Assembly (NCBI GenBank): GCA_002347815.1
Contig: DDXV01000003.1
Span: forward strand, 25,336-89,335
DNA: 64,000 nucleotides
Direction: 5' to 3'
Source: Syntrophaceae bacterium UBA2251
Lineage (GTDB): Bacteria; Desulfobacterota; Syntrophia; Syntrophales; UBA2251
The notes beneath the pieces are model-generated. The model was not told the origin of the DNA and ran no database searches. It was given only the letters and a program-made list of their open reading frames with translations. The translations under genes and the position numbers were made by a program. Shown here piece after piece: positions 1 through 64,000 of the stretch; the stretch's first letter is position 1, and each line of letters starts with the position of its first letter.

Positions 1-2
1 CG

Positions 3-88
3 GCGAGAGTGGCGGAACTGGCAGACGCACTGGACTTAGGATCCAGCCCGCATTGCGGATAGGGGTTCAAGTCCCCTCTCTCGCACCA
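3..88 (+). tRNA. tRNA-Leu (anticodon UAG)
   Basis: Cloverleaf read by eye. Acceptor GCGAGAG/CTCTCGC. Anticodon stem CTGGA/TCCAG with loop CTTAGGA. Long variable arm. T-arm AGGGG-TTCAAGT-CCCCT. Discriminator A and encoded CCA. Confidence 0.9.
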
Positions 89-141
89 GTCAACATCACG
101 GGCGCGGAGAACCTTTTAGCTCGATAAGGAGTCGAACAGTC

Positions 142-1470
142 GTGGAAGAACAGATACTGGATGTAAAAGTCGAGGAAATCACCTCTGTCAAGAAGAAGTT
201 TTCGTTTGTCATTCCTTGGGAGGATGTCAAGAAGGAGCTGGACCAGGTCTACCGTGGCGTTGGAAAGAAGGCCAAGATCAAGGGGTTCCGCCCCGGAAAA
301 GTACCGCGGCCGGTGCTCCAGACCCATTACAAGGAATACGCCGAAGGAGAAACGGTACAGAATCTGGTCAACCGCCACTATCGAGAAGCCATCGAGCGTG
401 AGCGCGTGACGCCGGTCAGCCAGCCGGAGGTTGACCCCAAGCCCATCGAGCCGGAACAGGCGCTCCTCTTCACCGCCACGGTCGAAGTCGAGCCGGTGGT
501 GGAGCCGCAAAACTATACGGGGCTTGAGCTCGAAAAGATCCAGACGGACGTCACCGATGCAGATCTGGAGGCCCGTCTGCTCCAGATCCGGGAGATGTAC
601 GGCACCCTCGAAGACATCGCCGAGGAACGGGAGCTCCAGGAAAAGGATTTCGCGACGATCGATTTCGCCGGCACTGTAGATGGTCAGGCCCTCGATGAAC
701 TCAAGTCCGAAAACTATTTTCTGGAGGTCGGGTCCCACACCTTCATACCCGGATTCGAGGAGCAGGTCGTCGGGATGAAGAAGGGCGAAACCCGGGACAT
801 TCAGGTTAAATTTCCGGATGACTATGCCCAGGCGCAGCTTGCGGGCAAGGATGTCCGGTTCAGCGTCAGCCTCAAGGGGATTCGTGAAAAGAAGCTCCCG
901 CCCCTCGATGAAGAGTTCGTCAAGAACTTTGAACAGTACGACTCGCTCGATGCCCTGAAGGCGGATGTCCGATCCTCCCTGGCAGGGGATCAGAAGGGAA
1001 GGGACGAGGCGGCGTTCCAGGACGTGATGGTGGACGCCCTGCTGAAGGAGAATCCGTTCGAAGTGCCGATGTCCCTGGTGGAGCGGCAGACGTTCTATCT
1101 GATGGCGGATATGCAGCGCCGGATGACGTGGGCCGGCATGGACAAGCAGCAGGCGGCGGAACTGAGCTTCAGCATGCATGAAAAACTGAAGGAGCAGGCG
1201 GAAAAAATCGTCAAGACGATGTTTCTGATGAGGGCCATCGCGGACAAGGAGGGGCTGACCGTCACCGAAGAGGATCTCGAAGCCCACCTTCGCGAGATGT
1301 CCGCCAAATTCGGAAAGGACGTCCCGTCCCTGCGGTCGAAACTGGAAGAAGAGGGCAGCCTGGAACAGGTTCGCATGGACCTCCTCCAGCGCAAGACGTT
1401 CCGGTTCGTCGAGGACAAGGCGACGGTGACGATCCGGGAAACCGCCGCGACGGAAGGGGAGGGCCGATAA
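142..1470 (+). CDS. tig: trigger factor (ribosome-associated peptidyl-prolyl isomerase)
   Basis: 442-aa ORF with a GTG start and AAGGAG upstream. The N-terminus (KVEEITSVKKKFSFVIPWEDV...GFRPGKVP) and FKBP-like middle are typical of Tig. Sits in the canonical tig-clpP-clpX-lon order. Confidence 0.95.
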   Translation: MEEQILDVKVEEITSVKKKFSFVIPWEDVKKELDQVYRGVGKKAKIKGFRPGKVPRPVLQTHYKEYAEGETVQNLVNRHYREAIERERVTPVSQPEVDPKPIEPEQALLFTATVEVEPVVEPQNYTGLELEKIQTDVTDADLEARLLQIREMYGTLEDIAEERELQEKDFATIDFAGTVDGQALDELKSENYFLEVGSHTFIPGFEEQVVGMKKGETRDIQVKFPDDYAQAQLAGKDVRFSVSLKGIREKKLPPLDEEFVKNFEQYDSLDALKADVRSSLAGDQKGRDEAAFQDVMVDALLKENPFEVPMSLVERQTFYLMADMQRRMTWAGMDKQQAAELSFSMHEKLKEQAEKIVKTMFLMRAIADKEGLTVTEEDLEAHLREMSAKFGKDVPSLRSKLEEEGSLEQVRMDLLQRKTFRFVEDKATVTIRETAATEGEGR

Positions 1471-2055
1471 ATGCCGCTCATTCCCATGGTGATCGAGCAG
1501 GATGGCCGCGGAGAGAGGGCGTTCGACATTTATTCGCGCCTGCTCAAGGACCGAATCATTTTCCTGGGAACCGCGATCGACGATGACGTCGCCAATCTGA
1601 TCATCGCGCAGCTCCTGTATCTTGAATCGGAAGATCCGGACAAGGAAATCTTCTTTTACCTGAATTCCCCCGGCGGACATGTCAGTTCCGGGCTGGCCAT
1701 CTACGATACGATGCAATACATCAAACCGACGGTGTGCACCGTCTGCATGGGGCAGGCGGCCAGCATGGCCGCTCTGCTGCTGGCGGCCGGACAGAGGGGC
1801 AAACGGTATGCCCTGCCGCACACCCGGATCCTGATTCACCAGCCCCTCGGCGGCTTTCAGGGCCAGGCCACGGACATCGATATCCAGGCCCGGGAAATCC
1901 TGCGCCTGAAGGACGAGCTCAATAATATCCTCGCTTCCGTCACCGGACAGGAGTTGAGCAAGATCATGATGGATACGGAGCGGGACTATTTCATGACGCC
2001 GGAACAGGCTAAACATTACGGCATCATCGACGAGATCATCGCCAAAAGGGCTTAA
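1471..2055 (+). CDS. clpP: ATP-dependent Clp protease proteolytic subunit
   Basis: 194-aa ORF with ClpP hallmarks ([25 protein letters not shown] with the catalytic Ser, ILIHQPLGG). Confidence 0.97.
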
Positions 2056-2082
2056 ACCGCAAGGAACCGTGAGGTTGGATCC

Positions 2083-3345
2083 ATGACGAAAAAGGGGAGA
2101 ACACAGCAGGAGGGACAGGGCATGCTGTACTGTTCGTTTTGCGGAAAGAACCAGAACGAGGTCAAAAAGCTGGTCGCGGGCCCGTCGGCGTATATCTGCG
2201 ATGAATGCATCGAGTTGTGCAAGTGCATCGTGGACGAGGACACGTCCCCGGCGGCGGTGGAACATGCCGGCCAGGGAATTCCCGAGCCTGCGGATATCAA
2301 GCGATTTCTCGATCAGTATGTCATCGGGCAGGATCGAACGAAGAAGGTCCTCTCCGTCGCCGTCTACAATCATTACCGGCGCCTGTTCACCGATGTGGAT
2401 ATGGAGGGGGTCGAGATCGAAAAGAGCAATGTCCTGCTCATCGGCCCGACGGGGTCCGGAAAGACCCTGCTCGCCAAGACGCTCGCCAGAATCTTGAACG
2501 TCCCCTTCACCATCGCCGATGCGACGACGTTGACCGAGGCCGGATACGTCGGTGAGGACGTCGAGAACATCATTCTGAGCCTCCTGCAGAACGCGGATTA
2601 CGACGTGGCGCGCGCGTCCAAGGGGATCGTCTATATCGACGAAATCGACAAGATCGCCAAGAAGACCGGCAATCCGTCCATCACGCGCGACGTTTCGGGT
2701 GAAGGCGTGCAGCAGGCGCTCCTGAAAATCATCGAAGGGACCATGGCCAACATCCCGCCGAAGGGCGGGCGCAAGCATCCCCAGCAGGAGTTCATCCAGG
2801 TCGATACCAGCAACATCCTGTTTATCTGCGGCGGGGCGTTCAACAGCCTCGAAGATATCATCGCCAAGCGAACCGGCGTGAACACCCTGGGGTTCGGGGC
2901 GGATATCCGGAGCAAGAAATCGCAGAGTATCGGCGAACTGCTGACGGACGTTCAACCGGAAGATCTTCTGAAGTACGGCCTGATCCCGGAATTCATCGGT
3001 CGCCTTCCAGTCGTTGCGACGCTCAACGAACTGAAGGAGGAGGATCTGGTCCGGATCCTGGTCGAACCGAAGGATGCGATCATCCGTCAGTACCAGAAGA
3101 TGTTCGAGATGGAAAAGGTCAAACTCAAGTTCACCGACGGGGCGTTGCGGGCCATCGCCAGCCTTTCGGCCGGCCGGAAATCGGGCGCGCGGGGATTGCG
3201 GGCCGTCATCGAAAACACCATGCTGGACATCATGTATGACATCCCCTCCCGCCTGGACGTCCGTGAATGTGTGATTAACGAGGATGTGGTGCTGAGCGGC
3301 GCTCAGCCCATCCTGTTGTTTGAAAACAAATCGGAATCCGCCTGA
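2083..3345 (+). CDS. clpX: ATP-dependent Clp protease ATP-binding subunit ClpX
   Basis: 420 aa. N-terminal zinc-binding CSFCGK...CDEC. Walker A GPTGSGKT. Walker B VYIDEIDK. Confidence 0.97.
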
Positions 3346-3381
3346 ACGCCGATCCAACCCTGAACGGATGAATAAACGCGC

Positions 3382-5874
3382 ATGAGTGATTTGATGACAC
3401 ATCGGGAAGACGGTTCCCTGCTGAAGGTCCCGCTCCTTCCCCTGCGGGACGTGGTCGTTTTCCCCCATATGATCGTGCCGCTCTTCGTCGGGCGCGAAAA
3501 GTCGATCGCCGCCCTGGAATCCGCCATGAAACTCGAGAAGGGGATCTTCATGGTGGCCCAGAAGAACGCCCAGAAGGATGAACCGACCGAGAACGACATC
3601 TATCGGGTCGGCACCCTGGGCATCATCATCCAACTCCTCAGACTTCCCGACGGCACCGTCAAGGTGCTGGTCGAAGGCAAGCAGCGCGCCGGCGTCCGCG
3701 AATATCTGCCTTCCGATGACTTTTTCTTCGTGGCCGTGGAGGAGATCCCTGACGTCGACGATCCCAACAGCGTCCGGGCGGAGGCCCTCATTCGCAGCAT
3801 CCGGGAGGCGTTCGAGACTTACGCGAAGCTCAGCAAGAAGATCCATATGGAGATCATCGGGACGATCGCCTCCATCGACGAGCCGTCCAAACTCGCGGAT
3901 ATCGTGGTTTCCCATCTCAACGTCAAGCTGGAAGACAAGCAGAAGATTCTCGAGATATTCAACATTACCGACCGTCTGGAGACCATTTACGAAATGATGC
4001 TGGCAGAGATCGAGATCCTCGAGGTCGAGGAGAAGATCAAGCGACGCGTCAAGAAACAAATGGAGAAGACCCAGAAGGATTACTATCTGAACGAACAGAT
4101 GCGCGCCATCCAGAAGGAAATGGGCGAGAAGGACGACTTCAAGAACGAGATCGCGGATCTCGAAAAGAAGCTCAAGCAGAAGAAGCTCTCCGAGGAGGCT
4201 CACAAAAAGGTCAAGTCGGAGTTGAAGAAACTCCAGATGATGGCCCCGATGTCCGCCGAGGCGACCGTTGTCCGAAACTACGTCGACTGGCTGCTCGACC
4301 TGCCCTGGGGCGAAAAGACGGAGAATCGCTACACGCTCAGGGAATCCGAAGCGATCCTCGAAGAGGACCATTACGGCCTCAAGAAGGTCAAGGAGCGGAT
4401 CCTGGAGTATCTCGCGGTGCAGACGCTCGTCCAGAAGAACAAGGGGTCGATCCTGTGTCTCGTGGGTCCCCCCGGCGTCGGGAAGACGTCGATCGCCAAA
4501 TCCGTCGCGCGCGCGACCAACCGCAAGTTCGTCCGGTTTTCCCTGGGAGGCGTCCGAGACGAGGCCGAAATCCGCGGCCACCGCCGAACGTACATCGGGG
4601 CTTTGCCCGGGAAGATCATTCAACTCATGAAGAAGGCGGGGTCGAGCAATCCGGTGCTCTGTCTCGACGAGGTCGACAAGCTCAGCTCCGATTTTCGCGG
4701 GGACCCCTCGTCGGCCCTGCTCGAGGTTCTCGACCCCGAGCAGAACAATGCCTTCAACGACAACTATCTCGAGGTGGATTACGACCTTTCGGACGTCATG
4801 TTCATCACGACGGCCAATGTCCTGCAGAGCATCCCGCCCCCGCTTCAGGACCGGATGGAAGTCATCCGTCTGGCCGGCTACACCGAAATGGAAAAGCTGC
4901 GGATCGCCAAGAAATTCCTCATCGCCAAGGAACGGGAGGCGAACGGCCTGCGCGAGAATCAGATCGCCTTTTCCGACGGCGCCCTGCTCACGATCATCCG
5001 CAAGTACACCCGCGAGGCGGGCGTCCGGAATCTGGAGCGCGAGATCGCTTCGATCTGCCGCAAGGTGGCCCGCGAAATCGTCACGGACGGGAACACGAAG
5101 AAGCTTTCCATCACCTCGAAGTCGCTCGACAAATATCTCGGGATCCCGCAGTACCGGCATGGGGAAACGGAAGGCCAGGACCGCGTCGGGACGACCGTCG
5201 GTCTCGCCTGGACCGAGGTCGGCGGCGAACTCCTGATCATCGAGGCCACCACGCTGCGCGGCTCGGGCAAGATCACCATGACGGGCAAACTGGGGGATGT
5301 CATGCAGGAGTCGGTTCAGGCCGCCCTGACCTACGTGCGCTCGCGTTCGGACCAGTTTCATCTCGACGAAAATTTTTACAAGGAAACGGACGTTCACGTC
5401 CACGTTCCGGAGGGTGCGATTCCGAAAGACGGTCCTTCGGCCGGTGTGGCGATGGTGACATCCATCGCCTCGGCGTTCACCAAGCAGAAGGTCCGCGGGG
5501 ATTTGGCCATGACGGGGGAGATCACCCTGCGCGGCCGCGTCCTGCCCATCGGCGGGCTGAAGGAGAAACTGCTGGCGGCGCATCGCGGAAACATCAAGAC
5601 CGTCCTGATCCCGAAGGACAACGAGAAGGATCTGGCCGATGTGCCTCCCAATATCCTGAAGGCGCTGCATGTCGTCCTGGTGGAGCATATCGACGATGTG
5701 CTCGCCAGCGCCCTTATGCCCGAGGCGGAGCCAACCGGCGGCGCGAGTCACGACGTCCGGATCGTCCCCGGGACCCGCGGCGAGCGTCCGGCCGCTGTCT
5801 TGGCCCCCGTTTCCCCGGAGACAGCCTTGTCGTGCAGGCAATTATCTCTTGACAGGACGCGGGTTTACTGTTAG
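3382..5874 (+). CDS. lon: Lon protease (LonA)
   Basis: 830 aa. LON N-domain. Walker [10 protein letters not shown]. Proteolytic site [10 protein letters not shown]. The ORF runs about 45 aa past the usual conserved C-terminus into the tRNA promoter region. Confidence 0.96.
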
Positions 5875-5877
5875 GTA
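5849..5877 (+). promoter_or_regulatory. candidate sigma70-type promoter for the tRNA-Val/tRNA-Asp unit
   Basis: TTGACA (5849-5854), 17-nt spacer, TAGGTA (5872-5877), about 30 nt upstream of tRNA-Val. Lies in the last codons of lon. Confidence 0.4.
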
Positions 5878-5907
5878 GCGCTGCCACCGAGGAGAGGATG
5901 CCGCCGG

Positions 5908-5983
5908 GGGCGGGTAGCTCAGCTGGGAGAGCGCCACGCTTACACCGTGGATGTCGCAGGTTCGAGTCCTGTTCCGCCTACCA
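5908..5983 (+). tRNA. tRNA-Val (anticodon UAC)
   Basis: 76 nt. D-arm GCTC-AGCTGGGA-GAGC. Anticodon stem CCACG/CGTGG with loop CTTACAC. T-loop TTCGAGT. Encoded CCA. Confidence 0.9.
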
Positions 5984-6071
5984 AGCCCGTCACAAAGGCA
6001 TTGATTTTACCCGTCGGGATGTGGTAATTGAACGTCAACAAGAGGTGAGCGCGGTCTTTAAATGCAAAAAC

Positions 6072-6148
6072 GGGGTCGTAGTTAAGCTGGTTATAACGCC
6101 GGCCTGTCACGCCGGAGGGCGAGGGTTCGAGTCCCTTCGGCCCCGCCA
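6072..6148 (+). tRNA. tRNA-Asp (anticodon GUC)
   Basis: 77 nt. Acceptor GGGGTCG/CGGCCCC. Anticodon stem CCGGC/GCCGG with loop CTGTCAC. T-arm GAGGG-TTCGAGT-CCCTT. Discriminator G and CCA. Confidence 0.9.
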
Positions 6149-6156
6149 AGAAGAAC

Positions 6157-6191
6157 GAGGGGTTGGCCAAAATGGCAACCCCTCTTTTTTT
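6157..6191 (+). terminator. rho-independent terminator after the tRNA pair
   Basis: 9-bp stem GAGGGGTTG/CAACCCCTC with a 10-nt loop, followed by a T7 tract. Confidence 0.75.
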
Positions 6192-6253
6192 GGGGTCATG
6201 CGCGCTTTTCCGCCCTCATCATTCGGACGAAACACCTTGAGTGAGCGTTTGCC

Positions 6254-7126
6254 ATGAAGTACGAAGGATTGATCATCCGCCCTCCCAGCGAGGCCTACAG
6301 TCTGCTTCTGCAGGTCACGACGGGATGCTCGCACAACAAATGCACCTTCTGCCCGACCTATCGGGCCAAGAAGTTCCGCATCAAGTCCCGGGAGGAAATC
6401 CTCGAAGATCTTGCGGAGGCCTCGCACTACCGGCGGGTAAGGCGCGTTTTCCTCTGCGACGGGGACGCGCTGATCATTCCGCAGCCCCGCTTGCTCGATA
6501 TTCTGGCGTCGATCCGCCGGTCCCTGCCGGGAATCGAACGCGTGGGAAGCTATGCCAACGCCAAGAGCATCCTCCGCAAGACGCCGGAAGATCTCCGGGA
6601 CCTGAAAGCGGCCGGACTGAAGATGGTTTATCTCGGCGTGGAGACGGGAAGCGCCGCCCTGCTCGAAAAGATCCGCAAGGGGGTCGGCGTGGAGCAGATG
6701 GTCGACGCGGGCAGACGGATCAAGGATGCGGGCATTCTCCTGTCAGTCACGGTCCTGCTGGGAATCGGGGGAAGAACGCACAGCATCGAGCATGCAACGG
6801 AAACGGCGAAAATCCTCACCCGGATCGATCCGGATTTCACCGGAGCGCTCACCGTCATGGTGGTTCCGGGAACCCCGCTTTACGAGGACCAGCAGGCAGG
6901 TCGATTCCAGCTTCCGGACACCTTCGGCTTTCTGACCGAACTCGGAACGATGATTGCCCAGTCCCAGTTCACGGACTGTTTCTTCACCTCGAATCATGCC
7001 TCCAATTACCTTCCGATCCGGGCTCGCCTGCCGCAAGAGAAGGAAGACACGGTGCGCATGATTCAGGAGGTCATCCGGCGGGGAGACCGGGGTCTGTTGA
7101 GGCCGGAATCACTCCGCGCCCTTTAA
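6254..7126 (+). CDS. radical SAM protein, function unknown
   Basis: 290 aa with a CxxxCxxC cluster (CSHNKCTFC) near the N-terminus and a TIM-barrel-like remainder (GDALI, YLGVETGS). Confidence 0.8.
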   Translation: MKYEGLIIRPPSEAYSLLLQVTTGCSHNKCTFCPTYRAKKFRIKSREEILEDLAEASHYRRVRRVFLCDGDALIIPQPRLLDILASIRRSLPGIERVGSYANAKSILRKTPEDLRDLKAAGLKMVYLGVETGSAALLEKIRKGVGVEQMVDAGRRIKDAGILLSVTVLLGIGGRTHSIEHATETAKILTRIDPDFTGALTVMVVPGTPLYEDQQAGRFQLPDTFGFLTELGTMIAQSQFTDCFFTSNHASNYLPIRARLPQEKEDTVRMIQEVIRRGDRGLLRPESLRAL

Positions 7127-7144
7127 ACCTTCAAACCGGGGAGG

Positions 7145-7972
7145 TTGGTCATCTTCGTTCAGAAGCTCATCGCCTTTTTTCGGGAGATCGCGCCCACCAA
7201 GGACCAGGGCCGCCTCGAAAAGGAACTTCAGTCGATCATCGCCAGCGGCGAGGAAGAGGGCCTGCTCGATCCCCAATCCGGGGAAATGATCCAGAGCATC
7301 CTCGACTTTCGAGAAACCCTCGTCCGTGAAATCATGATCCCGCGCACGGAGATCGTCGCCTTCAGCACCACCGCCTCCATTGGCGAGATGCTGGCGCTGG
7401 TCCAGAAGCACGGGCATACACGCATGCCCGTCTATAAAGGCAGTATCGACGACATCGTGGGGATCATCAACGTAAAGGATCTCCTCAAGTTCTGGTCACG
7501 GGATGTGACGGAGGACGATGTGCTTTCGATCTTGAGGAAGCCCTACTATATTCCCGAGACGAAAAACACCCATCAACTGCTGCACGAGCTCAAGCAGAAC
7601 AAATACCATCTGGCGATCGTGATCGACGAATATGGCGGGACCTCCGGTCTGCTGACGCTCGAAGACCTGATCGAGGAGATCGTGGGGGAAATCCATGACG
7701 AGCACGATCAAACGGGAGACGAGCTGATCGAACTTTCGGACGGAACCGTGCTTGCCAACGCCCGCCTCGAGATCGAGGCGCTCGAGGCCCATTACGGTCT
7801 TACGTTCGACGACGGGAAATACGAGACCCTGGGCGGGCTCATCCTCCATGTCCTCAAGAGAATCCCCATCCCCGGCGAGATCGTTCGTATCGGGCCCCTG
7901 GAGATGAAGATCGAGGCCGCCGATGAGCGCAGCATCAAAAAGGTCCGCATCCGAAAAAGTGAAAATCGATAA
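7145..7972 (+). CDS. corC: CBS-pair / CorC_HlyC domain protein (CorC/YbeX-like Mg/Co efflux-associated)
   Basis: 275 aa. Contains [11 protein letters not shown], an [12 protein letters not shown] pair, [27 protein letters not shown] and a C-terminal transporter-associated domain. Adjacent to lnt as in ybeX-lnt. Start (TTG) is uncertain. Confidence 0.85.
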
Positions 7973-9521
7973 CGCCGTCCCCCGCGCCGCGAGCGCCTTC
8001 AATCCGGGTCCGCTTTTCGGCGCCGTCCTGACGGGCGTCCTGCTTTTCCTTTCCTTTCCGAAGTTCGGATGCGGGGCCATCGCCTGGGTTGCATGGGTTC
8101 CTCTTCTCATCGCCCTCCGCGGGAAGGGCGTCCGCGAGGCGATGATTCTCGGATTCTCTGCCGGCCTCGTCTTTCACGTCGGCATTCTTTACTGGATCAC
8201 CTATGTCGTCGTCAAATACGGCTCGCTTTCGCTGATCCTGGGCGTGGCGGCCATGCTTCTCCTCTGCGCTTACCTGAGCCTCTACACAGCCGTCTTTGCC
8301 GCAGGATGCGTTCTTTTCCGCAACTGCGCCCCGTTGCTCGCGGCGCCCCTTCTCTGGACAGGGCTCGAATTCATCCGGGGATGGATCTTCACCGGTTTCC
8401 CCTGGGAGACGCTCGCCTATTCCCAGTATCGCTATCTCCCCCTGATTCAGATCGCCGACGTCACCGGACCCGCCGGTCTGTCGTTCCTGATCGTCGCTGT
8501 AAATACGCTTCTGTTTCAAGCCCTGATCACGAAACGGGCGTCGATGCGCTTCGGATCCATCGCCGCGATCGCCGTCGTTTTTTTACTGCTTTCTGGATAC
8601 GGTATTTGGCGTCTGGACGATGTTCGAGAGGGGATGGCAAAATCCGCCTCCATCCCCGTCAGCCTCATCCAGGGGAACATCGACCAGAATCTCAAATGGA
8701 ATCCGCGCTATCAGAGGGATACGGTCGACGCCTATCTGTCCCAATCCGCGCGATATCTCCCGCCCCCCGGCGGCGTGATCGTCTGGCCGGAGACGGCCGT
8801 TCCTTTCTACTTCCAGGACGACGGCCCTCTTCAGCGACGCATTCTGGCCTTCGCACGCGATCACCGCGTCTGGATCGTTCTGGGCAGCCCGACCTATGCC
8901 GACCGGGCCGTCGGAACGAATTTCGCCAACAGTGCGTTCCTCGTCGACCCTGACGGGCGGATCGCCGGCCGGTACGACAAGGTCCATCTCGTTCCCTACG
9001 GCGAGTATGTGCCGCTGCGCCGCTATTTCCCCTTTATCAGCAAACTGGCAGTCGGCGTGGGGGATTTCCGCCCCGGCCGGGGCTATTTCCCCCTTTCCCT
9101 GAACGGCCATTGTCTCGGGATCTTGATCTGTTATGAAGGTATTTTCCCCGCCGCGGGAACGGACTACAAGCGCCGCGGCGCGGAAATGCTTGTCAACATC
9201 ACCAACGACGCCTGGTTCGGACCGACCTCGGCCCCCTATCAGCATCTGTCCATGACGGTTTTCCGCGCCGTCGAAACGCGCACGTATCTCTGCCGGGCCG
9301 CCAATACCGGGATCAGCGCCTTCATCTCCCCCACAGGCGAGATCACGAAGAAAACGGGGCTCTTCCTGCGGAGCGGTCTTGCCGGCGAGGTCCGGCTCCT
9401 CGCGAAGAAGACAATTTATTCGACATATGGCGACTTTTTCGCGTATAGTAGCATCGTCGTGCTCCTGGGCATGACCATCGTAGCCTGGATGAGGAGGAAA
9501 CATGAGCGAGACCGCATTTAA
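7923..9521 (+). CDS. lnt: apolipoprotein N-acyltransferase
   Basis: Multi-TM N-terminal half, then a nitrilase-like CN-hydrolase domain (VIVWPETA, ICYEGIFP catalytic Cys). The true start may be the GTG at 7959. The 3' end overlaps the prfB start. Confidence 0.9.
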   Translation: MSAASKRSASEKVKIDNAVPRAASAFNPGPLFGAVLTGVLLFLSFPKFGCGAIAWVAWVPLLIALRGKGVREAMILGFSAGLVFHVGILYWITYVVVKYGSLSLILGVAAMLLLCAYLSLYTAVFAAGCVLFRNCAPLLAAPLLWTGLEFIRGWIFTGFPWETLAYSQYRYLPLIQIADVTGPAGLSFLIVAVNTLLFQALITKRASMRFGSIAAIAVVFLLLSGYGIWRLDDVREGMAKSASIPVSLIQGNIDQNLKWNPRYQRDTVDAYLSQSARYLPPPGGVIVWPETAVPFYFQDDGPLQRRILAFARDHRVWIVLGSPTYADRAVGTNFANSAFLVDPDGRIAGRYDKVHLVPYGEYVPLRRYFPFISKLAVGVGDFRPGRGYFPLSLNGHCLGILICYEGIFPAAGTDYKRRGAEMLVNITNDAWFGPTSAPYQHLSMTVFRAVETRTYLCRAANTGISAFISPTGEITKKTGLFLRSGLAGEVRLLAKKTIYSTYGDFFAYSSIVVLLGMTIVAWMRRKHERDRI

Positions 9522-10588
9522 GCTGGAAGGCTTGAGGGACAAAATCACGCGCATCGGAGAGTGTCTTTGACGTCCCCGCCCTGAACCTCCGCCGCCAGGA
9601 ACTGGAGCTGGCGTCCCAAAAGGCCGATTTCTGGAACGACCCGGAAAAAGCCCGCGAAATCCTCAAAGAGAAAACCGCCCTCGACGATACCGTCGAGCGC
9701 TGGCATCGTCAGCAGCGTACGCTCGACGAACTCGCCGATCTGAACGCGTTGGCCCAAACGGAACAGGACGCCGCCGTCCTTTCCGAAATCGACGCCGAAC
9801 TTAACCGCCTGGATAATGACGTTCGTCAGGACGAACTGAAGCGAATGCTGGGCAACGAGGAAGACGCCCTGAACGCCATCGTCTCCATTCACGCGGGCGC
9901 GGGGGGGACGGAAGCCCAGGACTGGGCGGAAATGCTTCTGCGGATGTACCTCCGCTGGGCGGAGAAACGCAAATTCACCCCCACCGTGATCGACAGTCTT
10001 CCCGGTGACGAAGCGGGGATCAAGAGCGTAACCTTCACGCTGGAGGGGGCGTATGCGTACGGGTACGCCAAGGCCGAAAACGGCATTCACCGGCTGGTGC
10101 GGATTTCCCCGTTTGACGCCGGGGCGCGCAGGCATACCTCTTTCGCATCGGTTTTCGTCTATCCCGAGATCGACGATCAGATCGTCATCGATATCGACGA
10201 AAAAGACCTGCGGATCGATACGTACCGTTCGACGGGGGCAGGGGGACAGCACGTGAACAAGACGGATTCGGCGGTGCGGATCACGCATCTGCCGACGGGC
10301 ATCGTCGTCCAGTGCCAGAACGAACGCTCTCAGCACAAAAACCGGTCCATGGCCATGAAATATTTAAAATCGCGTCTTTATGAACTCAAAATCAAGGAGC
10401 GGAATGAAAAACAGGATGCCGTCAACAAAAGCAAGAAGGATATTGCGTGGGGAAGCCAGATCCGCTCGTATGTCCTTCATCCCTATCGGATGGTCAAGGA
10501 CCATCGGACGAATCTGGAAGTGGGCAACGTGAATCGCGTGCTGGACGGAGATATCGATGACTTTATCGAGGCCTATCTGCTGGGATAA
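9502..10588 (+). CDS. prfB: peptide chain release factor 2, requiring a programmed +1 frameshift at 9568
   Basis: Frame 0 runs ATG 9502 ... TGT CTT TGA (stop 9568-9570). After skipping T9568, the +1 frame from 9569 reads DVPALNLRRQELE... and joins the 9749-10588 ORF. That ORF carries the SPF (RISPFD) and GGQ (GAGGQHVN) motifs. Confidence 0.93.
9556..9571 (+). promoter_or_regulatory. prfB autoregulatory +1 frameshift site
   Basis: SD-like GGAGAG, then TGT CTT TGA C. This is the same CTT TGA C slippery/stop context as E. coli prfB. Confidence 0.85.
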
Positions 10589-10675
10589 AAATGGCGACAA
10601 GGCCGTTGAAGTGTGCTATGGACGGGCAAAAGCCGTTTTTGACCCGACATTTTACGAGGGGCAAAGCGTTCGCCG

Positions 10676-12649
10676 ATGGGGGAGTGGTTCATGATGACGT
10701 TTGTCAGGAGAGGTGTGGTTTCGTGTCTGGGTTTGTTCATCGCCATGCAGTTGACGCTGGGGGCCCCTTCGGTCGCAGCCGAAGCCAGCACACCGGCCCC
10801 GGCCAGCCGCCCGGCGGAGACCGGGGGGAAGGCCGCCATCCTCTCGGAAAACGTCTTGCCGTCTTCCGGCGCGAATGTCGCCGGACACCCAGCCAGGGCG
10901 GCCCGTCTCAAGGGCGGCGCCCCTGCATCTGAGGGCAACGACGATAAGAACGACCCGCAAAAGATCGAAGACGAGGAACGCGATATCATGGAAGAGGCCC
11001 TCGCGCTCCTCGAGGAGTCGAACGCCCATTGGCAGAAGGGGGACCTGGAAAATGCCCAGAACCTGCTCGATGAGGCCTACGCCCTGATCATCGAAACCGA
11101 CGGCGATACGGACATTTCACGACAGAAAGACGATCTTCGCCTCCTTATCGCCAAGCGCATTCTTGCGGTCTACAGCGCCAAGCAAAACGTCACCGCCGGG
11201 AAGCGCAGCGAAATCCCCATGCGCATCAACGAGGACGTTGAAAAGGAGATCCGCCTGTTTCAAAGCGTCGAGCGGGACTTTTTCATCTCCTCCTATCAGC
11301 GATCCTTCAAGTACCGTCCGATCATCGTGCGGGAGCTCAAGAAGGCGGGCATTCCCGAGGAACTGTCCTGGCTGCCGCTCGTAGAGAGCGGCTTCAAGGT
11401 ATCCGCCCTCTCGCGGGCGCGGGCCCTGGGGCTCTGGCAGTTTATCCCTTCGACCGGTTACAAATACGAGCTCAACCGAGACGAATGGATCGACGAGCGC
11501 ATGGACATCGAGAAATCGACGCACGCAGCCATCAGCTATCTCAAGGATCTTCATGGCATGTTCGGCGATTGGCTGACCGTCCTGGCCGCCTACAACTGCG
11601 GCGAGGGGCGCGTGCTGCGCGTCATTTCACGCCAGCACGTCAATTATTTTGACCGGTTCTGGGATCTTTACCACCAGTTGCCCTATGAGACGGCCCGTTA
11701 CGTTCCCCGCTTTCTGGCCACGCTGGCCATCATCAAAGACCCCCAAAAATACGGGATGGACCTGGGATCCCCCTCTCCGAACGAAGACCTCAGCACGTAT
11801 GAGATCGTCAAAACGAACCGCTCAATGCGCCTGAGCGACATCGCCACCCGCATCGAACAACCGGAGGAACTTCTCGTCTGTCTGAACGCGGAACTGCGCC
11901 ACCGGGCGACGCCGCCCCGCGAATACGCCCTGAGGGTGCCCCTGGAAATGGCGGAAAAGTTCGTCAATATCGAAGGGGAGATTCCGGCGTGGGAAGAGCC
12001 GAAACCCACGGTGGTCGTCAAGAAATCCATCACGATCCGGCATCGCGTCAAGCGGGGGGAGACGGTGGCCAGCCTGGCCAGAAAGTATCGGACCTCCGCC
12101 AGCGCCATCCGTTCCTTCAACCGTCTCTCGTCGAAGAAGCGATTGCGGGCCGGACGTATCGTTCAGATCCCGATCCCGAGCTATCGCTACGAAAAAATCC
12201 AGGCGGCTTCAGCTGACAAGAACGGCGATCGTTCCCGCGGCACGGGCAAGACCCTGACGCATCGGATCCGCCGGGGAGAGACCCTTTCTTCCGTCGCCAG
12301 GCGCTATGGGGTATCCGTGAGCGATCTCAAACGCACGAACCTCCTGCGCTCCAATACGGTCAAGACCGGACAGGTCCTCCGGATCGTCGGGAGGGTCGGG
12401 GGGGAAGAGCCGGGCACGCCCGGCGAAGGGGGGCGCTCCGTTGCCACGCAGAGCGCGCGAAAAAAGAGCCCGGGGAAGTCGACCGGCCGGAACGTCCACC
12501 GGGCCACGAAGACCTATATCGTCAAAAAGGGCGATACGCTGACGAAAATCGCCCTGAAGAACCGTACGACCCTCAAGGCCCTGAAGGAAATGAACGGGCT
12601 CGGTGAGCAAGGCCGCATCCACCCGGGACAATCGATCGTGCTGGAATAG
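10676..12649 (+). CDS. membrane-bound lytic murein transglycosylase (SLT domain) with three C-terminal LysM repeats, MltD-like
   Basis: Signal-peptide-like N-terminus. SLT catalytic region LPLVESGF...GLWQFIPSTG. Three LysM-like repeats (HRVKRGETVASLARKY, HRIRRGETLSSVARRY, YIVKKGDTLTKIALKN). Start may be ATG 10691. Confidence 0.85.
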   Translation: MGEWFMMTFVRRGVVSCLGLFIAMQLTLGAPSVAAEASTPAPASRPAETGGKAAILSENVLPSSGANVAGHPARAARLKGGAPASEGNDDKNDPQKIEDEERDIMEEALALLEESNAHWQKGDLENAQNLLDEAYALIIETDGDTDISRQKDDLRLLIAKRILAVYSAKQNVTAGKRSEIPMRINEDVEKEIRLFQSVERDFFISSYQRSFKYRPIIVRELKKAGIPEELSWLPLVESGFKVSALSRARALGLWQFIPSTGYKYELNRDEWIDERMDIEKSTHAAISYLKDLHGMFGDWLTVLAAYNCGEGRVLRVISRQHVNYFDRFWDLYHQLPYETARYVPRFLATLAIIKDPQKYGMDLGSPSPNEDLSTYEIVKTNRSMRLSDIATRIEQPEELLVCLNAELRHRATPPREYALRVPLEMAEKFVNIEGEIPAWEEPKPTVVVKKSITIRHRVKRGETVASLARKYRTSASAIRSFNRLSSKKRLRAGRIVQIPIPSYRYEKIQAASADKNGDRSRGTGKTLTHRIRRGETLSSVARRYGVSVSDLKRTNLLRSNTVKTGQVLRIVGRVGGEEPGTPGEGGRSVATQSARKKSPGKSTGRNVHRATKTYIVKKGDTLTKIALKNRTTLKALKEMNGLGEQGRIHPGQSIVLE

Positions 12650-12661
12650 GCACGCCGCCCG

Positions 12662-13114
12662 TCACTGAATCTCATACCCCTTGAGTTTGCGAAAGATCCG
12701 CTGTTCCAGGGCCTTCATTTCCCGGGCTTTCGTCGCAGAGACCCCTTCGTGATCGAACCCCAGCAGGTGAAGCAGCCCGTGAATCAGGAGAAAATCCAGC
12801 TCGTCCGTGAACTTTATCTTTGCCCGTCGCGCATCCGACCCGGCCCTCTCGACCGAGACGACGATGTCCCCGAGCAGGGAAGGGTTGAGCGCGCCGTCTT
12901 CCCCCTCCTGGATCGCGAACGACATGACATTGGTCGGCCGATCGCGGCCCAGATAATCTCGGTTGATGGTCTGAATGCCGGCGTCGTCAACGAGAAGCAC
13001 GCTGACCTCCTGTTCGGCGCAGCCGAGCAGGGCCATCACCTCCGTCAGGATTCTCCGTATTCTGACCCGATTGACGCGGCGTACAGTCTGCCTGTTTTCG
13101 ATCAGGACCGGCAC
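12662..13114 (-). CDS. ybeY: rRNA maturation endoribonuclease YbeY
   Basis: 150 aa with the zinc motif HGLLHLLGFDH. Confidence 0.93.
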   Translation of the reverse strand: MPVLIENRQTVRRVNRVRIRRILTEVMALLGCAEQEVSVLLVDDAGIQTINRDYLGRDRPTNVMSFAIQEGEDGALNPSLLGDIVVSVERAGSDARRAKIKFTDELDFLLIHGLLHLLGFDHEGVSATKAREMKALEQRIFRKLKGYEIQ

Positions 13115-13170
13115 AGTCGGCCCTCCCTATTCCCCGTATAGACCCTCATCGGGATGCCCCTCACCGCAAT

Positions 13171-14166
13171 TTAACGTCCGTTGGAGCGAGGGTCCGTTCC
13201 ATTGGTCCTCTGGTAGGCGCGGATAACCTCTTGAACCAGCGGGTGCCGCACCACATCCAGCTCTGAAAAATGGACGACGCGGATCCCCTGCACGCTCCGG
13301 AGCAGCGTTTCGGCTTCGACGAGTCCGGATTTGATCTCCTGGGGGAGATCGATCTGCGTGATGTCGCCCGTAATCACCGCCTTGGAACCCAGTCCGAGAC
13401 GGGTCAGGAACATCTTCATCTGCTCCGAAGTCGTGTTCTGGGCCTCATCGAGGATGACGAAGGCGTCGTTAAGGGTTCGACCCCGCATGAAAGCCAGGGG
13501 CGCGACCTCGATGGTCCCCTTGTGGATCAACGCCGAGGCGCGGTCGAAATCCATCATGTCGAAAAGGGCATCGTACAACGGACGCAGATAGGGGTTCACC
13601 TTCTCCGCCAGATCGCCGGGCAGGAAACCCAGTTTTTCGCCCGCCTCCACGGCCGGACGCGTCAGAACGATGCGGTGGACCTTCTTGTCCTGCAGCGCGG
13701 CGACGGCCACGGCCATGGCCAGATACGTTTTCCCGGTGCCGGCCGGTCCGATGGCGAAGACCATATCGCAGGCGCGAATGGCGTCGATATAGCGCTTCTG
13801 GGCGATGCTTTTGGGCGTGATGGCCCGTTTCTTAGAGGAAATGAAGACGGTATCGAGGAAGATCTTTTCCAGGTCCGTCTGGCGGTTTTCCGACAGGATG
13901 CGGTGGGCGTGAAGAATGTCCTGGGGATAGATCGGAAACCCCTTGCGGGCGAGGGAGTACAGTTGGAGCAAAAGAGAGCGAACCAATTCGACGTCGGGGG
14001 CGCTGCCGTCGATGGAGAGCTGATTCCCCCGCAGGGACATCTTGACCGGCGTCAGGCGCTCGACCTGACGGACGTGGCCATCCTGTTCGCCCAACAGGAC
14101 CTTCAGGGTGGTGTTGTCGTCGAAGGTGAGTTTCTCGGTCACGGATTGCATGAACAAGGGCTCCAA
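13171..14166 (-). CDS. phoH: PhoH-like ATPase (YbeZ)
   Basis: 331 aa. Walker A GPAGTGKTY. Also ILDEAQN and ITGDITQIDLP. Immediately upstream of ybeY, as is usual. Confidence 0.93.
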   Translation of the reverse strand: MEPLFMQSVTEKLTFDDNTTLKVLLGEQDGHVRQVERLTPVKMSLRGNQLSIDGSAPDVELVRSLLLQLYSLARKGFPIYPQDILHAHRILSENRQTDLEKIFLDTVFISSKKRAITPKSIAQKRYIDAIRACDMVFAIGPAGTGKTYLAMAVAVAALQDKKVHRIVLTRPAVEAGEKLGFLPGDLAEKVNPYLRPLYDALFDMMDFDRASALIHKGTIEVAPLAFMRGRTLNDAFVILDEAQNTTSEQMKMFLTRLGLGSKAVITGDITQIDLPQEIKSGLVEAETLLRSVQGIRVVHFSELDVVRHPLVQEVIRAYQRTNGTDPRSNGR

Positions 14167-14171
14167 AGGGT

Positions 14172-15413
14172 TCAGATGGGGTTCAGGCCCAGATGGGCAA
14201 AGACCTTTGCATTGCCGATCATGTTGCTGATGAGGCAGTTTTCGTTGGGCTGGTGGGCGGTCTCGTTCTGCCGGGACCAGACGGCCACGGGATATCCCTC
14301 CTGCCGCATCAGTGCGGCCACCGTTCCCGCGCCGATACCCATGGGCTTCGCTTGGAGGCCGTACACGCGGCGGATGGCTTCCCGAAGGGCGGAGACGACC
14401 GGGGCATCGGCGGGTGTCGGCGGCGGTGCGGGAACGGACTGCACGGCTTCGATGACGATACGCACCTGATGAACCCGCTCGATATCGTCGGCGAGAGCCC
14501 GGATTGCCTCGAAGACGCGCTGGAGAGGATAGTCGGGCAGAACACGGGCGTCCAGGTAAAAGACGTCGTCGCCCGGAATCGTATTGACGTTCGGAACGTT
14601 GGCATCCCTGCGGGTGGGTTCGAAGGTGCTTTCCTGAGGCTCGTACAGGGGATCCCGCAACGGAAACAGCTCATAGAGCTCCCGGAGCCTGACGACGAGG
14701 TGAGCCGCGGCCGCGAAGGCATTGCGCCCGAGGTCGGGACGGCTGCCGTGGCACTGCCGTCCCGTCGTTCGGAAGCGGAGCCAGTAGAGGCTCTTTTCCG
14801 CGATTTCGATGGCGGTCCCCTGCGCATCACCGAAATCCGGAACGACAATCAGGGCGTCTTTCCGGAAAACCGGATCGACCCGGGCGAGCAGGTGCCGAAC
14901 GCCGAAACGACTGGAGGTCTCTTCGTCCGAAACCAGGGCGAGCCCCAGGTTATATTCCGGCCGGACCCCCAGCTCGCAAAAGGCGCGCAGCGCGAAGATG
15001 GAGGCAACAAGATCCTGCTGGTTGTCCTCCGTTCCCCGCCCGTAAATGCGGCCGTCTCGGACTTCGGCGCGATACGGGTCGCTCAACCAGAGGGAAGTTT
15101 CCCCCGGAGGGACGACATCCATATGCGTGAGGATCCAGAGGGTCTTGCCCGGATGGTGTCCGGGAAGACGGACGAGGATGTTCGGACGCAGGCCGGACGA
15201 CACGCGCGGATCGGGTGCCGGGAGGGTCTCGATGTCGGTCAATCCGAGGCGCTGCAGGGACTTCTGAAGATAGAGGGCCTTTTGAAATTCGCCATCCCCG
15301 CCGTTGTCCGGGGAAAGCGCCGGATAGGAACACAGATCGATCTGCATCTGAACCATTTCGGGTTCGTACCGCTCGATCCGATCCGCAAGGCGTTTGAATG
15401 TCTTGAGGTTCAT
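14172..15413 (-). CDS. M20-family metallopeptidase (ArgE/DapE-like deacylase)
   Basis: 413 aa. Contains LTHMDVVPPG, GRGTEDNQQD and VSDEETS metal-ligand motifs typical of M20 enzymes. Substrate cannot be assigned. Confidence 0.8.
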   Translation of the reverse strand: MNLKTFKRLADRIERYEPEMVQMQIDLCSYPALSPDNGGDGEFQKALYLQKSLQRLGLTDIETLPAPDPRVSSGLRPNILVRLPGHHPGKTLWILTHMDVVPPGETSLWLSDPYRAEVRDGRIYGRGTEDNQQDLVASIFALRAFCELGVRPEYNLGLALVSDEETSSRFGVRHLLARVDPVFRKDALIVVPDFGDAQGTAIEIAEKSLYWLRFRTTGRQCHGSRPDLGRNAFAAAAHLVVRLRELYELFPLRDPLYEPQESTFEPTRRDANVPNVNTIPGDDVFYLDARVLPDYPLQRVFEAIRALADDIERVHQVRIVIEAVQSVPAPPPTPADAPVVSALREAIRRVYGLQAKPMGIGAGTVAALMRQEGYPVAVWSRQNETAHQPNENCLISNMIGNAKVFAHLGLNPI

Positions 15414-15417
15414 GGTT

Positions 15418-15660
15418 TCATCGTTTGCGCCAGGCGAGGTACACCTGAACCGAGGGGGAAATCATCCCGACCATGCTGATCAGAATGATGAGGGAGGATG
15501 AGAAAAAGGCCATGACAAATTCGAGGGGATTTTCCAGGTGGTACGTTCGGACCATGACGTAGATGCCGAACAGAAGAAACAGGCTGGAAACCAGAAAAAG
15601 GGCGAACGGCCTGCACCAGCGTACAATGGAAAATGCACTCATGAAATGGATATCCTTCAC
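15418..15660 (-). CDS. small hydrophobic protein (two predicted TM helices)
   Basis: 74-80 aa ORF wedged between the radical SAM gene and the M20 gene. Very hydrophobic (FALFLVSSLFLLFGIYVMV, FFSSSLIILISMVGMI). The likely start is ATG 15642, with AAGGA upstream. No homology recognised. Confidence 0.45.
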   Translation of the reverse strand: MKDIHFMSAFSIVRWCRPFALFLVSSLFLLFGIYVMVRTYHLENPLEFVMAFFSSSLIILISMVGMISPSVQVYLAWRKR

Positions 15661-15687
15661 GATCCGTCAACGTCAACGCAGCGCAGT

Positions 15688-17073
15688 CTAACGGTTATCG
15701 CCGGAAGAATCAAGCAGTTTCATCGGGGGGGGGGGCATCCGTGTCTTTAACTTGAGCTCTCTGTACGCCCGCTCGGAAAGGGTATAGCCCCCGCAGGGAA
15801 GCAGCGTGTTGTTATGGCAGAGCGGTTCGTTCCCGAGATCGCAGGGGGAGGCCCGAAGGGCTTCCGGCCAAAGCGCGGTTCCCGGAATGGGAGAATATTC
15901 GGCCAGAACGGGTCTGGCCCCCAGGGACTGGACGAAGCGAATGCTTCCGTCGATCTCTTCGGCCGTCTGGCCGGGCAGCCCGCAGAGGAGGTAGACCCCG
16001 ATATCGGACGCTTCATAACCCGCTTCGCACAGATACCGAACGGCCGCGATGAGATGATCGTTGTTGACTTTTCCGCCGGTCGCCGCCTGACGGTCGGGGT
16101 CGACTGTTTCAAACCCGAATCTGAGCGTCCGGAATCCGGCCCGGAACAGCATCCGCGCCAGGTATGGGGTGATGTGCCGAAGGTGAAGTCCGTTCGGACA
16201 GTGGAACGAGAGGTTCGCATGACGACGGACGATGGCGTCGAGCAGGGGCAGGGCCAGGGAAGGGGGATCCACGAGAAAGGCGTCGTCATAGATTGAAAAA
16301 TGTCGAACCCCGAAGCGGTCGTGCCAGTCGAAGATCTCCTCGGCGACCCGATGCGGATGACGTCGCTGAAATCTCGGGTGCAGGCGACTCGATGCGCAGT
16401 AAGAGCAACGAAAGGGACAGCCTCGCGAGGTAAGCAAGGGGAGTTGATCCAGCCGGCCCAGGAGATCGAAGGCCGGACGGGGATAACTGTCCAGGTCCTC
16501 GAAATCGGGGAGGACGCGAGGGCGATCGTCGAAGTAGGTTCAAATGATCTCCGAAAAATGCCGTTCGCCCGGACCGGCAAAAATCCTGTCGGCCCCGGAT
16601 TGTCCGGCATGGTCAGGGCAGAGGGTGACGTAGTTGCCTCCCAGGAGGATGGGAATGCCGGGCAGCGACTCGCGGAGGAGGCGGATGGCCGCAAATGCGC
16701 CGGGGTACCAGTAGGTCATCATGCAGGTCACCAGAACCATGTCCGGGGCGGAAATCGAGAGGAGTTTTCGACGGAAAAGGCTCGGCGGGATGCCGTACCG
16801 ATAATACCGTCTCGGGAAGGTGTAAAGGGGCGGCGGCTTTTCGATGGCCTCTTTGGGAAAATGTCCCGTTCCGTGCTCCGTACGCCGCGTTTTCCGGTGT
16901 GTCTGATCCGTGAAATCGTGATCGATTAGACAGTCCAGATAACTGACCGCGTAACCGTTCGCACGAAAGAGCGCGGCGAGAGAGAGCAGCCCCAGGGGCT
17001 TCATCCAGAAGTCGAAGGCGGCGAAGTCGTAAATCCAGGGCGTGACGAACAGAATGTGTTTCCGGTGTTTCAT
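15688..17073 (-). pseudogene. B12-binding-domain radical SAM protein interrupted by one in-frame TGA (16537-16539)
   Basis: ORF 17073-16540 looks like an N-terminal B12-binding domain (ILFVTPW..., VLVTCMMTYWYP, PILLGGNYVT). ORF 16437-15688 has the CPFRCSYC radical SAM cluster. The 102 nt between them are open and in the same frame: ...HFSEII*TYFDDRPRVLPDFEDLDSYPRPAFDLLGRLDQLPLLTSRGCPFRCSYC. Confidence 0.7.
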
Positions 17074-17141
17074 GCGTAGACGGTATCATAGACGATCGCC
17101 CGGGGCAAACGAAAACGCGGTGCGGCGCGAAATGACCAAAA

Positions 17142-17165
17142 ATGATATTATACATGATATTATAC
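17142..17165. repeat. perfect tandem direct repeat, ATGATATTATAC x2
   Basis: Read directly in the AT-rich divergent intergenic region (17142-17153 and 17154-17165). Confidence 0.9.
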
Positions 17166-17182
17166 AGTACAAGTATTTTGAT

Positions 17183-17215
17183 CTAGAGATAATAATATAA
17201 AATGATTATCTATAG
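17183..17215. repeat. 11-bp inverted repeat CTAGAGATAAT / ATTATCTATAG (1 mismatch), 11-nt spacer
   Basis: Read directly. Candidate operator in the divergent promoter region. Confidence 0.8.
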
Positions 17216-17224
17216 ATTTACCCC

Positions 17225-17256
17225 TTGACTTGGACGTTATCTTGTTTCATGATACT
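17225..17256 (+). promoter_or_regulatory. candidate promoter of the MerR-like gene
   Basis: TTGACT (17225-17230), then either a 17-nt spacer to CATGAT or a 20-nt spacer to GATACT (17251-17256). Followed by SD GGGAGGGAG and ATG 17303. Confidence 0.3.
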
Positions 17257-17302
17257 CAATAGAGGGTGTATCATTGGAACGAAGCGTCGGGAGGGAGACG
17301 GT

Positions 17303-18517
17303 CGGATGCGATCCGGGAACCCGGTCCTCGAGAATGTGATCAGTAGTGTCGATCTCATAAAAATTACCGGTATATCGAGAGCGACCTTGAATAATTACAT
17401 AAAACTTGGACTGTTGCCAAAACCCATCGTCGGCAAGCCTCGCGATCCGGACATGCGCGCCCGCCAGGTCGGATATTTCCCCTCGGACGTCCTGTCGACC
17501 CTGGAGCAGATTCACACCCTTAAGAAAACCGGCAAGACCATACCGGAAATCTCGGCGAGACTCGGCGTGGTTTCCTCGCCGCCGAAGCCTATCGCGCCCC
17601 GAACGGTTCGCCGAACCGCCCAGCCGCCGGAAGAGCTTCCGACAACCCATGCCCTTCAGGCGGCGCTCTTCCCCGAAATGTCCGAGACCTCCGAACCCTC
17701 TGAACGGGACAGTCTTCGTTTCCCGGGGTCTCAGGGTGTCGGGGCGCCGGCAAGACCCTCGCCCCCCCAATGGACATCCTTTGTCATCCTGTCCGCCCGC
17801 ATCCACGATTTGCCGCGGCTGCGTGCGGAACTGCCGCCGGAAGAATTCATTGAATTTTTTCGACAGTTCCGGATAGACGTGGATGACGCAGCTCAACGCG
17901 CACGGATGACGCACGTCACCTATTCCCAAGGCGGACTTCTATGTTATTTTATTCAGGGCGAAGGCAATCGCTATCTCCTCGACGCGATTCGCTTTTCGTT
18001 GGAGCTGCGACGGATCGCCCGGAATTTGAATGCGGCGTGGAAGCGTAGAAAAGGATGGGGGAACCGCCTGTTCGTGAACATCGGCGTCGTCGACGGCTCT
18101 GATTGGGTCGCGCGGGTCGTGGCTGGTTCTAAAAAGGATCTCTGCGTCTCCGGGTCTGGGGTTGAACAGGCGCTGCGCCTGTGCGATTTTGCACGCTTCG
18201 GGTCGATCTGGACGACGAAAACCCTCCTGAGCCGCATCGGGCCCGCCGACAGAGAAGGCTTACGGTACGGCATCCGGTCGCAAGGCGTTTCGGGGGAGGT
18301 CTGGACGGAACAGGTGTATGCCCGAATCCTGGATCTGTTTTCGCCCGGCGATGCAACTATCGAAATATATCAGGATATTGCATCACTTCCCATCACGGAA
18401 ATCATCGGAGAAGGGACGCCTCCGGCTGAAAATTCCGGCATCCGCCATACACGGATAAAAGACTTGCCGTCCTCGACGATTATTGATAGTAAGGCAAATG
18501 ACAGGATGCAACCATGA
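17303..18517 (+). CDS. MerR-type HTH regulator fused to a degenerate class III nucleotidyl-cyclase homology domain
   Basis: N-terminus SVDLIKITGISRATLNNYIKLGLLP...FPSDVLSTLEQIHTLKKTGKTIPEI is MerR-like. A Pro/Ser-rich linker follows. The C-terminal half follows the cyclase-homology pattern (FVILSARIHDL...PPEEFIEFFRQF...LFVNIGVVDGSDWVARVVAGSKKDLCVSGSGVEQALRLCDFARFGSIWTT), but both metal-binding Asp positions appear substituted. Start chosen at ATG 17303 behind a strong SD. Confidence 0.7.
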   Translation, partial: RMRSGNPVLENVISSVDLIKITGISRATLNNYIKLGLLPKPIVGKPRDPDMRARQVGYFPSDVLSTLEQIHTLKKTGKTIPEISARLGVVSSPPKPIAPRTVRRTAQPPEELPTTHALQAALFPEMSETSEPSERDSLRFPGSQGVGAPARPSPPQWTSFVILSARIHDLPRLRAELPPEEFIEFFRQFRIDVDDAAQRARMTHVTYSQGGLLCYFIQGEGNRYLLDAIRFSLELRRIARNLNAAWKRRKGWGNRLFVNIGVVDGSDWVARVVAGSKKDLCVSGSGVEQALRLCDFARFGSIWTTKTLLSRIGPADREGLRYGIRSQGVSGEVWTEQVYARILDLFSPGDATIEIYQDIASLPITEIIGEGTPPAENSGIRHTRIKDLPSSTIIDSKANDRMQP

Positions 18518-18969
18518 GGGCAGTCGTCCAACGCATCGATCGCTCCCGCGTCGGGGTCGATGGCGCGATTTTATCCGAAATCGGCAAGGGTGTTTTGGTC
18601 TTCCTCGGGATTGAAAAGGGGGACGGGGAGAAGGATGCAGAATACCTCTTCCACAAAATCCTCCATCTGCGCCTCTTCGATGACGCCGAAGGCAAGATGA
18701 ATCTTTCCCTGGAGGACATCAAGGGAGAGATGATGGTCATTTCCCAGTTCACCCTGCTTGCCGACTGCCGCAAGGGGAGGCGTCCCTCATTCATCGCGGC
18801 CGAGGATCCGGCGCCGGCCCGCCTCCTCTATGAGTATTTCATCCGCATCGGACGGGACCGGCTCGGGCGGATCGGATCCGGACAATTTCAGGCCATGATG
18901 AAGATCGATTCCGTCAATGATGGCCCGGTCACCCTCGTCCTGGACAGCCGGGGGGCGTGGAGGACTTAG
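18514..18969 (+). CDS. dtd: D-aminoacyl-tRNA deacylase
   Basis: 151 aa. MRAVVQRI...VLVFLGIEKGD...ISQFTL...GRRPSF signature. The ATG overlaps the upstream stop (ATGA). Confidence 0.93.
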   Translation: MRAVVQRIDRSRVGVDGAILSEIGKGVLVFLGIEKGDGEKDAEYLFHKILHLRLFDDAEGKMNLSLEDIKGEMMVISQFTLLADCRKGRRPSFIAAEDPAPARLLYEYFIRIGRDRLGRIGSGQFQAMMKIDSVNDGPVTLVLDSRGAWRT

Positions 18970-18975
18970 CGAACC

Positions 18976-20930
<1,955 letters not shown>

Positions 20931-20989
20931 CGCCCCGCGGCCCTTGAAATTCTGGACGGCCTCCGGGGAGGCAGAGGGTCCCGCATGCC

Positions 20990-23900
20990 ATGAGTGATAC
21001 CGCTCGCTTCACCCACCTTCATCTGCATACGCAGTACAGTCTGCTCGACGGAACCATCCGCCTGAACGATCTCTTCCGCAAGGCCCACGATTTCGGAATG
21101 ACGGCCATTGCCATGACGGATCACGGCAATATCTACGGTGCCGTCGATTTTTACCAACACGCCGTTCGGGCCGGCATCAAACCCATCCTCGGGTGCGAGC
21201 TTTACGTCGCCCCGCGGAGCCGCTTCACAAAAGGAGGGCAGGGGATCGGCGAGTCCTCTCATCACCTGGTCGTCCTCGTCGAAGACGCCGAGGGCTACGA
21301 CAACCTGAAAAAGTTGGCGACCGCCGCGTTTCTCGAGGGATTCTATTACCGGCCGCGGGTCGACAAGGAGCTGCTGGCCCGCCATCACAAGGGCCTGATC
21401 GGGATGAGCGCCTGTCTGCACGGAGAGATCGCCGAAAGAATCCTCCGCGGCGATGAGGCAGGCGCCGCGAAGGCGGCCGAGGAGTATCGCCAGATCTTCG
21501 GCGCGGGGAATTTTTATCTGGAGATCATGCAGAATGGACTGCCTGAGCAGGCGAAGGCCAATGAAGGCCTCAGGGCGCTCAGCCACCGCCTCGATCTGCC
21601 CCTCGTCGCCACGAACGACTGCCATTATCTGGAAAGGAAAGACGCGGAGGCGCATGAGGTCCTGCTCTGCATCCAGACGGGCAAGACGCTCGGGGACGCC
21701 GACCGGATGCGGTTCGCGACGGATGCCTTCTATTTCCGCTCCCCGGACGAGATGACCGCGCTTTTCGCCGACTGCCCCGAAGCGATCGCCAACACCGCCG
21801 CCATCGCCGACCGGTGCCACTATCAGTTCGACTTCGGCAAGTTCTACCTCCCCCATTTCTCCATCGATGCGGACGAAACGCTGGACGAGCGACTGGAGCG
21901 CAGCGCCCTCGAGGGACTGGAGGCGCTGCTGCCGGATATCGTTCCCGTGGATGATCCCGTGCTGCGCGAGCGTTACGACCAGCGCCTGCGCGACGAACTG
22001 GCCATGATCCGAACCATGGGGTTTGCCGGCTACTTCCTGATCGTTGCCGACTTCGTCAATCATGCGAAGAAAAACAACATCCCCGTCGGTCCCGGACGCG
22101 GCTCCGCGGCGGGGAGTCTCGTGGCTTACGCCACCGGAATCACCAGCATCGACCCGATCCGCTACCGCTTGTTTTTCGAGCGATTCCTCAATCCGGACCG
22201 GATCAGCATGCCGGACATCGATATCGACTTCTGCCAGGAAGGCCGCGACGACATCATCCGTTACGTCACCGAGAAATACGGCGCCGATCACGTCGCCCAG
22301 ATCATCACCTTCGGAAAGATGCAGGCCAAGGCCGTCGTTCGCGACGTCGGCCGCGCCCTCAGCATCCCCTACGGCGAGGTCGACCGCATCGCGAAGCTGA
22401 TTCCGAACATCCTCAACATCTCCCTCGACGAGGCAATCCAGATGGAGCCGCGCCTTCAAGAGGCGCAAAAAAAGGATGAACGCATCCGCAAACTCCTGGA
22501 GTTATCCCTCTCCCTGGAGGGGCTCAACCGGCACGCCTCGACACACGCCGCCGGGGTCGTCATTTCCGACGTGCCCCTGGTCGAACGCGTCCCCCTCTGC
22601 CGGAGCCCCAAGGAGGATGTGGTCACGCAGTTCTCCATGAACGATCTCCAGGAAGTGGGACTGACGAAATTCGATTTTCTGGGCCTCAAGACGCTGACCG
22701 TCATCAAGAATACGCTGAGATTCATCCAGGAGGGCAGGGGGGTCGAGCTGCGCATGAAGAACCTGCCCTTGAATGACGAGCAGACCTATCGGCTCCTGAT
22801 GCGGGGGGAGACGGACGGAGTCTTCCAGCTGGAGAGCTCCGGGATGAAGGACATCCTCGTCAACATGAAGCCGGACTGCATCGAGGACGTCATCGCCCTG
22901 ATCGCCCTGTACCGTCCCGGACCGATGGGGATGGTGCCGGAATTCATCTCCCGGAAGCAGGGGAAGACGAAGATATCCTACGAAGTTAACGATCTGGAGG
23001 ATATCCTGCGCGAGACCTACGGCGTCATTCTCTACCAGGAGCAGGTGATGCAGATCGCCAGCGTGATCGGCGGCTACACCATGGCGCAGGCCGACACCCT
23101 CCGCAAGGTGATGAGCAAGAAGAAAGTGGCGGCCATGGAGAAGGAGAAGCCGCGCTTCCTTTCCGGGGCGAAGCAGAAGCAGATCCCCGAGCAGAAGGCG
23201 ATCAGGATCTGGGAGCAGATGGAAAGCTTCGCCGAGTACGGCTTCAACAAGTCCCATAGCACCGCCTATGCCATGATCTCCTACCAGACGGCCTACCTCA
23301 AGGCCCATTATCCGGTTGAATACATGGCGGCCCTGCTGACGAGTGAAAAGGACAACCGTGACAAGATCATCAAATACATCGGGGTTTGCCGGGAGATGGG
23401 CATCCAGGTTCTGCCCCCCGACATCAACGCCTCCGGACGGGATTTCAGCGTTTCCGGAGAACACATTCGCTTCGGTCTGGCCGGGGTAAAGCATGTCGGG
23501 ATGGGGGCGATCGAGACGATCGTCCAGGCACGGGACTCGGGGGGGAAATTCCGTTCCCTGTTCGATTTCTGCTCGCGGGTCGACCTCCGGAAGGTCAACC
23601 GCCGGGTCATCGAAAGCCTCATCAAGTGCGGGGCCTTCGATGCGATGGGATGTAAACGCCGCCCGCTCCTCATGCACCTGGACGAACTGACGGAGCGCAT
23701 CCACGTCCGTCAGCGTGAGGCCGAAAGCCGCCAGGCGAGCATGTTTGCGGACACGGACGACTCCCGGGGGACTTCCGCGGACTCGCGGGACGAAACGATT
23801 CCCGATCTGCCCGAGTGGGAGCATAAAGAGCGCCTCGCCTACGAGAAGGACACGCTCGGGTTCTACATCACGGGTCACCCCCTTTCCAAGTACTCGGAAC

Positions 23901-24457
23901 GCCTCGCCATGCTGGCCGACACGGACTCTTCGTCCCTCGCCGAAAGGCGGGACAAGGAGACGGTGGCCATGGGGGGCGTTGTCAACGCCCTGCGCGAGGT
24001 CAAGACCCGCCGCAAGGATACGATGGCCTATGTGACCCTCGAGGACCTGAAGGGCTCCTTTGAGTGCATTTTCTTTTCCGAGATCTACCGGAAGGGGTAC
24101 GATCTGCTGCACGGGGACGATCCGCTCCTGGTCCGCGGCACGATCGATGTCGGCGAAGAAACCGTCCGCGTGATGGCTACGGAGATCGAACGTCTGGAGG
24201 AGGCGATGGACCGGCCCTTTTCGTCCGTCCATTTTCATCTGACCGCCCGAAACGCGACCGTCGAGACGCTTCAGTCCCTGCGTGACCTCCTGATTCGAGA
24301 CCATCCCGGCAAATGCGATGGATTTGTTCACATTCACGACAAAGGGACGGAAACGGTCGTCTCGCTCGGAGACGAAACACGCGTGACCGCTTCGACGAGG
24401 CTTCAGGACGCCGCGGATGGGCTGATCGGTCAGCGTGGGGCGACGGTCTTCCAATGA
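20990..24457 (+). CDS. dnaE: DNA polymerase III alpha subunit
   Basis: 1155 aa. PHP domain (HLHLHTQYSLLDG). Polymerase core (PDIDIDF, GLTKFDFLGLKTLT, YRPGPM). OB fold at the C-terminus. Confidence 0.97.
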   Translation: MSDTARFTHLHLHTQYSLLDGTIRLNDLFRKAHDFGMTAIAMTDHGNIYGAVDFYQHAVRAGIKPILGCELYVAPRSRFTKGGQGIGESSHHLVVLVEDAEGYDNLKKLATAAFLEGFYYRPRVDKELLARHHKGLIGMSACLHGEIAERILRGDEAGAAKAAEEYRQIFGAGNFYLEIMQNGLPEQAKANEGLRALSHRLDLPLVATNDCHYLERKDAEAHEVLLCIQTGKTLGDADRMRFATDAFYFRSPDEMTALFADCPEAIANTAAIADRCHYQFDFGKFYLPHFSIDADETLDERLERSALEGLEALLPDIVPVDDPVLRERYDQRLRDELAMIRTMGFAGYFLIVADFVNHAKKNNIPVGPGRGSAAGSLVAYATGITSIDPIRYRLFFERFLNPDRISMPDIDIDFCQEGRDDIIRYVTEKYGADHVAQIITFGKMQAKAVVRDVGRALSIPYGEVDRIAKLIPNILNISLDEAIQMEPRLQEAQKKDERIRKLLELSLSLEGLNRHASTHAAGVVISDVPLVERVPLCRSPKEDVVTQFSMNDLQEVGLTKFDFLGLKTLTVIKNTLRFIQEGRGVELRMKNLPLNDEQTYRLLMRGETDGVFQLESSGMKDILVNMKPDCIEDVIALIALYRPGPMGMVPEFISRKQGKTKISYEVNDLEDILRETYGVILYQEQVMQIASVIGGYTMAQADTLRKVMSKKKVAAMEKEKPRFLSGAKQKQIPEQKAIRIWEQMESFAEYGFNKSHSTAYAMISYQTAYLKAHYPVEYMAALLTSEKDNRDKIIKYIGVCREMGIQVLPPDINASGRDFSVSGEHIRFGLAGVKHVGMGAIETIVQARDSGGKFRSLFDFCSRVDLRKVNRRVIESLIKCGAFDAMGCKRRPLLMHLDELTERIHVRQREAESRQASMFADTDDSRGTSADSRDETIPDLPEWEHKERLAYEKDTLGFYITGHPLSKYSERLAMLADTDSSSLAERRDKETVAMGGVVNALREVKTRRKDTMAYVTLEDLKGSFECIFFSEIYRKGYDLLHGDDPLLVRGTIDVGEETVRVMATEIERLEEAMDRPFSSVHFHLTARNATVETLQSLRDLLIRDHPGKCDGFVHIHDKGTETVVSLGDETRVTASTRLQDAADGLIGQRGATVFQ

Positions 24458-25242
24458 ACGCACGGACGGAGAGGGAAGGGCGGCAATCCGGTCCAGATAC
24501 CCCGGGCCGGCGCTACGAACCCCGGACATACCGAAATCGCATCGCACCGGAAGCGGACCTTCCCGCCTTTTCCGTCTTTGTAAGGGAAACGGACCTGTTC
24601 CTCCGCGCGGACCGTGACTTGTCTCACGAGACGCTGGAGGCCGTCCATGCCTGTCGCGCGCAGATCGAAACCTACATCCGACATCATCCCGAATTTCTGC
24701 ACGCAAGAACCCCCCTTCCCGAAGATCCGCTCGCGCCGGACATCGTCAGGCGGATGCTGCTCGCGGCACGCCAGGCGGAAGTGGGTCCGATGGCCGCCGT
24801 GGCCGGGGCAATCGCGGAATCCGTCGGCCAGAGCCTCCACACCCTCGCGGGTATCTCTAATGTAATGGTTGAGAATGGAGGGGATATCTACCTGGATTGC
24901 AAAAGGGATCTTCGGGTAGAGATCCATGCGGGTCAATCCCCCCTGAGCGGAAAGATTGCCCTGATCATCCGTTCCGACCGGATGCCGCTGGGCGTCTGCA
25001 CCTCCTCGGGGACGGTCGGCCACTCGTTCAGTTACGGCCGCGCCGACGCGGTCTGCGTCCTGTCCGGTTCGGCCTCGCTGGCCGATGCCGCCGCCACGCG
25101 CATCGGGAACCTGGTCCAATATCCCAAAGACATCGAGAAGGGGTTGAAGATGGCGGAGGGGATCCCCGGCCTCCGGGGGGTGGTCGTCATCTGCGGAGAC
25201 CGTCTGGGATTGGCCGGAGACGTCGAGCTGGCCGGGCCATAA
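24454..25242 (+). CDS. UPF0280 / ApbE-related family protein
   Basis: About 262 aa from ATG 24454 (ATGA overlap with the dnaE stop). GPMAAVAGAIAE...ENGGDIY...CTSSGTVGHSFSYGRADA resembles the UPF0280 family. Confidence 0.65.
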   Translation: MNARTEREGRQSGPDTPGRRYEPRTYRNRIAPEADLPAFSVFVRETDLFLRADRDLSHETLEAVHACRAQIETYIRHHPEFLHARTPLPEDPLAPDIVRRMLLAARQAEVGPMAAVAGAIAESVGQSLHTLAGISNVMVENGGDIYLDCKRDLRVEIHAGQSPLSGKIALIIRSDRMPLGVCTSSGTVGHSFSYGRADAVCVLSGSASLADAAATRIGNLVQYPKDIEKGLKMAEGIPGLRGVVVICGDRLGLAGDVELAGP

Positions 25243-25281
25243 AGTATACATAATGTATCTTATGAGACGTTGTATCCAGGC

Positions 25282-26235
25282 CTAGAGGCCTTCCTCGTCG
25301 AGCTGCCGAATCAGCTTGGCCTGTCTGTCGGTCAGTTTCTTCGGGACCTCGACGGAAATCTTCACGTACTGATTCCCCTTTGCAGCCCCCTTGAGGCCCG
25401 GGGCGCCGTATCCTTTCATCCTGATCTTGGTATGGTTCTGCGTTCCGGCCGGGATCTTGATCCGTTTCGTCCCCCCGTCCAGGGTCGGGACATCGAGGAC
25501 CGTTCCCAAGGCGGCCTGAGAGAAGCGAACCGACCTCTCGACATATAGGTCGTTTCCGTCACGGTTGAAGATGGGGTGAGGCTGAATCTGGATGTTCATG
25601 TACAGATCGCCCGGAGGTCCGCCGCCGGAGCCGGGGGCCCCTTTGCCTGTCAGGCGCAGCTTCTTTCCGTTCGCGATTCCCGGGGGGATCTTGAAGCTGA
25701 TCTCCTCGGCCCGGTCCTCCTTCTGGAGGGACAGCTTCTTCTCGGCCCCGAAGACCGATTCCTCCAAGGAAATTGAAAGGTTGTATTCCAAATCCTGTCC
25801 TGCCTGCGGGATGGGGCCGCCGTAAGGTGCGCCTCCCCGGCCGAAAAGGTCCGCAAAGGGGTCGCCGTCCATCTGCCGGTAGGTGCGCCGACGTCCGCCG
25901 TCAGAATAGACCCGCCCTCCCCCGCCGGCGCCGCCGAAGCTGAATCCAAAGCCGCGCAGAATGTCGTTCAGGTCGAAATTCCGGAAGATGTCTTCCTGGC
26001 TGTACCGCTGGCGAAACTGCTCGGCCGAGCCGAACTGATCGTACTGCTGACGCTTTTCGGGATCGCTGAGGACGGCATAGGCCTCGCTGACCTGCTTGAA
26101 CTTGTCCTCGGCGGTTTTGTTGTTCGGATTGCGGTCCGGATGGTACTTCAGGGCCAGTTTGCGATAGGCCTTCTTGATCTCCTCCGCTGCGGCGGATTTT
26201 TCCACACCCAGAATCTTATAATAGTCTTCCGACAC
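25282..26235 (-). CDS. cbpA: DnaJ-class co-chaperone without zinc finger (CbpA-like)
   Basis: J-domain DYYKILGV...KYHPDRN. Gly-rich linker. DnaJ C-terminal substrate-binding domains. No CxxCxGxG repeats. Confidence 0.85.
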
Positions 26236-26279
26236 GGCAAAACCCCTTCCTTGGTCAGTCGGCGAACGTCTTCCGCGCT

Positions 26280-26307
26280 AAAATACCCATTGTCCGGGCC
26301 TTGTCAA
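26280..26307 (-). promoter_or_regulatory. candidate promoter of cbpA
   Basis: Minus strand: TTGACA, 16-nt spacer, TATTTT, about 45 nt upstream of the cbpA start. Confidence 0.35.
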
Positions 26308-26326
26308 GGAAGCCGGCCGCGCCTGC

Positions 26327-26932
26327 TCAGGCCGCTCTTCCGAGATGAAAGGCCTTGAGGTTGGCGTCGACGAGCTTGGCGGGAAAGGAGGTCTTGAGGA
26401 CCTCGTTCCACCCGGACGCCTCGAGCGGCAGATAGCGGCTCAACACGCCCAGCATCACGGTATTTTCCGTCCGTGGATTCCCGGCGCGGACGCCCATCTC
26501 CAGCGCCCGGACCATCTTGACGGAGCTTGGGGGCAGGGGGAGCAGCGTGAGGATATCGTCCGGATAACGGGCGTCGCCCAGATTGACGGCAGGGGGGTAG
26601 ATTTCGGTGTCGTTGACGATTGCGATCCCCTCCGCACGGAGATAATCGAGATAGCGGAGCGCCTCCATCTTCTCGAACGCGAGCAGGATCCCCACTTCGC
26701 CCTTCTTGGCGATGGGGGAATGGACGCTCGTCCCGTAGCGGACGTGGCTTGTCACGCAGCCGCCCCGCTGCGCCATGCCGTGGACTTCACTCTTCTTCAC
26801 GTCGAGGCCGGCGCGCATCATGACCTCGCAGAGGATGTCGCTTGCGCGCAGGATGCCCTGCCCTCCCACACCGGCCATCAGAATACTCCGGACCGGTGTA
26901 TCCCCCATCGTACGGTCCTTTGATTTGCTCAT
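26327..26932 (-). CDS. iorB: indolepyruvate:ferredoxin oxidoreductase beta subunit
   Basis: 201 aa. GVGGQGILRASDIL...HGMAQRGG motif. Directly downstream of iorA. Confidence 0.88.
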   Translation of the reverse strand: MSKSKDRTMGDTPVRSILMAGVGGQGILRASDILCEVMMRAGLDVKKSEVHGMAQRGGCVTSHVRYGTSVHSPIAKKGEVGILLAFEKMEALRYLDYLRAEGIAIVNDTEIYPPAVNLGDARYPDDILTLLPLPPSSVKMVRALEMGVRAGNPRTENTVMLGVLSRYLPLEASGWNEVLKTSFPAKLVDANLKAFHLGRAA

Positions 26933-26936
26933 CCCT

Positions 26937-28739
26937 TCACTCCTCCCCGGCGACGATCGCGCCGGCCTTGCATAACTGCTGGCACACGGTACATCCGTTG
27001 CAGAGTTGCGGATCGATGACCGCGTTCCCTTCCTGCTTTTTGGTATTTCTCACGATTTGATCCGGGGCCTGGTCCGAAAATTTAAGCCAGGAGATCGGGG
27101 GGCATCCCAATCCGAGACAGGTCCGGCAGCCGATGCACTTGCCCGGGTCGACGCGGAGCGGCTTTTGCGGCGGTCCCGCTACGCGGCGGAAAAGCACGCA
27201 GGACCGGCGGGAGATGACCAGGGACGGTCCGCTCCGGGCGAGTTCCTCCCGGATGACCGCGCGGGTTTGCCGGATGTCGTACGGATCGATCACGCGGACC
27301 TGATCGATCCCCAGGGCCTCGGCCAGACGTTCAAAATCGAGGGCCTTGGCCGGCTGGCCCTGCAGGGTGAACCCGGTGGCGGGATGTTCCTGCATCCCGG
27401 TCATGGCGGTGGTCCGGTTGTCGCAGATGATGAAGACGCAGTCGCTGCGGTTATAGGCCGCATTGAGCAGCGACGTGATGCCCGAATGGATGAAGGTGGA
27501 ATCCCCGATGACGCCGACCACCTTCCCCTCCCCCTTTTTACCCAGGGCCTTGCTCATGCCGTGCGCCATGCCGATGCTGGCGCCCATGCAGATGCAGGCG
27601 TGCAGGCCCTCCAGGGGTTTCATGAAGGAAAGGGTATAGCAGCCGATGTCGCCGGCCGCGAAGACCTTCAGTTTCCCGAGGACATAGAAGAGCCCCCGAT
27701 GGGGGCATCCCGGGCACAGGTTCGGCGGCCGCGGGGGCACGACGGGCGAAACATACGGCGAATCCTCCACGGAATCCGTCCGCAGCGCGCGTTCGACGAC
27801 CCCCGGATCGAATTCGTTCGTATAGGGAAAGGCGTCCTTCCCGGTGACGGGGATGCCCATGGCGCGGATCTGCTCTTCGAGGAAGGGATCCAGTTCCTCG
27901 ATCACGACCAGTCGGTCGACCCGGGCCGCGAAGTCCCGGATCGCCCTTTCGGGAAGCGGATGGACCATGCCGAGCTTGAGATAGGAATAATCGGGAAAGA
28001 CATCCTTGGCGTAATGATACGGGATGCCGGCGGTAATCACGCCGATGCCGGTCCGGTTGATCTCGACCCTGTTCTCGGGAAATGTCTCGGCGAAGGCCTT
28101 CAGGGCCTGCATGCGTTTTTCCACCTCGATGCGCCGCAGCCGCGCCATGGCCGGGACCATCACGTATTTGGGGGCGTTGAAGCGGATCTGGGTCGTATCC
28201 TCCACCGGAACGGGATCGGCAATCTCCACGATGGACTTGGAATGGGATACGCGGGTCGTGGTGCGGAGGAAGACCGGCGTGTCGAACTGCGCGCTCAAGG
28301 CGAAGGCGATCTTGATGAAGGCGTATGCCTCGGCGCTGTCGGCGGGCTCCAGCATGGGAATCTTGGCGAACTTGGCGTAATTGCGGTTGTCCTGCTCGTT
28401 CTGGGAACTGTGGAGGGAGGGGTCGTCGGCCGTGACGATGACGAGGGCGCCGTTGGTTCCCGTATAGCTCACGGTGAAGAGCGGATCGGCGGCAACATTG
28501 ACGCCGACATGCTTCATGACCGCCATGGCCTTCGTTCCGGCAAGTGCGGCGCCGATGGCGCACTCAAGGCCGACCTTCTCGTTCGGGCACCATTCGGCAT
28601 AGACGCCGTCATAGCGTGCGAACGACTCCATGATTTCCGTGCTGGGGGTGCCCGGATAGCCGCTCGCAAACCGGACGCCGCATTCGTATGCCCCCCGGGC
28701 GATGGCCTCGTTGCCGGACATCAATGTTCTGTTCTTCAT
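26937..28739 (-). CDS. iorA: indolepyruvate:ferredoxin oxidoreductase alpha subunit
   Basis: 600 aa. N-terminal GNEAIARGAYECGVRFASGYPGTPSTEI. TPP-binding GDSTFIHSG. C-terminal 2x[4Fe-4S] motifs CIGCRTC...C and CNGCTVCQQLC. Confidence 0.92.
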   Translation of the reverse strand: MKNRTLMSGNEAIARGAYECGVRFASGYPGTPSTEIMESFARYDGVYAEWCPNEKVGLECAIGAALAGTKAMAVMKHVGVNVAADPLFTVSYTGTNGALVIVTADDPSLHSSQNEQDNRNYAKFAKIPMLEPADSAEAYAFIKIAFALSAQFDTPVFLRTTTRVSHSKSIVEIADPVPVEDTTQIRFNAPKYVMVPAMARLRRIEVEKRMQALKAFAETFPENRVEINRTGIGVITAGIPYHYAKDVFPDYSYLKLGMVHPLPERAIRDFAARVDRLVVIEELDPFLEEQIRAMGIPVTGKDAFPYTNEFDPGVVERALRTDSVEDSPYVSPVVPPRPPNLCPGCPHRGLFYVLGKLKVFAAGDIGCYTLSFMKPLEGLHACICMGASIGMAHGMSKALGKKGEGKVVGVIGDSTFIHSGITSLLNAAYNRSDCVFIICDNRTTAMTGMQEHPATGFTLQGQPAKALDFERLAEALGIDQVRVIDPYDIRQTRAVIREELARSGPSLVISRRSCVLFRRVAGPPQKPLRVDPGKCIGCRTCLGLGCPPISWLKFSDQAPDQIVRNTKKQEGNAVIDPQLCNGCTVCQQLCKAGAIVAGEE

Positions 28740-28748
28740 GTCATGACC

Positions 28749-29432
28749 TCAATTCAGTAGGGCGATCTTCCGTTTGAGAAGCCGCGCCAGGGCCGGATCG
28801 GCGACCCGTTCCAGGGCCATGCGGTAGTGCGTGAGCGCCTGGCGGGGATCGTTCTGGGCCTCGAAGACGCGTGCCAGATTTTGATGCGTCATCCCCGAAA
28901 ACCCGTCACCGGCCTTGGAGCTCAAGGCGCGATCGAACGACTGCCGGGCCTGCGGGAGATTTCCCTTCGCCTCGTAGGCGCAGCCCAGGCCGTTCCAGGC
29001 CAGGGCGACGAGCGGGGAGTCCGCAGGCGCCTGCTTGATGAAGGCGTTGTAATGATCGATGGCGCGATCGAGCCGGCCCTGATCGTACGCATCACCCGCG
29101 AGGCGATAGCGGGCCAGCATAGCGCTTGAACTGCGGGGGTACTGGTCAATGATCTTCGCGTACGTCGCGAGGGTCTTTTCCCGGTTCGAAGGGGCGGAGA
29201 GCGCGGCCCGCATCGTCTCGTCCTCCGCCTTGAGGTAGAGGGCCGCGGCGGCGCGGCTGTTGCTCCATTCGTAAAGGACCCAGCCGCAGCCCAGGAGAAC
29301 CACCACGCCGAGAACGACGGCGGCCTGGACGATCCGCGTCCGGTGGCGCTGCAGCATCGACAGGACCTGGGCGAACTGGCTCTGCAGAATATCCGGCTGT
29401 TTGAGTTCTTTTTTGTTGACTTTCGTGGCCAT
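28749..29432 (-). CDS. membrane-anchored TPR-repeat protein (YfgM-like)
   Basis: Start chosen at MATKVNKKELKQP. One TM (AAVVLGVVVLLGCGWVLY), followed by TPR-like repeats. Confidence 0.65.
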   Translation of the reverse strand: MATKVNKKELKQPDILQSQFAQVLSMLQRHRTRIVQAAVVLGVVVLLGCGWVLYEWSNSRAAAALYLKAEDETMRAALSAPSNREKTLATYAKIIDQYPRSSSAMLARYRLAGDAYDQGRLDRAIDHYNAFIKQAPADSPLVALAWNGLGCAYEAKGNLPQARQSFDRALSSKAGDGFSGMTHQNLARVFEAQNDPRQALTHYRMALERVADPALARLLKRKIALLN

Positions 29433-29469
29433 GGTCTTCCCTCTCTCTAGGATCCCGGACGGGATAGAT

Positions 29470-29874
29470 TCAGCAAACGGTCCGCAAGCGCTCCACGAGG
29501 GGCGACGGCAGACGGACAACCCGGCCGCCGGTGTCCGTGCACGCGTGCACGGTGTAGCCCTCCACCCGTCGTTCGGTCAGGGCCTCATCCCAGATCTGAT
29601 AGGTGAATTTCAAGCTGGCCCGTTTGACGTAATCGATTGTCGTGAGGACCGCCAGGACCTGATCCAGCCGGGACGGCAGCAGGTAGTGGCAATAGACGCG
29701 CGTGACGGGCAGCGCGAACCCGAGCGGCGCGATGTCGGCATGGGCGATGCCCCGGGCGCGCATGAGTTCCGTCCGTCCGATCTCAAACCATTTGATGTAG
29801 TTGGCGTGATAGACGATCCCCATGGCATCCGTGTCCGCGTAGATCACGCGAATGTCAACCCGATGCGCGGTCAA
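29470..29874 (-). CDS. ybgC: 4HBT/YbgC-family acyl-CoA thioesterase
   Basis: 134 aa. IRVIYADTDAMGIVYHANYIKWFEIGRTE hot-dog thioesterase signature. Confidence 0.85.
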   Translation of the reverse strand: MTAHRVDIRVIYADTDAMGIVYHANYIKWFEIGRTELMRARGIAHADIAPLGFALPVTRVYCHYLLPSRLDQVLAVLTTIDYVKRASLKFTYQIWDEALTERRVEGYTVHACTDTGGRVVRLPSPLVERLRTVC

Positions 29875-31084
29875 TGAACCCCCTCCAGTCCCGGATGAAC
29901 GCCTCCATGAGGATGTAACCGGGTGAAACCATCAGTCCATTCGCGCGCGCGGCCGTCTCGCCGTAGGCGTTACCCCGTCGTTGATTTTCCACGTCCAGGG
30001 AGGACAGGACAGCGAAGGGCGTGGGATCGGCCGCGTGGGTGCGGATGCGGATCGGCGTGGGATGATCGCTCAGAACGAGCAGGCGAAACGGCCCTCCCCG
30101 TTCCAGTCCGTTCAGGACCGGCCCCACGATTCTCGCGTCGAAGTCCTCGATGGCCCGGATCTTTCCCGCCAGGTTGCCCTCATGCCCCATTTCGTCGGGC
30201 GCCTCGACGTGCAGGAAGACGAAGTCAAGCCCGTCCAGTATTTCAAGGGCCGTTCGCGCCTTGGCGTCATAATCGGTGTCGATATAGCCCGTTGCCCCCG
30301 GGACGCGAAAAACCTCGAGCCCGGCATAGACGCCCATGCCGTTCAGGAGGTCGACGGCGGAGATCATCCCGCCGGAGATCCGGTATTTTTCCGTCAATTT
30401 CTCAATCTTCGGCGCCCTGCCCTGCCCCCAGAGCCAGATGGCGTTTGCGGGTCGACGGCCCTGTTGGCGCCTGTCGCGGTTGACGGGATGATCCCGGAGG
30501 ATCCCCCGCGCCCTGTCCGCGATGGCGAGAATCGCCCCGGCCCCCTCGCCGGCGGGAACATGGCGGTCGATCGGCTGTCCGACGATGTCGTGGGGCGGCG
30601 TGGTGCGCATCGCCTCTTCGCCATTGCGCCAGACATAGAGATGACGGTAACTGACGCCCGGGAAAAAGTCTCGCTGACCGTCACTCAGCGCCTCGCCGAG
30701 GTCGCGGATGATCCGTCCGGCTTCCTCCGTCGAGATGTGACCGGCGGTGAAATCCTCCATGACGGGCGGGGCGTCATCGGAGAGGGTGACCAGGTTGCAG
30801 CGGAAGGCCACGTCGCGCGGTCCCAGGCTCACCCCCATGTTCGCCGCCTCTATGGCCCCGCGCCCGGTGTAGCATTCCCGGGGATCATAGCCGAGAACGG
30901 AGAGATTGGCGACGTCGCTTCCCGGGGTGAAGCCGTCGGGAATCGTATCGAGGAGTCCCAGCGTCCCCTCCGCGGCAACGCGATCCATGTGCGGCGTATG
31001 CGCCGCCTCGAGCGGGGTCCGGCCGTTCAGTTCGTCGAGCGGCTCGTCGGCCATGCCGTCGCCAAGCAACACTGCGTACTTCAT
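29855..31084 (-). CDS. cofactor-independent phosphoglycerate mutase family protein, archaeal ApgM type (possible non-canonical homoserine kinase)
   Basis: 409 aa. MKYAVLLGDGMAD...TPHMD...PGSDVANLSVLGYDP...VFLHVEAPDEMGHEG. Located immediately downstream of hom. Confidence 0.85.
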   Translation of the reverse strand: MKYAVLLGDGMADEPLDELNGRTPLEAAHTPHMDRVAAEGTLGLLDTIPDGFTPGSDVANLSVLGYDPRECYTGRGAIEAANMGVSLGPRDVAFRCNLVTLSDDAPPVMEDFTAGHISTEEAGRIIRDLGEALSDGQRDFFPGVSYRHLYVWRNGEEAMRTTPPHDIVGQPIDRHVPAGEGAGAILAIADRARGILRDHPVNRDRRQQGRRPANAIWLWGQGRAPKIEKLTEKYRISGGMISAVDLLNGMGVYAGLEVFRVPGATGYIDTDYDAKARTALEILDGLDFVFLHVEAPDEMGHEGNLAGKIRAIEDFDARIVGPVLNGLERGGPFRLLVLSDHPTPIRIRTHAADPTPFAVLSSLDVENQRRGNAYGETAARANGLMVSPGYILMEAFIRDWRGFIDRASG

Positions 31085-31117
31085 ACGTATCGACCGTCCC
31101 GCCGGCCAGGGCCGTTC

Positions 31118-32428
31118 CTAAAGGCTCTCATCCTCGATGCGGCACAGCTGCGTCTTTCCCATGACGACGTCCAGGCGGTCGATCTCCCGCAGGGCCGCCT
31201 GGACATCGGCCTCGCGCGCCTTATAGGTCGTCATGACAACCGGCACGGCGCCGTCGCGCTTCCGCCCCTTCTGAATGACCGCCGCGATGCTGATGTCCTT
31301 CTGTCCGAGAATCCCCGATATCTTTGAAAGGACGCCGGGACGATCCACCGCCGAGAAGCGGAAGTAATAATTCGTTTTGAGTTCGGCCATCGGAAGGATC
31401 ACGATATCGGGCATCGACGCCTCATGAAGCGCACGGCTCGGCACACGGCAGGAGATGCCCTTCAGGATGTCCCGCGCGATATCCATCAAATCGCTGACCA
31501 CGGCGCTGGCGGTCGGCATCATGCCCGAACCCTGCCCGTAGAGAAAGACCGAATCCGCGGCGTCGCCGATGATGTGGAAGGCGTTGAAGTTGCTGTTCAC
31601 GCTCGCGAGGAGGTGGTTGAAGGGAATCATCGTAGGATGGATGCGCGCCTCAATGCCGCCTTCCCTCTCGACGGCGATGGCCAAAAGCTTGATCCGATAG
31701 CCCAATTCCCGGGCCAGATCGATGTCCTGCGGCGTCAGATGGGAGATGCCTTCCCGGTAGATGTCCTCCAGACGGACGCGACGGCCGTACGCCAGCGAGA
31801 GGACAATCGCCAGCTTATGCGCCGTGTCGATCCCTTCCACGTCATAGGTCGGGTCCGCTTCGGCATGACCCAGGGCCTGCGCCTGCTTCAGGACCGTGGC
31901 GAAGGGTTCGCCCTCGTCGGTCATCTTGCTCAGGATGAAGTTGGAGGTCCCGTTCATGATCGCGAAGATCGACCGGATGTGGTTGCCGCCCAGGGCTTCG
32001 CGAAGCGTTTTGACGACGGGGATCGTCCCGCCGACGCTGGCCTCGAAGCCGATGTTCACCCCGCGGGCCTCGGCCTCGCGGAAGATGTCGTTCCCGTGGG
32101 TCGCCAGCAGGGCCTTGTTCGCCGTGACGACATGCTTGCCGCTGGACAGGGCGCTGAGGATCAGTGTCCGGGCCGGTTCGAACCCTCCCATCAGTTCGAT
32201 GACGATATCGATGTCCGGATCCGCGATCAGATCCTCCGCCCGTCGGGTCAGAAGCCCGGGCTCGATCGCCACCGGTCGGGGGGTGACGATGTCCAGATCC
32301 GCGATTTTCTTGAGTGTAAGCCGGGCGCCGAGACGCGCCTCGAGGACATCGCGATTCTCCTGCAGGAGCTTGACAACGCCCGTTCCGACGGTTCCGAAAC
32401 CCATTAATCCCAGCCCGATGGTTCGCAT
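31118..32428 (-). CDS. hom: homoserine dehydrogenase with C-terminal ACT domain
   Basis: 436 aa. GLMGFGTVGTGV NAD-binding motif. VVTANKALLA. C-terminal ACT-like regulatory domain. Confidence 0.95.
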   Translation of the reverse strand: MRTIGLGLMGFGTVGTGVVKLLQENRDVLEARLGARLTLKKIADLDIVTPRPVAIEPGLLTRRAEDLIADPDIDIVIELMGGFEPARTLILSALSSGKHVVTANKALLATHGNDIFREAEARGVNIGFEASVGGTIPVVKTLREALGGNHIRSIFAIMNGTSNFILSKMTDEGEPFATVLKQAQALGHAEADPTYDVEGIDTAHKLAIVLSLAYGRRVRLEDIYREGISHLTPQDIDLARELGYRIKLLAIAVEREGGIEARIHPTMIPFNHLLASVNSNFNAFHIIGDAADSVFLYGQGSGMMPTASAVVSDLMDIARDILKGISCRVPSRALHEASMPDIVILPMAELKTNYYFRFSAVDRPGVLSKISGILGQKDISIAAVIQKGRKRDGAVPVVMTTYKAREADVQAALREIDRLDVVMGKTQLCRIEDESL

Positions 32429-32455
32429 GATCCTCGTTCCTCCAGCGGCGGAGCT

Positions 32456-32483
32456 TCTATATCAGTTTTCGCCGATTTGTCAA
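32456..32483 (-). promoter_or_regulatory. candidate promoter of the hom string
   Basis: Minus strand: TTGACA (32483-32478), 16-nt spacer, TATAGA (32461-32456), about 28 nt upstream of the hom ATG, with GGAGGAA as SD. Confidence 0.45.
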
Positions 32484-32499
32484 AGCGAATTCCGGATGT

Positions 32500-34698
32500 T
32501 CACGCGGTCCGGGCGAGTTGAAGCCGACCTTCCCAGCGGCGGAAGAGCACCCGACGCAGCGCCCCGTGCCGGGGATGCGTCAGCGTGGGATCTTCGCTCA
32601 CGACCCGGAAGGCCTCCTCCTTCGCCGCTTGAAGGATGTCCATGTCCCGGACGAGGTGGGCCACGCGAAAATCAGGGATGCCGGACTGGCGCGTTCCCAT
32701 GAATTCACCCGGTCCCCGGATGGCAAGGTCCTCTTCCGCGATGCGAAATCCGTCGTTCGATTCCGCCATGATCCGCAGGCGTCGCCGCGCCGTCAACGTC
32801 GCACCCTTTCCGACCATGAGCAGGCAGGCGGAGGCGATCTCGCTGCGGCCGACGCGCCCGCGCAACTGGTGCAGTTGGGAAAGGCCGAAGCGCTCCGCGT
32901 GTTCGATCACCATCAGAGAGGCCCGCGGTACGTCGATGCCCACCTCGATGACCGACGTCGCCACCAGGATTTGAATCTCCCCCTCGGAAAATCGTTCCAT
33001 GACGCCGCCCTTCTCCGTCCCGGTCATACGGCCGTGGATGAGTCCGACCGCGCAGTCCGGAAAGACTTCCGCCTTCAAATGATCGGCCATTCGCGAGGCA
33101 TCCTTCAAATCCAGGACTTCCGATTCCTCGACCAGGGGATAGACGATGAACACCTGGCGGCCCTGTTCGACCTCCTGACGGATGGCCCGGTAGGCCGAGG
33201 ATCTCTGCCCCTCCGTCAAGACGCGGGTGAGGATCGGTTTCTTCCCGGGCGGCAGCCCGTCGATGATCGACACGTCGAGGTCCCCGTAAAGCGTCATGGC
33301 CAGGGTGCGGGGGATCGGCGTGGCGGTCATGACCAGGACATGCGGATGGCGGCCCTTGCCCCGGAGGGAACCACGCTGAAGGACGCCGAAGCGATGCTGC
33401 TCGTCGATCACGATGAGGCCCAGCCGATGAAAGGATACGGAGGCCTGGATCAAGGCCTGGGTCCCGACAGCGACCGGAATCGCGCCCCGCTGCATCCCGC
33501 CGTATACCGACTGCCTTTCCCGTGCCGTCAGAGAACCGGTCAGGAGTTCAGCCTCGATACCCAGGGGCTGCAGCCAGCGCCGGATGGTCCGGTGGTGCTG
33601 CGCGGCAAGCACCTCCGTCGGCGCCATGAGCGCCGCCTGAAACCCGTTTTGACAGGCCGTGACCAGGGCCGCCAGTGCGACCACCGTCTTGCCGCTGCCG
33701 ACATCGCCCTGCAGAAGACGGTTCATCGGGGATGAACGGTCAAGGTCGTGGGCGATTTCGGACCAGACGCGTTCCTGGGCGGGGGTCATCCGGAACGGAA
33801 GCGCCTCGAAAAAACGCTTTAGCATCGGTCCGCGCGTATCGAGGGGACAACCCGGCTCCGTGACGTTTTCGCGGTAGCGGAGGGCCATGCCGAGCTGAAA
33901 AAAGAAGAACTCGTCGAAAACGATGCGCCGCCGTGCCGCGGAGCGCATCCCGTTCAGGTCGTCCATCTCCTCGTCGTGATCGGGGAAATGGACACGTCGG
34001 ACGGCCTCCGGCATGTCCATGAGGCGCTGACGCCGGCAGACGGGCGCCGGTATGGGGCTCACCAGATCGTCCGCGTGCGACACCACGAGGCCCCCCATGA
34101 TGCGGCGGATCGTTTTCTGTGGCAGGCCTTCCGTCTCCGAGTAGACGGGAACGATGCGACTGAAGGGGAGCCGGTCTTTTTCATCGTCCCCATCGAGGGT
34201 TTCGAAGTCCGGATGGATCATCTCCAGACCCGAAGAAACCGAGCGGACATCCCCCGTCAGGATGACCGTCACACCGACCCGGAAAATCCCGTGCAGATAG
34301 GCAAACCGTCCGCGGATCCAGCGGACGGTCATCGTTCCGCTGTCGTCCTTGAGCGTCACCTCGAATTGATGGCGATATCCGCGGGACGTCAGACCGCTCC
34401 AGACGACCTTTCCGACCACGGTTTCCCGCCTTCCCGCCACAATCCGTCCCAGCGGTTTCAGGTTCCGGCGGTCTTCATAACGGCGCGGGAGAAAGTAGAG
34501 GAGGTCCTCGATGGTAGTCAGATCCTTCCGTGCCAGTCGTTCCGCCATCTTCGGACCAACTCCCTTGAGGAAGCGAACCGGCTGATCGAGACGAGCGAAG
34601 CGGCGCATGAGCGCCGCTTCGGGAGGTCCCCCCTCGGGTTCGGGCCGGGGAGACGGCGGCGTAACGCTTTTCTGGAGACGATTCGGACGGTCGGACAT
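32500..34698 (-). CDS. recG: ATP-dependent DNA helicase RecG
   Basis: Wedge domain plus SF2 helicase motifs (GDVGSGKT, DEQHRFG, TATPIPRT). Start placed at MSDRPN (34698). The longest ORF reaches 34791. Confidence 0.93.
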   Translation of the reverse strand: MSDRPNRLQKSVTPPSPRPEPEGGPPEAALMRRFARLDQPVRFLKGVGPKMAERLARKDLTTIEDLLYFLPRRYEDRRNLKPLGRIVAGRRETVVGKVVWSGLTSRGYRHQFEVTLKDDSGTMTVRWIRGRFAYLHGIFRVGVTVILTGDVRSVSSGLEMIHPDFETLDGDDEKDRLPFSRIVPVYSETEGLPQKTIRRIMGGLVVSHADDLVSPIPAPVCRRQRLMDMPEAVRRVHFPDHDEEMDDLNGMRSAARRRIVFDEFFFFQLGMALRYRENVTEPGCPLDTRGPMLKRFFEALPFRMTPAQERVWSEIAHDLDRSSPMNRLLQGDVGSGKTVVALAALVTACQNGFQAALMAPTEVLAAQHHRTIRRWLQPLGIEAELLTGSLTARERQSVYGGMQRGAIPVAVGTQALIQASVSFHRLGLIVIDEQHRFGVLQRGSLRGKGRHPHVLVMTATPIPRTLAMTLYGDLDVSIIDGLPPGKKPILTRVLTEGQRSSAYRAIRQEVEQGRQVFIVYPLVEESEVLDLKDASRMADHLKAEVFPDCAVGLIHGRMTGTEKGGVMERFSEGEIQILVATSVIEVGIDVPRASLMVIEHAERFGLSQLHQLRGRVGRSEIASACLLMVGKGATLTARRRLRIMAESNDGFRIAEEDLAIRGPGEFMGTRQSGIPDFRVAHLVRDMDILQAAKEEAFRVVSEDPTLTHPRHGALRRVLFRRWEGRLQLARTA

Positions 34699-34784
34699 GC
34701 GCGATGCCTGATTTAGTTCAATAATATCCGCAATTAGGATGACGGAATGGTTATCAGAAATCGCCGCTTGCCGCAAGGAATGAT

Positions 34785-34813
34785 TTGACATTCGTTCCTC
34801 CGTGGGTTAAGCA
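34785..34813 (+). promoter_or_regulatory. candidate promoter of purMN
   Basis: TTGACA, 17-nt spacer, TAAGCA, about 58 nt upstream of the purM ATG. Confidence 0.3.
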
Positions 34814-34870
34814 GACCCATCGATTTGCGCCGGAGTGGCGCGACTTTCATCCTTATTTCTCGGAGATCAC

Positions 34871-35923
34871 ATGCAGGACAATGCGTCGTACAAGGCGGCA
34901 GGGGTCGATATCGACGAGGCGAATCGCTTTGTAGAGCGCCTCAAACCCCTCGTGAAGACGACCTTCCGCAGGGAAGTGATGAGCGGAATCGGCGGTTTTG
35001 GCGGCCTGTTCCACCTCGACCCGGAAAAGTATCGCGATCCCGTGCTCGTTTCGTCCACGGACGGCGTGGGAACGAAGCTCAAAATCGCCCAGGAGATGAA
35101 CCGGCATGATACCATCGGCATCGACCTGGTCGCCATGTCCGTCAATGACATCGTTGTTCAGGGCGCCGAACCCCTCTTCTTCCTGGATTATCTCTCCCTG
35201 GGAAAAATCGATGTCGGCCGCTGTCTGGAAATCCTGGACGGCATCGTCCGAGGCTGCCAGGACGCCGGCTGCGCCCTGATCGGCGGCGAAACGGCCGAAA
35301 TGCCGGGATTCTATCGCGACGATGAATACGATCTGGCCGGTTTCTGCGTCGGGATCGTCGACGCCGACCGACTGCTGGACGGTTCGGCCATCCGCGTCGG
35401 AGACCGGATTATCGGTCTGGCCTCGAGCGGCCTGCACAGCAACGGCTTTTCCCTGGCCCGTCATGTCCTGTTCGAGCGGGGAGGCTATCGCCTGGGCGAT
35501 CGTCTGGAGGCCTTCGAGCACGCCATCGGCGACGAGCTCCTGGCTCCGACACGGATCTATGTGCGGACGGTGTTGAACCTCATCAAGAACTTCACGGTCA
35601 AGGGCATCGTCCATATCACCGGAGGCGGTTTTATCGACAACATCCCGCGGATCATCCCCGCCGCCTCGCGCGTCATCATTCAGAAGGGCGCCTGGCCGGT
35701 TCACCCGGTTTTTTCGGCGATCCAGAAAATCGGAAACATCGTGGACGACGAGATGTACCGCGTGTTCAACATGGGCATCGGCATGATGCTGGTGGTTCCG
35801 GAGAAGGAAAGCGGGGAAATCCTCGAACGGCTGGAACGGCTGGGAGAGAAAGCTTACCTTATCGGACAGATCGATAAGCGGGATCCGGAGCAGCCCTCCG
35901 TCGTCCTGCTCCCGCCGGCCTGA
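34871..35923 (+). CDS. purM: phosphoribosylformylglycinamidine cyclo-ligase (AIR synthetase)
   Basis: Starts MQDNASYKAAGVDIDEAN. Contains GGFGGLF, DGVGTKL and GGETAEMPG motifs. Confidence 0.95.
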   Translation: MQDNASYKAAGVDIDEANRFVERLKPLVKTTFRREVMSGIGGFGGLFHLDPEKYRDPVLVSSTDGVGTKLKIAQEMNRHDTIGIDLVAMSVNDIVVQGAEPLFFLDYLSLGKIDVGRCLEILDGIVRGCQDAGCALIGGETAEMPGFYRDDEYDLAGFCVGIVDADRLLDGSAIRVGDRIIGLASSGLHSNGFSLARHVLFERGGYRLGDRLEAFEHAIGDELLAPTRIYVRTVLNLIKNFTVKGIVHITGGGFIDNIPRIIPAASRVIIQKGAWPVHPVFSAIQKIGNIVDDEMYRVFNMGIGMMLVVPEKESGEILERLERLGEKAYLIGQIDKRDPEQPSVVLLPPA

Positions 35924-35956
35924 TCCCCGAATGCCTGCCCCCCTGGAGTCCCTCGC

Positions 35957-36649
35957 ATGAAAAGACGGATCATCACGCTGGGTGTCCTGGTTTCCGGAAA
36001 CGGATCCAACCTCCAGGCCATCATCGACCGCATCGAGGCACGGACCCTCGATGCCCGCATTGCCGTCGTGATCAGCAACGATCCCGGGGCGTTCGCGCTC
36101 GAACGGGCGGCACGCCGCGGTATTCCCGTCGTCAAGGTCCCGTCAGGGGCTTATCCGTCGCGGGAAGCGGCGGACGCCGCCATGGTCGAGGTCCTGAACG
36201 AATGCGGCGTGGAACTCGTCGTCCTGGCCGGCTTCATGCGCCTCCTTTCGGAGGCATTCCTCCGGGCCTTTCCGATGCGGATCATCAACATCCACCCTGC
36301 GCTGCTTCCGGCGTTTCCCGGTGTGCACAGCCAGCAACAGGCCGCGGATTACGGCGTGAAATTCTCGGGCTGCACGGTGCATTTTGTCGATCAGGGCGTC
36401 GATACCGGTCCCATCATTGTCCAGGCCGTGGTTCCGGTCGAGGAGGCCGATACGGAGGCCACCCTCGGCGCCCGGATTCTCGAGGAGGAACACCGCATCT
36501 TTCCCCAAGCCATCCAGTGGTATGCGGAGGGGCGTTTGCGCGTCGAAGGGCGCAAGGTCTTACTCGAAGCGGGCCGCACCTGCGGCCGGGTTGCCCTACA
36601 TCAACCGGCCCTCGAAGCGGGACCCGGTGCCTTCGGGAAGGAGGAATGA
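35957..36649 (+). CDS. purN: phosphoribosylglycinamide formyltransferase
   Basis: 230 aa. LGVLVSGNGSNLQAI, INIHPALLP and GCTVHFVD motifs. Confidence 0.93.
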   Translation: MKRRIITLGVLVSGNGSNLQAIIDRIEARTLDARIAVVISNDPGAFALERAARRGIPVVKVPSGAYPSREAADAAMVEVLNECGVELVVLAGFMRLLSEAFLRAFPMRIINIHPALLPAFPGVHSQQQAADYGVKFSGCTVHFVDQGVDTGPIIVQAVVPVEEADTEATLGARILEEEHRIFPQAIQWYAEGRLRVEGRKVLLEAGRTCGRVALHQPALEAGPGAFGKEE

Positions 36650-36652
36650 CCC

Positions 36653-37966
36653 ATGATGAATCATCCCCCCTATGATTTCACGATTCAGTCGCTGGGGGAA
36701 TGCGCCACGGACTCCCCCTTGAACGTCAGCTTTTTCACGTCCGACCGCAAACGGGTCCTGTTCGATCACTTCCTGCATGATCACGACGATCTTCGTAAAG
36801 AACAGGACACCGCCCCCCTGTCCGTCGAACTCGCGGGTCCGCGCGACAAGATCTTCTTCGAACCGATTCAGGCCAAGGCGGCGATCGTCACCTGCGGCGG
36901 ATTGTGCCCGGGAATCAACGACGTCATCCGCGCCATCGTCATGGAGCTGTACCATCGCTACGAAGTCAGGAACATCATCGGCATCCGCTACGGATTCCGC
37001 GGCCTGATTCCCCGTTTCGGTTACGAACTGATGGAGCTGCATCCCGACACCGTGGAGAACATCCACGGCGTCGGGGGGAGCCTCCTTTCGTCCTCCCGGG
37101 GGCGGCAGGATATCGTGGAGATGGTCAACGCCCTCAAACGGATGAACATCGATATCCTCTTCTGCATCGGCGGGGACGGCACCATGCGTGCGGCGGAGGC
37201 GCTCACCGACGAGACCACGCGTCGCAGGCTCAACATCAGCGTGATCGGGATCCCCAAGACCATCGACAACGATCTGACCCTCATTCAGAAGACCTTCGGC
37301 TACGACACGGCCATTTCCGAGGCCGTCAACGCGATCCGCTGCGCCCACGTGGAGGCGAAAGGCGCCCCCATGGGCATCGGCCTCGTGAAGATCATGGGTC
37401 GTCAATCGGGCCAGATCGCGGCCGGGTCCGCCCTGGCCCAAAATGACGTCAATTTCGTTCTCGTTCCCGAGGTCCCGTTCGACCTCGAGGGCGAGAAAGG
37501 GTTTCTGGCCGCGCTGGAAAAACGCTTGCGGCATCGACATCACGCGGTCATTCTCGTCGCGGAAGGCGCGGGACAGGAGCACATCGAGCCGGGTAAAAAC
37601 GCGGTAGATACCGACGCCTCCGGCAATCCCCGCCTGAAGGACATCGGATTCTTTCTGAAGACCCGGATCGAGGAGCACTTCTCCCGGCTGAATATCGAGG
37701 TCAACCTGAAGTATATCGACCCCAGCTACATGATCCGGAGCGTCACCGCCAACGCCAGCGACAGCATCTACTGCAGCGCATTGGGACAGTACGCGGTCCA
37801 TGCCGGCATGGCCGGAAAAACGGGGATGCTGGTCGGGTTGATGCAGGACGAATACGTCCACTTGCCACTGAAGATGGTTTCCTCCAAAGCCAGGCTCGAT
37901 CCGCAGGGTACGATCTGGATGCGCGTCCTCGAATCGACGGGCCAGCCTCCGATCCTAAAAAATTGA
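36653..37966 (+). CDS. pfk: 6-phosphofructokinase (phosphoryl donor ATP or PPi not decidable)
   Basis: 437 aa. GGLCPGINDVIR, GGDGT, IPKTIDNDL and MGRQSG motifs. Carries Gly at the position equivalent to E. coli G104 but Lys at the position equivalent to G124. Confidence 0.9.
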   Translation: MMNHPPYDFTIQSLGECATDSPLNVSFFTSDRKRVLFDHFLHDHDDLRKEQDTAPLSVELAGPRDKIFFEPIQAKAAIVTCGGLCPGINDVIRAIVMELYHRYEVRNIIGIRYGFRGLIPRFGYELMELHPDTVENIHGVGGSLLSSSRGRQDIVEMVNALKRMNIDILFCIGGDGTMRAAEALTDETTRRRLNISVIGIPKTIDNDLTLIQKTFGYDTAISEAVNAIRCAHVEAKGAPMGIGLVKIMGRQSGQIAAGSALAQNDVNFVLVPEVPFDLEGEKGFLAALEKRLRHRHHAVILVAEGAGQEHIEPGKNAVDTDASGNPRLKDIGFFLKTRIEEHFSRLNIEVNLKYIDPSYMIRSVTANASDSIYCSALGQYAVHAGMAGKTGMLVGLMQDEYVHLPLKMVSSKARLDPQGTIWMRVLESTGQPPILKN

Positions 37967-38004
37967 CCGCGTCGACCGGCGATCGAATGATCGCAAAAAA
38001 ATGC

Positions 38005-38033
38005 TTGCAATAACGGCGGGAATGCTTTAGGTA
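38005..38033 (+). promoter_or_regulatory. candidate promoter of rpmB
   Basis: A-tract, then TTGCAA (38005-38010), 17-nt spacer, TAGGTA (38028-38033). Same -10 hexamer and spacing as the tRNA-Val promoter candidate. Confidence 0.45.
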
Positions 38034-38065
38034 TCGCCCACAGTTTGGTCAGGGGGAGTGTAAAA

Positions 38066-38263
38066 ATGTCAAGAATGTGTGAAGTTTGCGGAAAAGGACC
38101 GGCGTTCGGTCACAATGTGAGTCACGCCAACAACAAAACCAAGAAGGTCTGGTATCCCAATTTGCAGCGCATGCGGTGCATCGATCAGAAGACGGGCGCC
38201 ATCAAGCGCGTCCGCGTCTGTACCCGCTGCCTGCGTTCCGGATTCGTGAAGAAGGCTCTGTAG
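38066..38263 (+). CDS. rpmB: 50S ribosomal protein L28
   Basis: 65 aa, [27 protein letters not shown]... SD GGGGGAG upstream. Confidence 0.93.
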
Positions 38264-38269
38264 GTCTTT

Positions 38270-38294
38270 GCCCGGCGGCATCCGTCCGCCGGGC
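38270..38294. terminator. GC-rich hairpin between convergent rpmB and the exported-protein gene
   Basis: Perfect 9-bp stem GCCCGGCGG/CCGCCGGGC with a 7-nt loop. No U-tract on either strand, so terminator function is uncertain. Confidence 0.4.
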
Positions 38295-38297
38295 CCG

Positions 38298-38717
38298 CTA
38301 ACCCTTCCCGCCGATCGTCATTTTCTTCAAATCCTGGAGCCTGATCTGAAACGTTCCGTAGTCCGTGGCGCCGTAGGCTTTCTGACTTCCGTTCAGAATG
38401 AGCTCCAGGGACGCGCCGTCGCGCAGTTTGACCACCCCGATGAGCTTGCCCTCGGACAAGCGGAAAACCACGGACGCGATCCGGTCGAACCCGATGGTGT
38501 AATTCCCCTCGCCCCGCTTCCCCTGCAGGTAGGTCGCCCCATCGATGCTGACGTTCGCGCACGGCGTGAGCACATCCATCTGATCGATGAAGGACGCCCG
38601 GAATTTCTTCTGGGGTACCGGGATTTTCTCGGGGGAATCGCCACCCGTCCGCGAACCCATTCCCAGGGCCAGCGGCAGCACGAGCAGCACGATCCAAAGG
38701 AGCCTTCTTTTCGACAT
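38298..38717 (-). CDS. exported hypothetical protein
   Basis: 139 aa. Strong SD GGGAGGG. Signal-peptide-like N-terminus MSKRRLLWIVLLVLPLALG. No family recognised. Confidence 0.6.
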   Translation of the reverse strand: MSKRRLLWIVLLVLPLALGMGSRTGGDSPEKIPVPQKKFRASFIDQMDVLTPCANVSIDGATYLQGKRGEGNYTIGFDRIASVVFRLSEGKLIGVVKLRDGASLELILNGSQKAYGATDYGTFQIRLQDLKKMTIGGKG

Positions 38718-38924
38718 ATGTCCCTCCCATCACGTCCCGTTGCCGCGGTCCGAACGCCCCCCCGCGACTTCGGCTTTTGCGTATCACTTCGCTCGCCAAA
38801 TATCAAGATGCAAGAGGAAGCCGTTCGGTTTGCCCGGCGTCCCCATTCTTTCCTTGACACCGGAGGGGACATGAATCATATATCGCGGAACCAAACGGAT
38901 GCCGGACACACATCAGGAGTCCCC

Positions 38925-40673
38925 ATGGTCCACACACTGCCGACGACAAGATGGAAGATCCCCGACGGCAATCGGTCGCTTCAGGAATCTCTCATTCGGG
39001 AGCTGGGCATCCACGACGTCCTGTCCCAGATCCTGATCAATCGCGATATCCAGGATCCGGATACGGCCCGCCGCTACCTCCGCCCTTCTCTGCGCGACCT
39101 GCACAGCCCCTTCCTCATGAAAGACATGCCCGAGGGGGTACGGCGCCTGGCCCTGGCCCTTCAAAACCGCGAAAGGGTCATGATCTACGGCGACTACGAC
39201 GCCGACGGGATCACGTCCGTGGTCGTTCTGTACAAATTCCTCAAGACGATCGACGCCGATGTCCTTTACGCCATCCCTGATCGCATCAAGGAGGGTTACG
39301 GCCTGAACCTCGGGGCGGTGGACGATATGGCGGCCCGCGGCATCCGTCTCATCGTCACGGTCGACTGCGGCATTTCCGACCATGAAGCGATCGCCCATGC
39401 GCGTTCTCTCGGGATCGACACGATCATCCTCGACCATCACGAGGTCCCGCCTTCCCTCCCCCCCGCCGTTGCCGCGATCAATCCGAACCGGGCGGACTGT
39501 CCGTTTCCCTTCAAATCCCTGGCGGCGGTCGGGATCGTGTTCAATTTTCTCATCGCCCTCCGGGGTCAGCTGCGCCAGGAGGGCTTCTGGACGAACCGCC
39601 CCTACCCGAACCTCCGGGATTATCTGGACCTGGTTGCCCTCGGGACGATCGGGGATATCGCCCCGCTGATCGACGAGAATCGCATTTTCGCCCGCATCGG
39701 CCTCGATCTCATCACGGAGGGCAGGCGCGTCGGATTGGTCGCGCTCAAGAAGATCTGTTCCCTGGATCACCAGACGATCGATTCGTCGAAGGCCTCCTAC
39801 GGTCTCATCCCCCGCATCAACGCCGCCGGACGCATCGCCTCGCCGGGGGAAGCCATTCGCCTGCTCTTGACGGAGGACGAAGAAGAGGCCCGGCAGTCCG
39901 CCGCGCTTCTCGACGGTCTCAATCGCAAGCGCCAGGCCCTCGAGAAAGGAATCCTCCAGGAACTGATCGCCGATATCGAAAAGGATCCGGCCTCGGGCCG
40001 GCGATCGTCGTTCGTCTTCGCCTCCGAACGCTGGCATCCGGGCGTCATCGGAATCGTCGCGGCGCGCCTGGTCGATCGCTACGGCCGACCGGCCATTCTG
40101 ATCAGCCTCAAGGACGGCGTCGGCAAGGGTTCGGGACGGAGCGTCCCCGATTTCAATATCTATGAGGGATTGAGGCGCTGCGCCTCCGGCCTTCTGTCCT
40201 ATGGCGGCCACCGCTTCGCCGCGGGCATTTCCATCCGCGCGGAGGATGTCGGTTCGTTTGCGCGCCAGTTCGATGCCATCGTCGCAGAAGATCTGTCCGG
40301 CGCCTCTTTCATGACCCAGACGGCCATCGACGCCCAGTGCGAACTCTCGGACATCAATCAGGAACTGCTTTCCCAGATCGGTCTCTTGGCGCCTTTCGGC
40401 AGCATGAACCCCGAACCGGTGGTGTGCATCCGCGGGGTCAATGTTCAGACACCGACCGTCGTCGGGAACAACCACCTCCGGATGAGAATTTCATCGAACA
40501 ACGTTTCCTGCAGCTCCATCTGGTTCAACAAGGGTCATCTGCTCCCCGCCGTTGCCGGTTCGACCCTGGATATCGCCTTCACCCCGCAGTTCAACCACTG
40601 GAACGGGTCGTCCGTCATCCAGTTGAAAATGAAGGACATGGCGATCCCCGATGCGGATCCCGCGCATCCATGA
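38925..40673 (+). CDS. recJ: single-stranded-DNA-specific exonuclease RecJ
   Basis: DHH motifs (IYGDYDADGITS, VDCGISD, LDHH) and DHHA1 (GGHRFAAG). Start placed at ATG 38925 behind AGGAG. ATG 38871 is an alternative. The longer ORF from 38268 overlaps the opposite-strand gene and is not credible. Confidence 0.92.
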   Translation: MVHTLPTTRWKIPDGNRSLQESLIRELGIHDVLSQILINRDIQDPDTARRYLRPSLRDLHSPFLMKDMPEGVRRLALALQNRERVMIYGDYDADGITSVVVLYKFLKTIDADVLYAIPDRIKEGYGLNLGAVDDMAARGIRLIVTVDCGISDHEAIAHARSLGIDTIILDHHEVPPSLPPAVAAINPNRADCPFPFKSLAAVGIVFNFLIALRGQLRQEGFWTNRPYPNLRDYLDLVALGTIGDIAPLIDENRIFARIGLDLITEGRRVGLVALKKICSLDHQTIDSSKASYGLIPRINAAGRIASPGEAIRLLLTEDEEEARQSAALLDGLNRKRQALEKGILQELIADIEKDPASGRRSSFVFASERWHPGVIGIVAARLVDRYGRPAILISLKDGVGKGSGRSVPDFNIYEGLRRCASGLLSYGGHRFAAGISIRAEDVGSFARQFDAIVAEDLSGASFMTQTAIDAQCELSDINQELLSQIGLLAPFGSMNPEPVVCIRGVNVQTPTVVGNNHLRMRISSNNVSCSSIWFNKGHLLPAVAGSTLDIAFTPQFNHWNGSSVIQLKMKDMAIPDADPAHP

Positions 40674-41074
40674 AAACCCTCACCAAAGCGGTCCTCCTGT
40701 CCGCTCTGGCCGCGCCGGGAACCGGAGAGATCCTGCTTCGCCGCTACGGCCGGGGAATCTTTCTGCTCGCCTGCTTTCTCATCGTCGCCGGTTCCACGTT
40801 AGCCGTGGCCTTTGTCCAGATCTGGCAGTCGCTCGACGCATTCGCACGGCCGGGCGCCACGCTCGGCCCGGAAGCGATCCTGCGCTCGGCGGGGCAGGCC
40901 CTGAGGCCGCATGCCGCCCGTTATGCCGCCGCTCTCGTTGTCCTTCTGATTCTCTGGGGGTTTTCCGTCATCGAAACCTATTGGCTGGGCCGGAAAGGAG
41001 TCTGGGATGATCCGGTACATGAGGGACCACGAACGGAGGGTCCGGGCGGCCCTGGCGTGCGCCGCCGCGGATGA
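40670..41074 (+). CDS. hypothetical membrane protein
   Basis: 134 aa from an ATG overlapping the recJ stop (ATGA). Two or three hydrophobic helices. The C-terminal 22 codons overlap the next ORF. Confidence 0.5.
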   Translation: MKTLTKAVLLSALAAPGTGEILLRRYGRGIFLLACFLIVAGSTLAVAFVQIWQSLDAFARPGATLGPEAILRSAGQALRPHAARYAAALVVLLILWGFSVIETYWLGRKGVWDDPVHEGPRTEGPGGPGVRRRG

Positions 41075-41375
41075 TGCATGGCCGGAGCTGCGGGCGCTTC
41101 ACCAGTCCCGCCTGACCTATCTGCAGCATGAGCGTCTCGCTCACCTGCACGTGACGCTGGCGGTCGGCCTGTATGCGCTGCTTTTTTTCATCGCCGCCCT
41201 CTTCGCCCCGACCGCGCTTCTCTGGACGGTCACGGCCCTGTTCGTTGTCCTGGAGGGGGCCTACCTCGTCCACTACTATCGTCTGGAAAACGGCGTACAG
41301 CGGTGGTATCGGCTTGCCGACGAGATCGCCGGGCGCCTCCCGCCGCGGACATCCGGAACGCAGCTTGTCGTGTAA
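41007..41375 (+). CDS. hypothetical membrane protein
   Basis: 122 aa. SD AAAGGAG 6 nt upstream. Two hydrophobic helices (LHVTLAVGLYALLFFIAALF, LLWTVTALFVVLEGAYLV). Confidence 0.5.
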   Translation: MIRYMRDHERRVRAALACAAADDAWPELRALHQSRLTYLQHERLAHLHVTLAVGLYALLFFIAALFAPTALLWTVTALFVVLEGAYLVHYYRLENGVQRWYRLADEIAGRLPPRTSGTQLVV

Positions 41376-41422
41376 GGCAACCCTGTCGCGCCCCGAGGGG
41401 TTGTTAACCGCCCCGGGACGGT

Positions 41423-42682
41423 CTACCGCCATTCCCGCTCGTCGACGAGCGGCCGGTCCGTCGCCGCGAGCGTCCCTTGCGGAACCCATTCCAGCCGATC
41501 GACGCCGACCGTACAGATCTCGCGGAAACCGCGCTTGAATTCCTCATCCCCCGCCCAACCGTCGACCGGCGTGCCGGGGGCGCCTTCGACCCTGACGACC
41601 AGCAGATCCCTGTCGCCCTCCCGCCGGACATGGACCCGGAAGGATTTGCCTGAAAACCGCTGTGCGAGGCGCTGGATCTGACTTGGCGCGACGAACATCC
41701 CCCGCACCTTGACCGCCTCCCCGACGCGGCCCGCGATCCCGTCCAACCGGTAAGCCGTTCGTCCGCAGGGGCAAGGCATTTCGATCAGCCGGGAAAGGTC
41801 CCCCGTTCCGAAGCGCATCAGGAAGAAGATGTCGTTGAACCGGGTCACCACGACCTGCCCGAGTTCCCCGGCGGGCAGGCGACGACCGTTTTCGGGATCG
41901 CAGATCTCGACGAGCACTTCCTCGCAGACGTGCCAGCCCGACTTCTCCCGGCATTCATAGGCCACGTCGCCGACCTCGGTGGCGCCGTACATCTGGTAGG
42001 TGTCCAGCCCGTAATCGCGCGTGAACGTCTCCCGGAGCGAGGGCCAGAGGGGTTCGGCGGCGAAGCAGGCCCGCTTCAGACGAAAATCCTTTCTCCAGTC
42101 ATACCCCATCTCCTCCGCCTTCCGGATGATCGCCATGAGAAAGCTGGGAGTTCCCGTATAGGCCGTGATCCCAAGATCCCGGATCAGCTCCACCTGGCTT
42201 TGGGCGCCGGCGGTGCCGGAGGGAACGACCGTCGCGCCCACCCGGCGCAACCCGCCGTGAAACGTCAGTCCGGCGGCGACGAGGTGGTAGGAGAAGGCGT
42301 TCAGAACGCGGTCCGCCTTTCCGATCCCCGCGGCATGATAGGCCCGGGCCCAGAGCGCGTCCGTCTCGGACAGGTGGGGCTCGTAGACCGGCCCGGGCGA
42401 GATGAAGATGCGATCGACGGGCGCGGCGGGGTCGACCAGGCCGCCGTACGGGGGTTCGGACAGCTCCCACTGGATCAGCGTTTCGCGGGAAATGACGGGC
42501 AGGCGCTCCAGGTCCGCGGCGAGCGAAAAATCCGCCGGCTTCAGGCCTGTTTCATCGAGGATCCGGCGCATACGGGACGACGCCCGATAGCCGTCCTCAA
42601 GCATGGCGCGCATCCGGGAGAATTTCCGCGCCCGCCTCGCCTCCGCATCCTCATGCTCCCATGCATCGAACCCGTCTGCCAT
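41423..42682 (-). CDS. phenylacetate-CoA ligase family (PaaK / F390-synthetase-like) adenylate-forming enzyme
   Basis: 419 aa. Overall pattern of the PaaK-like family (LERLPVISRETL, YTGTPSF, YGATEVG, C-terminal small domain). Last gene of the liv-type operon. Confidence 0.8.
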   Translation of the reverse strand: MADGFDAWEHEDAEARRARKFSRMRAMLEDGYRASSRMRRILDETGLKPADFSLAADLERLPVISRETLIQWELSEPPYGGLVDPAAPVDRIFISPGPVYEPHLSETDALWARAYHAAGIGKADRVLNAFSYHLVAAGLTFHGGLRRVGATVVPSGTAGAQSQVELIRDLGITAYTGTPSFLMAIIRKAEEMGYDWRKDFRLKRACFAAEPLWPSLRETFTRDYGLDTYQMYGATEVGDVAYECREKSGWHVCEEVLVEICDPENGRRLPAGELGQVVVTRFNDIFFLMRFGTGDLSRLIEMPCPCGRTAYRLDGIAGRVGEAVKVRGMFVAPSQIQRLAQRFSGKSFRVHVRREGDRDLLVVRVEGAPGTPVDGWAGDEEFKRGFREICTVGVDRLEWVPQGTLAATDRPLVDEREWR

Positions 42683-42721
42683 CCGTCCCTCCTCAGCGTT
42701 GGAGCGCCCCCGGCGCCCCCG

Positions 42722-43522
42722 TCATAACCAGCGCTTCCGCCGGCGATAGGATTTGGGCTGCTGATAGGCGCCGGGCCCGCCGGCGCCCCCCCCACCCAGA
42801 TAGAATTCCTTGACGTCGGGATTGTCCTTCAGCGTCTCCGAGGCGCCCTCCATGACGATTTTGCCGTTTTCCATCACGTATCCATAGTGGGCGATCTCGA
42901 GGGCGATCCGGGCATTCTGTTCCACCAGGATGATGGTGGTCTGCTGCTCCCCGTTGATCCGGGCGATGATGCGGAAGATCTCCTCGACCACGAGGGGCGC
43001 CAGCCCCAGGGAAGGTTCATCGAGCAGCAGGAGCTTCGGATGGGCCATCAAGGCCCGCCCCATGACGAGCATCTGGAGTTCTCCGCCGCTGCAGTAACCG
43101 GCCAGCGCCTTGCGGCGATCCCACAGGACGGGGAAGTAGTGGTACACGAGTTCCAGGTCCTTTCGATAGGGCTTCCCCCAGCGCGTGGCCGTCCCGACGC
43201 GAAGATTCTCTTCGATGGTCAGGTACTTGAAGGGCTGACGCCCCTCGAGCACCTGGATGATCCCCAGACGGGTGATCTGTTCTGGGGACCGATTTTCGAG
43301 GGGATGCCCCTCATACAGGATGGCGCCGTCGGTCACACGGCCGTTCTCGGGCTTGAGCAGCCCCGAGACGGCCTTGAGCGTGGTTGTCTTCCCTGCCCCG
43401 TTGCTGCCCAGGAGCGAGACAATCCGGCGGTTGGGCACCTGGAGCGATACGCCTTTGAGGACCTGAATCACATCGGCGTACACGACGCTGATGTTGTTGA
43501 TTTCGAGAAGCGTGTCTTCCAT
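42722..43522 (-). CDS. livF: branched-chain-amino-acid-type ABC transporter ATP-binding protein (LivF-like)
   Basis: Start at MEDTLLEINNISVVY. Walker A GSNGAGKTT. Signature CSGGELQM. Walker B LLLLDEPS. Confidence 0.92.
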   Translation of the reverse strand: MEDTLLEINNISVVYADVIQVLKGVSLQVPNRRIVSLLGSNGAGKTTTLKAVSGLLKPENGRVTDGAILYEGHPLENRSPEQITRLGIIQVLEGRQPFKYLTIEENLRVGTATRWGKPYRKDLELVYHYFPVLWDRRKALAGYCSGGELQMLVMGRALMAHPKLLLLDEPSLGLAPLVVEEIFRIIARINGEQQTTIILVEQNARIALEIAHYGYVMENGKIVMEGASETLKDNPDVKEFYLGGGGAGGPGAYQQPKSYRRRKRWL

Positions 43523-43532
43523 ATTGCTTCCC

Positions 43533-44603
43533 TCAATAGGAAAAGGGCCAGAGGCGGAAACTGGACCGGATGATCCGCCAGAGCTCCGCCAGGCCGCGGG
43601 GTTCGAAGAGGATGAACAGGACGATCGCGAGTCCGAAGGCAAATTCCCGGAGCGGGGCCATATTGAGGCCGGACTGGGTGATGAACCCGAAGTTCATCAT
43701 CAGGTCGGTGAGCCAGCGGAGTGATTCGTTGAGCACCGTGATGAACACCGCCCCGTAGACGGAGCCTGCGACGCTCCCCAGTCCGCCGATGATCACCATC
43801 GCGATGTATTCGACGGACAGCGACAGATTGAAGGGCTCCGAGGTGACGCTGACCATGTAATAGGCCCACAGGGCGCCGGCCAGTCCGGCGTAGAAAGAGC
43901 TGATGCCGAAGGAGAGGATCTTGTAGCTGAAGATGGGGATGCCCATTCCCTCGGCGGCGCGATCGTTGTCGCGGATGGCGATGAACGCGCGGCCGTAGCG
44001 CGTCCGGATGAGATTGACGGCCATCCAGATCATCAGCGCCAGGACGGCGAAAATGACGTAAAAAAATCGGATGTCGCCCCGCAGGGAGATTCCGAACAGG
44101 GTCGGGGCGGGGACGGTTATTCCCTCCGTCCCGCGCGTGACCCCCTCCCAGTGCACGAGGACGTATTCGATGATGAACTGCCCGGCCAGCGTGGCGATGG
44201 TCAGGTAGAGGCCCTTGAGCCGGCCGGAAGGGATCCCGAAAATCATTCCGACGCCGGCGGTGATGAGGCCGGCCGCGGGGACGCTCAGAAGAAAGGGAAC
44301 GTTGAACGTCGCGGACATCACGGCGGCGGCGTACGCGCCCACACCGAAGAAAGCCCCGTGACCGAGAGAGATCATCCCCGTGTACCCGACCAGGATGTTG
44401 AGTCCGATCGCCGCAATGGCGTAGATGCCGATCATGTTGACGACGTAAAGCAGGTAGGGCGGACTGATGAACGGAACGGCGCAGAAGAGCGCCGCGATCC
44501 CGGCCAGGGACCAGAGCCGGCCGTAATCGGAGCTGAAGATCGCCAGTTCGTCCGCGTACGATTCCTTGTAATTGCCGCAGGGGTGAAGGCGGAGCTTTCT
44601 CAT
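43533..44603 (-). CDS. livM: ABC transporter permease (LivM-like)
   Basis: 356 aa polytopic membrane protein with the LivM-type GMISLGHGAFFGVGAY motif. Confidence 0.92.
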   Translation of the reverse strand: MRKLRLHPCGNYKESYADELAIFSSDYGRLWSLAGIAALFCAVPFISPPYLLYVVNMIGIYAIAAIGLNILVGYTGMISLGHGAFFGVGAYAAAVMSATFNVPFLLSVPAAGLITAGVGMIFGIPSGRLKGLYLTIATLAGQFIIEYVLVHWEGVTRGTEGITVPAPTLFGISLRGDIRFFYVIFAVLALMIWMAVNLIRTRYGRAFIAIRDNDRAAEGMGIPIFSYKILSFGISSFYAGLAGALWAYYMVSVTSEPFNLSLSVEYIAMVIIGGLGSVAGSVYGAVFITVLNESLRWLTDLMMNFGFITQSGLNMAPLREFAFGLAIVLFILFEPRGLAELWRIIRSSFRLWPFSY

Positions 44604-44612
44604 GAATCCTCC

Positions 44613-45491
44613 CTAAACCCTTTCGATTTCGACCAGGCCGAAGAGTCCGTAAGGCCGGACGAGCAGCAGGACGACGAGAACGATATAGGGGACGACGTCC
44701 CGGAGGGAGGGCGAGAGGTATCCCCCCGTGAAGGCCTCGAGGACCCCGATGATCAGTCCGCCGATCACGGCGCCGCTGATGGAGTTGAGTCCCCCGAGGA
44801 TGACCACGGGGAAGACCTTCAGCCCGACGGCGCTGAGGTCATGAACGCTGATCCCGTTCATGAGACCGAGGATGATGCCGCTCATGCCCGCCACCAGGGC
44901 GGCGATGCCCCAGGACAGGGCGAAGACGCGCCGGACATGCACGCCCAGGGACAGGGCGGCCCGCTGGTTGTCGGCAACGGAGCGCATGAAAATGCCCTGC
45001 GCCGAATACTTGAAGAACAGACCGAAGAGGACGAGAAACAGGACGCCGACGAGGATCGCCGCCATATAGACCGGAGGAATGCGGAGCCATCCCGACTGGA
45101 TGTCCATCCAGGCCGGGAGAAAATCCGGCAGGGTTCGCAGGTTCCCCCCCCAGATGAGGAGGAGCAGCCCCCTCAGCATCGCCGCCAGGCCGACCGTGAG
45201 CATGATGACGTAAATGAGCGGTTCGCCGATGAGCGGTCGCAGGAAAAACCGTTCGATCAGAAAACCCAGGACGAAGCACCCCGTGAGCGTCGCGAGAAAG
45301 GCCCACCCGATCGGGAGCTGGACGACCGAATGAAGGGAGAGGAAAACGAAGGCGCCCAGGGCGAGGAGTTCGCCGTGCGCAAAATTGAGCACGCTGGAGG
45401 ACTTGAAGATCATGACGAATCCCATCGCCGACAGCCCGTACAGGAAGCCGACGCTCAGCCCGTTGACCAAAAGTTGAATGAAAAAGTCCAT
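44613..45491 (-). CDS. livH: ABC transporter permease (LivH-like)
   Basis: Start at MDFFIQLLVNGLSVG. Contains LNFAHGE, typical of LivH. Confidence 0.92.
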   Translation of the reverse strand: MDFFIQLLVNGLSVGFLYGLSAMGFVMIFKSSSVLNFAHGELLALGAFVFLSLHSVVQLPIGWAFLATLTGCFVLGFLIERFFLRPLIGEPLIYVIMLTVGLAAMLRGLLLLIWGGNLRTLPDFLPAWMDIQSGWLRIPPVYMAAILVGVLFLVLFGLFFKYSAQGIFMRSVADNQRAALSLGVHVRRVFALSWGIAALVAGMSGIILGLMNGISVHDLSAVGLKVFPVVILGGLNSISGAVIGGLIIGVLEAFTGGYLSPSLRDVVPYIVLVVLLLVRPYGLFGLVEIERV

Positions 45492-45507
45492 AGTCGGTTC
45501 CTTCCGC

Positions 45508-47466
45508 TCACGCCTCGAGGATGCGCACGCTGGTTTCAATGACCCCGACCTGTCCGTCCCGGTATTTCACCTTGCCCTTGACGGGCAGTGTCGTCAGATC
45601 GCCGTACATCGCCTCGATCAGAGGCAGGTAGAGCCCGTAGACGAAGCGGCGGCGGACCTTGCCGGTCCGCGTCAGCTCCTCGTCGTCCGCGTCGAGCAGT
45701 TTATACAGCAGGATGAACTTTCTGATCCGCATCGCGTCGGGGAGCCGTCCGTTCGTCCGGCGGAGCTCTTCCCTGAGCAGGGCGGCCACATCGGCCTGCT
45801 GCGAGAGATCGTTGTAGGTCGTGTAGGGGATCATCCGATCCTCCGCCCAGGCGCCGACGTTGCCGAAGTCGATGTTGACGAGCGCCGTGAGGAAGGGCTT
45901 ACCCTCGCCGAAGACGACGGCTTCCTTGATGTAGGGGCTGAACTTCAGTCGCGTTTCGATGTAATCCGGGGAAAAGGCCTGCCCCTCCTTGTTGCGGATG
46001 ATCTCTTCCCGGCGGCCGATGATCACAAGATGCCCGTCCTCGTCCAGATAGCCGGCGTCCCCGGTTCTGAGCCATCCCTCGCGGAAGGCCGCTTCCGTGG
46101 CGGCGAAGTCCTGATGGTAGCCCATGAAATTGGCATCGCTTTTGACCATCACCTCCTGGTCTTCGCCGATCATGACCTGCGTGTCCGGAAGGGGCTTCCC
46201 CACCGTTTCCGGCTTCACCTCTCCGTCCGGCTGAACCTGGAAAATGCCGCCCGCTTCGGTCAGCCCGTAGCACTGCTTGAGATTGAGTCCCGTGGCACGG
46301 AAAAAACGAATGACGTCCGGGCTGATCGGATGTCCGCCGGTGAAGGCCGAGCGGAGTTGCGAGCAACCCATGCGGTCGAGCAGGGGCTTGAAGGCGATCC
46401 GGTCGGCGATCCGCTTTCGCCAGCGGAGGCTGATCGGGGTCGCCGTTTTCCGTTCCTCCGCCTCCAGGGCCCTTCGCCCGATCCCCTCCGCCCAGGCAAA
46501 CAGGGTTCGCTTCAGCCAGCCCGCGTCGCCCATCCGGACGCGGATGCGTGAGGCCATATCCTCCCAGAACCGGGACGAGGTGATGAGCAGATGGGGACCG
46601 ATTTCGCGGAAATCCTCCAGAAGGGTCTCGGGCGTATTGGCGAAATTCATGGTCATCCCGCTCACGAGAGCCACTCCCATTCCCCACATCTGATCGACGA
46701 TCCAGGCGGGAGGGGACATGGAATACCAGTTTTCGCCCGGCCGGATTCGCAAGGCATCCCGCCATTTTGTCCCCATCGCCAGAAGATTGCCATGGGACAG
46801 CATGGCGATCTTCGGCAGTCCGGTCGTTCCGGATGTCAGGATCATGACCGCCGTCCCGGAGGCCCTTCCCTTTTTCAAAAGCGCCTCGTACTGCTCCGGT
46901 CGCTCCCGCTCCAGCCGCTCGCCACGCGAGATCAGGTCCGCGAAGCTGATGAGCCAGGGCTCTCCCTGATAGGGTCGCATCCCGGTGGGATCTACATAGA
47001 TGACGTGGCGGATATCCGGAAGGCGGTCGCGAACCTCCAGAAGCTTGTCCACCTGCTCCTGGTCCTGGACGATCACGAAACGCGCGGACACGCGCTTCAG
47101 GGCGCCGGCGAGTTCGTCGGCCACGGCCGCGGTAAACAGACACAGAGAGATCGCCCCCGCCGCATGCGTCGCGAGCTCTCCGAACAGCCATTCAGGGCCG
47201 TTGTCGAGAATGAGGCCGTTGGTTTCGCCGGGGCGCTGTCCGAGGGAGACAAGCCCCAGCGCGCACCGCCTGACATAGGATTCATACTCCGTCCAGGTCA
47301 AGGCTTGCCAGATGCCATAGGCCTTTTCCCGAATCGCGATCCGGCTGCCGCCCAGGGTCGACGCCTGCCGGGCGAGCATTTTGGGCAGGGTATCGACGCC
47401 GGCATCGGACGGAGGTGAACCCTCCGGTCGCGGCGGGTGGGAAAGCGGCACCGGTTCCATCCTCAT
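45508..47466 (-). CDS. AMP-forming acyl-CoA synthetase (long-chain-fatty-acid-CoA-ligase-like)
   Basis: 652 aa. AMP-binding motif ILTSGTTGLPK. Also YGLTEAGG and TGDAGYLDEDGHLVIIGR. The ATG overlaps the livG stop (ATGA). Inserted between livG and livH. Confidence 0.9.
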   Translation of the reverse strand: MRMEPVPLSHPPRPEGSPPSDAGVDTLPKMLARQASTLGGSRIAIREKAYGIWQALTWTEYESYVRRCALGLVSLGQRPGETNGLILDNGPEWLFGELATHAAGAISLCLFTAAVADELAGALKRVSARFVIVQDQEQVDKLLEVRDRLPDIRHVIYVDPTGMRPYQGEPWLISFADLISRGERLERERPEQYEALLKKGRASGTAVMILTSGTTGLPKIAMLSHGNLLAMGTKWRDALRIRPGENWYSMSPPAWIVDQMWGMGVALVSGMTMNFANTPETLLEDFREIGPHLLITSSRFWEDMASRIRVRMGDAGWLKRTLFAWAEGIGRRALEAEERKTATPISLRWRKRIADRIAFKPLLDRMGCSQLRSAFTGGHPISPDVIRFFRATGLNLKQCYGLTEAGGIFQVQPDGEVKPETVGKPLPDTQVMIGEDQEVMVKSDANFMGYHQDFAATEAAFREGWLRTGDAGYLDEDGHLVIIGRREEIIRNKEGQAFSPDYIETRLKFSPYIKEAVVFGEGKPFLTALVNIDFGNVGAWAEDRMIPYTTYNDLSQQADVAALLREELRRTNGRLPDAMRIRKFILLYKLLDADDEELTRTGKVRRRFVYGLYLPLIEAMYGDLTTLPVKGKVKYRDGQVGVIETSVRILEA

Positions 47467-48287
47467 GACGCGTCTCCCCCCAGATAGGCCTTGATCACTT
47501 CCGGATGGCGCTGGATGTCCTCCGACGTTCCCTCGGCCAGTTTCTGACCGAAGTTGAGCACGATGATCTTCTGGGCGATCCCCATGACGATGGACATGTC
47601 GTGCTCGACCAGGAGCATCGTCTGACCCCAGGCCCGGTGAAGTTCGAGCAGAAAGCGGACCATGTCCTCCTTCTCCTCAAGATTCATGCCGGCAAACGGT
47701 TCGTCGAGGACCAGAAGCCGGGGTTCGAGGGCGAGGGCGCGGCCCAATTCCACCCGCTTCATCATCCCGTACGGCAGGGATCCGACGGGGGTGTTTCGGA
47801 TCGCCTGCATTTCGAGAAAGTCGATCACCTCCTCGAGGATCTCGCGCTGTCGGACCTCGTCGCGTCGGACCCCGGAGGTGAAAAATGCGGCCGGCATCAG
47901 GCGATACCGGCAGTGCATGTGCCGGGCCAGCATCATGTTGGCCAGGACGGTCATGCCGGGAAAGAGCTCGATGTTCTGAAAGGTGCGGCCAATCCCGATC
48001 CCCGTCAGCAGGTGCGCCGGCAGGTGGGTCGTGTCGCGCCCGTTGAAGCGGATCCTTCCGCGCTGGGCCCGGTAAAATCCGGTGATGCAGTTCATCAGGC
48101 TGGTCTTCCCGGCGCCGTTCGGACCGATGACGGCGACAAGTTCGCCGGTATCCACGCGCAGTCCGACGTCGTTGAGCGCCGTGACGCCGCCGAACTGAAG
48201 CGTGAGGCCGCTCACGTCCAGCTCGGCCCGGCGCGAAGCAGGATCACGCCGGGCGAAGATGCGGGGTTGACCCCGGCAGGCTTTCAT
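47463..48287 (-). CDS. livG: ABC transporter ATP-binding protein (LivG-like)
   Basis: Start placed at MKACRG (48287), just downstream of the livK stop. Walker A GPNGAGKTS. Walker B LLVLDEPFAG. Confidence 0.92.
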   Translation of the reverse strand: MKACRGQPRIFARRDPASRRAELDVSGLTLQFGGVTALNDVGLRVDTGELVAVIGPNGAGKTSLMNCITGFYRAQRGRIRFNGRDTTHLPAHLLTGIGIGRTFQNIELFPGMTVLANMMLARHMHCRYRLMPAAFFTSGVRRDEVRQREILEEVIDFLEMQAIRNTPVGSLPYGMMKRVELGRALALEPRLLVLDEPFAGMNLEEKEDMVRFLLELHRAWGQTMLLVEHDMSIVMGIAQKIIVLNFGQKLAEGTSEDIQRHPEVIKAYLGGDAS

Positions 48288-48298
48288 CGCGGACGTCC

Positions 48299-49510
48299 CT
48301 ATTTCTTCAGCATCCGGATCTTTTCCTTCCCCGGAACGTAGAAATTCGTCAGGGGGACGAACTCCCCGTTTTCCCGGACTCGAACCATTCTGGCCGTGAA
48401 GGAGGCGCCATGATCCGCTGCGGTATAGGTAACGGAAGGCACCAGGCCGCCGAAGTCCTCGTTGCGGAAACCCTCCATGGCCCGATTGATGGTCGCCGCA
48501 TCGATCCGGCCGTATTTTTCCTTTGCCCGGATGAACGCCCGCTCCATGATCATGCCCACCACAACGCCTTCCCAATAGGAGGCGTCGAATTCCTTGACGG
48601 TCCCGTACCGCTTCCAAAGATCCTGCAGGATCTTGATCCCCTTGGACCGGTCGGACGGAACCCCGCCGGGGAACTGAATCACCAGCCGATCCCGGATCAG
48701 CCCTTTGGCCATCGGAAAGAAATCCGGGTCGGTGGAGGTCCAGGTTCCCAGAAACAGAGGTTCATAGGCGGCCCGGTCGGCATTTTTCAGGGCGGTGACG
48801 ACCGTGGCCGGCAGGACCTGCATGAAAACGTAATCCACGTTGTTTTTCTTCAGCCTCAGCATTTCCGTGGTCAGATCCATTGTCTTGGGCGGAAACTCCT
48901 CGACGGCGACGAGATTGATGCCGTTTTTGGCCGCGTACTCGCGCGTCGGCTGATGAATCGAACGCCCGTAGGCATTGTTGTAGGTGAGCAGCCCCACCCG
49001 CGGGGCCTCTTTCCCCTTGTGAACGGCGCGGATGTATTCCAGGACCGCCTGGCAATCCATGCGGTAGCTGCCGAAGGGGAGATACATGTAACTGACGGGA
49101 GGCTGCAAAATCTCCCAGCTGGTCGAGAAGTTGATGGTGGGAATGCGGTACTGCTGGACAATGGGCTTCGCGGCCAGGCCTTCGCCCGCCCCCCACGTCG
49201 CCATCATGTCCACGCGCTCCTGTACCGCGAATTTGCGGACGGCGGCCACGGCCTCCGGCACCTTGTAGCCCGTATCGACGAGGAGCATCTCGATCTGGCG
49301 TCCGCCGACCCCTTTTCGGACTTCGTTGACGTAACGGAAATAGTCCTTCATCCCCCTGGCGTGATACTGGCCGAAGGTCGAGGCGGGGCCGGTCATGTTG
49401 ATGGCCGCACCGACCCGGATGTTCTGCGCCGCCGTCGTCTCGCCGGCGCCCGTCGCCAGCGCCAGCAGCATCCCCGTGATCATCATCAATCCTTTACCGA
49501 TCGCTTTCAT
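48299..49510 (-). CDS. periplasmic substrate-binding protein, LivK/LivJ (type I PBP) family
   Basis: 403 aa. Signal peptide MKAIGKGLMMITGMLLALATGAG. Remainder is Leu/Ile/Val-binding-protein-like. SD GGAAGGAGGG. Confidence 0.9.
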   Translation of the reverse strand: MKAIGKGLMMITGMLLALATGAGETTAAQNIRVGAAINMTGPASTFGQYHARGMKDYFRYVNEVRKGVGGRQIEMLLVDTGYKVPEAVAAVRKFAVQERVDMMATWGAGEGLAAKPIVQQYRIPTINFSTSWEILQPPVSYMYLPFGSYRMDCQAVLEYIRAVHKGKEAPRVGLLTYNNAYGRSIHQPTREYAAKNGINLVAVEEFPPKTMDLTTEMLRLKKNNVDYVFMQVLPATVVTALKNADRAAYEPLFLGTWTSTDPDFFPMAKGLIRDRLVIQFPGGVPSDRSKGIKILQDLWKRYGTVKEFDASYWEGVVVGMIMERAFIRAKEKYGRIDAATINRAMEGFRNEDFGGLVPSVTYTAADHGASFTARMVRVRENGEFVPLTNFYVPGKEKIRMLKK

Positions 49511-49527
49511 ATTCCCTCCTTCCGGAT

Positions 49528-49554
49528 AAAAAAAACCGTGGCAGTCACCACGGC
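49528..49554 (-). terminator. intrinsic terminator T2 (second of a tandem pair) in the livK leader
   Basis: Minus strand: (G)CCGUGG-UGACUG-CCACGG followed by U8. Ends 17 nt before the livK ATG. Confidence 0.7.
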
Positions 49555-49594
49555 AAAAAAAAGCCGTGGGCGGTCAGATGGTCCGCCCACGGCT
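49555..49594 (-). terminator. intrinsic terminator T1 in the livK leader
   Basis: Minus strand: 12-bp perfect stem AGCCGUGGGCGG/CCGCCCACGGCU with a 9-nt loop, followed by U8. Confidence 0.75.
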
Positions 49595-49623
49595 CAAGAT
49601 CCCTCGATGTGGTCATGAGCCTA

Positions 49624-49695
49624 TCAGGCAGACCTCCGCCTAAAGCTAAAAAAGACGAAAAACGGTTTATCTTTCCCGAACGCTGCGGCCTTCAT
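49624..49695 (-). CDS. candidate Phe-rich leader peptide (23 aa: MKAAAFGKDKPFFVFFSFRRRSA)
   Basis: ATG 49695 lies 5 nt after SD GAGGGAGAG. 6 of 23 codons are Phe, and 5 of the 7 codons 12-18. Stop TGA at 49626-49624 lies 2 nt before a segment able to pair with the 5' arm of T1. Confidence 0.6.
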   Translation of the reverse strand: MKAAAFGKDKPFFVFFSFRRRSA

Positions 49696-49726
49696 GGCGG
49701 CTCTCCCTCTAAAATGCGGTGACATG

Positions 49727-49755
49727 TCACTAGAGGATCGACGATCCTTTGTCAA
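49727..49755 (-). promoter_or_regulatory. candidate promoter of the leader/liv operon, with flanking palindromes
   Basis: Minus strand: TTGACA (49755-49750), 17-nt spacer, TAGTGA (49732-49727). The spacer is itself the palindrome AGGATCG-N-CGATCCT (49734-49748). The -10/+1 region overlaps the perfect palindrome GTGACATGTCAC (49719-49730). Confidence 0.35.
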
Positions 49756-49775
49756 GAATTTTTTTTGAAATTTAT

Positions 49776-51149
49776 TCACGATGCTTTATTGGACAGCTTG
49801 TCGATCCGGTAATGCAGGGAGTCCAGCGTGATATTCAGGAGGTCAGCCGCCATTTTCCTGGATCCGGAGGTTTTCTCCAGCGCCGCATCGATATAGGCCT
49901 TTTCCACGCGGGCCAGCTCCCGGTTGAGATGGATGCCCTCCGGGGGGATATCGATTCCGGCGCCTGGCGCCTCGAAGCGGGTGGCGCCGTTCGACAAAAC
50001 GAGATTTTCCGGGAGGATGATGCTCGAGGCCTCCAGGGCAATCGAGCGCTCGATGATGTTTTCCAGTTCGCGGATGTTGCCGGGGAAGGGATAATCGACG
50101 AGGAGCTCCAGGGCGTAGGTGGAGATATTCTGGATCTTCTTCCCGAATTGCCGGGAGTACTTCTCGATGAAGTGACGCGTCAGGATCGGGATGTCGTCCT
50201 TGCGCTCACGCAGCGGCGGGATGTGGATCGGAATCACGTTCAGTCGGTAATAGAGATCCTCCCGGAACCGTCCTTCGTGGACCCGCTGGTGGAGATCCTT
50301 GTTGGTCGCGGAGATGATGCGAACATCGACCCGGATGTCCTCCGTGCCGCCGACGCGGCGAAAGGCCTTTTCCTGCGTCACCCTCAACAGCTTCACCTGG
50401 AGCAGCGGGGGCAGATCCGCGATTTCATCCAGAAAGATCGTGCCGCCGCGTGCGACTTCGAACAGTCCGGGTTTATCGGCATGGGCGCCGGTGAACGCGC
50501 CCTTCATGTAACCGAACAGTTCGCTCTCGAGAAGGCTTTCCGGGATGCCGCCGCAGTTGATCACCATGAACGGCATGTCCTTCCGCGAGCTGTTCTCGTG
50601 GATCGCCAGCGCGACCAGTTCCTTGCCGGTTCCGCTCTCGCCCAGGATCAGGACGTTCACGGGCGTATCGGCAATCTTGTTGATCACGGCGTAGATCTTG
50701 ACCATCTCCGGACTGCTTCCGATCATGGCGCCGAAGCTGACGGCATTGGTCACCTCCTGACGGAACAGGGCGTCCTCGCTGCATTCGCGCCTGGCATCCA
50801 GCGCCCGCTCGATGATCTTCGTCAAGTCCTCGATCCGGAAATCCTTTTCGATATAGTCGAAGGCGCCCTCCTTCATGGCCGCAACGGCGGTCTCACCGGA
50901 GGCGTAAGCGGTGATCAGGATGACGACCGTCTCCGGTGCGATTTTCTTGGCCCGCTGCAGAAACTCCAGCCCGTCCATACGGGGCATCTTCAAATCGGTG
51001 ATGATGAGGTCGAAGGTTTCCTTCCGCAGGCCCTGCATCGCCTTGTAAGGATCCCCGTATGCCTGGACATCGTACCCTTCCCGCGTCAGCATGATCACCA
51101 GCATGTCCCGGATGTTCTGGTCGTCGTCTAAAACAAGAATCTTCGGCAT
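49776..51149 (-). CDS. sigma54-dependent response regulator (NtrC family)
   Basis: 457 aa. Receiver domain (ILVLDDD...DLIITDLKMPRMDG). AAA+ domain with GESGTGKE and GAFTGA. C-terminal Fis-type HTH. Confidence 0.93.
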   Translation of the reverse strand: MPKILVLDDDQNIRDMLVIMLTREGYDVQAYGDPYKAMQGLRKETFDLIITDLKMPRMDGLEFLQRAKKIAPETVVILITAYASGETAVAAMKEGAFDYIEKDFRIEDLTKIIERALDARRECSEDALFRQEVTNAVSFGAMIGSSPEMVKIYAVINKIADTPVNVLILGESGTGKELVALAIHENSSRKDMPFMVINCGGIPESLLESELFGYMKGAFTGAHADKPGLFEVARGGTIFLDEIADLPPLLQVKLLRVTQEKAFRRVGGTEDIRVDVRIISATNKDLHQRVHEGRFREDLYYRLNVIPIHIPPLRERKDDIPILTRHFIEKYSRQFGKKIQNISTYALELLVDYPFPGNIRELENIIERSIALEASSIILPENLVLSNGATRFEAPGAGIDIPPEGIHLNRELARVEKAYIDAALEKTSGSRKMAADLLNITLDSLHYRIDKLSNKAS

Positions 51150-51163
51150 CGCGTTCCTCTCTG

Positions 51164-52882
51164 CTAATCACTCCCGAGATCGCCGCACGGAAGGTAAATA
51201 TGGAAGGCGGTCCCCTGCCGGGGCCGGCTCTTCACCTCGATCCGTCCGCCATGTCCCGTCACGACCCGCTGGACGATGGCCAGCCCCAAACCGGTGCCCC
51301 GCTCCTTGGTCGTGTAAAAGGGCGTGAAGATCCTGTCGTGCAGGTGTTCTTCGATCCCTTCGCCCTCGTCGGCGACGATCACCTCCAGGTGCCCCCTGTC
51401 CCCTCCGGCGAGGGGGTGACGGACAATCTCGATCCGCAGATCTCCGCCTGCCGGCATCGCCTGAACGGCGTTCAGGATGAGATTCCAGATCACCTGGCGG
51501 ATCTCCGTCGCACTGGCCATGAGCGCGTCGTCGGGCGCCACCTTCAGGGACAACCGAATCCGATCATGCCAATCCGGCAGAAAGCGGACGGATTCCACCA
51601 CATCCCGAATCAGGACGTCAAGGGCGATTCTGTCGCGCCTCACGGCGGGTGCGCGGGAGAGCAGCAGAAAATCCTTGAGAAATCCCTCAAGCTGTTCCTT
51701 GCCCCGCAAGATAATCTGCATGAGTTTTTCGTCCTCGTCCTTCAGGGCGAGATCCCGTTTCAGGATCTGAATGGATCCGGTAATCGAAGCGAGAGGATTG
51801 CGGATTTCATGGGCGAGGCCGGCGGCCATCTCCCCGACCAGGGCCAGGCGCCTGCTCTCCTCGACGGCGCGCTGCATCGCCCTGACTTCCGTCAGATCCT
51901 GAAAGATCAGGATATCGCCGATGCGCTGTCCACCCGGATCGTTCAGCGTCGAGACCGAGCAGCCGATGAGGAGGCTCTGACCCCCCTTCGACCTGAAGGA
52001 AAACTGCGGTCGCCGTTCCGACACGCCTGAATCGGCGTCCGCGGGCCGGTCGAGGATTTCCAGGAAATCGGGAAAGAGCTGCCCGAGGGGTCTGTTGACG
52101 ACCTCCCGCGCAAGAAAGCCGGTGATCCGTTCCGCGCCGCGGTTGAAGGATTTGACGAGTCCGTTCACGTCCATCGTCAGGATTCCGGCGTCCACGGAAT
52201 CGATGATGCTCTGATGGAGGATATCGAGCTGATTGAAGGCGCTCTCCGTCTCTGCCAGGAGTGTTTGCGCCTTCCTTTCCTGCTCGACCACGAAACTGGC
52301 GAGGAAAACGATGATGAAGAAGGACGCGGAATAGATGAGAATCCGTGTAAAGACGTACCCGGCGGAGAAGGATTGGTCGACATACGCCATCGGATACAGC
52401 GGCGCGAGAAGCCCGAAATATTCGGAAATGAGGAGCAGTCCGTACAGGACGCTGCAGACCGAGGCGGTAATCAGGCCGCCCCGTCGCATCAGAAAGAGGA
52501 CCGAATAGATGATGACGAGCGGATAAAAGGCGGCATGGACGCTACGGATCCCTCCCGTGATGTAAACCAGGGCGGTGATCAGCAGCACGTCGGCCATGCT
52601 CTGAATGTAGACGTTGAGAATCGGTGCCCGGGTCAGCTTGAGCAGCAGGATGAAACCCATGGTGAGCAGGTAGGTCAGGATGACGATCGCGTAGAGGGAC
52701 GTCCTGGATATATCCGGCAGGAGGGCGGCGTCCCGGACATCGATCAGCGCGACGAACCCGAGCAGGAAGGTGACGATGAACAGCCGCCAGACCATGAGCC
52801 AGCGGATGCGCTTCACCAGTCTTTCCTCAACGGCCCGCGGCGCTCCCGGGACGGTTTTAGGTTGATGATCCGGAGGTTTCAC
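51164..52882 (-). CDS. sensor histidine kinase with polytopic membrane N-domain, PAS, HisKA and HATPase domains
   Basis: Six or so TM helices. PAS-like segment. H-box AAGLAHEIRNPL. N/G boxes (NLILNAVQAM, GTGLGLAIV). The longest ORF reaches 53002 but would overlap divergent comEC, so GTG 52882 behind GAAGGGA is preferred. Start is uncertain. Confidence 0.88.
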   Translation of the reverse strand: MKPPDHQPKTVPGAPRAVEERLVKRIRWLMVWRLFIVTFLLGFVALIDVRDAALLPDISRTSLYAIVILTYLLTMGFILLLKLTRAPILNVYIQSMADVLLITALVYITGGIRSVHAAFYPLVIIYSVLFLMRRGGLITASVCSVLYGLLLISEYFGLLAPLYPMAYVDQSFSAGYVFTRILIYSASFFIIVFLASFVVEQERKAQTLLAETESAFNQLDILHQSIIDSVDAGILTMDVNGLVKSFNRGAERITGFLAREVVNRPLGQLFPDFLEILDRPADADSGVSERRPQFSFRSKGGQSLLIGCSVSTLNDPGGQRIGDILIFQDLTEVRAMQRAVEESRRLALVGEMAAGLAHEIRNPLASITGSIQILKRDLALKDEDEKLMQIILRGKEQLEGFLKDFLLLSRAPAVRRDRIALDVLIRDVVESVRFLPDWHDRIRLSLKVAPDDALMASATEIRQVIWNLILNAVQAMPAGGDLRIEIVRHPLAGGDRGHLEVIVADEGEGIEEHLHDRIFTPFYTTKERGTGLGLAIVQRVVTGHGGRIEVKSRPRQGTAFHIYLPCGDLGSD

Positions 52883-52936
52883 GATATATCCCTTCGAGGA
52901 ATCGGCCTCCCGTGTGAAGCGCGCAGCAGGTGACCC

Positions 52937-55486
52937 ATGCAAAGGCCTCTCATTCCGCTTTGTCTGGCCCTTTCGGCCGGAATCGTCGCCGGGCATTATC
53001 ACCCCGTCCCGGCACCGGCGATTCCCCTGACCGTCCTGATCGCCCTGTTGGGATTGCTGCTGGCGTTCGGCCGGCGCCCTGCCGGCCGCTCCATCGTCCC
53101 CGGGCTCCTGGCCGTCTCGTTTTTCACGGTCGGCATCCTGAACGCGAATCTGAATCTCGCGTTACCCGTTTCACCTGCCCCTATAGCAAACTCTGCCGGT
53201 CCTGAAAAGGAAACGATTGAGGCAATGATCTGTGACGCCCCCCGGATCTCCCCCGACGGGACGGATCTGGTCCTCTGCGCCCTTTCGATCCTCCGGCCGG
53301 GCATCCGGCGGGGGGTTACGGGCCGAATGCTTCTGTCCGTCGGCGTCCCCGACCGCCGTTTCCGTTACGGGGACATCGTCCGCTTCCAGGCGGTCGTCCG
53401 CCCGCCACGAAATTTCCGGAATCCGGGCGGGTTCGATTACGTCCGTTATCTGAGCGACCAGGGGATCCGGGTGCGGGCCTACCTTCCCGATTCGCGCGGG
53501 CTGGTCGTCATGCGGCGGGACCAGGGACAGCCGCTCAAGACGGCCCTGGAGACCTTCCGCGCCCGTCTGAAATCCTTCATCTATGCCCACGCCGCCTCAC
53601 CGGAGGCCGAAATCGTGCAGGCCTTGATTCTGGGGGATCAAAAAGAAATCCCCGAGCCGGTCCGCGAGGCCTTCAATCGCACCGGCACATCCCATATTCT
53701 CGCCATCTCCGGTTTCAACATCGGCATCGTCGCGCTGGTTTTCGTCTTTCTTGTCCGGATAGCCCTGAAAGCCTTTCCGAATGCGCTGCTTTGGGTGGAC
53801 GCCCGAAAGGCCTCCATCCTGCTGGCGGTCATTCCCGTCGTGATCTTCACGCTCGTCGCCGGCGCCGGGATATCCGTGGTTCGCGCCGCCCTGATGGTGG
53901 TCGTCTTCATGATCGCCACCCTTCTCGACAAGGAGCGGGATCTGTACAATGCGCTGGCGCTTGCGGCCTTCACCATTTTGATGATCCGCCCTTCCTCGCT
54001 CTACGACATCTCCTTTCAGTTATCCTTTTCCGCCGTCCTCGCCATACTGTATCTCACGCCCCGGTTGATCTCCCGGGTGCCGAAACCGTCCCCGCCCGTG
54101 AGCCCGGAGGCAACCATCGCGGATCGGGCCGGACGCTGGGTGCATTCCCGCCTGTACGCCGCTGCCCTGTTCGCCGCCGCAACCGTCGGCGCGACCTTGG
54201 GAACCCTTCCCCTCGTTCTCTACCATTTTTACCGCATCTCCCTCGTGACGCTGCCCGCCAATCTTCTCGCCACCCCGATCCTGGGAATCCTCTCGATTCC
54301 GCTCAGCACGGCGCTGATCTTTCTGGTGCCGATCGCTCCCGCCCTCTCCGCCTGGATCGTGAAGATAGACGCCCTTTTGGTCCGTCTGTCCGTTACCCTG
54401 ATCGAGTTCTGCGCCTCCTTTCCATATGCCTCGGTGTACCTGTTCCGGCCGAGCCTCGTCGAGATTCTTCTCTACTACGCCTGTCTGGTCCTGGCCGCCT
54501 CGATCCTTCCCGCCTCACGTGAACCGCGTGCATTCCCCTCCCCGCCTCCCGTGCACCCTTTTACCCGGTCCCGGCGCGCCGTTGTCCTGGTGACGCTGCT
54601 GATCGTGTGGGCGGCCGTCTCCGTCTCCCTCAACCGGCAACCCCTCCGCTCCAATCTTCTGCGTCTGACCGCGATCGATGTCGGTCAGGGCAGTGCCACC
54701 CTGGTACGATTCCCCTTCGGCAAGACGATGCTGGTCGACGGCGGGGGGTTCCACGATCAGAGCTTCGATGTCGGAAAGTTCGTCACCGCACCCTATCTCT
54801 GGCATGAACGCGTGCGAACCCTCGATGTCTGCGTCCTCACCCACCCGCATCATGACCACCTGGCCGGTCTCCTCTTCATCGTACAGCATGTTCCCGTAGG
54901 CGAGGTCTGGGTCGGCGACGTCCCCGCTTCCGATCTTTCCTCGCCGCTTTACCTGGATTTTCTCCGGATCGTCCGTGAGCGGAACATCCCCCTCCGGCGG
55001 GTTTCCGCCGAGACGCCCCCCCGTACGATCAACGGCGTTACCCTCTCCATCCTGAACCCGACTTCGGTCTCTGATTCCACCGGGGCGCGGGACGACGAGG
55101 AGACGAACGACCACTCGCTGGTGATGAAAATGACCTACGGCAAGAACGCGTTCCTCCTGCCGGCGGACATCTCCGGTCCCGCCGAGGCTGGGCTCCTGAG
55201 CCGCCCCACCGATCTCGCGAGCGACGTCCTGTTCGTCCCCCATCATGGCGGCCGACATTCGAGCACGGAGGCCTTTCTGCTGCGGGTGAGGCCGCGACGG
55301 GCCGTCGTCAGTTGCGGCTGGGAAAATCGCTTCGGAAACCCGCATCCGGTCATCCTGGAAAGGTACGCCCGCCTGGGGATCCGCCTCTATCGCACGGATC
55401 TGGATGGCGCGGTGGAATTCTCCTCCAACGGACGCCGCGTCAAAACGCACGCCCCCCTTTCCGGTCGAGATCCCTCACGGCATTGA
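52937..55486 (+). CDS. comEC: DNA internalization-related competence protein ComEC/Rec2
   Basis: 849 aa. DUF4131-like N-terminus. Polytopic competence domain ([15 protein letters not shown]). C-terminal metallo-beta-lactamase domain ([12 protein letters not shown]). Confidence 0.9.
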
Positions 55487-55568
55487 TTTTGATTGCCTTT
55501 TCAAACCCGATGTGTTAGTGAACCGCGTTCCAAAAGGGCGCCTCCAAGGCGGCCACAGGGAGAGAATC

Positions 55569-56849
55569 ATGGATACGATTCAGGCGGTTCGGGGCTTCAA
55601 GGACATTCTCCCCCCGGAGACCGGCAAATGGCAATTCATCGAGCGGCTGGCCCGGGAGGTTTTCACCGATTTCGGCTTTCTGGAGATCCGCGTCCCCATC
55701 CTGGAAAAAACGGAACTTTTCCGGCGCGGCATCGGGGAAGCCACCGACATTGTTGAAAAGGAGATGTACACGTTTCTCGATCGCGGCGACGAATACCTGA
55801 CCCTGAGGCCGGAGGCGACCGCGTCGATTCTCCGCGCCTATCTCGAGCACACCCTCTACGCGGCCGATCCGATAGCCCGCCTTTTCACCATCGGGCCCAT
55901 GTTCCGACGGGAGCGTCCTCAGAAGGGGCGCCTTCGCCAGTTTCATCAATTGGATGCGGAGATTCTCGGAATCGACGACCCCCGGGTGGATGCGGAGTTG
56001 ATCGTCATGCTCATGCATTTTCTCGTCCGCGCCGGCCTGCCGGACATTCATCTTGAAATCAATTCCCTGGGATGTCCGGACTGCCGCCCCGCGTTCCGAG
56101 ACCGGCTCATCACCTTTCTCGCCGGTAAACAGACGGCCCTGTGCGAAGACTGTCGTCGAAGGATGCTCTCGAACCCGCTCCGGATCTTCGATTGCAAACT
56201 CGAGACCTGCCGCGAGCAGCTTCTGTCGGCGCCGAAGATCCTCGATTTCCTTTGTCCCCCGTGCGACACCCACTTCCAGACATTCAGGAAATACTTGAGC
56301 ATTGCGGATATAACACCTTCAATCAACGCCGGAATGGTTCGAGGTCTAGATTATTATACACGTACGGCCTTCGAGGTCACGACGGGCGCTCTCGGCGCCC
56401 AGAACGCCGTCCTCGGCGGGGGCCGCTACAACGGTCTGGCCCGCGAACTCGGCGGCCCGGACATCCCCGGGATCGGCTTCGCCATCGGCTTGGAGCGGCT
56501 CCTGTCCCTGATCGAGCCGAACGATGCGCAACTCAGCCCCGTCCCGCACCTGTTTGTCGCCTTTTTGGGGGATCAGGCCGGGCGCGTCGCATTCGATCTC
56601 GCCAATGGTCTGCGGAAGGTCGGCATCCGCACCGAGGTCGATTACGCCGGGCGCAGCCTCAAAAGCCAGATGCGGCGCGCGAACAAGCTGAACTGCCCCT
56701 ATACCCTGATTTTGGGGGATCGCGAGATCGCCGCGGGCGAGGTGCAGTGGCGCGACATGCGGAGCAGTCTTCAGGAAACCCTTCCCCTGGACGGCCTTTT
56801 CGAGACCATCCGCGGAAAATTGCTTGAGAAAGGTCAAACACTTGTCTGA
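55569..56849 (+). CDS. hisS: histidine--tRNA ligase
   Basis: Start at [15 protein letters not shown]. Class II motifs ([24 protein letters not shown]). Confidence 0.95.
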
Positions 56850-58620
56850 ATTCATCACCCAAACCAAAAGGACCCATTACTGTGGGACACTGACGGCCGC
56901 GGACGACGGGCGTACCGTTGTGCTGATGGGATGGACGCACCGGCGCCGGGATCATGGCGGGGTCATCTTCGTCGATCTTCGCGACCGCGAAGGACTCGTC
57001 CAGATCGTCTTCAACCCGGAGATCAGTCCGGACATCCACCGTGAGGCGCACCGCATCCGGAGCGAATACGTGCTCGCCGTCCGGGGTCTGGTTCGGACCC
57101 GCCCGGAAGGCATGCAAAACCCCGACCTGAAAACCGGAGACGTCGAGGTCATGGTCCACGACCTCCAGATCCTGAACGAGGCGAAGACGCCCCCCTTCCT
57201 CCTCGACTCCGAGGCGGAGATCTCCGAAAACGTCCGCCTGAAATACCGCTACCTGGACTTGAGGCGTCCCGCCATCCAGAAGAATCTGCTGCTCCGGAGC
57301 AATGCCGCGGCGGAAACGCGGGCCTATCTGATCGAGAACGGCTTCATCGAGGTGGAAACGCCCTTCCTCACGAAGAGCACACCTGAAGGGGCCCGCGATT
57401 ATCTGGTCCCGAGTCGCGTCAACGCGGGCGCCTTCTACGCGCTGCCCCAGTCCCCCCAGATCTTCAAGCAGCTTCTGATGGTGGCCGGCTTCGACCGCTA
57501 CTTTCAGATCGTGAAATGCTTCCGGGACGAGGACCTGCGCGCGGACCGTCAGCCGGAATTCACCCAGATCGACTGCGAGATGTCCTTCATCTCCGAAGAG
57601 GATGTCCTCCAGGTCATGGAGGGGCTGATGATCCATCTCTTCCGCTCCGTGCTCGGCATCGACCTCGACCGACCGTTTCCCCGCCTGTCGTTTCACGAGG
57701 CAATGAACCGCTACGGGAAGGACGCCCCCGATGTCCGCTTCGGCCTCGAACTCACGGACCTCACCGATCTGCTCTCGGAGACCGGCTTCGTGATCTTCCG
57801 GGAGGCCCTCGCCACCGGCGGCGTCGTTAAGGCGATCCGCGTCGATGGCGCCCAGAAGCTTTCCCGAAAGGACATCGACGGGTTGAACGATTTCGTCACC
57901 GCCCTGGGCGCGAAGGGGCTCGCCTGGGCCAGGGTCGCGCCGGACGGCTGGACCTCCCCGATCGTCAAATTCATGTCGCCGCGCGAAATATCGGAGATCA
58001 ATCGCCGGATGCAGGCAGCCGATGGCGACCTGCTTCTTCTTCTGGCGGATGCGCCCGGCCTCGTCCGCGACATTCTCGGAAATCTCCGCCTCCATCTCGC
58101 GCGGAAACTCGGCCTCATCCGCCCGGATCAACTGGCCTTCACGTGGGTCACGGAATTTCCGCTCTTCGAGTACAGCGAGTCGGAAAAGCGCTACGTCTCC
58201 ACGCACCACCCCTTCACCTCGCCGGTGGACGAGGATATTCCCCTGCTGCTGACCGATCCCGGGAAAGTTCGGGCGCGCGCCTACGACCTCGTCCTGAACG
58301 GGTCGGAAATCGGCGGCGGGAGCATCCGCATCCACCGCCAGGACGTGCAGTCGCTGATCTTTCAGGCGCTCGGACTCCCCGAAAACGAGATCCGCCAGAA
58401 GTTCGGCTTCCTCCTGGACGCCCTGGAATACGGGACGCCGCCCCACGGCGGAATCGCGTTCGGCCTGGACCGCCTGATGATGATCATGACGGGTGCGGAG
58501 TCCATCCGCGATGTCATCGCCTTCCCGAAGACGCAGAAGGCGACCTGCCTGCTCACCGATGCCCCCGGGCCGGTGAGCATCGAGCAACTGATGGAGCTTT
58601 CCCTGAAGATCGTCTCCTGA
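56842..58620 (+). CDS. aspS: aspartate--tRNA ligase (possibly non-discriminating)
   Basis: KRTHYCG...[24 protein letters not shown] fold. Class II motifs ([33 protein letters not shown]). TTG 56842 behind GAGAAAGG is preferred. TTG 56824 is an alternative. Confidence 0.95.
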
Positions 58621-58683
58621 CGCCTTTTTCTATTGACAAAGACGCGCTCGCTTTATAACTTTTACAGGTCAGGAGAATGAATC

Positions 58684-60573
58684 ATGCCTAAATGGAATCA
58701 GGAGAAGAAAGTCCTCGATCACGAACATACGCGGTTCTGGCGTTACGATCTGAAGGACATCAATGAGCCGAATCTGCAGAAGGATGTCTTCCCGTACGAA
58801 GAGATCTCCCGGATCGACTTCGACCACAAGCTCATCCCGATCACCCCGGCGGACGACCTCTTCATCACCGACACGACATTTCGTGACGGTCAGCAGGCCC
58901 GCCCGCCCTATACGGTGCGGCAGATCGTCGACCTGTTCAAGCTGATGCACCGCTTGGGCGGGGACCGGGGAATCATCCGCCAGTCCGAGTTCTTCCTCTA
59001 CAGCCAGAAGGACAAGGAGGCCGTCGCCCAGTGCCTCGCGCTGAACCTGCCCTACCCGGAGGTCACGGGTTGGATCCGGGCCAGCCGGGAGGACATCGGA
59101 CTGGTCAAGAATTCCGGCTTGAAGGAAACCGGTATCCTGACCTCGGTGTCGGACTACCACATCTTCCTCAAACTCAACATGAGTCGGAAGAAGGCCCTCG
59201 ACGAATACCTGGGCATCGTGAAGTCGATTCTGGCCGAAGGCATCGTCCCGCGCTGCCACTTCGAGGACATCACGCGGGCCGACATCTACGGCTTTTGCAT
59301 CCCGTTCGCCCTGGAGCTGATGAAGCTGCGCGAGGAGAGCGGCATCGACATCAAGATTCGCCTCTGCGATACGATGGGCTACGGCGTGACGTATCCCGGG
59401 GCCTCCCTGCCCCGCGCGATCGACAAACTGGTGCGGGCCTTCATCGACGATGCCGGCGTTCCCGGTCATCTTTTGGAGTGGCACGGCCACAACGATTTTC
59501 ACAAGGCCCTGATCAATGCCTCCACCGCCTGGCTGTACGGCTGCTCCGCGGCCAACGGCACCCTGCTGGGTCTGGGCGAACGCACGGGTAACCCTCCGAT
59601 TGAAGGCCTCATCATCGAATATATCGGGCTGAGGGGCCACACGGACGGAATCGACACCACGGTCATCACCGACATCGCCCACTATTTCGACAAGGAGATC
59701 GGCTATCGCATTCCTGCCAACTATCCCTTCGTCGGGGCCGATTTCAACGTGACCCGCGCCGGCGTCCATGCCGACGGACTCATCAAGTGCGAGGAGATCT
59801 ACAACATTTTCGACACGAGCCGCCTGCTCAAGCGTCCGATCGTGCCGATGATCACCGACAAGTCCGGCAAGGCCGGCATCGCCTACTGGATCAACTCCCA
59901 CCTCCACCTCGCCGAGGAGAGCCAGGTCGACAAGCGTCACCCCGGCATCTCCAAGATCCACAAGTGGATCCTCGACCAGTACGAGGGGGGACGGATGACC
60001 AGCATCTCCAACGAAGAGATGGAAAAACTCATCCGCAAGCACCTGCCGGAACTGTTCATGTCGGAACTGGACAAGATCAAGTACCGGGCCGCGGAGGCGG
60101 CGGTCGCCATCGTCAAGCAGGTCATCGAGCACCCGGTGATGAAGTCCATGCAGCCGGAACTCCAGGAGCCCGTGATGCTGCAGTGCATCGAGGAGAACCC
60201 CTCGATTCAGTTCGCCTATGTGGTCGACATGAACGGGAAGAAGACGACCCGCAACATCACGAACATCGCCGACCGGGTCAAGTACGAAAATTACGGCGTG
60301 GGGACGGACCAGTCGGACCGGGAATGGTTTATCCGGCCGCTTCAGACCGGCAAGATGCACGTGACGAACTTCTACATCTCCAAGATGACGGGCGCCCTGT
60401 GCATCACCGTTTCCGCGCCGATCGTCGACGAGAAGGATGAGATGGTCGGCATTTTCGGCGTGGACATCAAGTTCGAAGACTGGGTCAAGCGGGTTGAAGA
60501 CATCGCGGAAGCGACGCAGATCGCCCTGAAGGCCGAATACGAAGCGCGCGCCAAATCCGACCGCTGGGTCTGA
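58684..60573 (+). CDS. LeuA/NifV/Re-citrate-synthase-family (DRE-TIM, HMGL-like) acyl-CoA condensing enzyme with a C-terminal Cache-like domain
   Basis: 629 aa. ITDTTFRDGQQ. Metal and catalytic region EWHGHNDFHKALINASTAWLYGCSAANGTLLGLGERTGN. The C-terminal roughly 170 aa show a Cache/PDC-like pattern (DREWFIRPLQTGKMHVTNFYISKMTGALCITVSAPIVDEKDEMVGIFGVDIKFEDW). No signal peptide or TM segment. Confidence 0.8.
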   Translation: MPKWNQEKKVLDHEHTRFWRYDLKDINEPNLQKDVFPYEEISRIDFDHKLIPITPADDLFITDTTFRDGQQARPPYTVRQIVDLFKLMHRLGGDRGIIRQSEFFLYSQKDKEAVAQCLALNLPYPEVTGWIRASREDIGLVKNSGLKETGILTSVSDYHIFLKLNMSRKKALDEYLGIVKSILAEGIVPRCHFEDITRADIYGFCIPFALELMKLREESGIDIKIRLCDTMGYGVTYPGASLPRAIDKLVRAFIDDAGVPGHLLEWHGHNDFHKALINASTAWLYGCSAANGTLLGLGERTGNPPIEGLIIEYIGLRGHTDGIDTTVITDIAHYFDKEIGYRIPANYPFVGADFNVTRAGVHADGLIKCEEIYNIFDTSRLLKRPIVPMITDKSGKAGIAYWINSHLHLAEESQVDKRHPGISKIHKWILDQYEGGRMTSISNEEMEKLIRKHLPELFMSELDKIKYRAAEAAVAIVKQVIEHPVMKSMQPELQEPVMLQCIEENPSIQFAYVVDMNGKKTTRNITNIADRVKYENYGVGTDQSDREWFIRPLQTGKMHVTNFYISKMTGALCITVSAPIVDEKDEMVGIFGVDIKFEDWVKRVEDIAEATQIALKAEYEARAKSDRWV

Positions 60574-60593
60574 GTCTCCGGCACGGGGCGGGA

Positions 60594-62555
60594 TCAGTCC
60601 TCGTAGCCGATGTCCCACTGCTCGAACGGGCTGTCCTTGAGCCGCCGGGACACCGGCGTGATTTCACTGATGAAGCGGGAGGGCGCGAGGACATCGTACC
60701 CCGAGCCCCGCTGGTAGTCGAGCAGCGGATAGCTCAAATACAGCTGATCCTTTGCCCGGGTTGAAGCCACGTAGAAGAGCCGCCGCTCCTCCTCTTCCCC
60801 CTCCGGCTCCTTCAGACAGCGGGCGAGGGGGATCATCCCGTCCGCGCAGGAGATGAGGAAGACGACGGACCACTCCAGGCCTTTGGCCTGATGGATGGTG
60901 CTCAGCACCACCCTTCCCTCCCGGCCGTTTTCACGGTCGCTCTCCCCCTCCTCCGTCGTCTGGGCCAGGAGGGACAGTTCCGCCAGAAAATCCTCCAGCC
61001 CCTCGAACCGTCCGGAAAAGTTGGCCAGCTGCTCCAGGTCCTCGCGGCGCGCCGCCATGTCGGTATACTGCTGCTCGAGAAAGGCCTGATAACCGCGTTC
61101 GAGAACGACGTCGATCATCGCCGCCGGAGTCCGATCCGATACGAAGAGGGCCAGGAGGGTCCGCTGAAGGGCGGCCAGTCCCGGCTGGGCCGCCTTCGAC
61201 GCAAGCGCCGGGAATCCCGCCTCCTCGACGGCCCGCAACGGGTTCTCCCGGGCGGACAGGTAGCGCCAGACCTTGTCGGCGGTTGCTTTTCCGACCTTCG
61301 GGTAGAGCCCCAGGATACGCTTCCAGGCCGGCTCGTCCAGCGGATTGACCACCACCCGGAGGTAGGCCGTCACGTCCTTGACGTGGGCCTGCTCGAAAAA
61401 ACGGATTCCCGAGCGGATTTCGAAGGGAATGCCTCGCCGCGTGAGCTCCATCTGGACATTCATGGAGTGGTAGTGGGCCCGGTACAGGACGGCCAGCTCA
61501 TGCAGCGGGATTCCCTCCCCGACGAGTTCGAGCAAACGCTGGGCGACGAAGTTGGCCTGCTGAACGTCGCTCTTGAGCGGCACCACGATGGGCTTCAAGC
61601 CCGTCCGGCGGATCGGCCGCAGCGTCTTGGCGAACTGGTTCTCGTTGTTGACGATGCTGAGGTTCGCCAGATGGAGGATTTCCGGCGTGCTGCGGTAATT
61701 CGTCTCGAGCTTGAAGATGCGGCAATCGGGATAGCGCTCCGGGAAACGCATGATGTTGGCGAAATTCGCCCCGCGGAAGGAATAGATGCTCTGCGAATCG
61801 TCCCCCACGACCATGACGTTCCGATGGCGGGCGGCGAGCAGATCGATGATTTCCGCCTGGAGGCGGTTCGTGTCCTGATACTCGTCGACCAGGATATGGA
61901 GGAAGCGCTCGGCGTACTGTTCCGACAGGTCCGGCTGTTCGCTGAGCAGTCGACGCCAGTTCAGGAGCAGGTCGTCGAAATCCATGATATGCTCCTTCCT
62001 CTTGCGCCGGGCATACCGGGCCGCGACCTCGCCGATCTCCTGGCTCAGATGTGAAAAGAACGGATAGCGCTGAAGGATGACCTCCGCCATGTCCCGGCCG
62101 GTGTTGACGGAAAGGCTGACAATCTCGCGGATGACGTCGCCTTTCGGAAACTTCTCGCCCGTCCGACCGGCCTGCGCCTCCGCGATGCAGGCGTTGATGA
62201 GCTGTCGCGCGTCTTCGCTGTCGGCAATGGTGAAACCCGGCTCGTACCCGAGACGCGAGGCGTGTCTCCGGAGCGTCCGGTTGGCGAGATGATGGAAGGT
62301 CCCTCCCCAGAGTGGACGCAGGTCGTCTCCGACCAGCGACTGGACGCGCGCGAGCATGGAGCGGGCCGCCTTGTTCGTGAAGGTGGCCAGCATGATCCTG
62401 GCCGGCGAAACCCCCGTCTCAATCAGGCGGGCGACGCGATACGTCAGGGCGCGCGTTTTGCCGCTCCCGGCTCCGGCAATGACGAGCAGCGGTCCGTCGC
62501 CCTCCATCACGACGCGTCGCTGCTCCTCGTTCAGGGCCTGGTCATAATCGATCAT
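60594..62555 (-). CDS. UvrD/PcrA/Rep-family ATP-dependent DNA helicase
   Basis: 653 aa. SF1 motifs (AGAGSGKT, ILVDEYQDTN, VGDDSQSIYSFRGA, TIHQAKGLEW, YVASTRAK). Confidence 0.92.
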   Translation of the reverse strand: MIDYDQALNEEQRRVVMEGDGPLLVIAGAGSGKTRALTYRVARLIETGVSPARIMLATFTNKAARSMLARVQSLVGDDLRPLWGGTFHHLANRTLRRHASRLGYEPGFTIADSEDARQLINACIAEAQAGRTGEKFPKGDVIREIVSLSVNTGRDMAEVILQRYPFFSHLSQEIGEVAARYARRKRKEHIMDFDDLLLNWRRLLSEQPDLSEQYAERFLHILVDEYQDTNRLQAEIIDLLAARHRNVMVVGDDSQSIYSFRGANFANIMRFPERYPDCRIFKLETNYRSTPEILHLANLSIVNNENQFAKTLRPIRRTGLKPIVVPLKSDVQQANFVAQRLLELVGEGIPLHELAVLYRAHYHSMNVQMELTRRGIPFEIRSGIRFFEQAHVKDVTAYLRVVVNPLDEPAWKRILGLYPKVGKATADKVWRYLSARENPLRAVEEAGFPALASKAAQPGLAALQRTLLALFVSDRTPAAMIDVVLERGYQAFLEQQYTDMAARREDLEQLANFSGRFEGLEDFLAELSLLAQTTEEGESDRENGREGRVVLSTIHQAKGLEWSVVFLISCADGMIPLARCLKEPEGEEEERRLFYVASTRAKDQLYLSYPLLDYQRGSGYDVLAPSRFISEITPVSRRLKDSPFEQWDIGYED

Positions 62556-62564
62556 GGCCCGGGA

Positions 62565-63215
62565 TCACGCGCCTTTCAGGTCGAGCTTGACATTCTCGAC
62601 GGTCTCCCGGCTGTTCAGGGAGAGGAAGTTCTTGAGCAGGCCGGCCTTTTCATAATAAGCGATCAGGGGGGCGGTCTTGTCCTGGTAGGTCTTGAGGCGG
62701 TTGCCGATCGCCTCTTCGGTTTCATCGGCCCGCTGAATCACGTCGGTTCCGCATTTCCGGCACTTTCCATCCGCCGTCGGAGGATTGCTTTTGACGTTGT
62801 AGATCTCCTGGCAGTCGGGATTCGCGCAGGTCCGCCGCGTGGTCAGTCTGTCCATGATCACATCCCGGGGCACTTCGAGGTTCACGACGAAATCGAGACG
62901 GTGGCCGAGCTTCGCGAGCAGGACCTGGAGATCCTCCGCCTGCGGGATCGTGCGGGGAAACCCGTCCAGGATGAATCCCCGGCCGCAGTCTTCGCCCTGG
63001 AGACGAACTTCCATCATCTTCATGATCAGCGCGTCCGGAACCAGATCGCCCCGATCCATATAGGCCTTGGCCTCTTTTCCCAGATCGGAGCCCTCCCTGA
63101 CGGCCGCGCGCAGGATGTCGCCCGTCGAGATCTGGACGGATCCGTCATGCTCCGTCAAAAGTTTGGCCACCGTGCCTTTTCCGGCGCCCGGTGCGCCCAA
63201 AAGAATGATCTTCAT
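62565..63215 (-). CDS. adk: adenylate kinase (long form with Cys4 zinc lid)
   Basis: 216 aa. P-loop GAPGAGKGT. Lid CANPDC...CRKCG. Confidence 0.96.
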   Translation of the reverse strand: MKIILLGAPGAGKGTVAKLLTEHDGSVQISTGDILRAAVREGSDLGKEAKAYMDRGDLVPDALIMKMMEVRLQGEDCGRGFILDGFPRTIPQAEDLQVLLAKLGHRLDFVVNLEVPRDVIMDRLTTRRTCANPDCQEIYNVKSNPPTADGKCRKCGTDVIQRADETEEAIGNRLKTYQDKTAPLIAYYEKAGLLKNFLSLNSRETVENVKLDLKGA

Positions 63216-63384
63216 GTTGTCCTCCTCGTTTCTATTAGGAACACGTTCCCCAGCAGCTCAATTAGATAGCTTGAGTGGTATTGTAGCCGGCTTCTTACTT
63301 CCTCCACCATGGAAGACAAAACCGCTGGGTATTGTTGGGGAGTAAAGTTATAGCCAGCTTTTACACATAGGGATTCCAACTTAC

Positions 63385-63858
63385 CTAATAATCCGCCAGC
63401 CGGAACAAGTGATGCTTAGCGGTGTTCGCACCAAAAGAAATAAGTTGCTCGTTCTTTAGAAGAAAACAGATATCTTTATCTACGTCGGGACACCAAAAGG
63501 AAAAAGAAACCTCTTTATCTGCCCAGGTTTCGAGCGCAGACAGTGCAGAGCGTAGTCCTGATAATTCAGCCTCACAATCGTAGCGTCCGCAAAACCAACG
63601 AAGCCATTTTAGCAAAGACCAATTTGGGTATTTTTGATTGATGTAGGCGCTTCTCGGATCCTCAGCGAAGATTTCAACAGCAAGAATCAGGAATAAATTG
63701 AAGGTTGAACGCGTATGAAAAAGGACTGATTGCTCAGGCGCTGTGCCACCAACCGAGTAAAGTTCAGGCCCAATTAGCTCCGCAAGAACGCTATGCGTCT
63801 CGTGCAGCAATACAACTTCCAAATCTCCTTCCGATTGTATCGACGCTACACTTGGCAT
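63385..63858 (-). CDS. orphan hypothetical protein in a low-GC patch (possibly frameshifted)
   Basis: 157-aa ORF with SD AAAGGAGG. No family recognised. A second open frame (63415-63216) continues from its 3' end in another frame. Confidence 0.45.
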   Translation of the reverse strand: MPSVASIQSEGDLEVVLLHETHSVLAELIGPELYSVGGTAPEQSVLFHTRSTFNLFLILAVEIFAEDPRSAYINQKYPNWSLLKWLRWFCGRYDCEAELSGLRSALSALETWADKEVSFSFWCPDVDKDICFLLKNEQLISFGANTAKHHLFRLADY

Positions 63859-63887
63859 TCTTTGCCTCCTTTGGGCTAACGCAGAAG

Positions 63888-63946
63888 TGAGGGGCGCACC
63901 AATGACCTTACCTATAAAGCCGCCGAGATTATTTCGCGTCCCCTCA
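63888..63946. repeat. imperfect inverted repeat TGAGGGGCGC ... GCGTCCCCTCA, about 38-nt spacer
   Basis: Read directly. Lies upstream of the orphan ORF and directly after a possible stop of an upstream minus-strand gene that runs off the window. Confidence 0.6.
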
Positions 63947-64000
63947 ACTGACTTGTTGGGCCGTTGAATTATTCATGTGAACTGCTTCCGCATGTAACTT

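Follow-up and report, generated by a model that had tools for sequence, protein, structure and literature searches.

A phenylalanine-codon leader peptide and tandem terminators form a probable transcription attenuator upstream of a Liv-type importer and CoA-ligase operon in Syntrophales

Results

Leader and operon at the livK-type locus

The window analyzed here is a 64,000-nt (64-kb) stretch of a Syntrophaceae bacterium UBA2251 contig. Its minus strand carries an operon of Liv-type ABC importer and CoA-ligase genes, which is followed by a convergent RecJ gene. A promoter and a short leader ORF are positioned between the stop codon of an upstream sigma54-regulator gene (49776) and the ATG of the livK-type gene (49510; Table 1). 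A first interpretation, made from the letters alone and referred to below as the sequence-only reading, had described a promoter, a Shine-Dalgarno (SD) sequence, a 23-codon ORF and two units of hairpin plus U8, and all of these positions are correct to the base.

Table 1. Predicted elements of the leader and the operon in the window
Feature	Position	Strand	Details
sigma70-type promoter of leader transcript	49727–49755	−	predicted
−35 element	49755–49750	−	TTGACA, then 17-nt spacer
−10 element	49732–49727	−	TAGTGA; predicted transcription start near 49720
SD of leader ORF	49701–49709	−	GAGGGAGAG; 5 nt 5′ of ATG 49695
Leader ORF	49624–49695	−	23 codons + UGA; product MKAAAFGKDKPFFVFFSFRRRSA
Regulatory Phe-codon run	49642–49662	−	FFVFFSF, codons 12–18, TTT TTC GTC TTT TTT AGC TTT
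Local "region 1:2" hairpin	49626–49641	−	AGGCGG (49641–49636) : CUGCCU (49631–49626)
Segment A, antiterminator 5′ strand	49616–49634	−	GGUCUGCCU (49634–49626) + GGCUCA (49621–49616)
Segment B, antiterminator 3′ strand and T1 5′ arm	49580–49596	−	UGAGCC-GU-GGGCGGACC
Terminator T1	49555–49594	−	−27.2 kcal/mol; AGCCGUGGGCGG (49594–49583), 9-nt loop, CCGCCCACGGCU (49573–49562, segment C), U8 (49562–49555)
Terminator T2	49528–49554	−	about −13 kcal/mol (window segment energy −12.6); GCCGUGG(U) (segment D, 49554–49547), loop, (G)CCACGG(U) (segment E; CCACGG 49541–49536), U8 (49535–49528)
SD of livK-type gene	49523–49514	−	GGAAGGAGGG
First regulated gene	48299–49523	−	Liv-type periplasmic binding protein, Peripla_BP_6, 403 aa; ATG 49510
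Remaining operon	41423–48298	−	LivG-like ATPase, 652-aa FadD-like AMP-binding ligase, LivH, LivM, LivF, PaaK-like ligase (419 aa)

Phe accounts for six residues of MKAAAFGKDKPFFVFFSFRRRSA, and five of the seven codons 12–18 encode it. TTT outnumbers TTC by 4 to 2 in the leader, whereas nine neighboring genes together use 45 TTT and 123 TTC; the opposite biases that the sequence-only reading had pointed out are thus borne out by counting. Seven-codon stretches with at least five Phe occur twice in the six frames of the window, once as the leader and once within a long ORF at 33918, and 20 shuffles of the window yielded none.

The adjacent sigma54 regulator raised the possibility of a sigma54 promoter. 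This candidate was rejected, as the 450 nt preceding livK contained no −24/−12 motif in any of 77 loci and the conserved promoter is sigma70-like.

Mutually exclusive folds of the leader RNA

The leader RNA can pair in two incompatible ways. The main antiterminator helix consists of 9 bp between GGUCUGCCU and GGGCGGACC (49588–49580), and is extended by GGCUCA pairing with UGAGCC (49596–49591). The full A:B antiterminator of 15 bp uses the whole 5′ arm of T1 and, at −31.3 kcal/mol, is more stable than T1. An antiterminator far less stable than T1 and T2 had been named as grounds for giving up the attenuator, and these energies contradict it. Of this pairing, the sequence-only reading had recognized the inner 6 bp, GGCUCA:UGAGCC, but had missed the main helix. 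It had also placed the antiterminator 5′ strand beyond the leader stop, which is not so: the UGA (49626–49624) sits inside segment A, 8 nt after its first base. Further downstream, segments C and D are complementary (−14.3 kcal/mol), and T2 ends 17 nt from the livK ATG. The AGGCGG:CUGCCU hairpin is proposed to sequester strand A when no ribosome is nearby and, by analogy, would act like a counterpart of "region 1" of the trp leader.

Folding of the 231-nt RNA was more favorable than that of any of 200 shuffles (z = −3.5). The unconstrained minimum free energy (MFE) structure of this RNA retains a shortened T1 of 8 bp, and in it the T1 U-run is base-paired to the SD region. This structure was set aside; it is uninformative about a co-transcriptional choice, and segment energies and footprint masks were therefore used instead. 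Ribosomes were simulated as simple footprint masks, so that the choice of fold by ribosome position is an in silico result. With the mask at the stop codon, T1 formed with 12 bp and the antiterminator with 0 bp; with the mask at F15 or F16, the antiterminator formed with 15 bp and T1 with 0 bp. Masks at F12, F13 or F18 gave no antiterminator. Constrained folding, which the sequence-only reading had recommended, favors the proposed switch at the stop codon and at F15 and F16, but not at the other Phe codons. Because the antiterminator appears only with the F15 and F16 masks, the stall window may be narrow, or the footprint model may be too crude.

Conservation across Syntrophales

We recovered 80 genome loci from Syntrophales MAGs, whose binding proteins are 67–98% identical to that of the window. 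These loci contain 74 distinct upstream regions; some counts below use 76 or 77 loci. Promoter, leader ORF (21–51 aa, 4–9 Phe, ATG or GTG start) and RNA core are present in 74/74 distinct loci, a conservation of the Phe-run mini-ORF that the sequence-only reading had asked for. CTTGAC(A/T)-N16–18-TATAnn and a T-rich upstream tract precede the leader in essentially all related loci, and SD-like purine tracts lie upstream of most orthologous leader ATGs. The Phe positions are conserved and change only between TTT and TTC (376 and 77 codons family-wide), while the codons between them are free (A/S/G/Y/V). The cluster is kept as codons, not as nucleotides. Judged by this comparison, the Phe-run leader is not a chance product.

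These observations bear on whether T1 and T2 might simply be terminators of the upstream sigma54-regulator gene, with the mini-ORF arising by chance in a T-rich spacer. The hairpins do lie downstream of that gene on the same strand. However, a conserved promoter intervenes between the regulator stop and the leader, and the element is also found, with unchanged geometry, at loci without the regulator and before entirely different genes. An ORF present in every distinct locus, with synonymous-only variation at its Phe codons, is equally hard to reconcile with chance, as are window shuffles devoid of comparable Phe runs. The intervening promoter, the regulator-less loci and the core before other genes led us to reject this explanation, which is hardly credible.

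The RNA core is more uniform than the peptide. For segment A, GGTCTGCC occurs with at most one mismatch in 76/77 loci. In 66/74 loci the stop codon begins 19 nt beyond the base that opens segment A, and 73/74 have it within this strand; it is UGA in 56/76, mostly in a UGA-C context. A conserved "EVCL..S" peptide tail was considered and rejected, as the window lineage (the window, L001 and L002) reads the nucleotides GAGGUCUGCCUG in a different frame from the other loci. Stops at A+8 to A+27 in other operon types also count against it, and the tail is not conserved as peptide.

Paired cells make up 83% of the antiterminator, compared to 30–43% in slid controls, and 92% of T1 across the 74 sequences, compared to 29–51%. 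Seven antiterminator pairs have changed on both sides, and 0/500 shuffles match the observed score. Compensatory changes in segments A and B are seen in L042 (GGTCCGCC/GGGCGGACC) and L050 (GGTCTACC/GGGTAGACC). The compensatory changes sought in the arms are thus present in A:B but absent from C:D. In the 49 two-terminator loci, median energies are −28.1 kcal/mol for the antiterminator and −21.3 kcal/mol for T1, and in 48/49 of them T1 is the weaker structure. In place of the AGGCGG:CUGCCU hairpin of the window, roughly half of the remaining loci have a CAGGCAG element ~41 nt upstream of A and 5′ of the Phe run. The conserved bases of the core lie almost entirely within the mutually exclusive helices; no aptamer-like conserved junction or loop nucleotides were found in the aligned orthologous leaders, and no second copies of the core in the window or any locus. 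At the level of sequence, the parts, their mutual exclusivity and the codon-level conservation of the Phe run are established by these comparisons.

The leader ORF could also act by another route, such as Rho-dependent polarity, mRNA stability or translational coupling and re-initiation, with the hairpins serving as constitutive partial terminators. Re-initiation has been proposed for leader ORFs (PMC4833913), and the mere 17 nt between T2 and the livK ATG would suit it. We nevertheless consider such a route very unlikely: compensatory changes preserve the antiterminator, whose overlap with the terminator arm is exact, the stop keeps its fixed distance inside the antiterminator strand, and two strong unregulated U8 terminators between promoter and operon would silence the operon.

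Pairing between the two terminators

The sequence-only reading had further proposed that the 3′ arm of T1 pairs with the 5′ arm of T2 and so relays the state of the first hairpin to the second. The complementarity is conserved, as C:D can pair in 96.7% of cells compared to 19–51% when slid, but it comes without covariation: none was found in C:D, since its two strands hardly vary. Segment D (GCCGUGG) is almost unchanged across the 49 loci, where it forms at least five and mostly seven contiguous pairs with C. It is better conserved than its hairpin partner E, which is often bulged. In equilibrium folds of the region from C to E, T2 wins in 34/49 loci; the relay would therefore depend on co-transcriptional order. 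Some relatives have T1 only (Smithella-like) or T2 only (L103, L187). In five family loci (L103, L142, L170, L188 and L187) the T1 hairpin lacks a U-run, and only T2 can terminate there. The T2-only relatives appear to favor a relay, which we regard as likely, if short of proof.

The same core with other codon programs

A metagenome scan for the core, which demanded exact A and B, recovered it almost identical before at least eight unrelated gene types. Aromatic residues were counted over the 14 codons before segment A (Table 2).

Table 2. Aromatic residues in leaders that precede the RNA core
Downstream gene	F	Y	W
livK type as in window (62 metagenome loci)	375	18	0
Second Liv-type SBP	3	32	0
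pheA (CM-PDT-ACT)	24	11	0
ADH-synthase/DHQS-II operon	37	51	9
DAHPS I-beta	10	3	4

Phe/Tyr leaders accompany the core before pheA on other contigs, and Phe/Tyr/Trp leaders before DAHP synthases and the ADH-synthase/DHQS-II operon. Leaders of the second Liv-type binding protein were classed as Tyr-only. A QAWWWC leader, with its WWW run, is located upstream of a LivH-like permease, and a Phe-only leader, FFSFFCFF, upstream of a 516-aa acyl-CoA ligase. As far as these counts go, leader codon content follows the amino acid of the downstream gene, be it F, Y, W or a mixture. We conclude that the window element is one member of a modular family of aromatic attenuators.

A mechanism driven by the ribosome alone would not need the core to be nearly identical before so many genes, and an extra factor could be involved. 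The core A–E might be the site of a trans-acting factor that senses aromatics and chooses the fold instead of or besides the ribosome, such as a TRAP- or PyrR-like RNA-binding protein, an sRNA or a small ligand. The classical leader attenuators of different operons, including trpL, pheL, hisL and thrL of E. coli, by contrast are not known to share sequence, and most genomes keep a histidine kinase and a sigma54 response regulator in synteny with the locus. Still, the conserved bases are mostly in exclusive helices, where two partners per base alone would slow divergence, and they include no aptamer-like junction or loop. The demand for exact A and B makes the invariance in the metagenome scan partly a matter of ascertainment. 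A factor common to all members would also not explain why leader codons track the amino acid of the downstream gene. We judge such a factor unlikely.

Discussion

We consider it very probable that the element attenuates transcription by a ribosome-mediated leader-peptide mechanism and thereby senses how much charged tRNA-Phe is available. The sequence-only reading, in which a Phe-codon leader controls intrinsic termination before the importer and ligase operon, is supported by the 74/74 loci and by the relatives with Tyr, Trp and mixed leaders. The features that define such attenuators occur together here. Downstream of the operon promoter, the 5′ leader carries a short ORF with SD and start codon, and this ORF contains a cluster of codons for the presumed sensed amino acid. 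An intrinsic terminator precedes the first structural gene, and an antiterminator shares a strand with T1 and excludes it. The expected geometry, in which a ribosome at the stop blocks the antiterminator and one stalled at F15 or F16 permits it, was obtained by computation.

In this mechanism, transcription would begin at the conserved sigma70-type promoter and a ribosome would translate the 23-codon leader. With ample Phe-tRNA, the ribosome would reach the UGA inside segment A and cover A, allowing B:C to form T1 and D:E to form T2, and transcription would stop before livK. With Phe-tRNA in short supply, the ribosome would stall in FFVFFSF, just upstream of segment A, and melt the AGGCGG:CUGCCU hairpin. 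The freed A would then pair with B in the 15-bp antiterminator, while C, released from T1, would most likely pair with D and block T2 as well. RNA polymerase would then read into the Liv-type ABC importer, acyl-CoA ligase and PaaK-like ligase operon. Responsiveness to Phe is suggested by codon content.

The leader peptides of pheL and pheM carry runs of Phe. Like the window locus, the pheL–pheA and pheM–pheST systems of E. coli and other Gammaproteobacteria combine a short ORF ending in UGA with an intrinsic terminator and an antiterminator that overlaps it, and ribosome position sets the fold there as is proposed here. The Syntrophales (Thermodesulfobacteriota) element differs from them in lineage and in its presumed target genes, which are an ABC importer and CoA ligases in place of pheA or pheST. 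A pair of tandem terminators is present in most family members, and the RNA core also precedes other operons, after leaders coded for Tyr, Trp or mixtures. The 53 pheL genes described are all in the gamma subdivision (PMC3082878). The Rfam Phe_leader model gave no match to the region even at E ≤ 10, in sequence or covariance, and the gene downstream encodes a Liv-type binding protein, not PheA or PheST. At Rfam gathering thresholds, the whole window and nine related loci contained no Phe_leader, T-box or riboswitch. The only matches were tRNAs and sub-threshold terminator-like sRNAs (ncS54, 28 bits compared to a gathering score of 43). No aptamer or T-box model matched, and the conserved bases reside in helices. 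Rfam has no family model for this element and our literature search found no published description of it, which agrees with the earlier impression that the arrangement is new. The element is apparently an undescribed variant of textbook leader-peptide attenuation.

Its closest parallel in architecture is the his leader of Salmonella and E. coli, a multi-hairpin chain in which A:B, C:D and E:F alternate with B:C and D:E. That leader uses more than two alternating exclusive helices to relay ribosome position to a distal terminator, as the chain proposed here would. In the his leader the last hairpin alone terminates, whereas in Syntrophales B:C and D:E both have U-runs in most loci. As regards the regulated genes, His attenuators were reportedly predicted before transporter genes by Vitreschak et al. 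in 2004, and T-box-controlled transporters occur in Firmicutes. Those cases resemble the mechanism proposed here in that poor charging of the cognate tRNA switches on an uptake system. Here, however, the presumed target is a Liv-type ABC system in which two adenylate-forming ligases are embedded, Phe is predicted to be sensed, and paralogous Liv-type systems have parallel versions of their own coded for Tyr and Trp.

We infer that the operon supplies Phe, either by importing Phe itself or by importing phenylacetate-type aryl acids that are converted through a CoA ester to Phe. Import of aryl acids is more consistent with the ligases than import of Phe. Phenylacetate-CoA ligases are the best solved relatives of the PaaK-like protein (2y27, E = 6e-45), while NCBIfam assigns the two ligases only generic FadD-like and PaaK-like labels, below equivalog cut-offs. 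The binding protein was modeled by AlphaFold with a pLDDT of 86.6. Its nearest PDB structure in Foldseek is a valine-bound SBP (25% identity), then come fatty-acid and aromatic-acid binders. The neighbors as a whole (valine-, fatty-acid-, aromatic-acid- and phenylpyruvate-binding) are diverse at 15–25% identity and point to no single ligand.

In Methanococcus maripaludis, aryl acids enter aromatic amino-acid synthesis via indolepyruvate oxidoreductase (IOR; Porat et al., as cited in PMC4162585), by way of aryl-acetyl-CoA and aryl-pyruvate to the amino acid. By analogy, this route would give a rationale for a PaaK-like enzyme and an importer induced by Phe starvation. It serves as an analogy only, as no IOR gene adjoins the operon, and none was seen in the window or among the genes downstream of this attenuator in our sample.

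The element would extend Phe-codon leader-peptide attenuation from Gammaproteobacteria to Syntrophales, largely uncultured key players in methanogenic degradation. One conserved scaffold appears to be reused with varied codon programs over an aromatic regulon, unlike the unrelated E. coli leaders, and this makes the family easy to model and scan. Its regulation would annotate a very common, uncharacterized operon type (Liv-type ABC plus FadD-like and PaaK-like ligases) as Phe acquisition, and predicts Tyr- and Trp-specific paralogues. The two-terminator relay would be a compact natural means of tightening an attenuator, with potential use in RNA engineering.

More tentatively, and with considerable doubt on our part, the whole family may be a single modular six-segment Syntrophales RNA switch, re-programmed by its leader codons. 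Its regulon would join de novo genes (DAHP synthases, ADH-synthase/DHQS-II and pheA) to three dedicated Liv-type ABC importers, and the importer and ligase operons would serve aryl-acid salvage. Phenylacetate, 4-hydroxyphenylacetate and indoleacetate released by fermenting neighbors would be converted to CoA esters and, by reductive carboxylation, to Phe, Tyr and Trp. If true, regulation would here have exposed a pathway by which members of syntrophic communities cross-feed. The contig with the Trp-coded leader breaks off too early to show whether a ligase gene follows, and PaaK-like ligases are found in at least two of the three importer operons, the Phe-coded one and the Tyr-coded one (L144), which likewise ends with a PaaK-like gene.

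The leader element and its conservation

The leader preceding the Liv-type importer/ligase operon is very probably a phenylalanine-responsive, ribosome-mediated attenuator, judging from comparative sequence evidence. The sequence-only reading had proposed a Phe-leader attenuator and comparison across loci supports it, although its description of the antiterminator needed correction. The promoter, Shine–Dalgarno (SD) sequence, 23-codon ORF and terminators T1 and T2 that it named were all reproduced by reading the minus strand of window 49900-49400. T2 was flagged by a consensus terminator scan, which missed T1 solely because of its 9-nt loop. The claimed leader preference for TTT also holds (TTT 4 : TTC 2, versus 45 : 123 in nine neighbouring genes). 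Stretches with at least five Phe in seven codons occur just twice in all six frames of the window, the leader being one, and in none of twenty shuffles. The other (FDEFFFF, about 33918, minus strand), within a 763-aa ORF at 32500-34791, is presumably a hydrophobic protein segment. The 231-nt leader RNA folds better than 200 of 200 dinucleotide shuffles (z = -3.5).

Features of the leader element and its surroundings (window coordinates)
Feature	Position	Strand	Basis or remark
Promoter -35, TTGACA	49755-49750	-	read from window 49900-49400
Promoter -10, TAGTGA, 17 nt after -35	49732-49727	-	read from sequence
SD GAGGGAGAG, 5 nt 5' of ATG 49695	49709-49701	-	read from sequence
Leader ORF, 23 codons, MKAAAFGKDKPFFVFFSFRRRSA	ATG 49695, UGA 49626-49624	-	read from sequence
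Local hairpin AGGCGG / CUGCCU	49641-49636 / 49631-49626	-	masked folds
Hairpin T1, arms AGCCGUGGGCGG / CCGCCCACGGCU, 9-nt loop, then U8	U8 49562-49555	-	read from sequence
Hairpin T2, GCCGUGG / CCACGG, then U8; 17 nt from T2 end to next ATG, 49510	U8 49535-49528	-	read from sequence
PAS histidine kinase and NtrC-type sigma54 response regulator	49776-53002, directly 5' of leader	-	Pfam, NCBIfam
Operon, in order: Liv-type periplasmic binding protein (Peripla_BP_6), LivG-like ATPase, 652-aa FadD-like AMP-binding ligase, LivH, LivM, LivF, 419-aa PaaK-like ligase	downstream	-	Pfam, NCBIfam
Three tRNA genes	3-85, 5908-5980, 6072-6145	+	Rfam
Phosphofructokinase	36653-37966	+	no evident attenuator link
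RecJ	38268-40673	+	no evident attenuator link
ComEC-like competence protein with metallo-beta-lactamase domain	52937-55486	+	no evident attenuator link
Histidyl-tRNA synthetase	55404-56849	+	no evident attenuator link

The host is a Syntrophales bacterium whose nearest genome locus is 98% identical in the binding protein, a protein with thousands of relatives. A genome scan with this protein yielded 80 loci (L001-L080; 67-98% identity), all from Syntrophales, Syntrophaceae or Smithellaceae-type MAGs, and nearly all their upstream regions carry a Phe-rich mini-ORF ~110-200 nt 5' of the start codon. Alignment, the check suggested earlier, found this mini-ORF kept in 74 of 74 distinct loci as an ATG- or GTG-started frame of 21-51 codons with 4-9 Phe, the conserved promoter being the 5' limit of the search. 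Phe positions vary across loci between TTT and TTC alone and the codons in between are free (Ala, Ser, Gly, Tyr, Val), a pattern indicating that what is selected is the Phe codons and not a U-rich stretch of RNA. Upstream of the leader, a sigma70-like promoter of the form CTTGAC(A/T)-N16-18-TATAnn, preceded by a T-rich tract, is kept across loci. Two perfect palindromes, AGGATCG-T-CGATCCT in the -35/-10 spacer (49734-49748, minus strand; shared with L001 and L002) and GTGACATGTCAC overlapping the -10 and predicted start site (49719-49730, minus strand), are not kept in more distant loci and may serve as operators for a further repressor.

The antiterminator–terminator switch

Two motifs are near-invariant (76/77 loci): segment A, GGUCUGCC, located where the leader ORF ends, and segment B, CCGUGGGCAGACC. 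The antiterminator forms between A and the 3' half of B and is lengthened by an inner helix, GCUCA(U):(A)UGAGC. The inner helix, which is real, had been recognized from sequence, but the main A:B helix was overlooked. B doubles as the 5' arm of T1, whose partner is segment C (GCCCACGGC), followed by a U-run. In alignment A2 (74 sequences), 83% of A:B cells are paired, compared with 30-43% in slid controls, and 92% of T1 cells. Seven A:B pairs are changed on both sides, and the observed score was reached by 0 of 500 shuffles; the compensatory changes in the arms that had been called for are seen in L042 (GGTCCGCC/GGGCGGACC) and L050 (GGTCTACC/GGGTAGACC). Far from being weaker than the terminators, the antiterminator has a window energy of -31.3 kcal/mol, versus -27.2 for T1 (-14.3 for C:D and -12.6 for T2), and is stronger than T1 in 48 of the 49 two-terminator loci (medians -28.1 and -21.3).

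To model ribosome position, a simple mask covered the footprint from 15 nt before the A-site codon to 12 nt after it. A mask at the stop codon gave full T1 (12 bp) and no antiterminator, while a mask at Phe codon F15 or F16 gave the full antiterminator (15 bp) and no T1. The anticipated switch was thus recovered for these positions, but not at F12, F13 or F18, where, as in the unmasked RNA, the AGGCGG:CUGCCU hairpin holds A and leaves a truncated T1. This hairpin takes the role of 'region 1' of the trp leader. Its counterpart in about half of the other loci is CAGGCAG, directly 5' of the Phe run and ~41 nt upstream of A. Stems of 7 bp or longer were found in 64% of loci, compared with 24% of shuffles.

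The stop codon starts 19 nt past the first base of A in 66/74 loci and 8 nt past it in the window lineage, so a terminating ribosome always sits on the antiterminator 5' strand. It is UGA in 56 of 76 loci (L001-L080 plus the window), mostly UGA-C, a slow termination context that would lengthen the ribosome's stay on this strand. Most leaders end in an 'EVCL..S' tail, whereas in the window, L001 and L002 these nucleotides are translated in another frame (RRRSA*). Among the matches listed, the stop offset differs between operon types (A+8 to A+27), which again points to conservation of the RNA and not of the peptide tail; the tail is best read as a by-product of the RNA.

A second terminator and a candidate relay

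T2 is present in 49 loci, including the window; about two dozen Smithella-like loci have T1 alone. Segment D (GCCGUGG), its 5' arm, hardly varies and makes an uninterrupted helix of 5 or more pairs with C, in most cases 7, while E, its hairpin partner, is often bulged or wobbled. Alignment A3 shows 96.7% of C:D cells paired (19-51% in slid controls) and 88.9% of D:E cells. The C/D complementarity noticed across U8 is therefore conserved, but without compensatory change: no C:D covariation was found on alignment A3, since neither strand varies. Median C:D and T2 energies are similar in the 49 loci (-14.7 and -14.3), so the outcome would hinge on whether C:D forms first as the RNA is transcribed. 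Two points favor a relay that would couple the A/B/C switch to T2. If nothing controlled the U8 terminator 17 nt ahead of the gene, the operon would be silent, and in five related elements (L103, L142, L170, L188, L187) the T1 hairpin lacks a U-run, leaving T2 as sole terminator. We consider it somewhat likely that the C:D relay operates. Single-terminator Smithella-like loci (L014, L032, L034, L037, L043, L059, L067, L070, L079 and others) have GCCGU/GCCAU right after U9, often within a small hairpin, GCCA-loop-UGGC, without a U-run; this may be what is left of D, or may have a function.

The same core precedes other aromatic-pathway genes

A metagenome scan with GGTCTGCC-N25-50-CCGTGGGCAGACC found at least 120 loci (L081-L200). 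About half of the matches listed have the same binding-protein gene downstream, and the rest have the same core and terminators before other genes.

Leader aromatic residues by downstream gene (Pfam), counted in the 14 codons before A among the matches listed
Downstream gene	Loci	F	Y	W	Leader or remark
Window-type binding protein	62	375	18	0	
Second Liv-type binding protein (23-25% identical)	8	3	32	0	MKPQRFRRHCYYGYGYLRRSARR
CM-PDT-ACT (pheA, then aroE, aroA, aroC)	5	24	11	0	
DeoC/LacD aldolase and DHQS-II (ADH-synthase route)	13	37	51	9	
DAHP synthase I-beta	2	10	3	4	...SFWFSFWYFF...
DAHP synthase I-alpha	6	8	6	0	Y/F-rich; residues from the two loci with a called ATG-started leader
516-aa acyl-CoA ligase	5	16	2	0	...FFSFFCFF...; includes L197 (without terminator; looks like a chance match) and L198 (no leader called)
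LivH-like permease	1 (L187)				WWW, MKGHVIYQAWWWCVVVCPP

Leaders of the second binding-protein operon are Tyr-only, as in YYGYGY and YYYSYIY (L085, L121, L125, L126, L134, L144, L180); in L144 the operon comprises SBP, LivHMGF and, last, a PaaK-like ligase. Examples for the pheA set, ADH-synthase/DHQS-II, DAHP synthases and 516-aa ligase are L094, L086, L090, L136 and L107. That leader codons match the pathway encoded downstream is the strongest evidence for sensing of charged tRNA by way of translation in these elements, and shows the window element to be specific for Phe. The Phe-, Tyr- and Trp-coded leaders suggest three aromatic-specific Liv-type importers.

Relation to known attenuators

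The window element has all sequence-level defining features of the trpL/pheL/hisL class, with, very probably, the same mechanism, but is not homologous to the gammaproteobacterial Phe leader. The Rfam Phe_leader covariance model gave no match at E <= 10 in the leader region, and no Rfam family matches the element at gathering thresholds in the window or in nine related loci. pheL genes have been reported from the gamma subdivision only (PMC3082878). A full-text literature search turned up neither an aromatic attenuator described from Syntrophales or deltaproteobacteria nor a described case of a Phe leader preceding a transporter/ligase operon, in agreement with the sequence-only reading, which knew of none. 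Vitreschak et al. reportedly predicted His attenuators before transporter genes in 2004, so an attenuator before a transporter is not itself new. What is new here is the lineage, the regulated operon, the modular core shared by F, Y, W and mixed leaders, and the candidate tandem-terminator relay.

Gene context and operon role

Importer/ligase gene order is kept across L001-L080, and most of these loci, though not all, have the kinase/regulator pair in the same position. No sigma54 -24/-12 motif was found in the 450 nt upstream of livK in the loci examined or the window. The convergent RecJ gene closes the operon. The LivG-like ORF (47463-48617, minus strand) runs ~320 nt into the binding-protein gene, with its ABC domain starting at residue 148; relatives' matches mostly begin past the livK stop, so translation probably starts near 48290 instead.

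Such attenuators turn genes on at amino-acid shortage, so the operon should supply Phe rather than degrade it, and it would share its regulation with pheA and the first aromatic-pathway enzymes. The best solved relatives of its PaaK-like protein are phenylacetate-CoA ligases (2y27, E = 6e-45), and the Tyr-coded counterpart also encodes such an enzyme. One consistent reading is that phenylacetate-type acids would be taken up, activated and converted to phenylpyruvate by reductive carboxylation; an aryl-acid route of this kind is known in Methanococcus maripaludis, according to the passage of PMC4162585 that cites Porat et al. Direct import of Phe is simpler, and salvage of aryl acids instead of Phe itself is a tentative proposal. 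The binding-protein structure model (pLDDT 86.6) does not discriminate between the two; its nearest solved neighbour is a valine binder (3lkb, 25% identity), followed by fatty-acid, aromatic-acid and phenylpyruvate binders.
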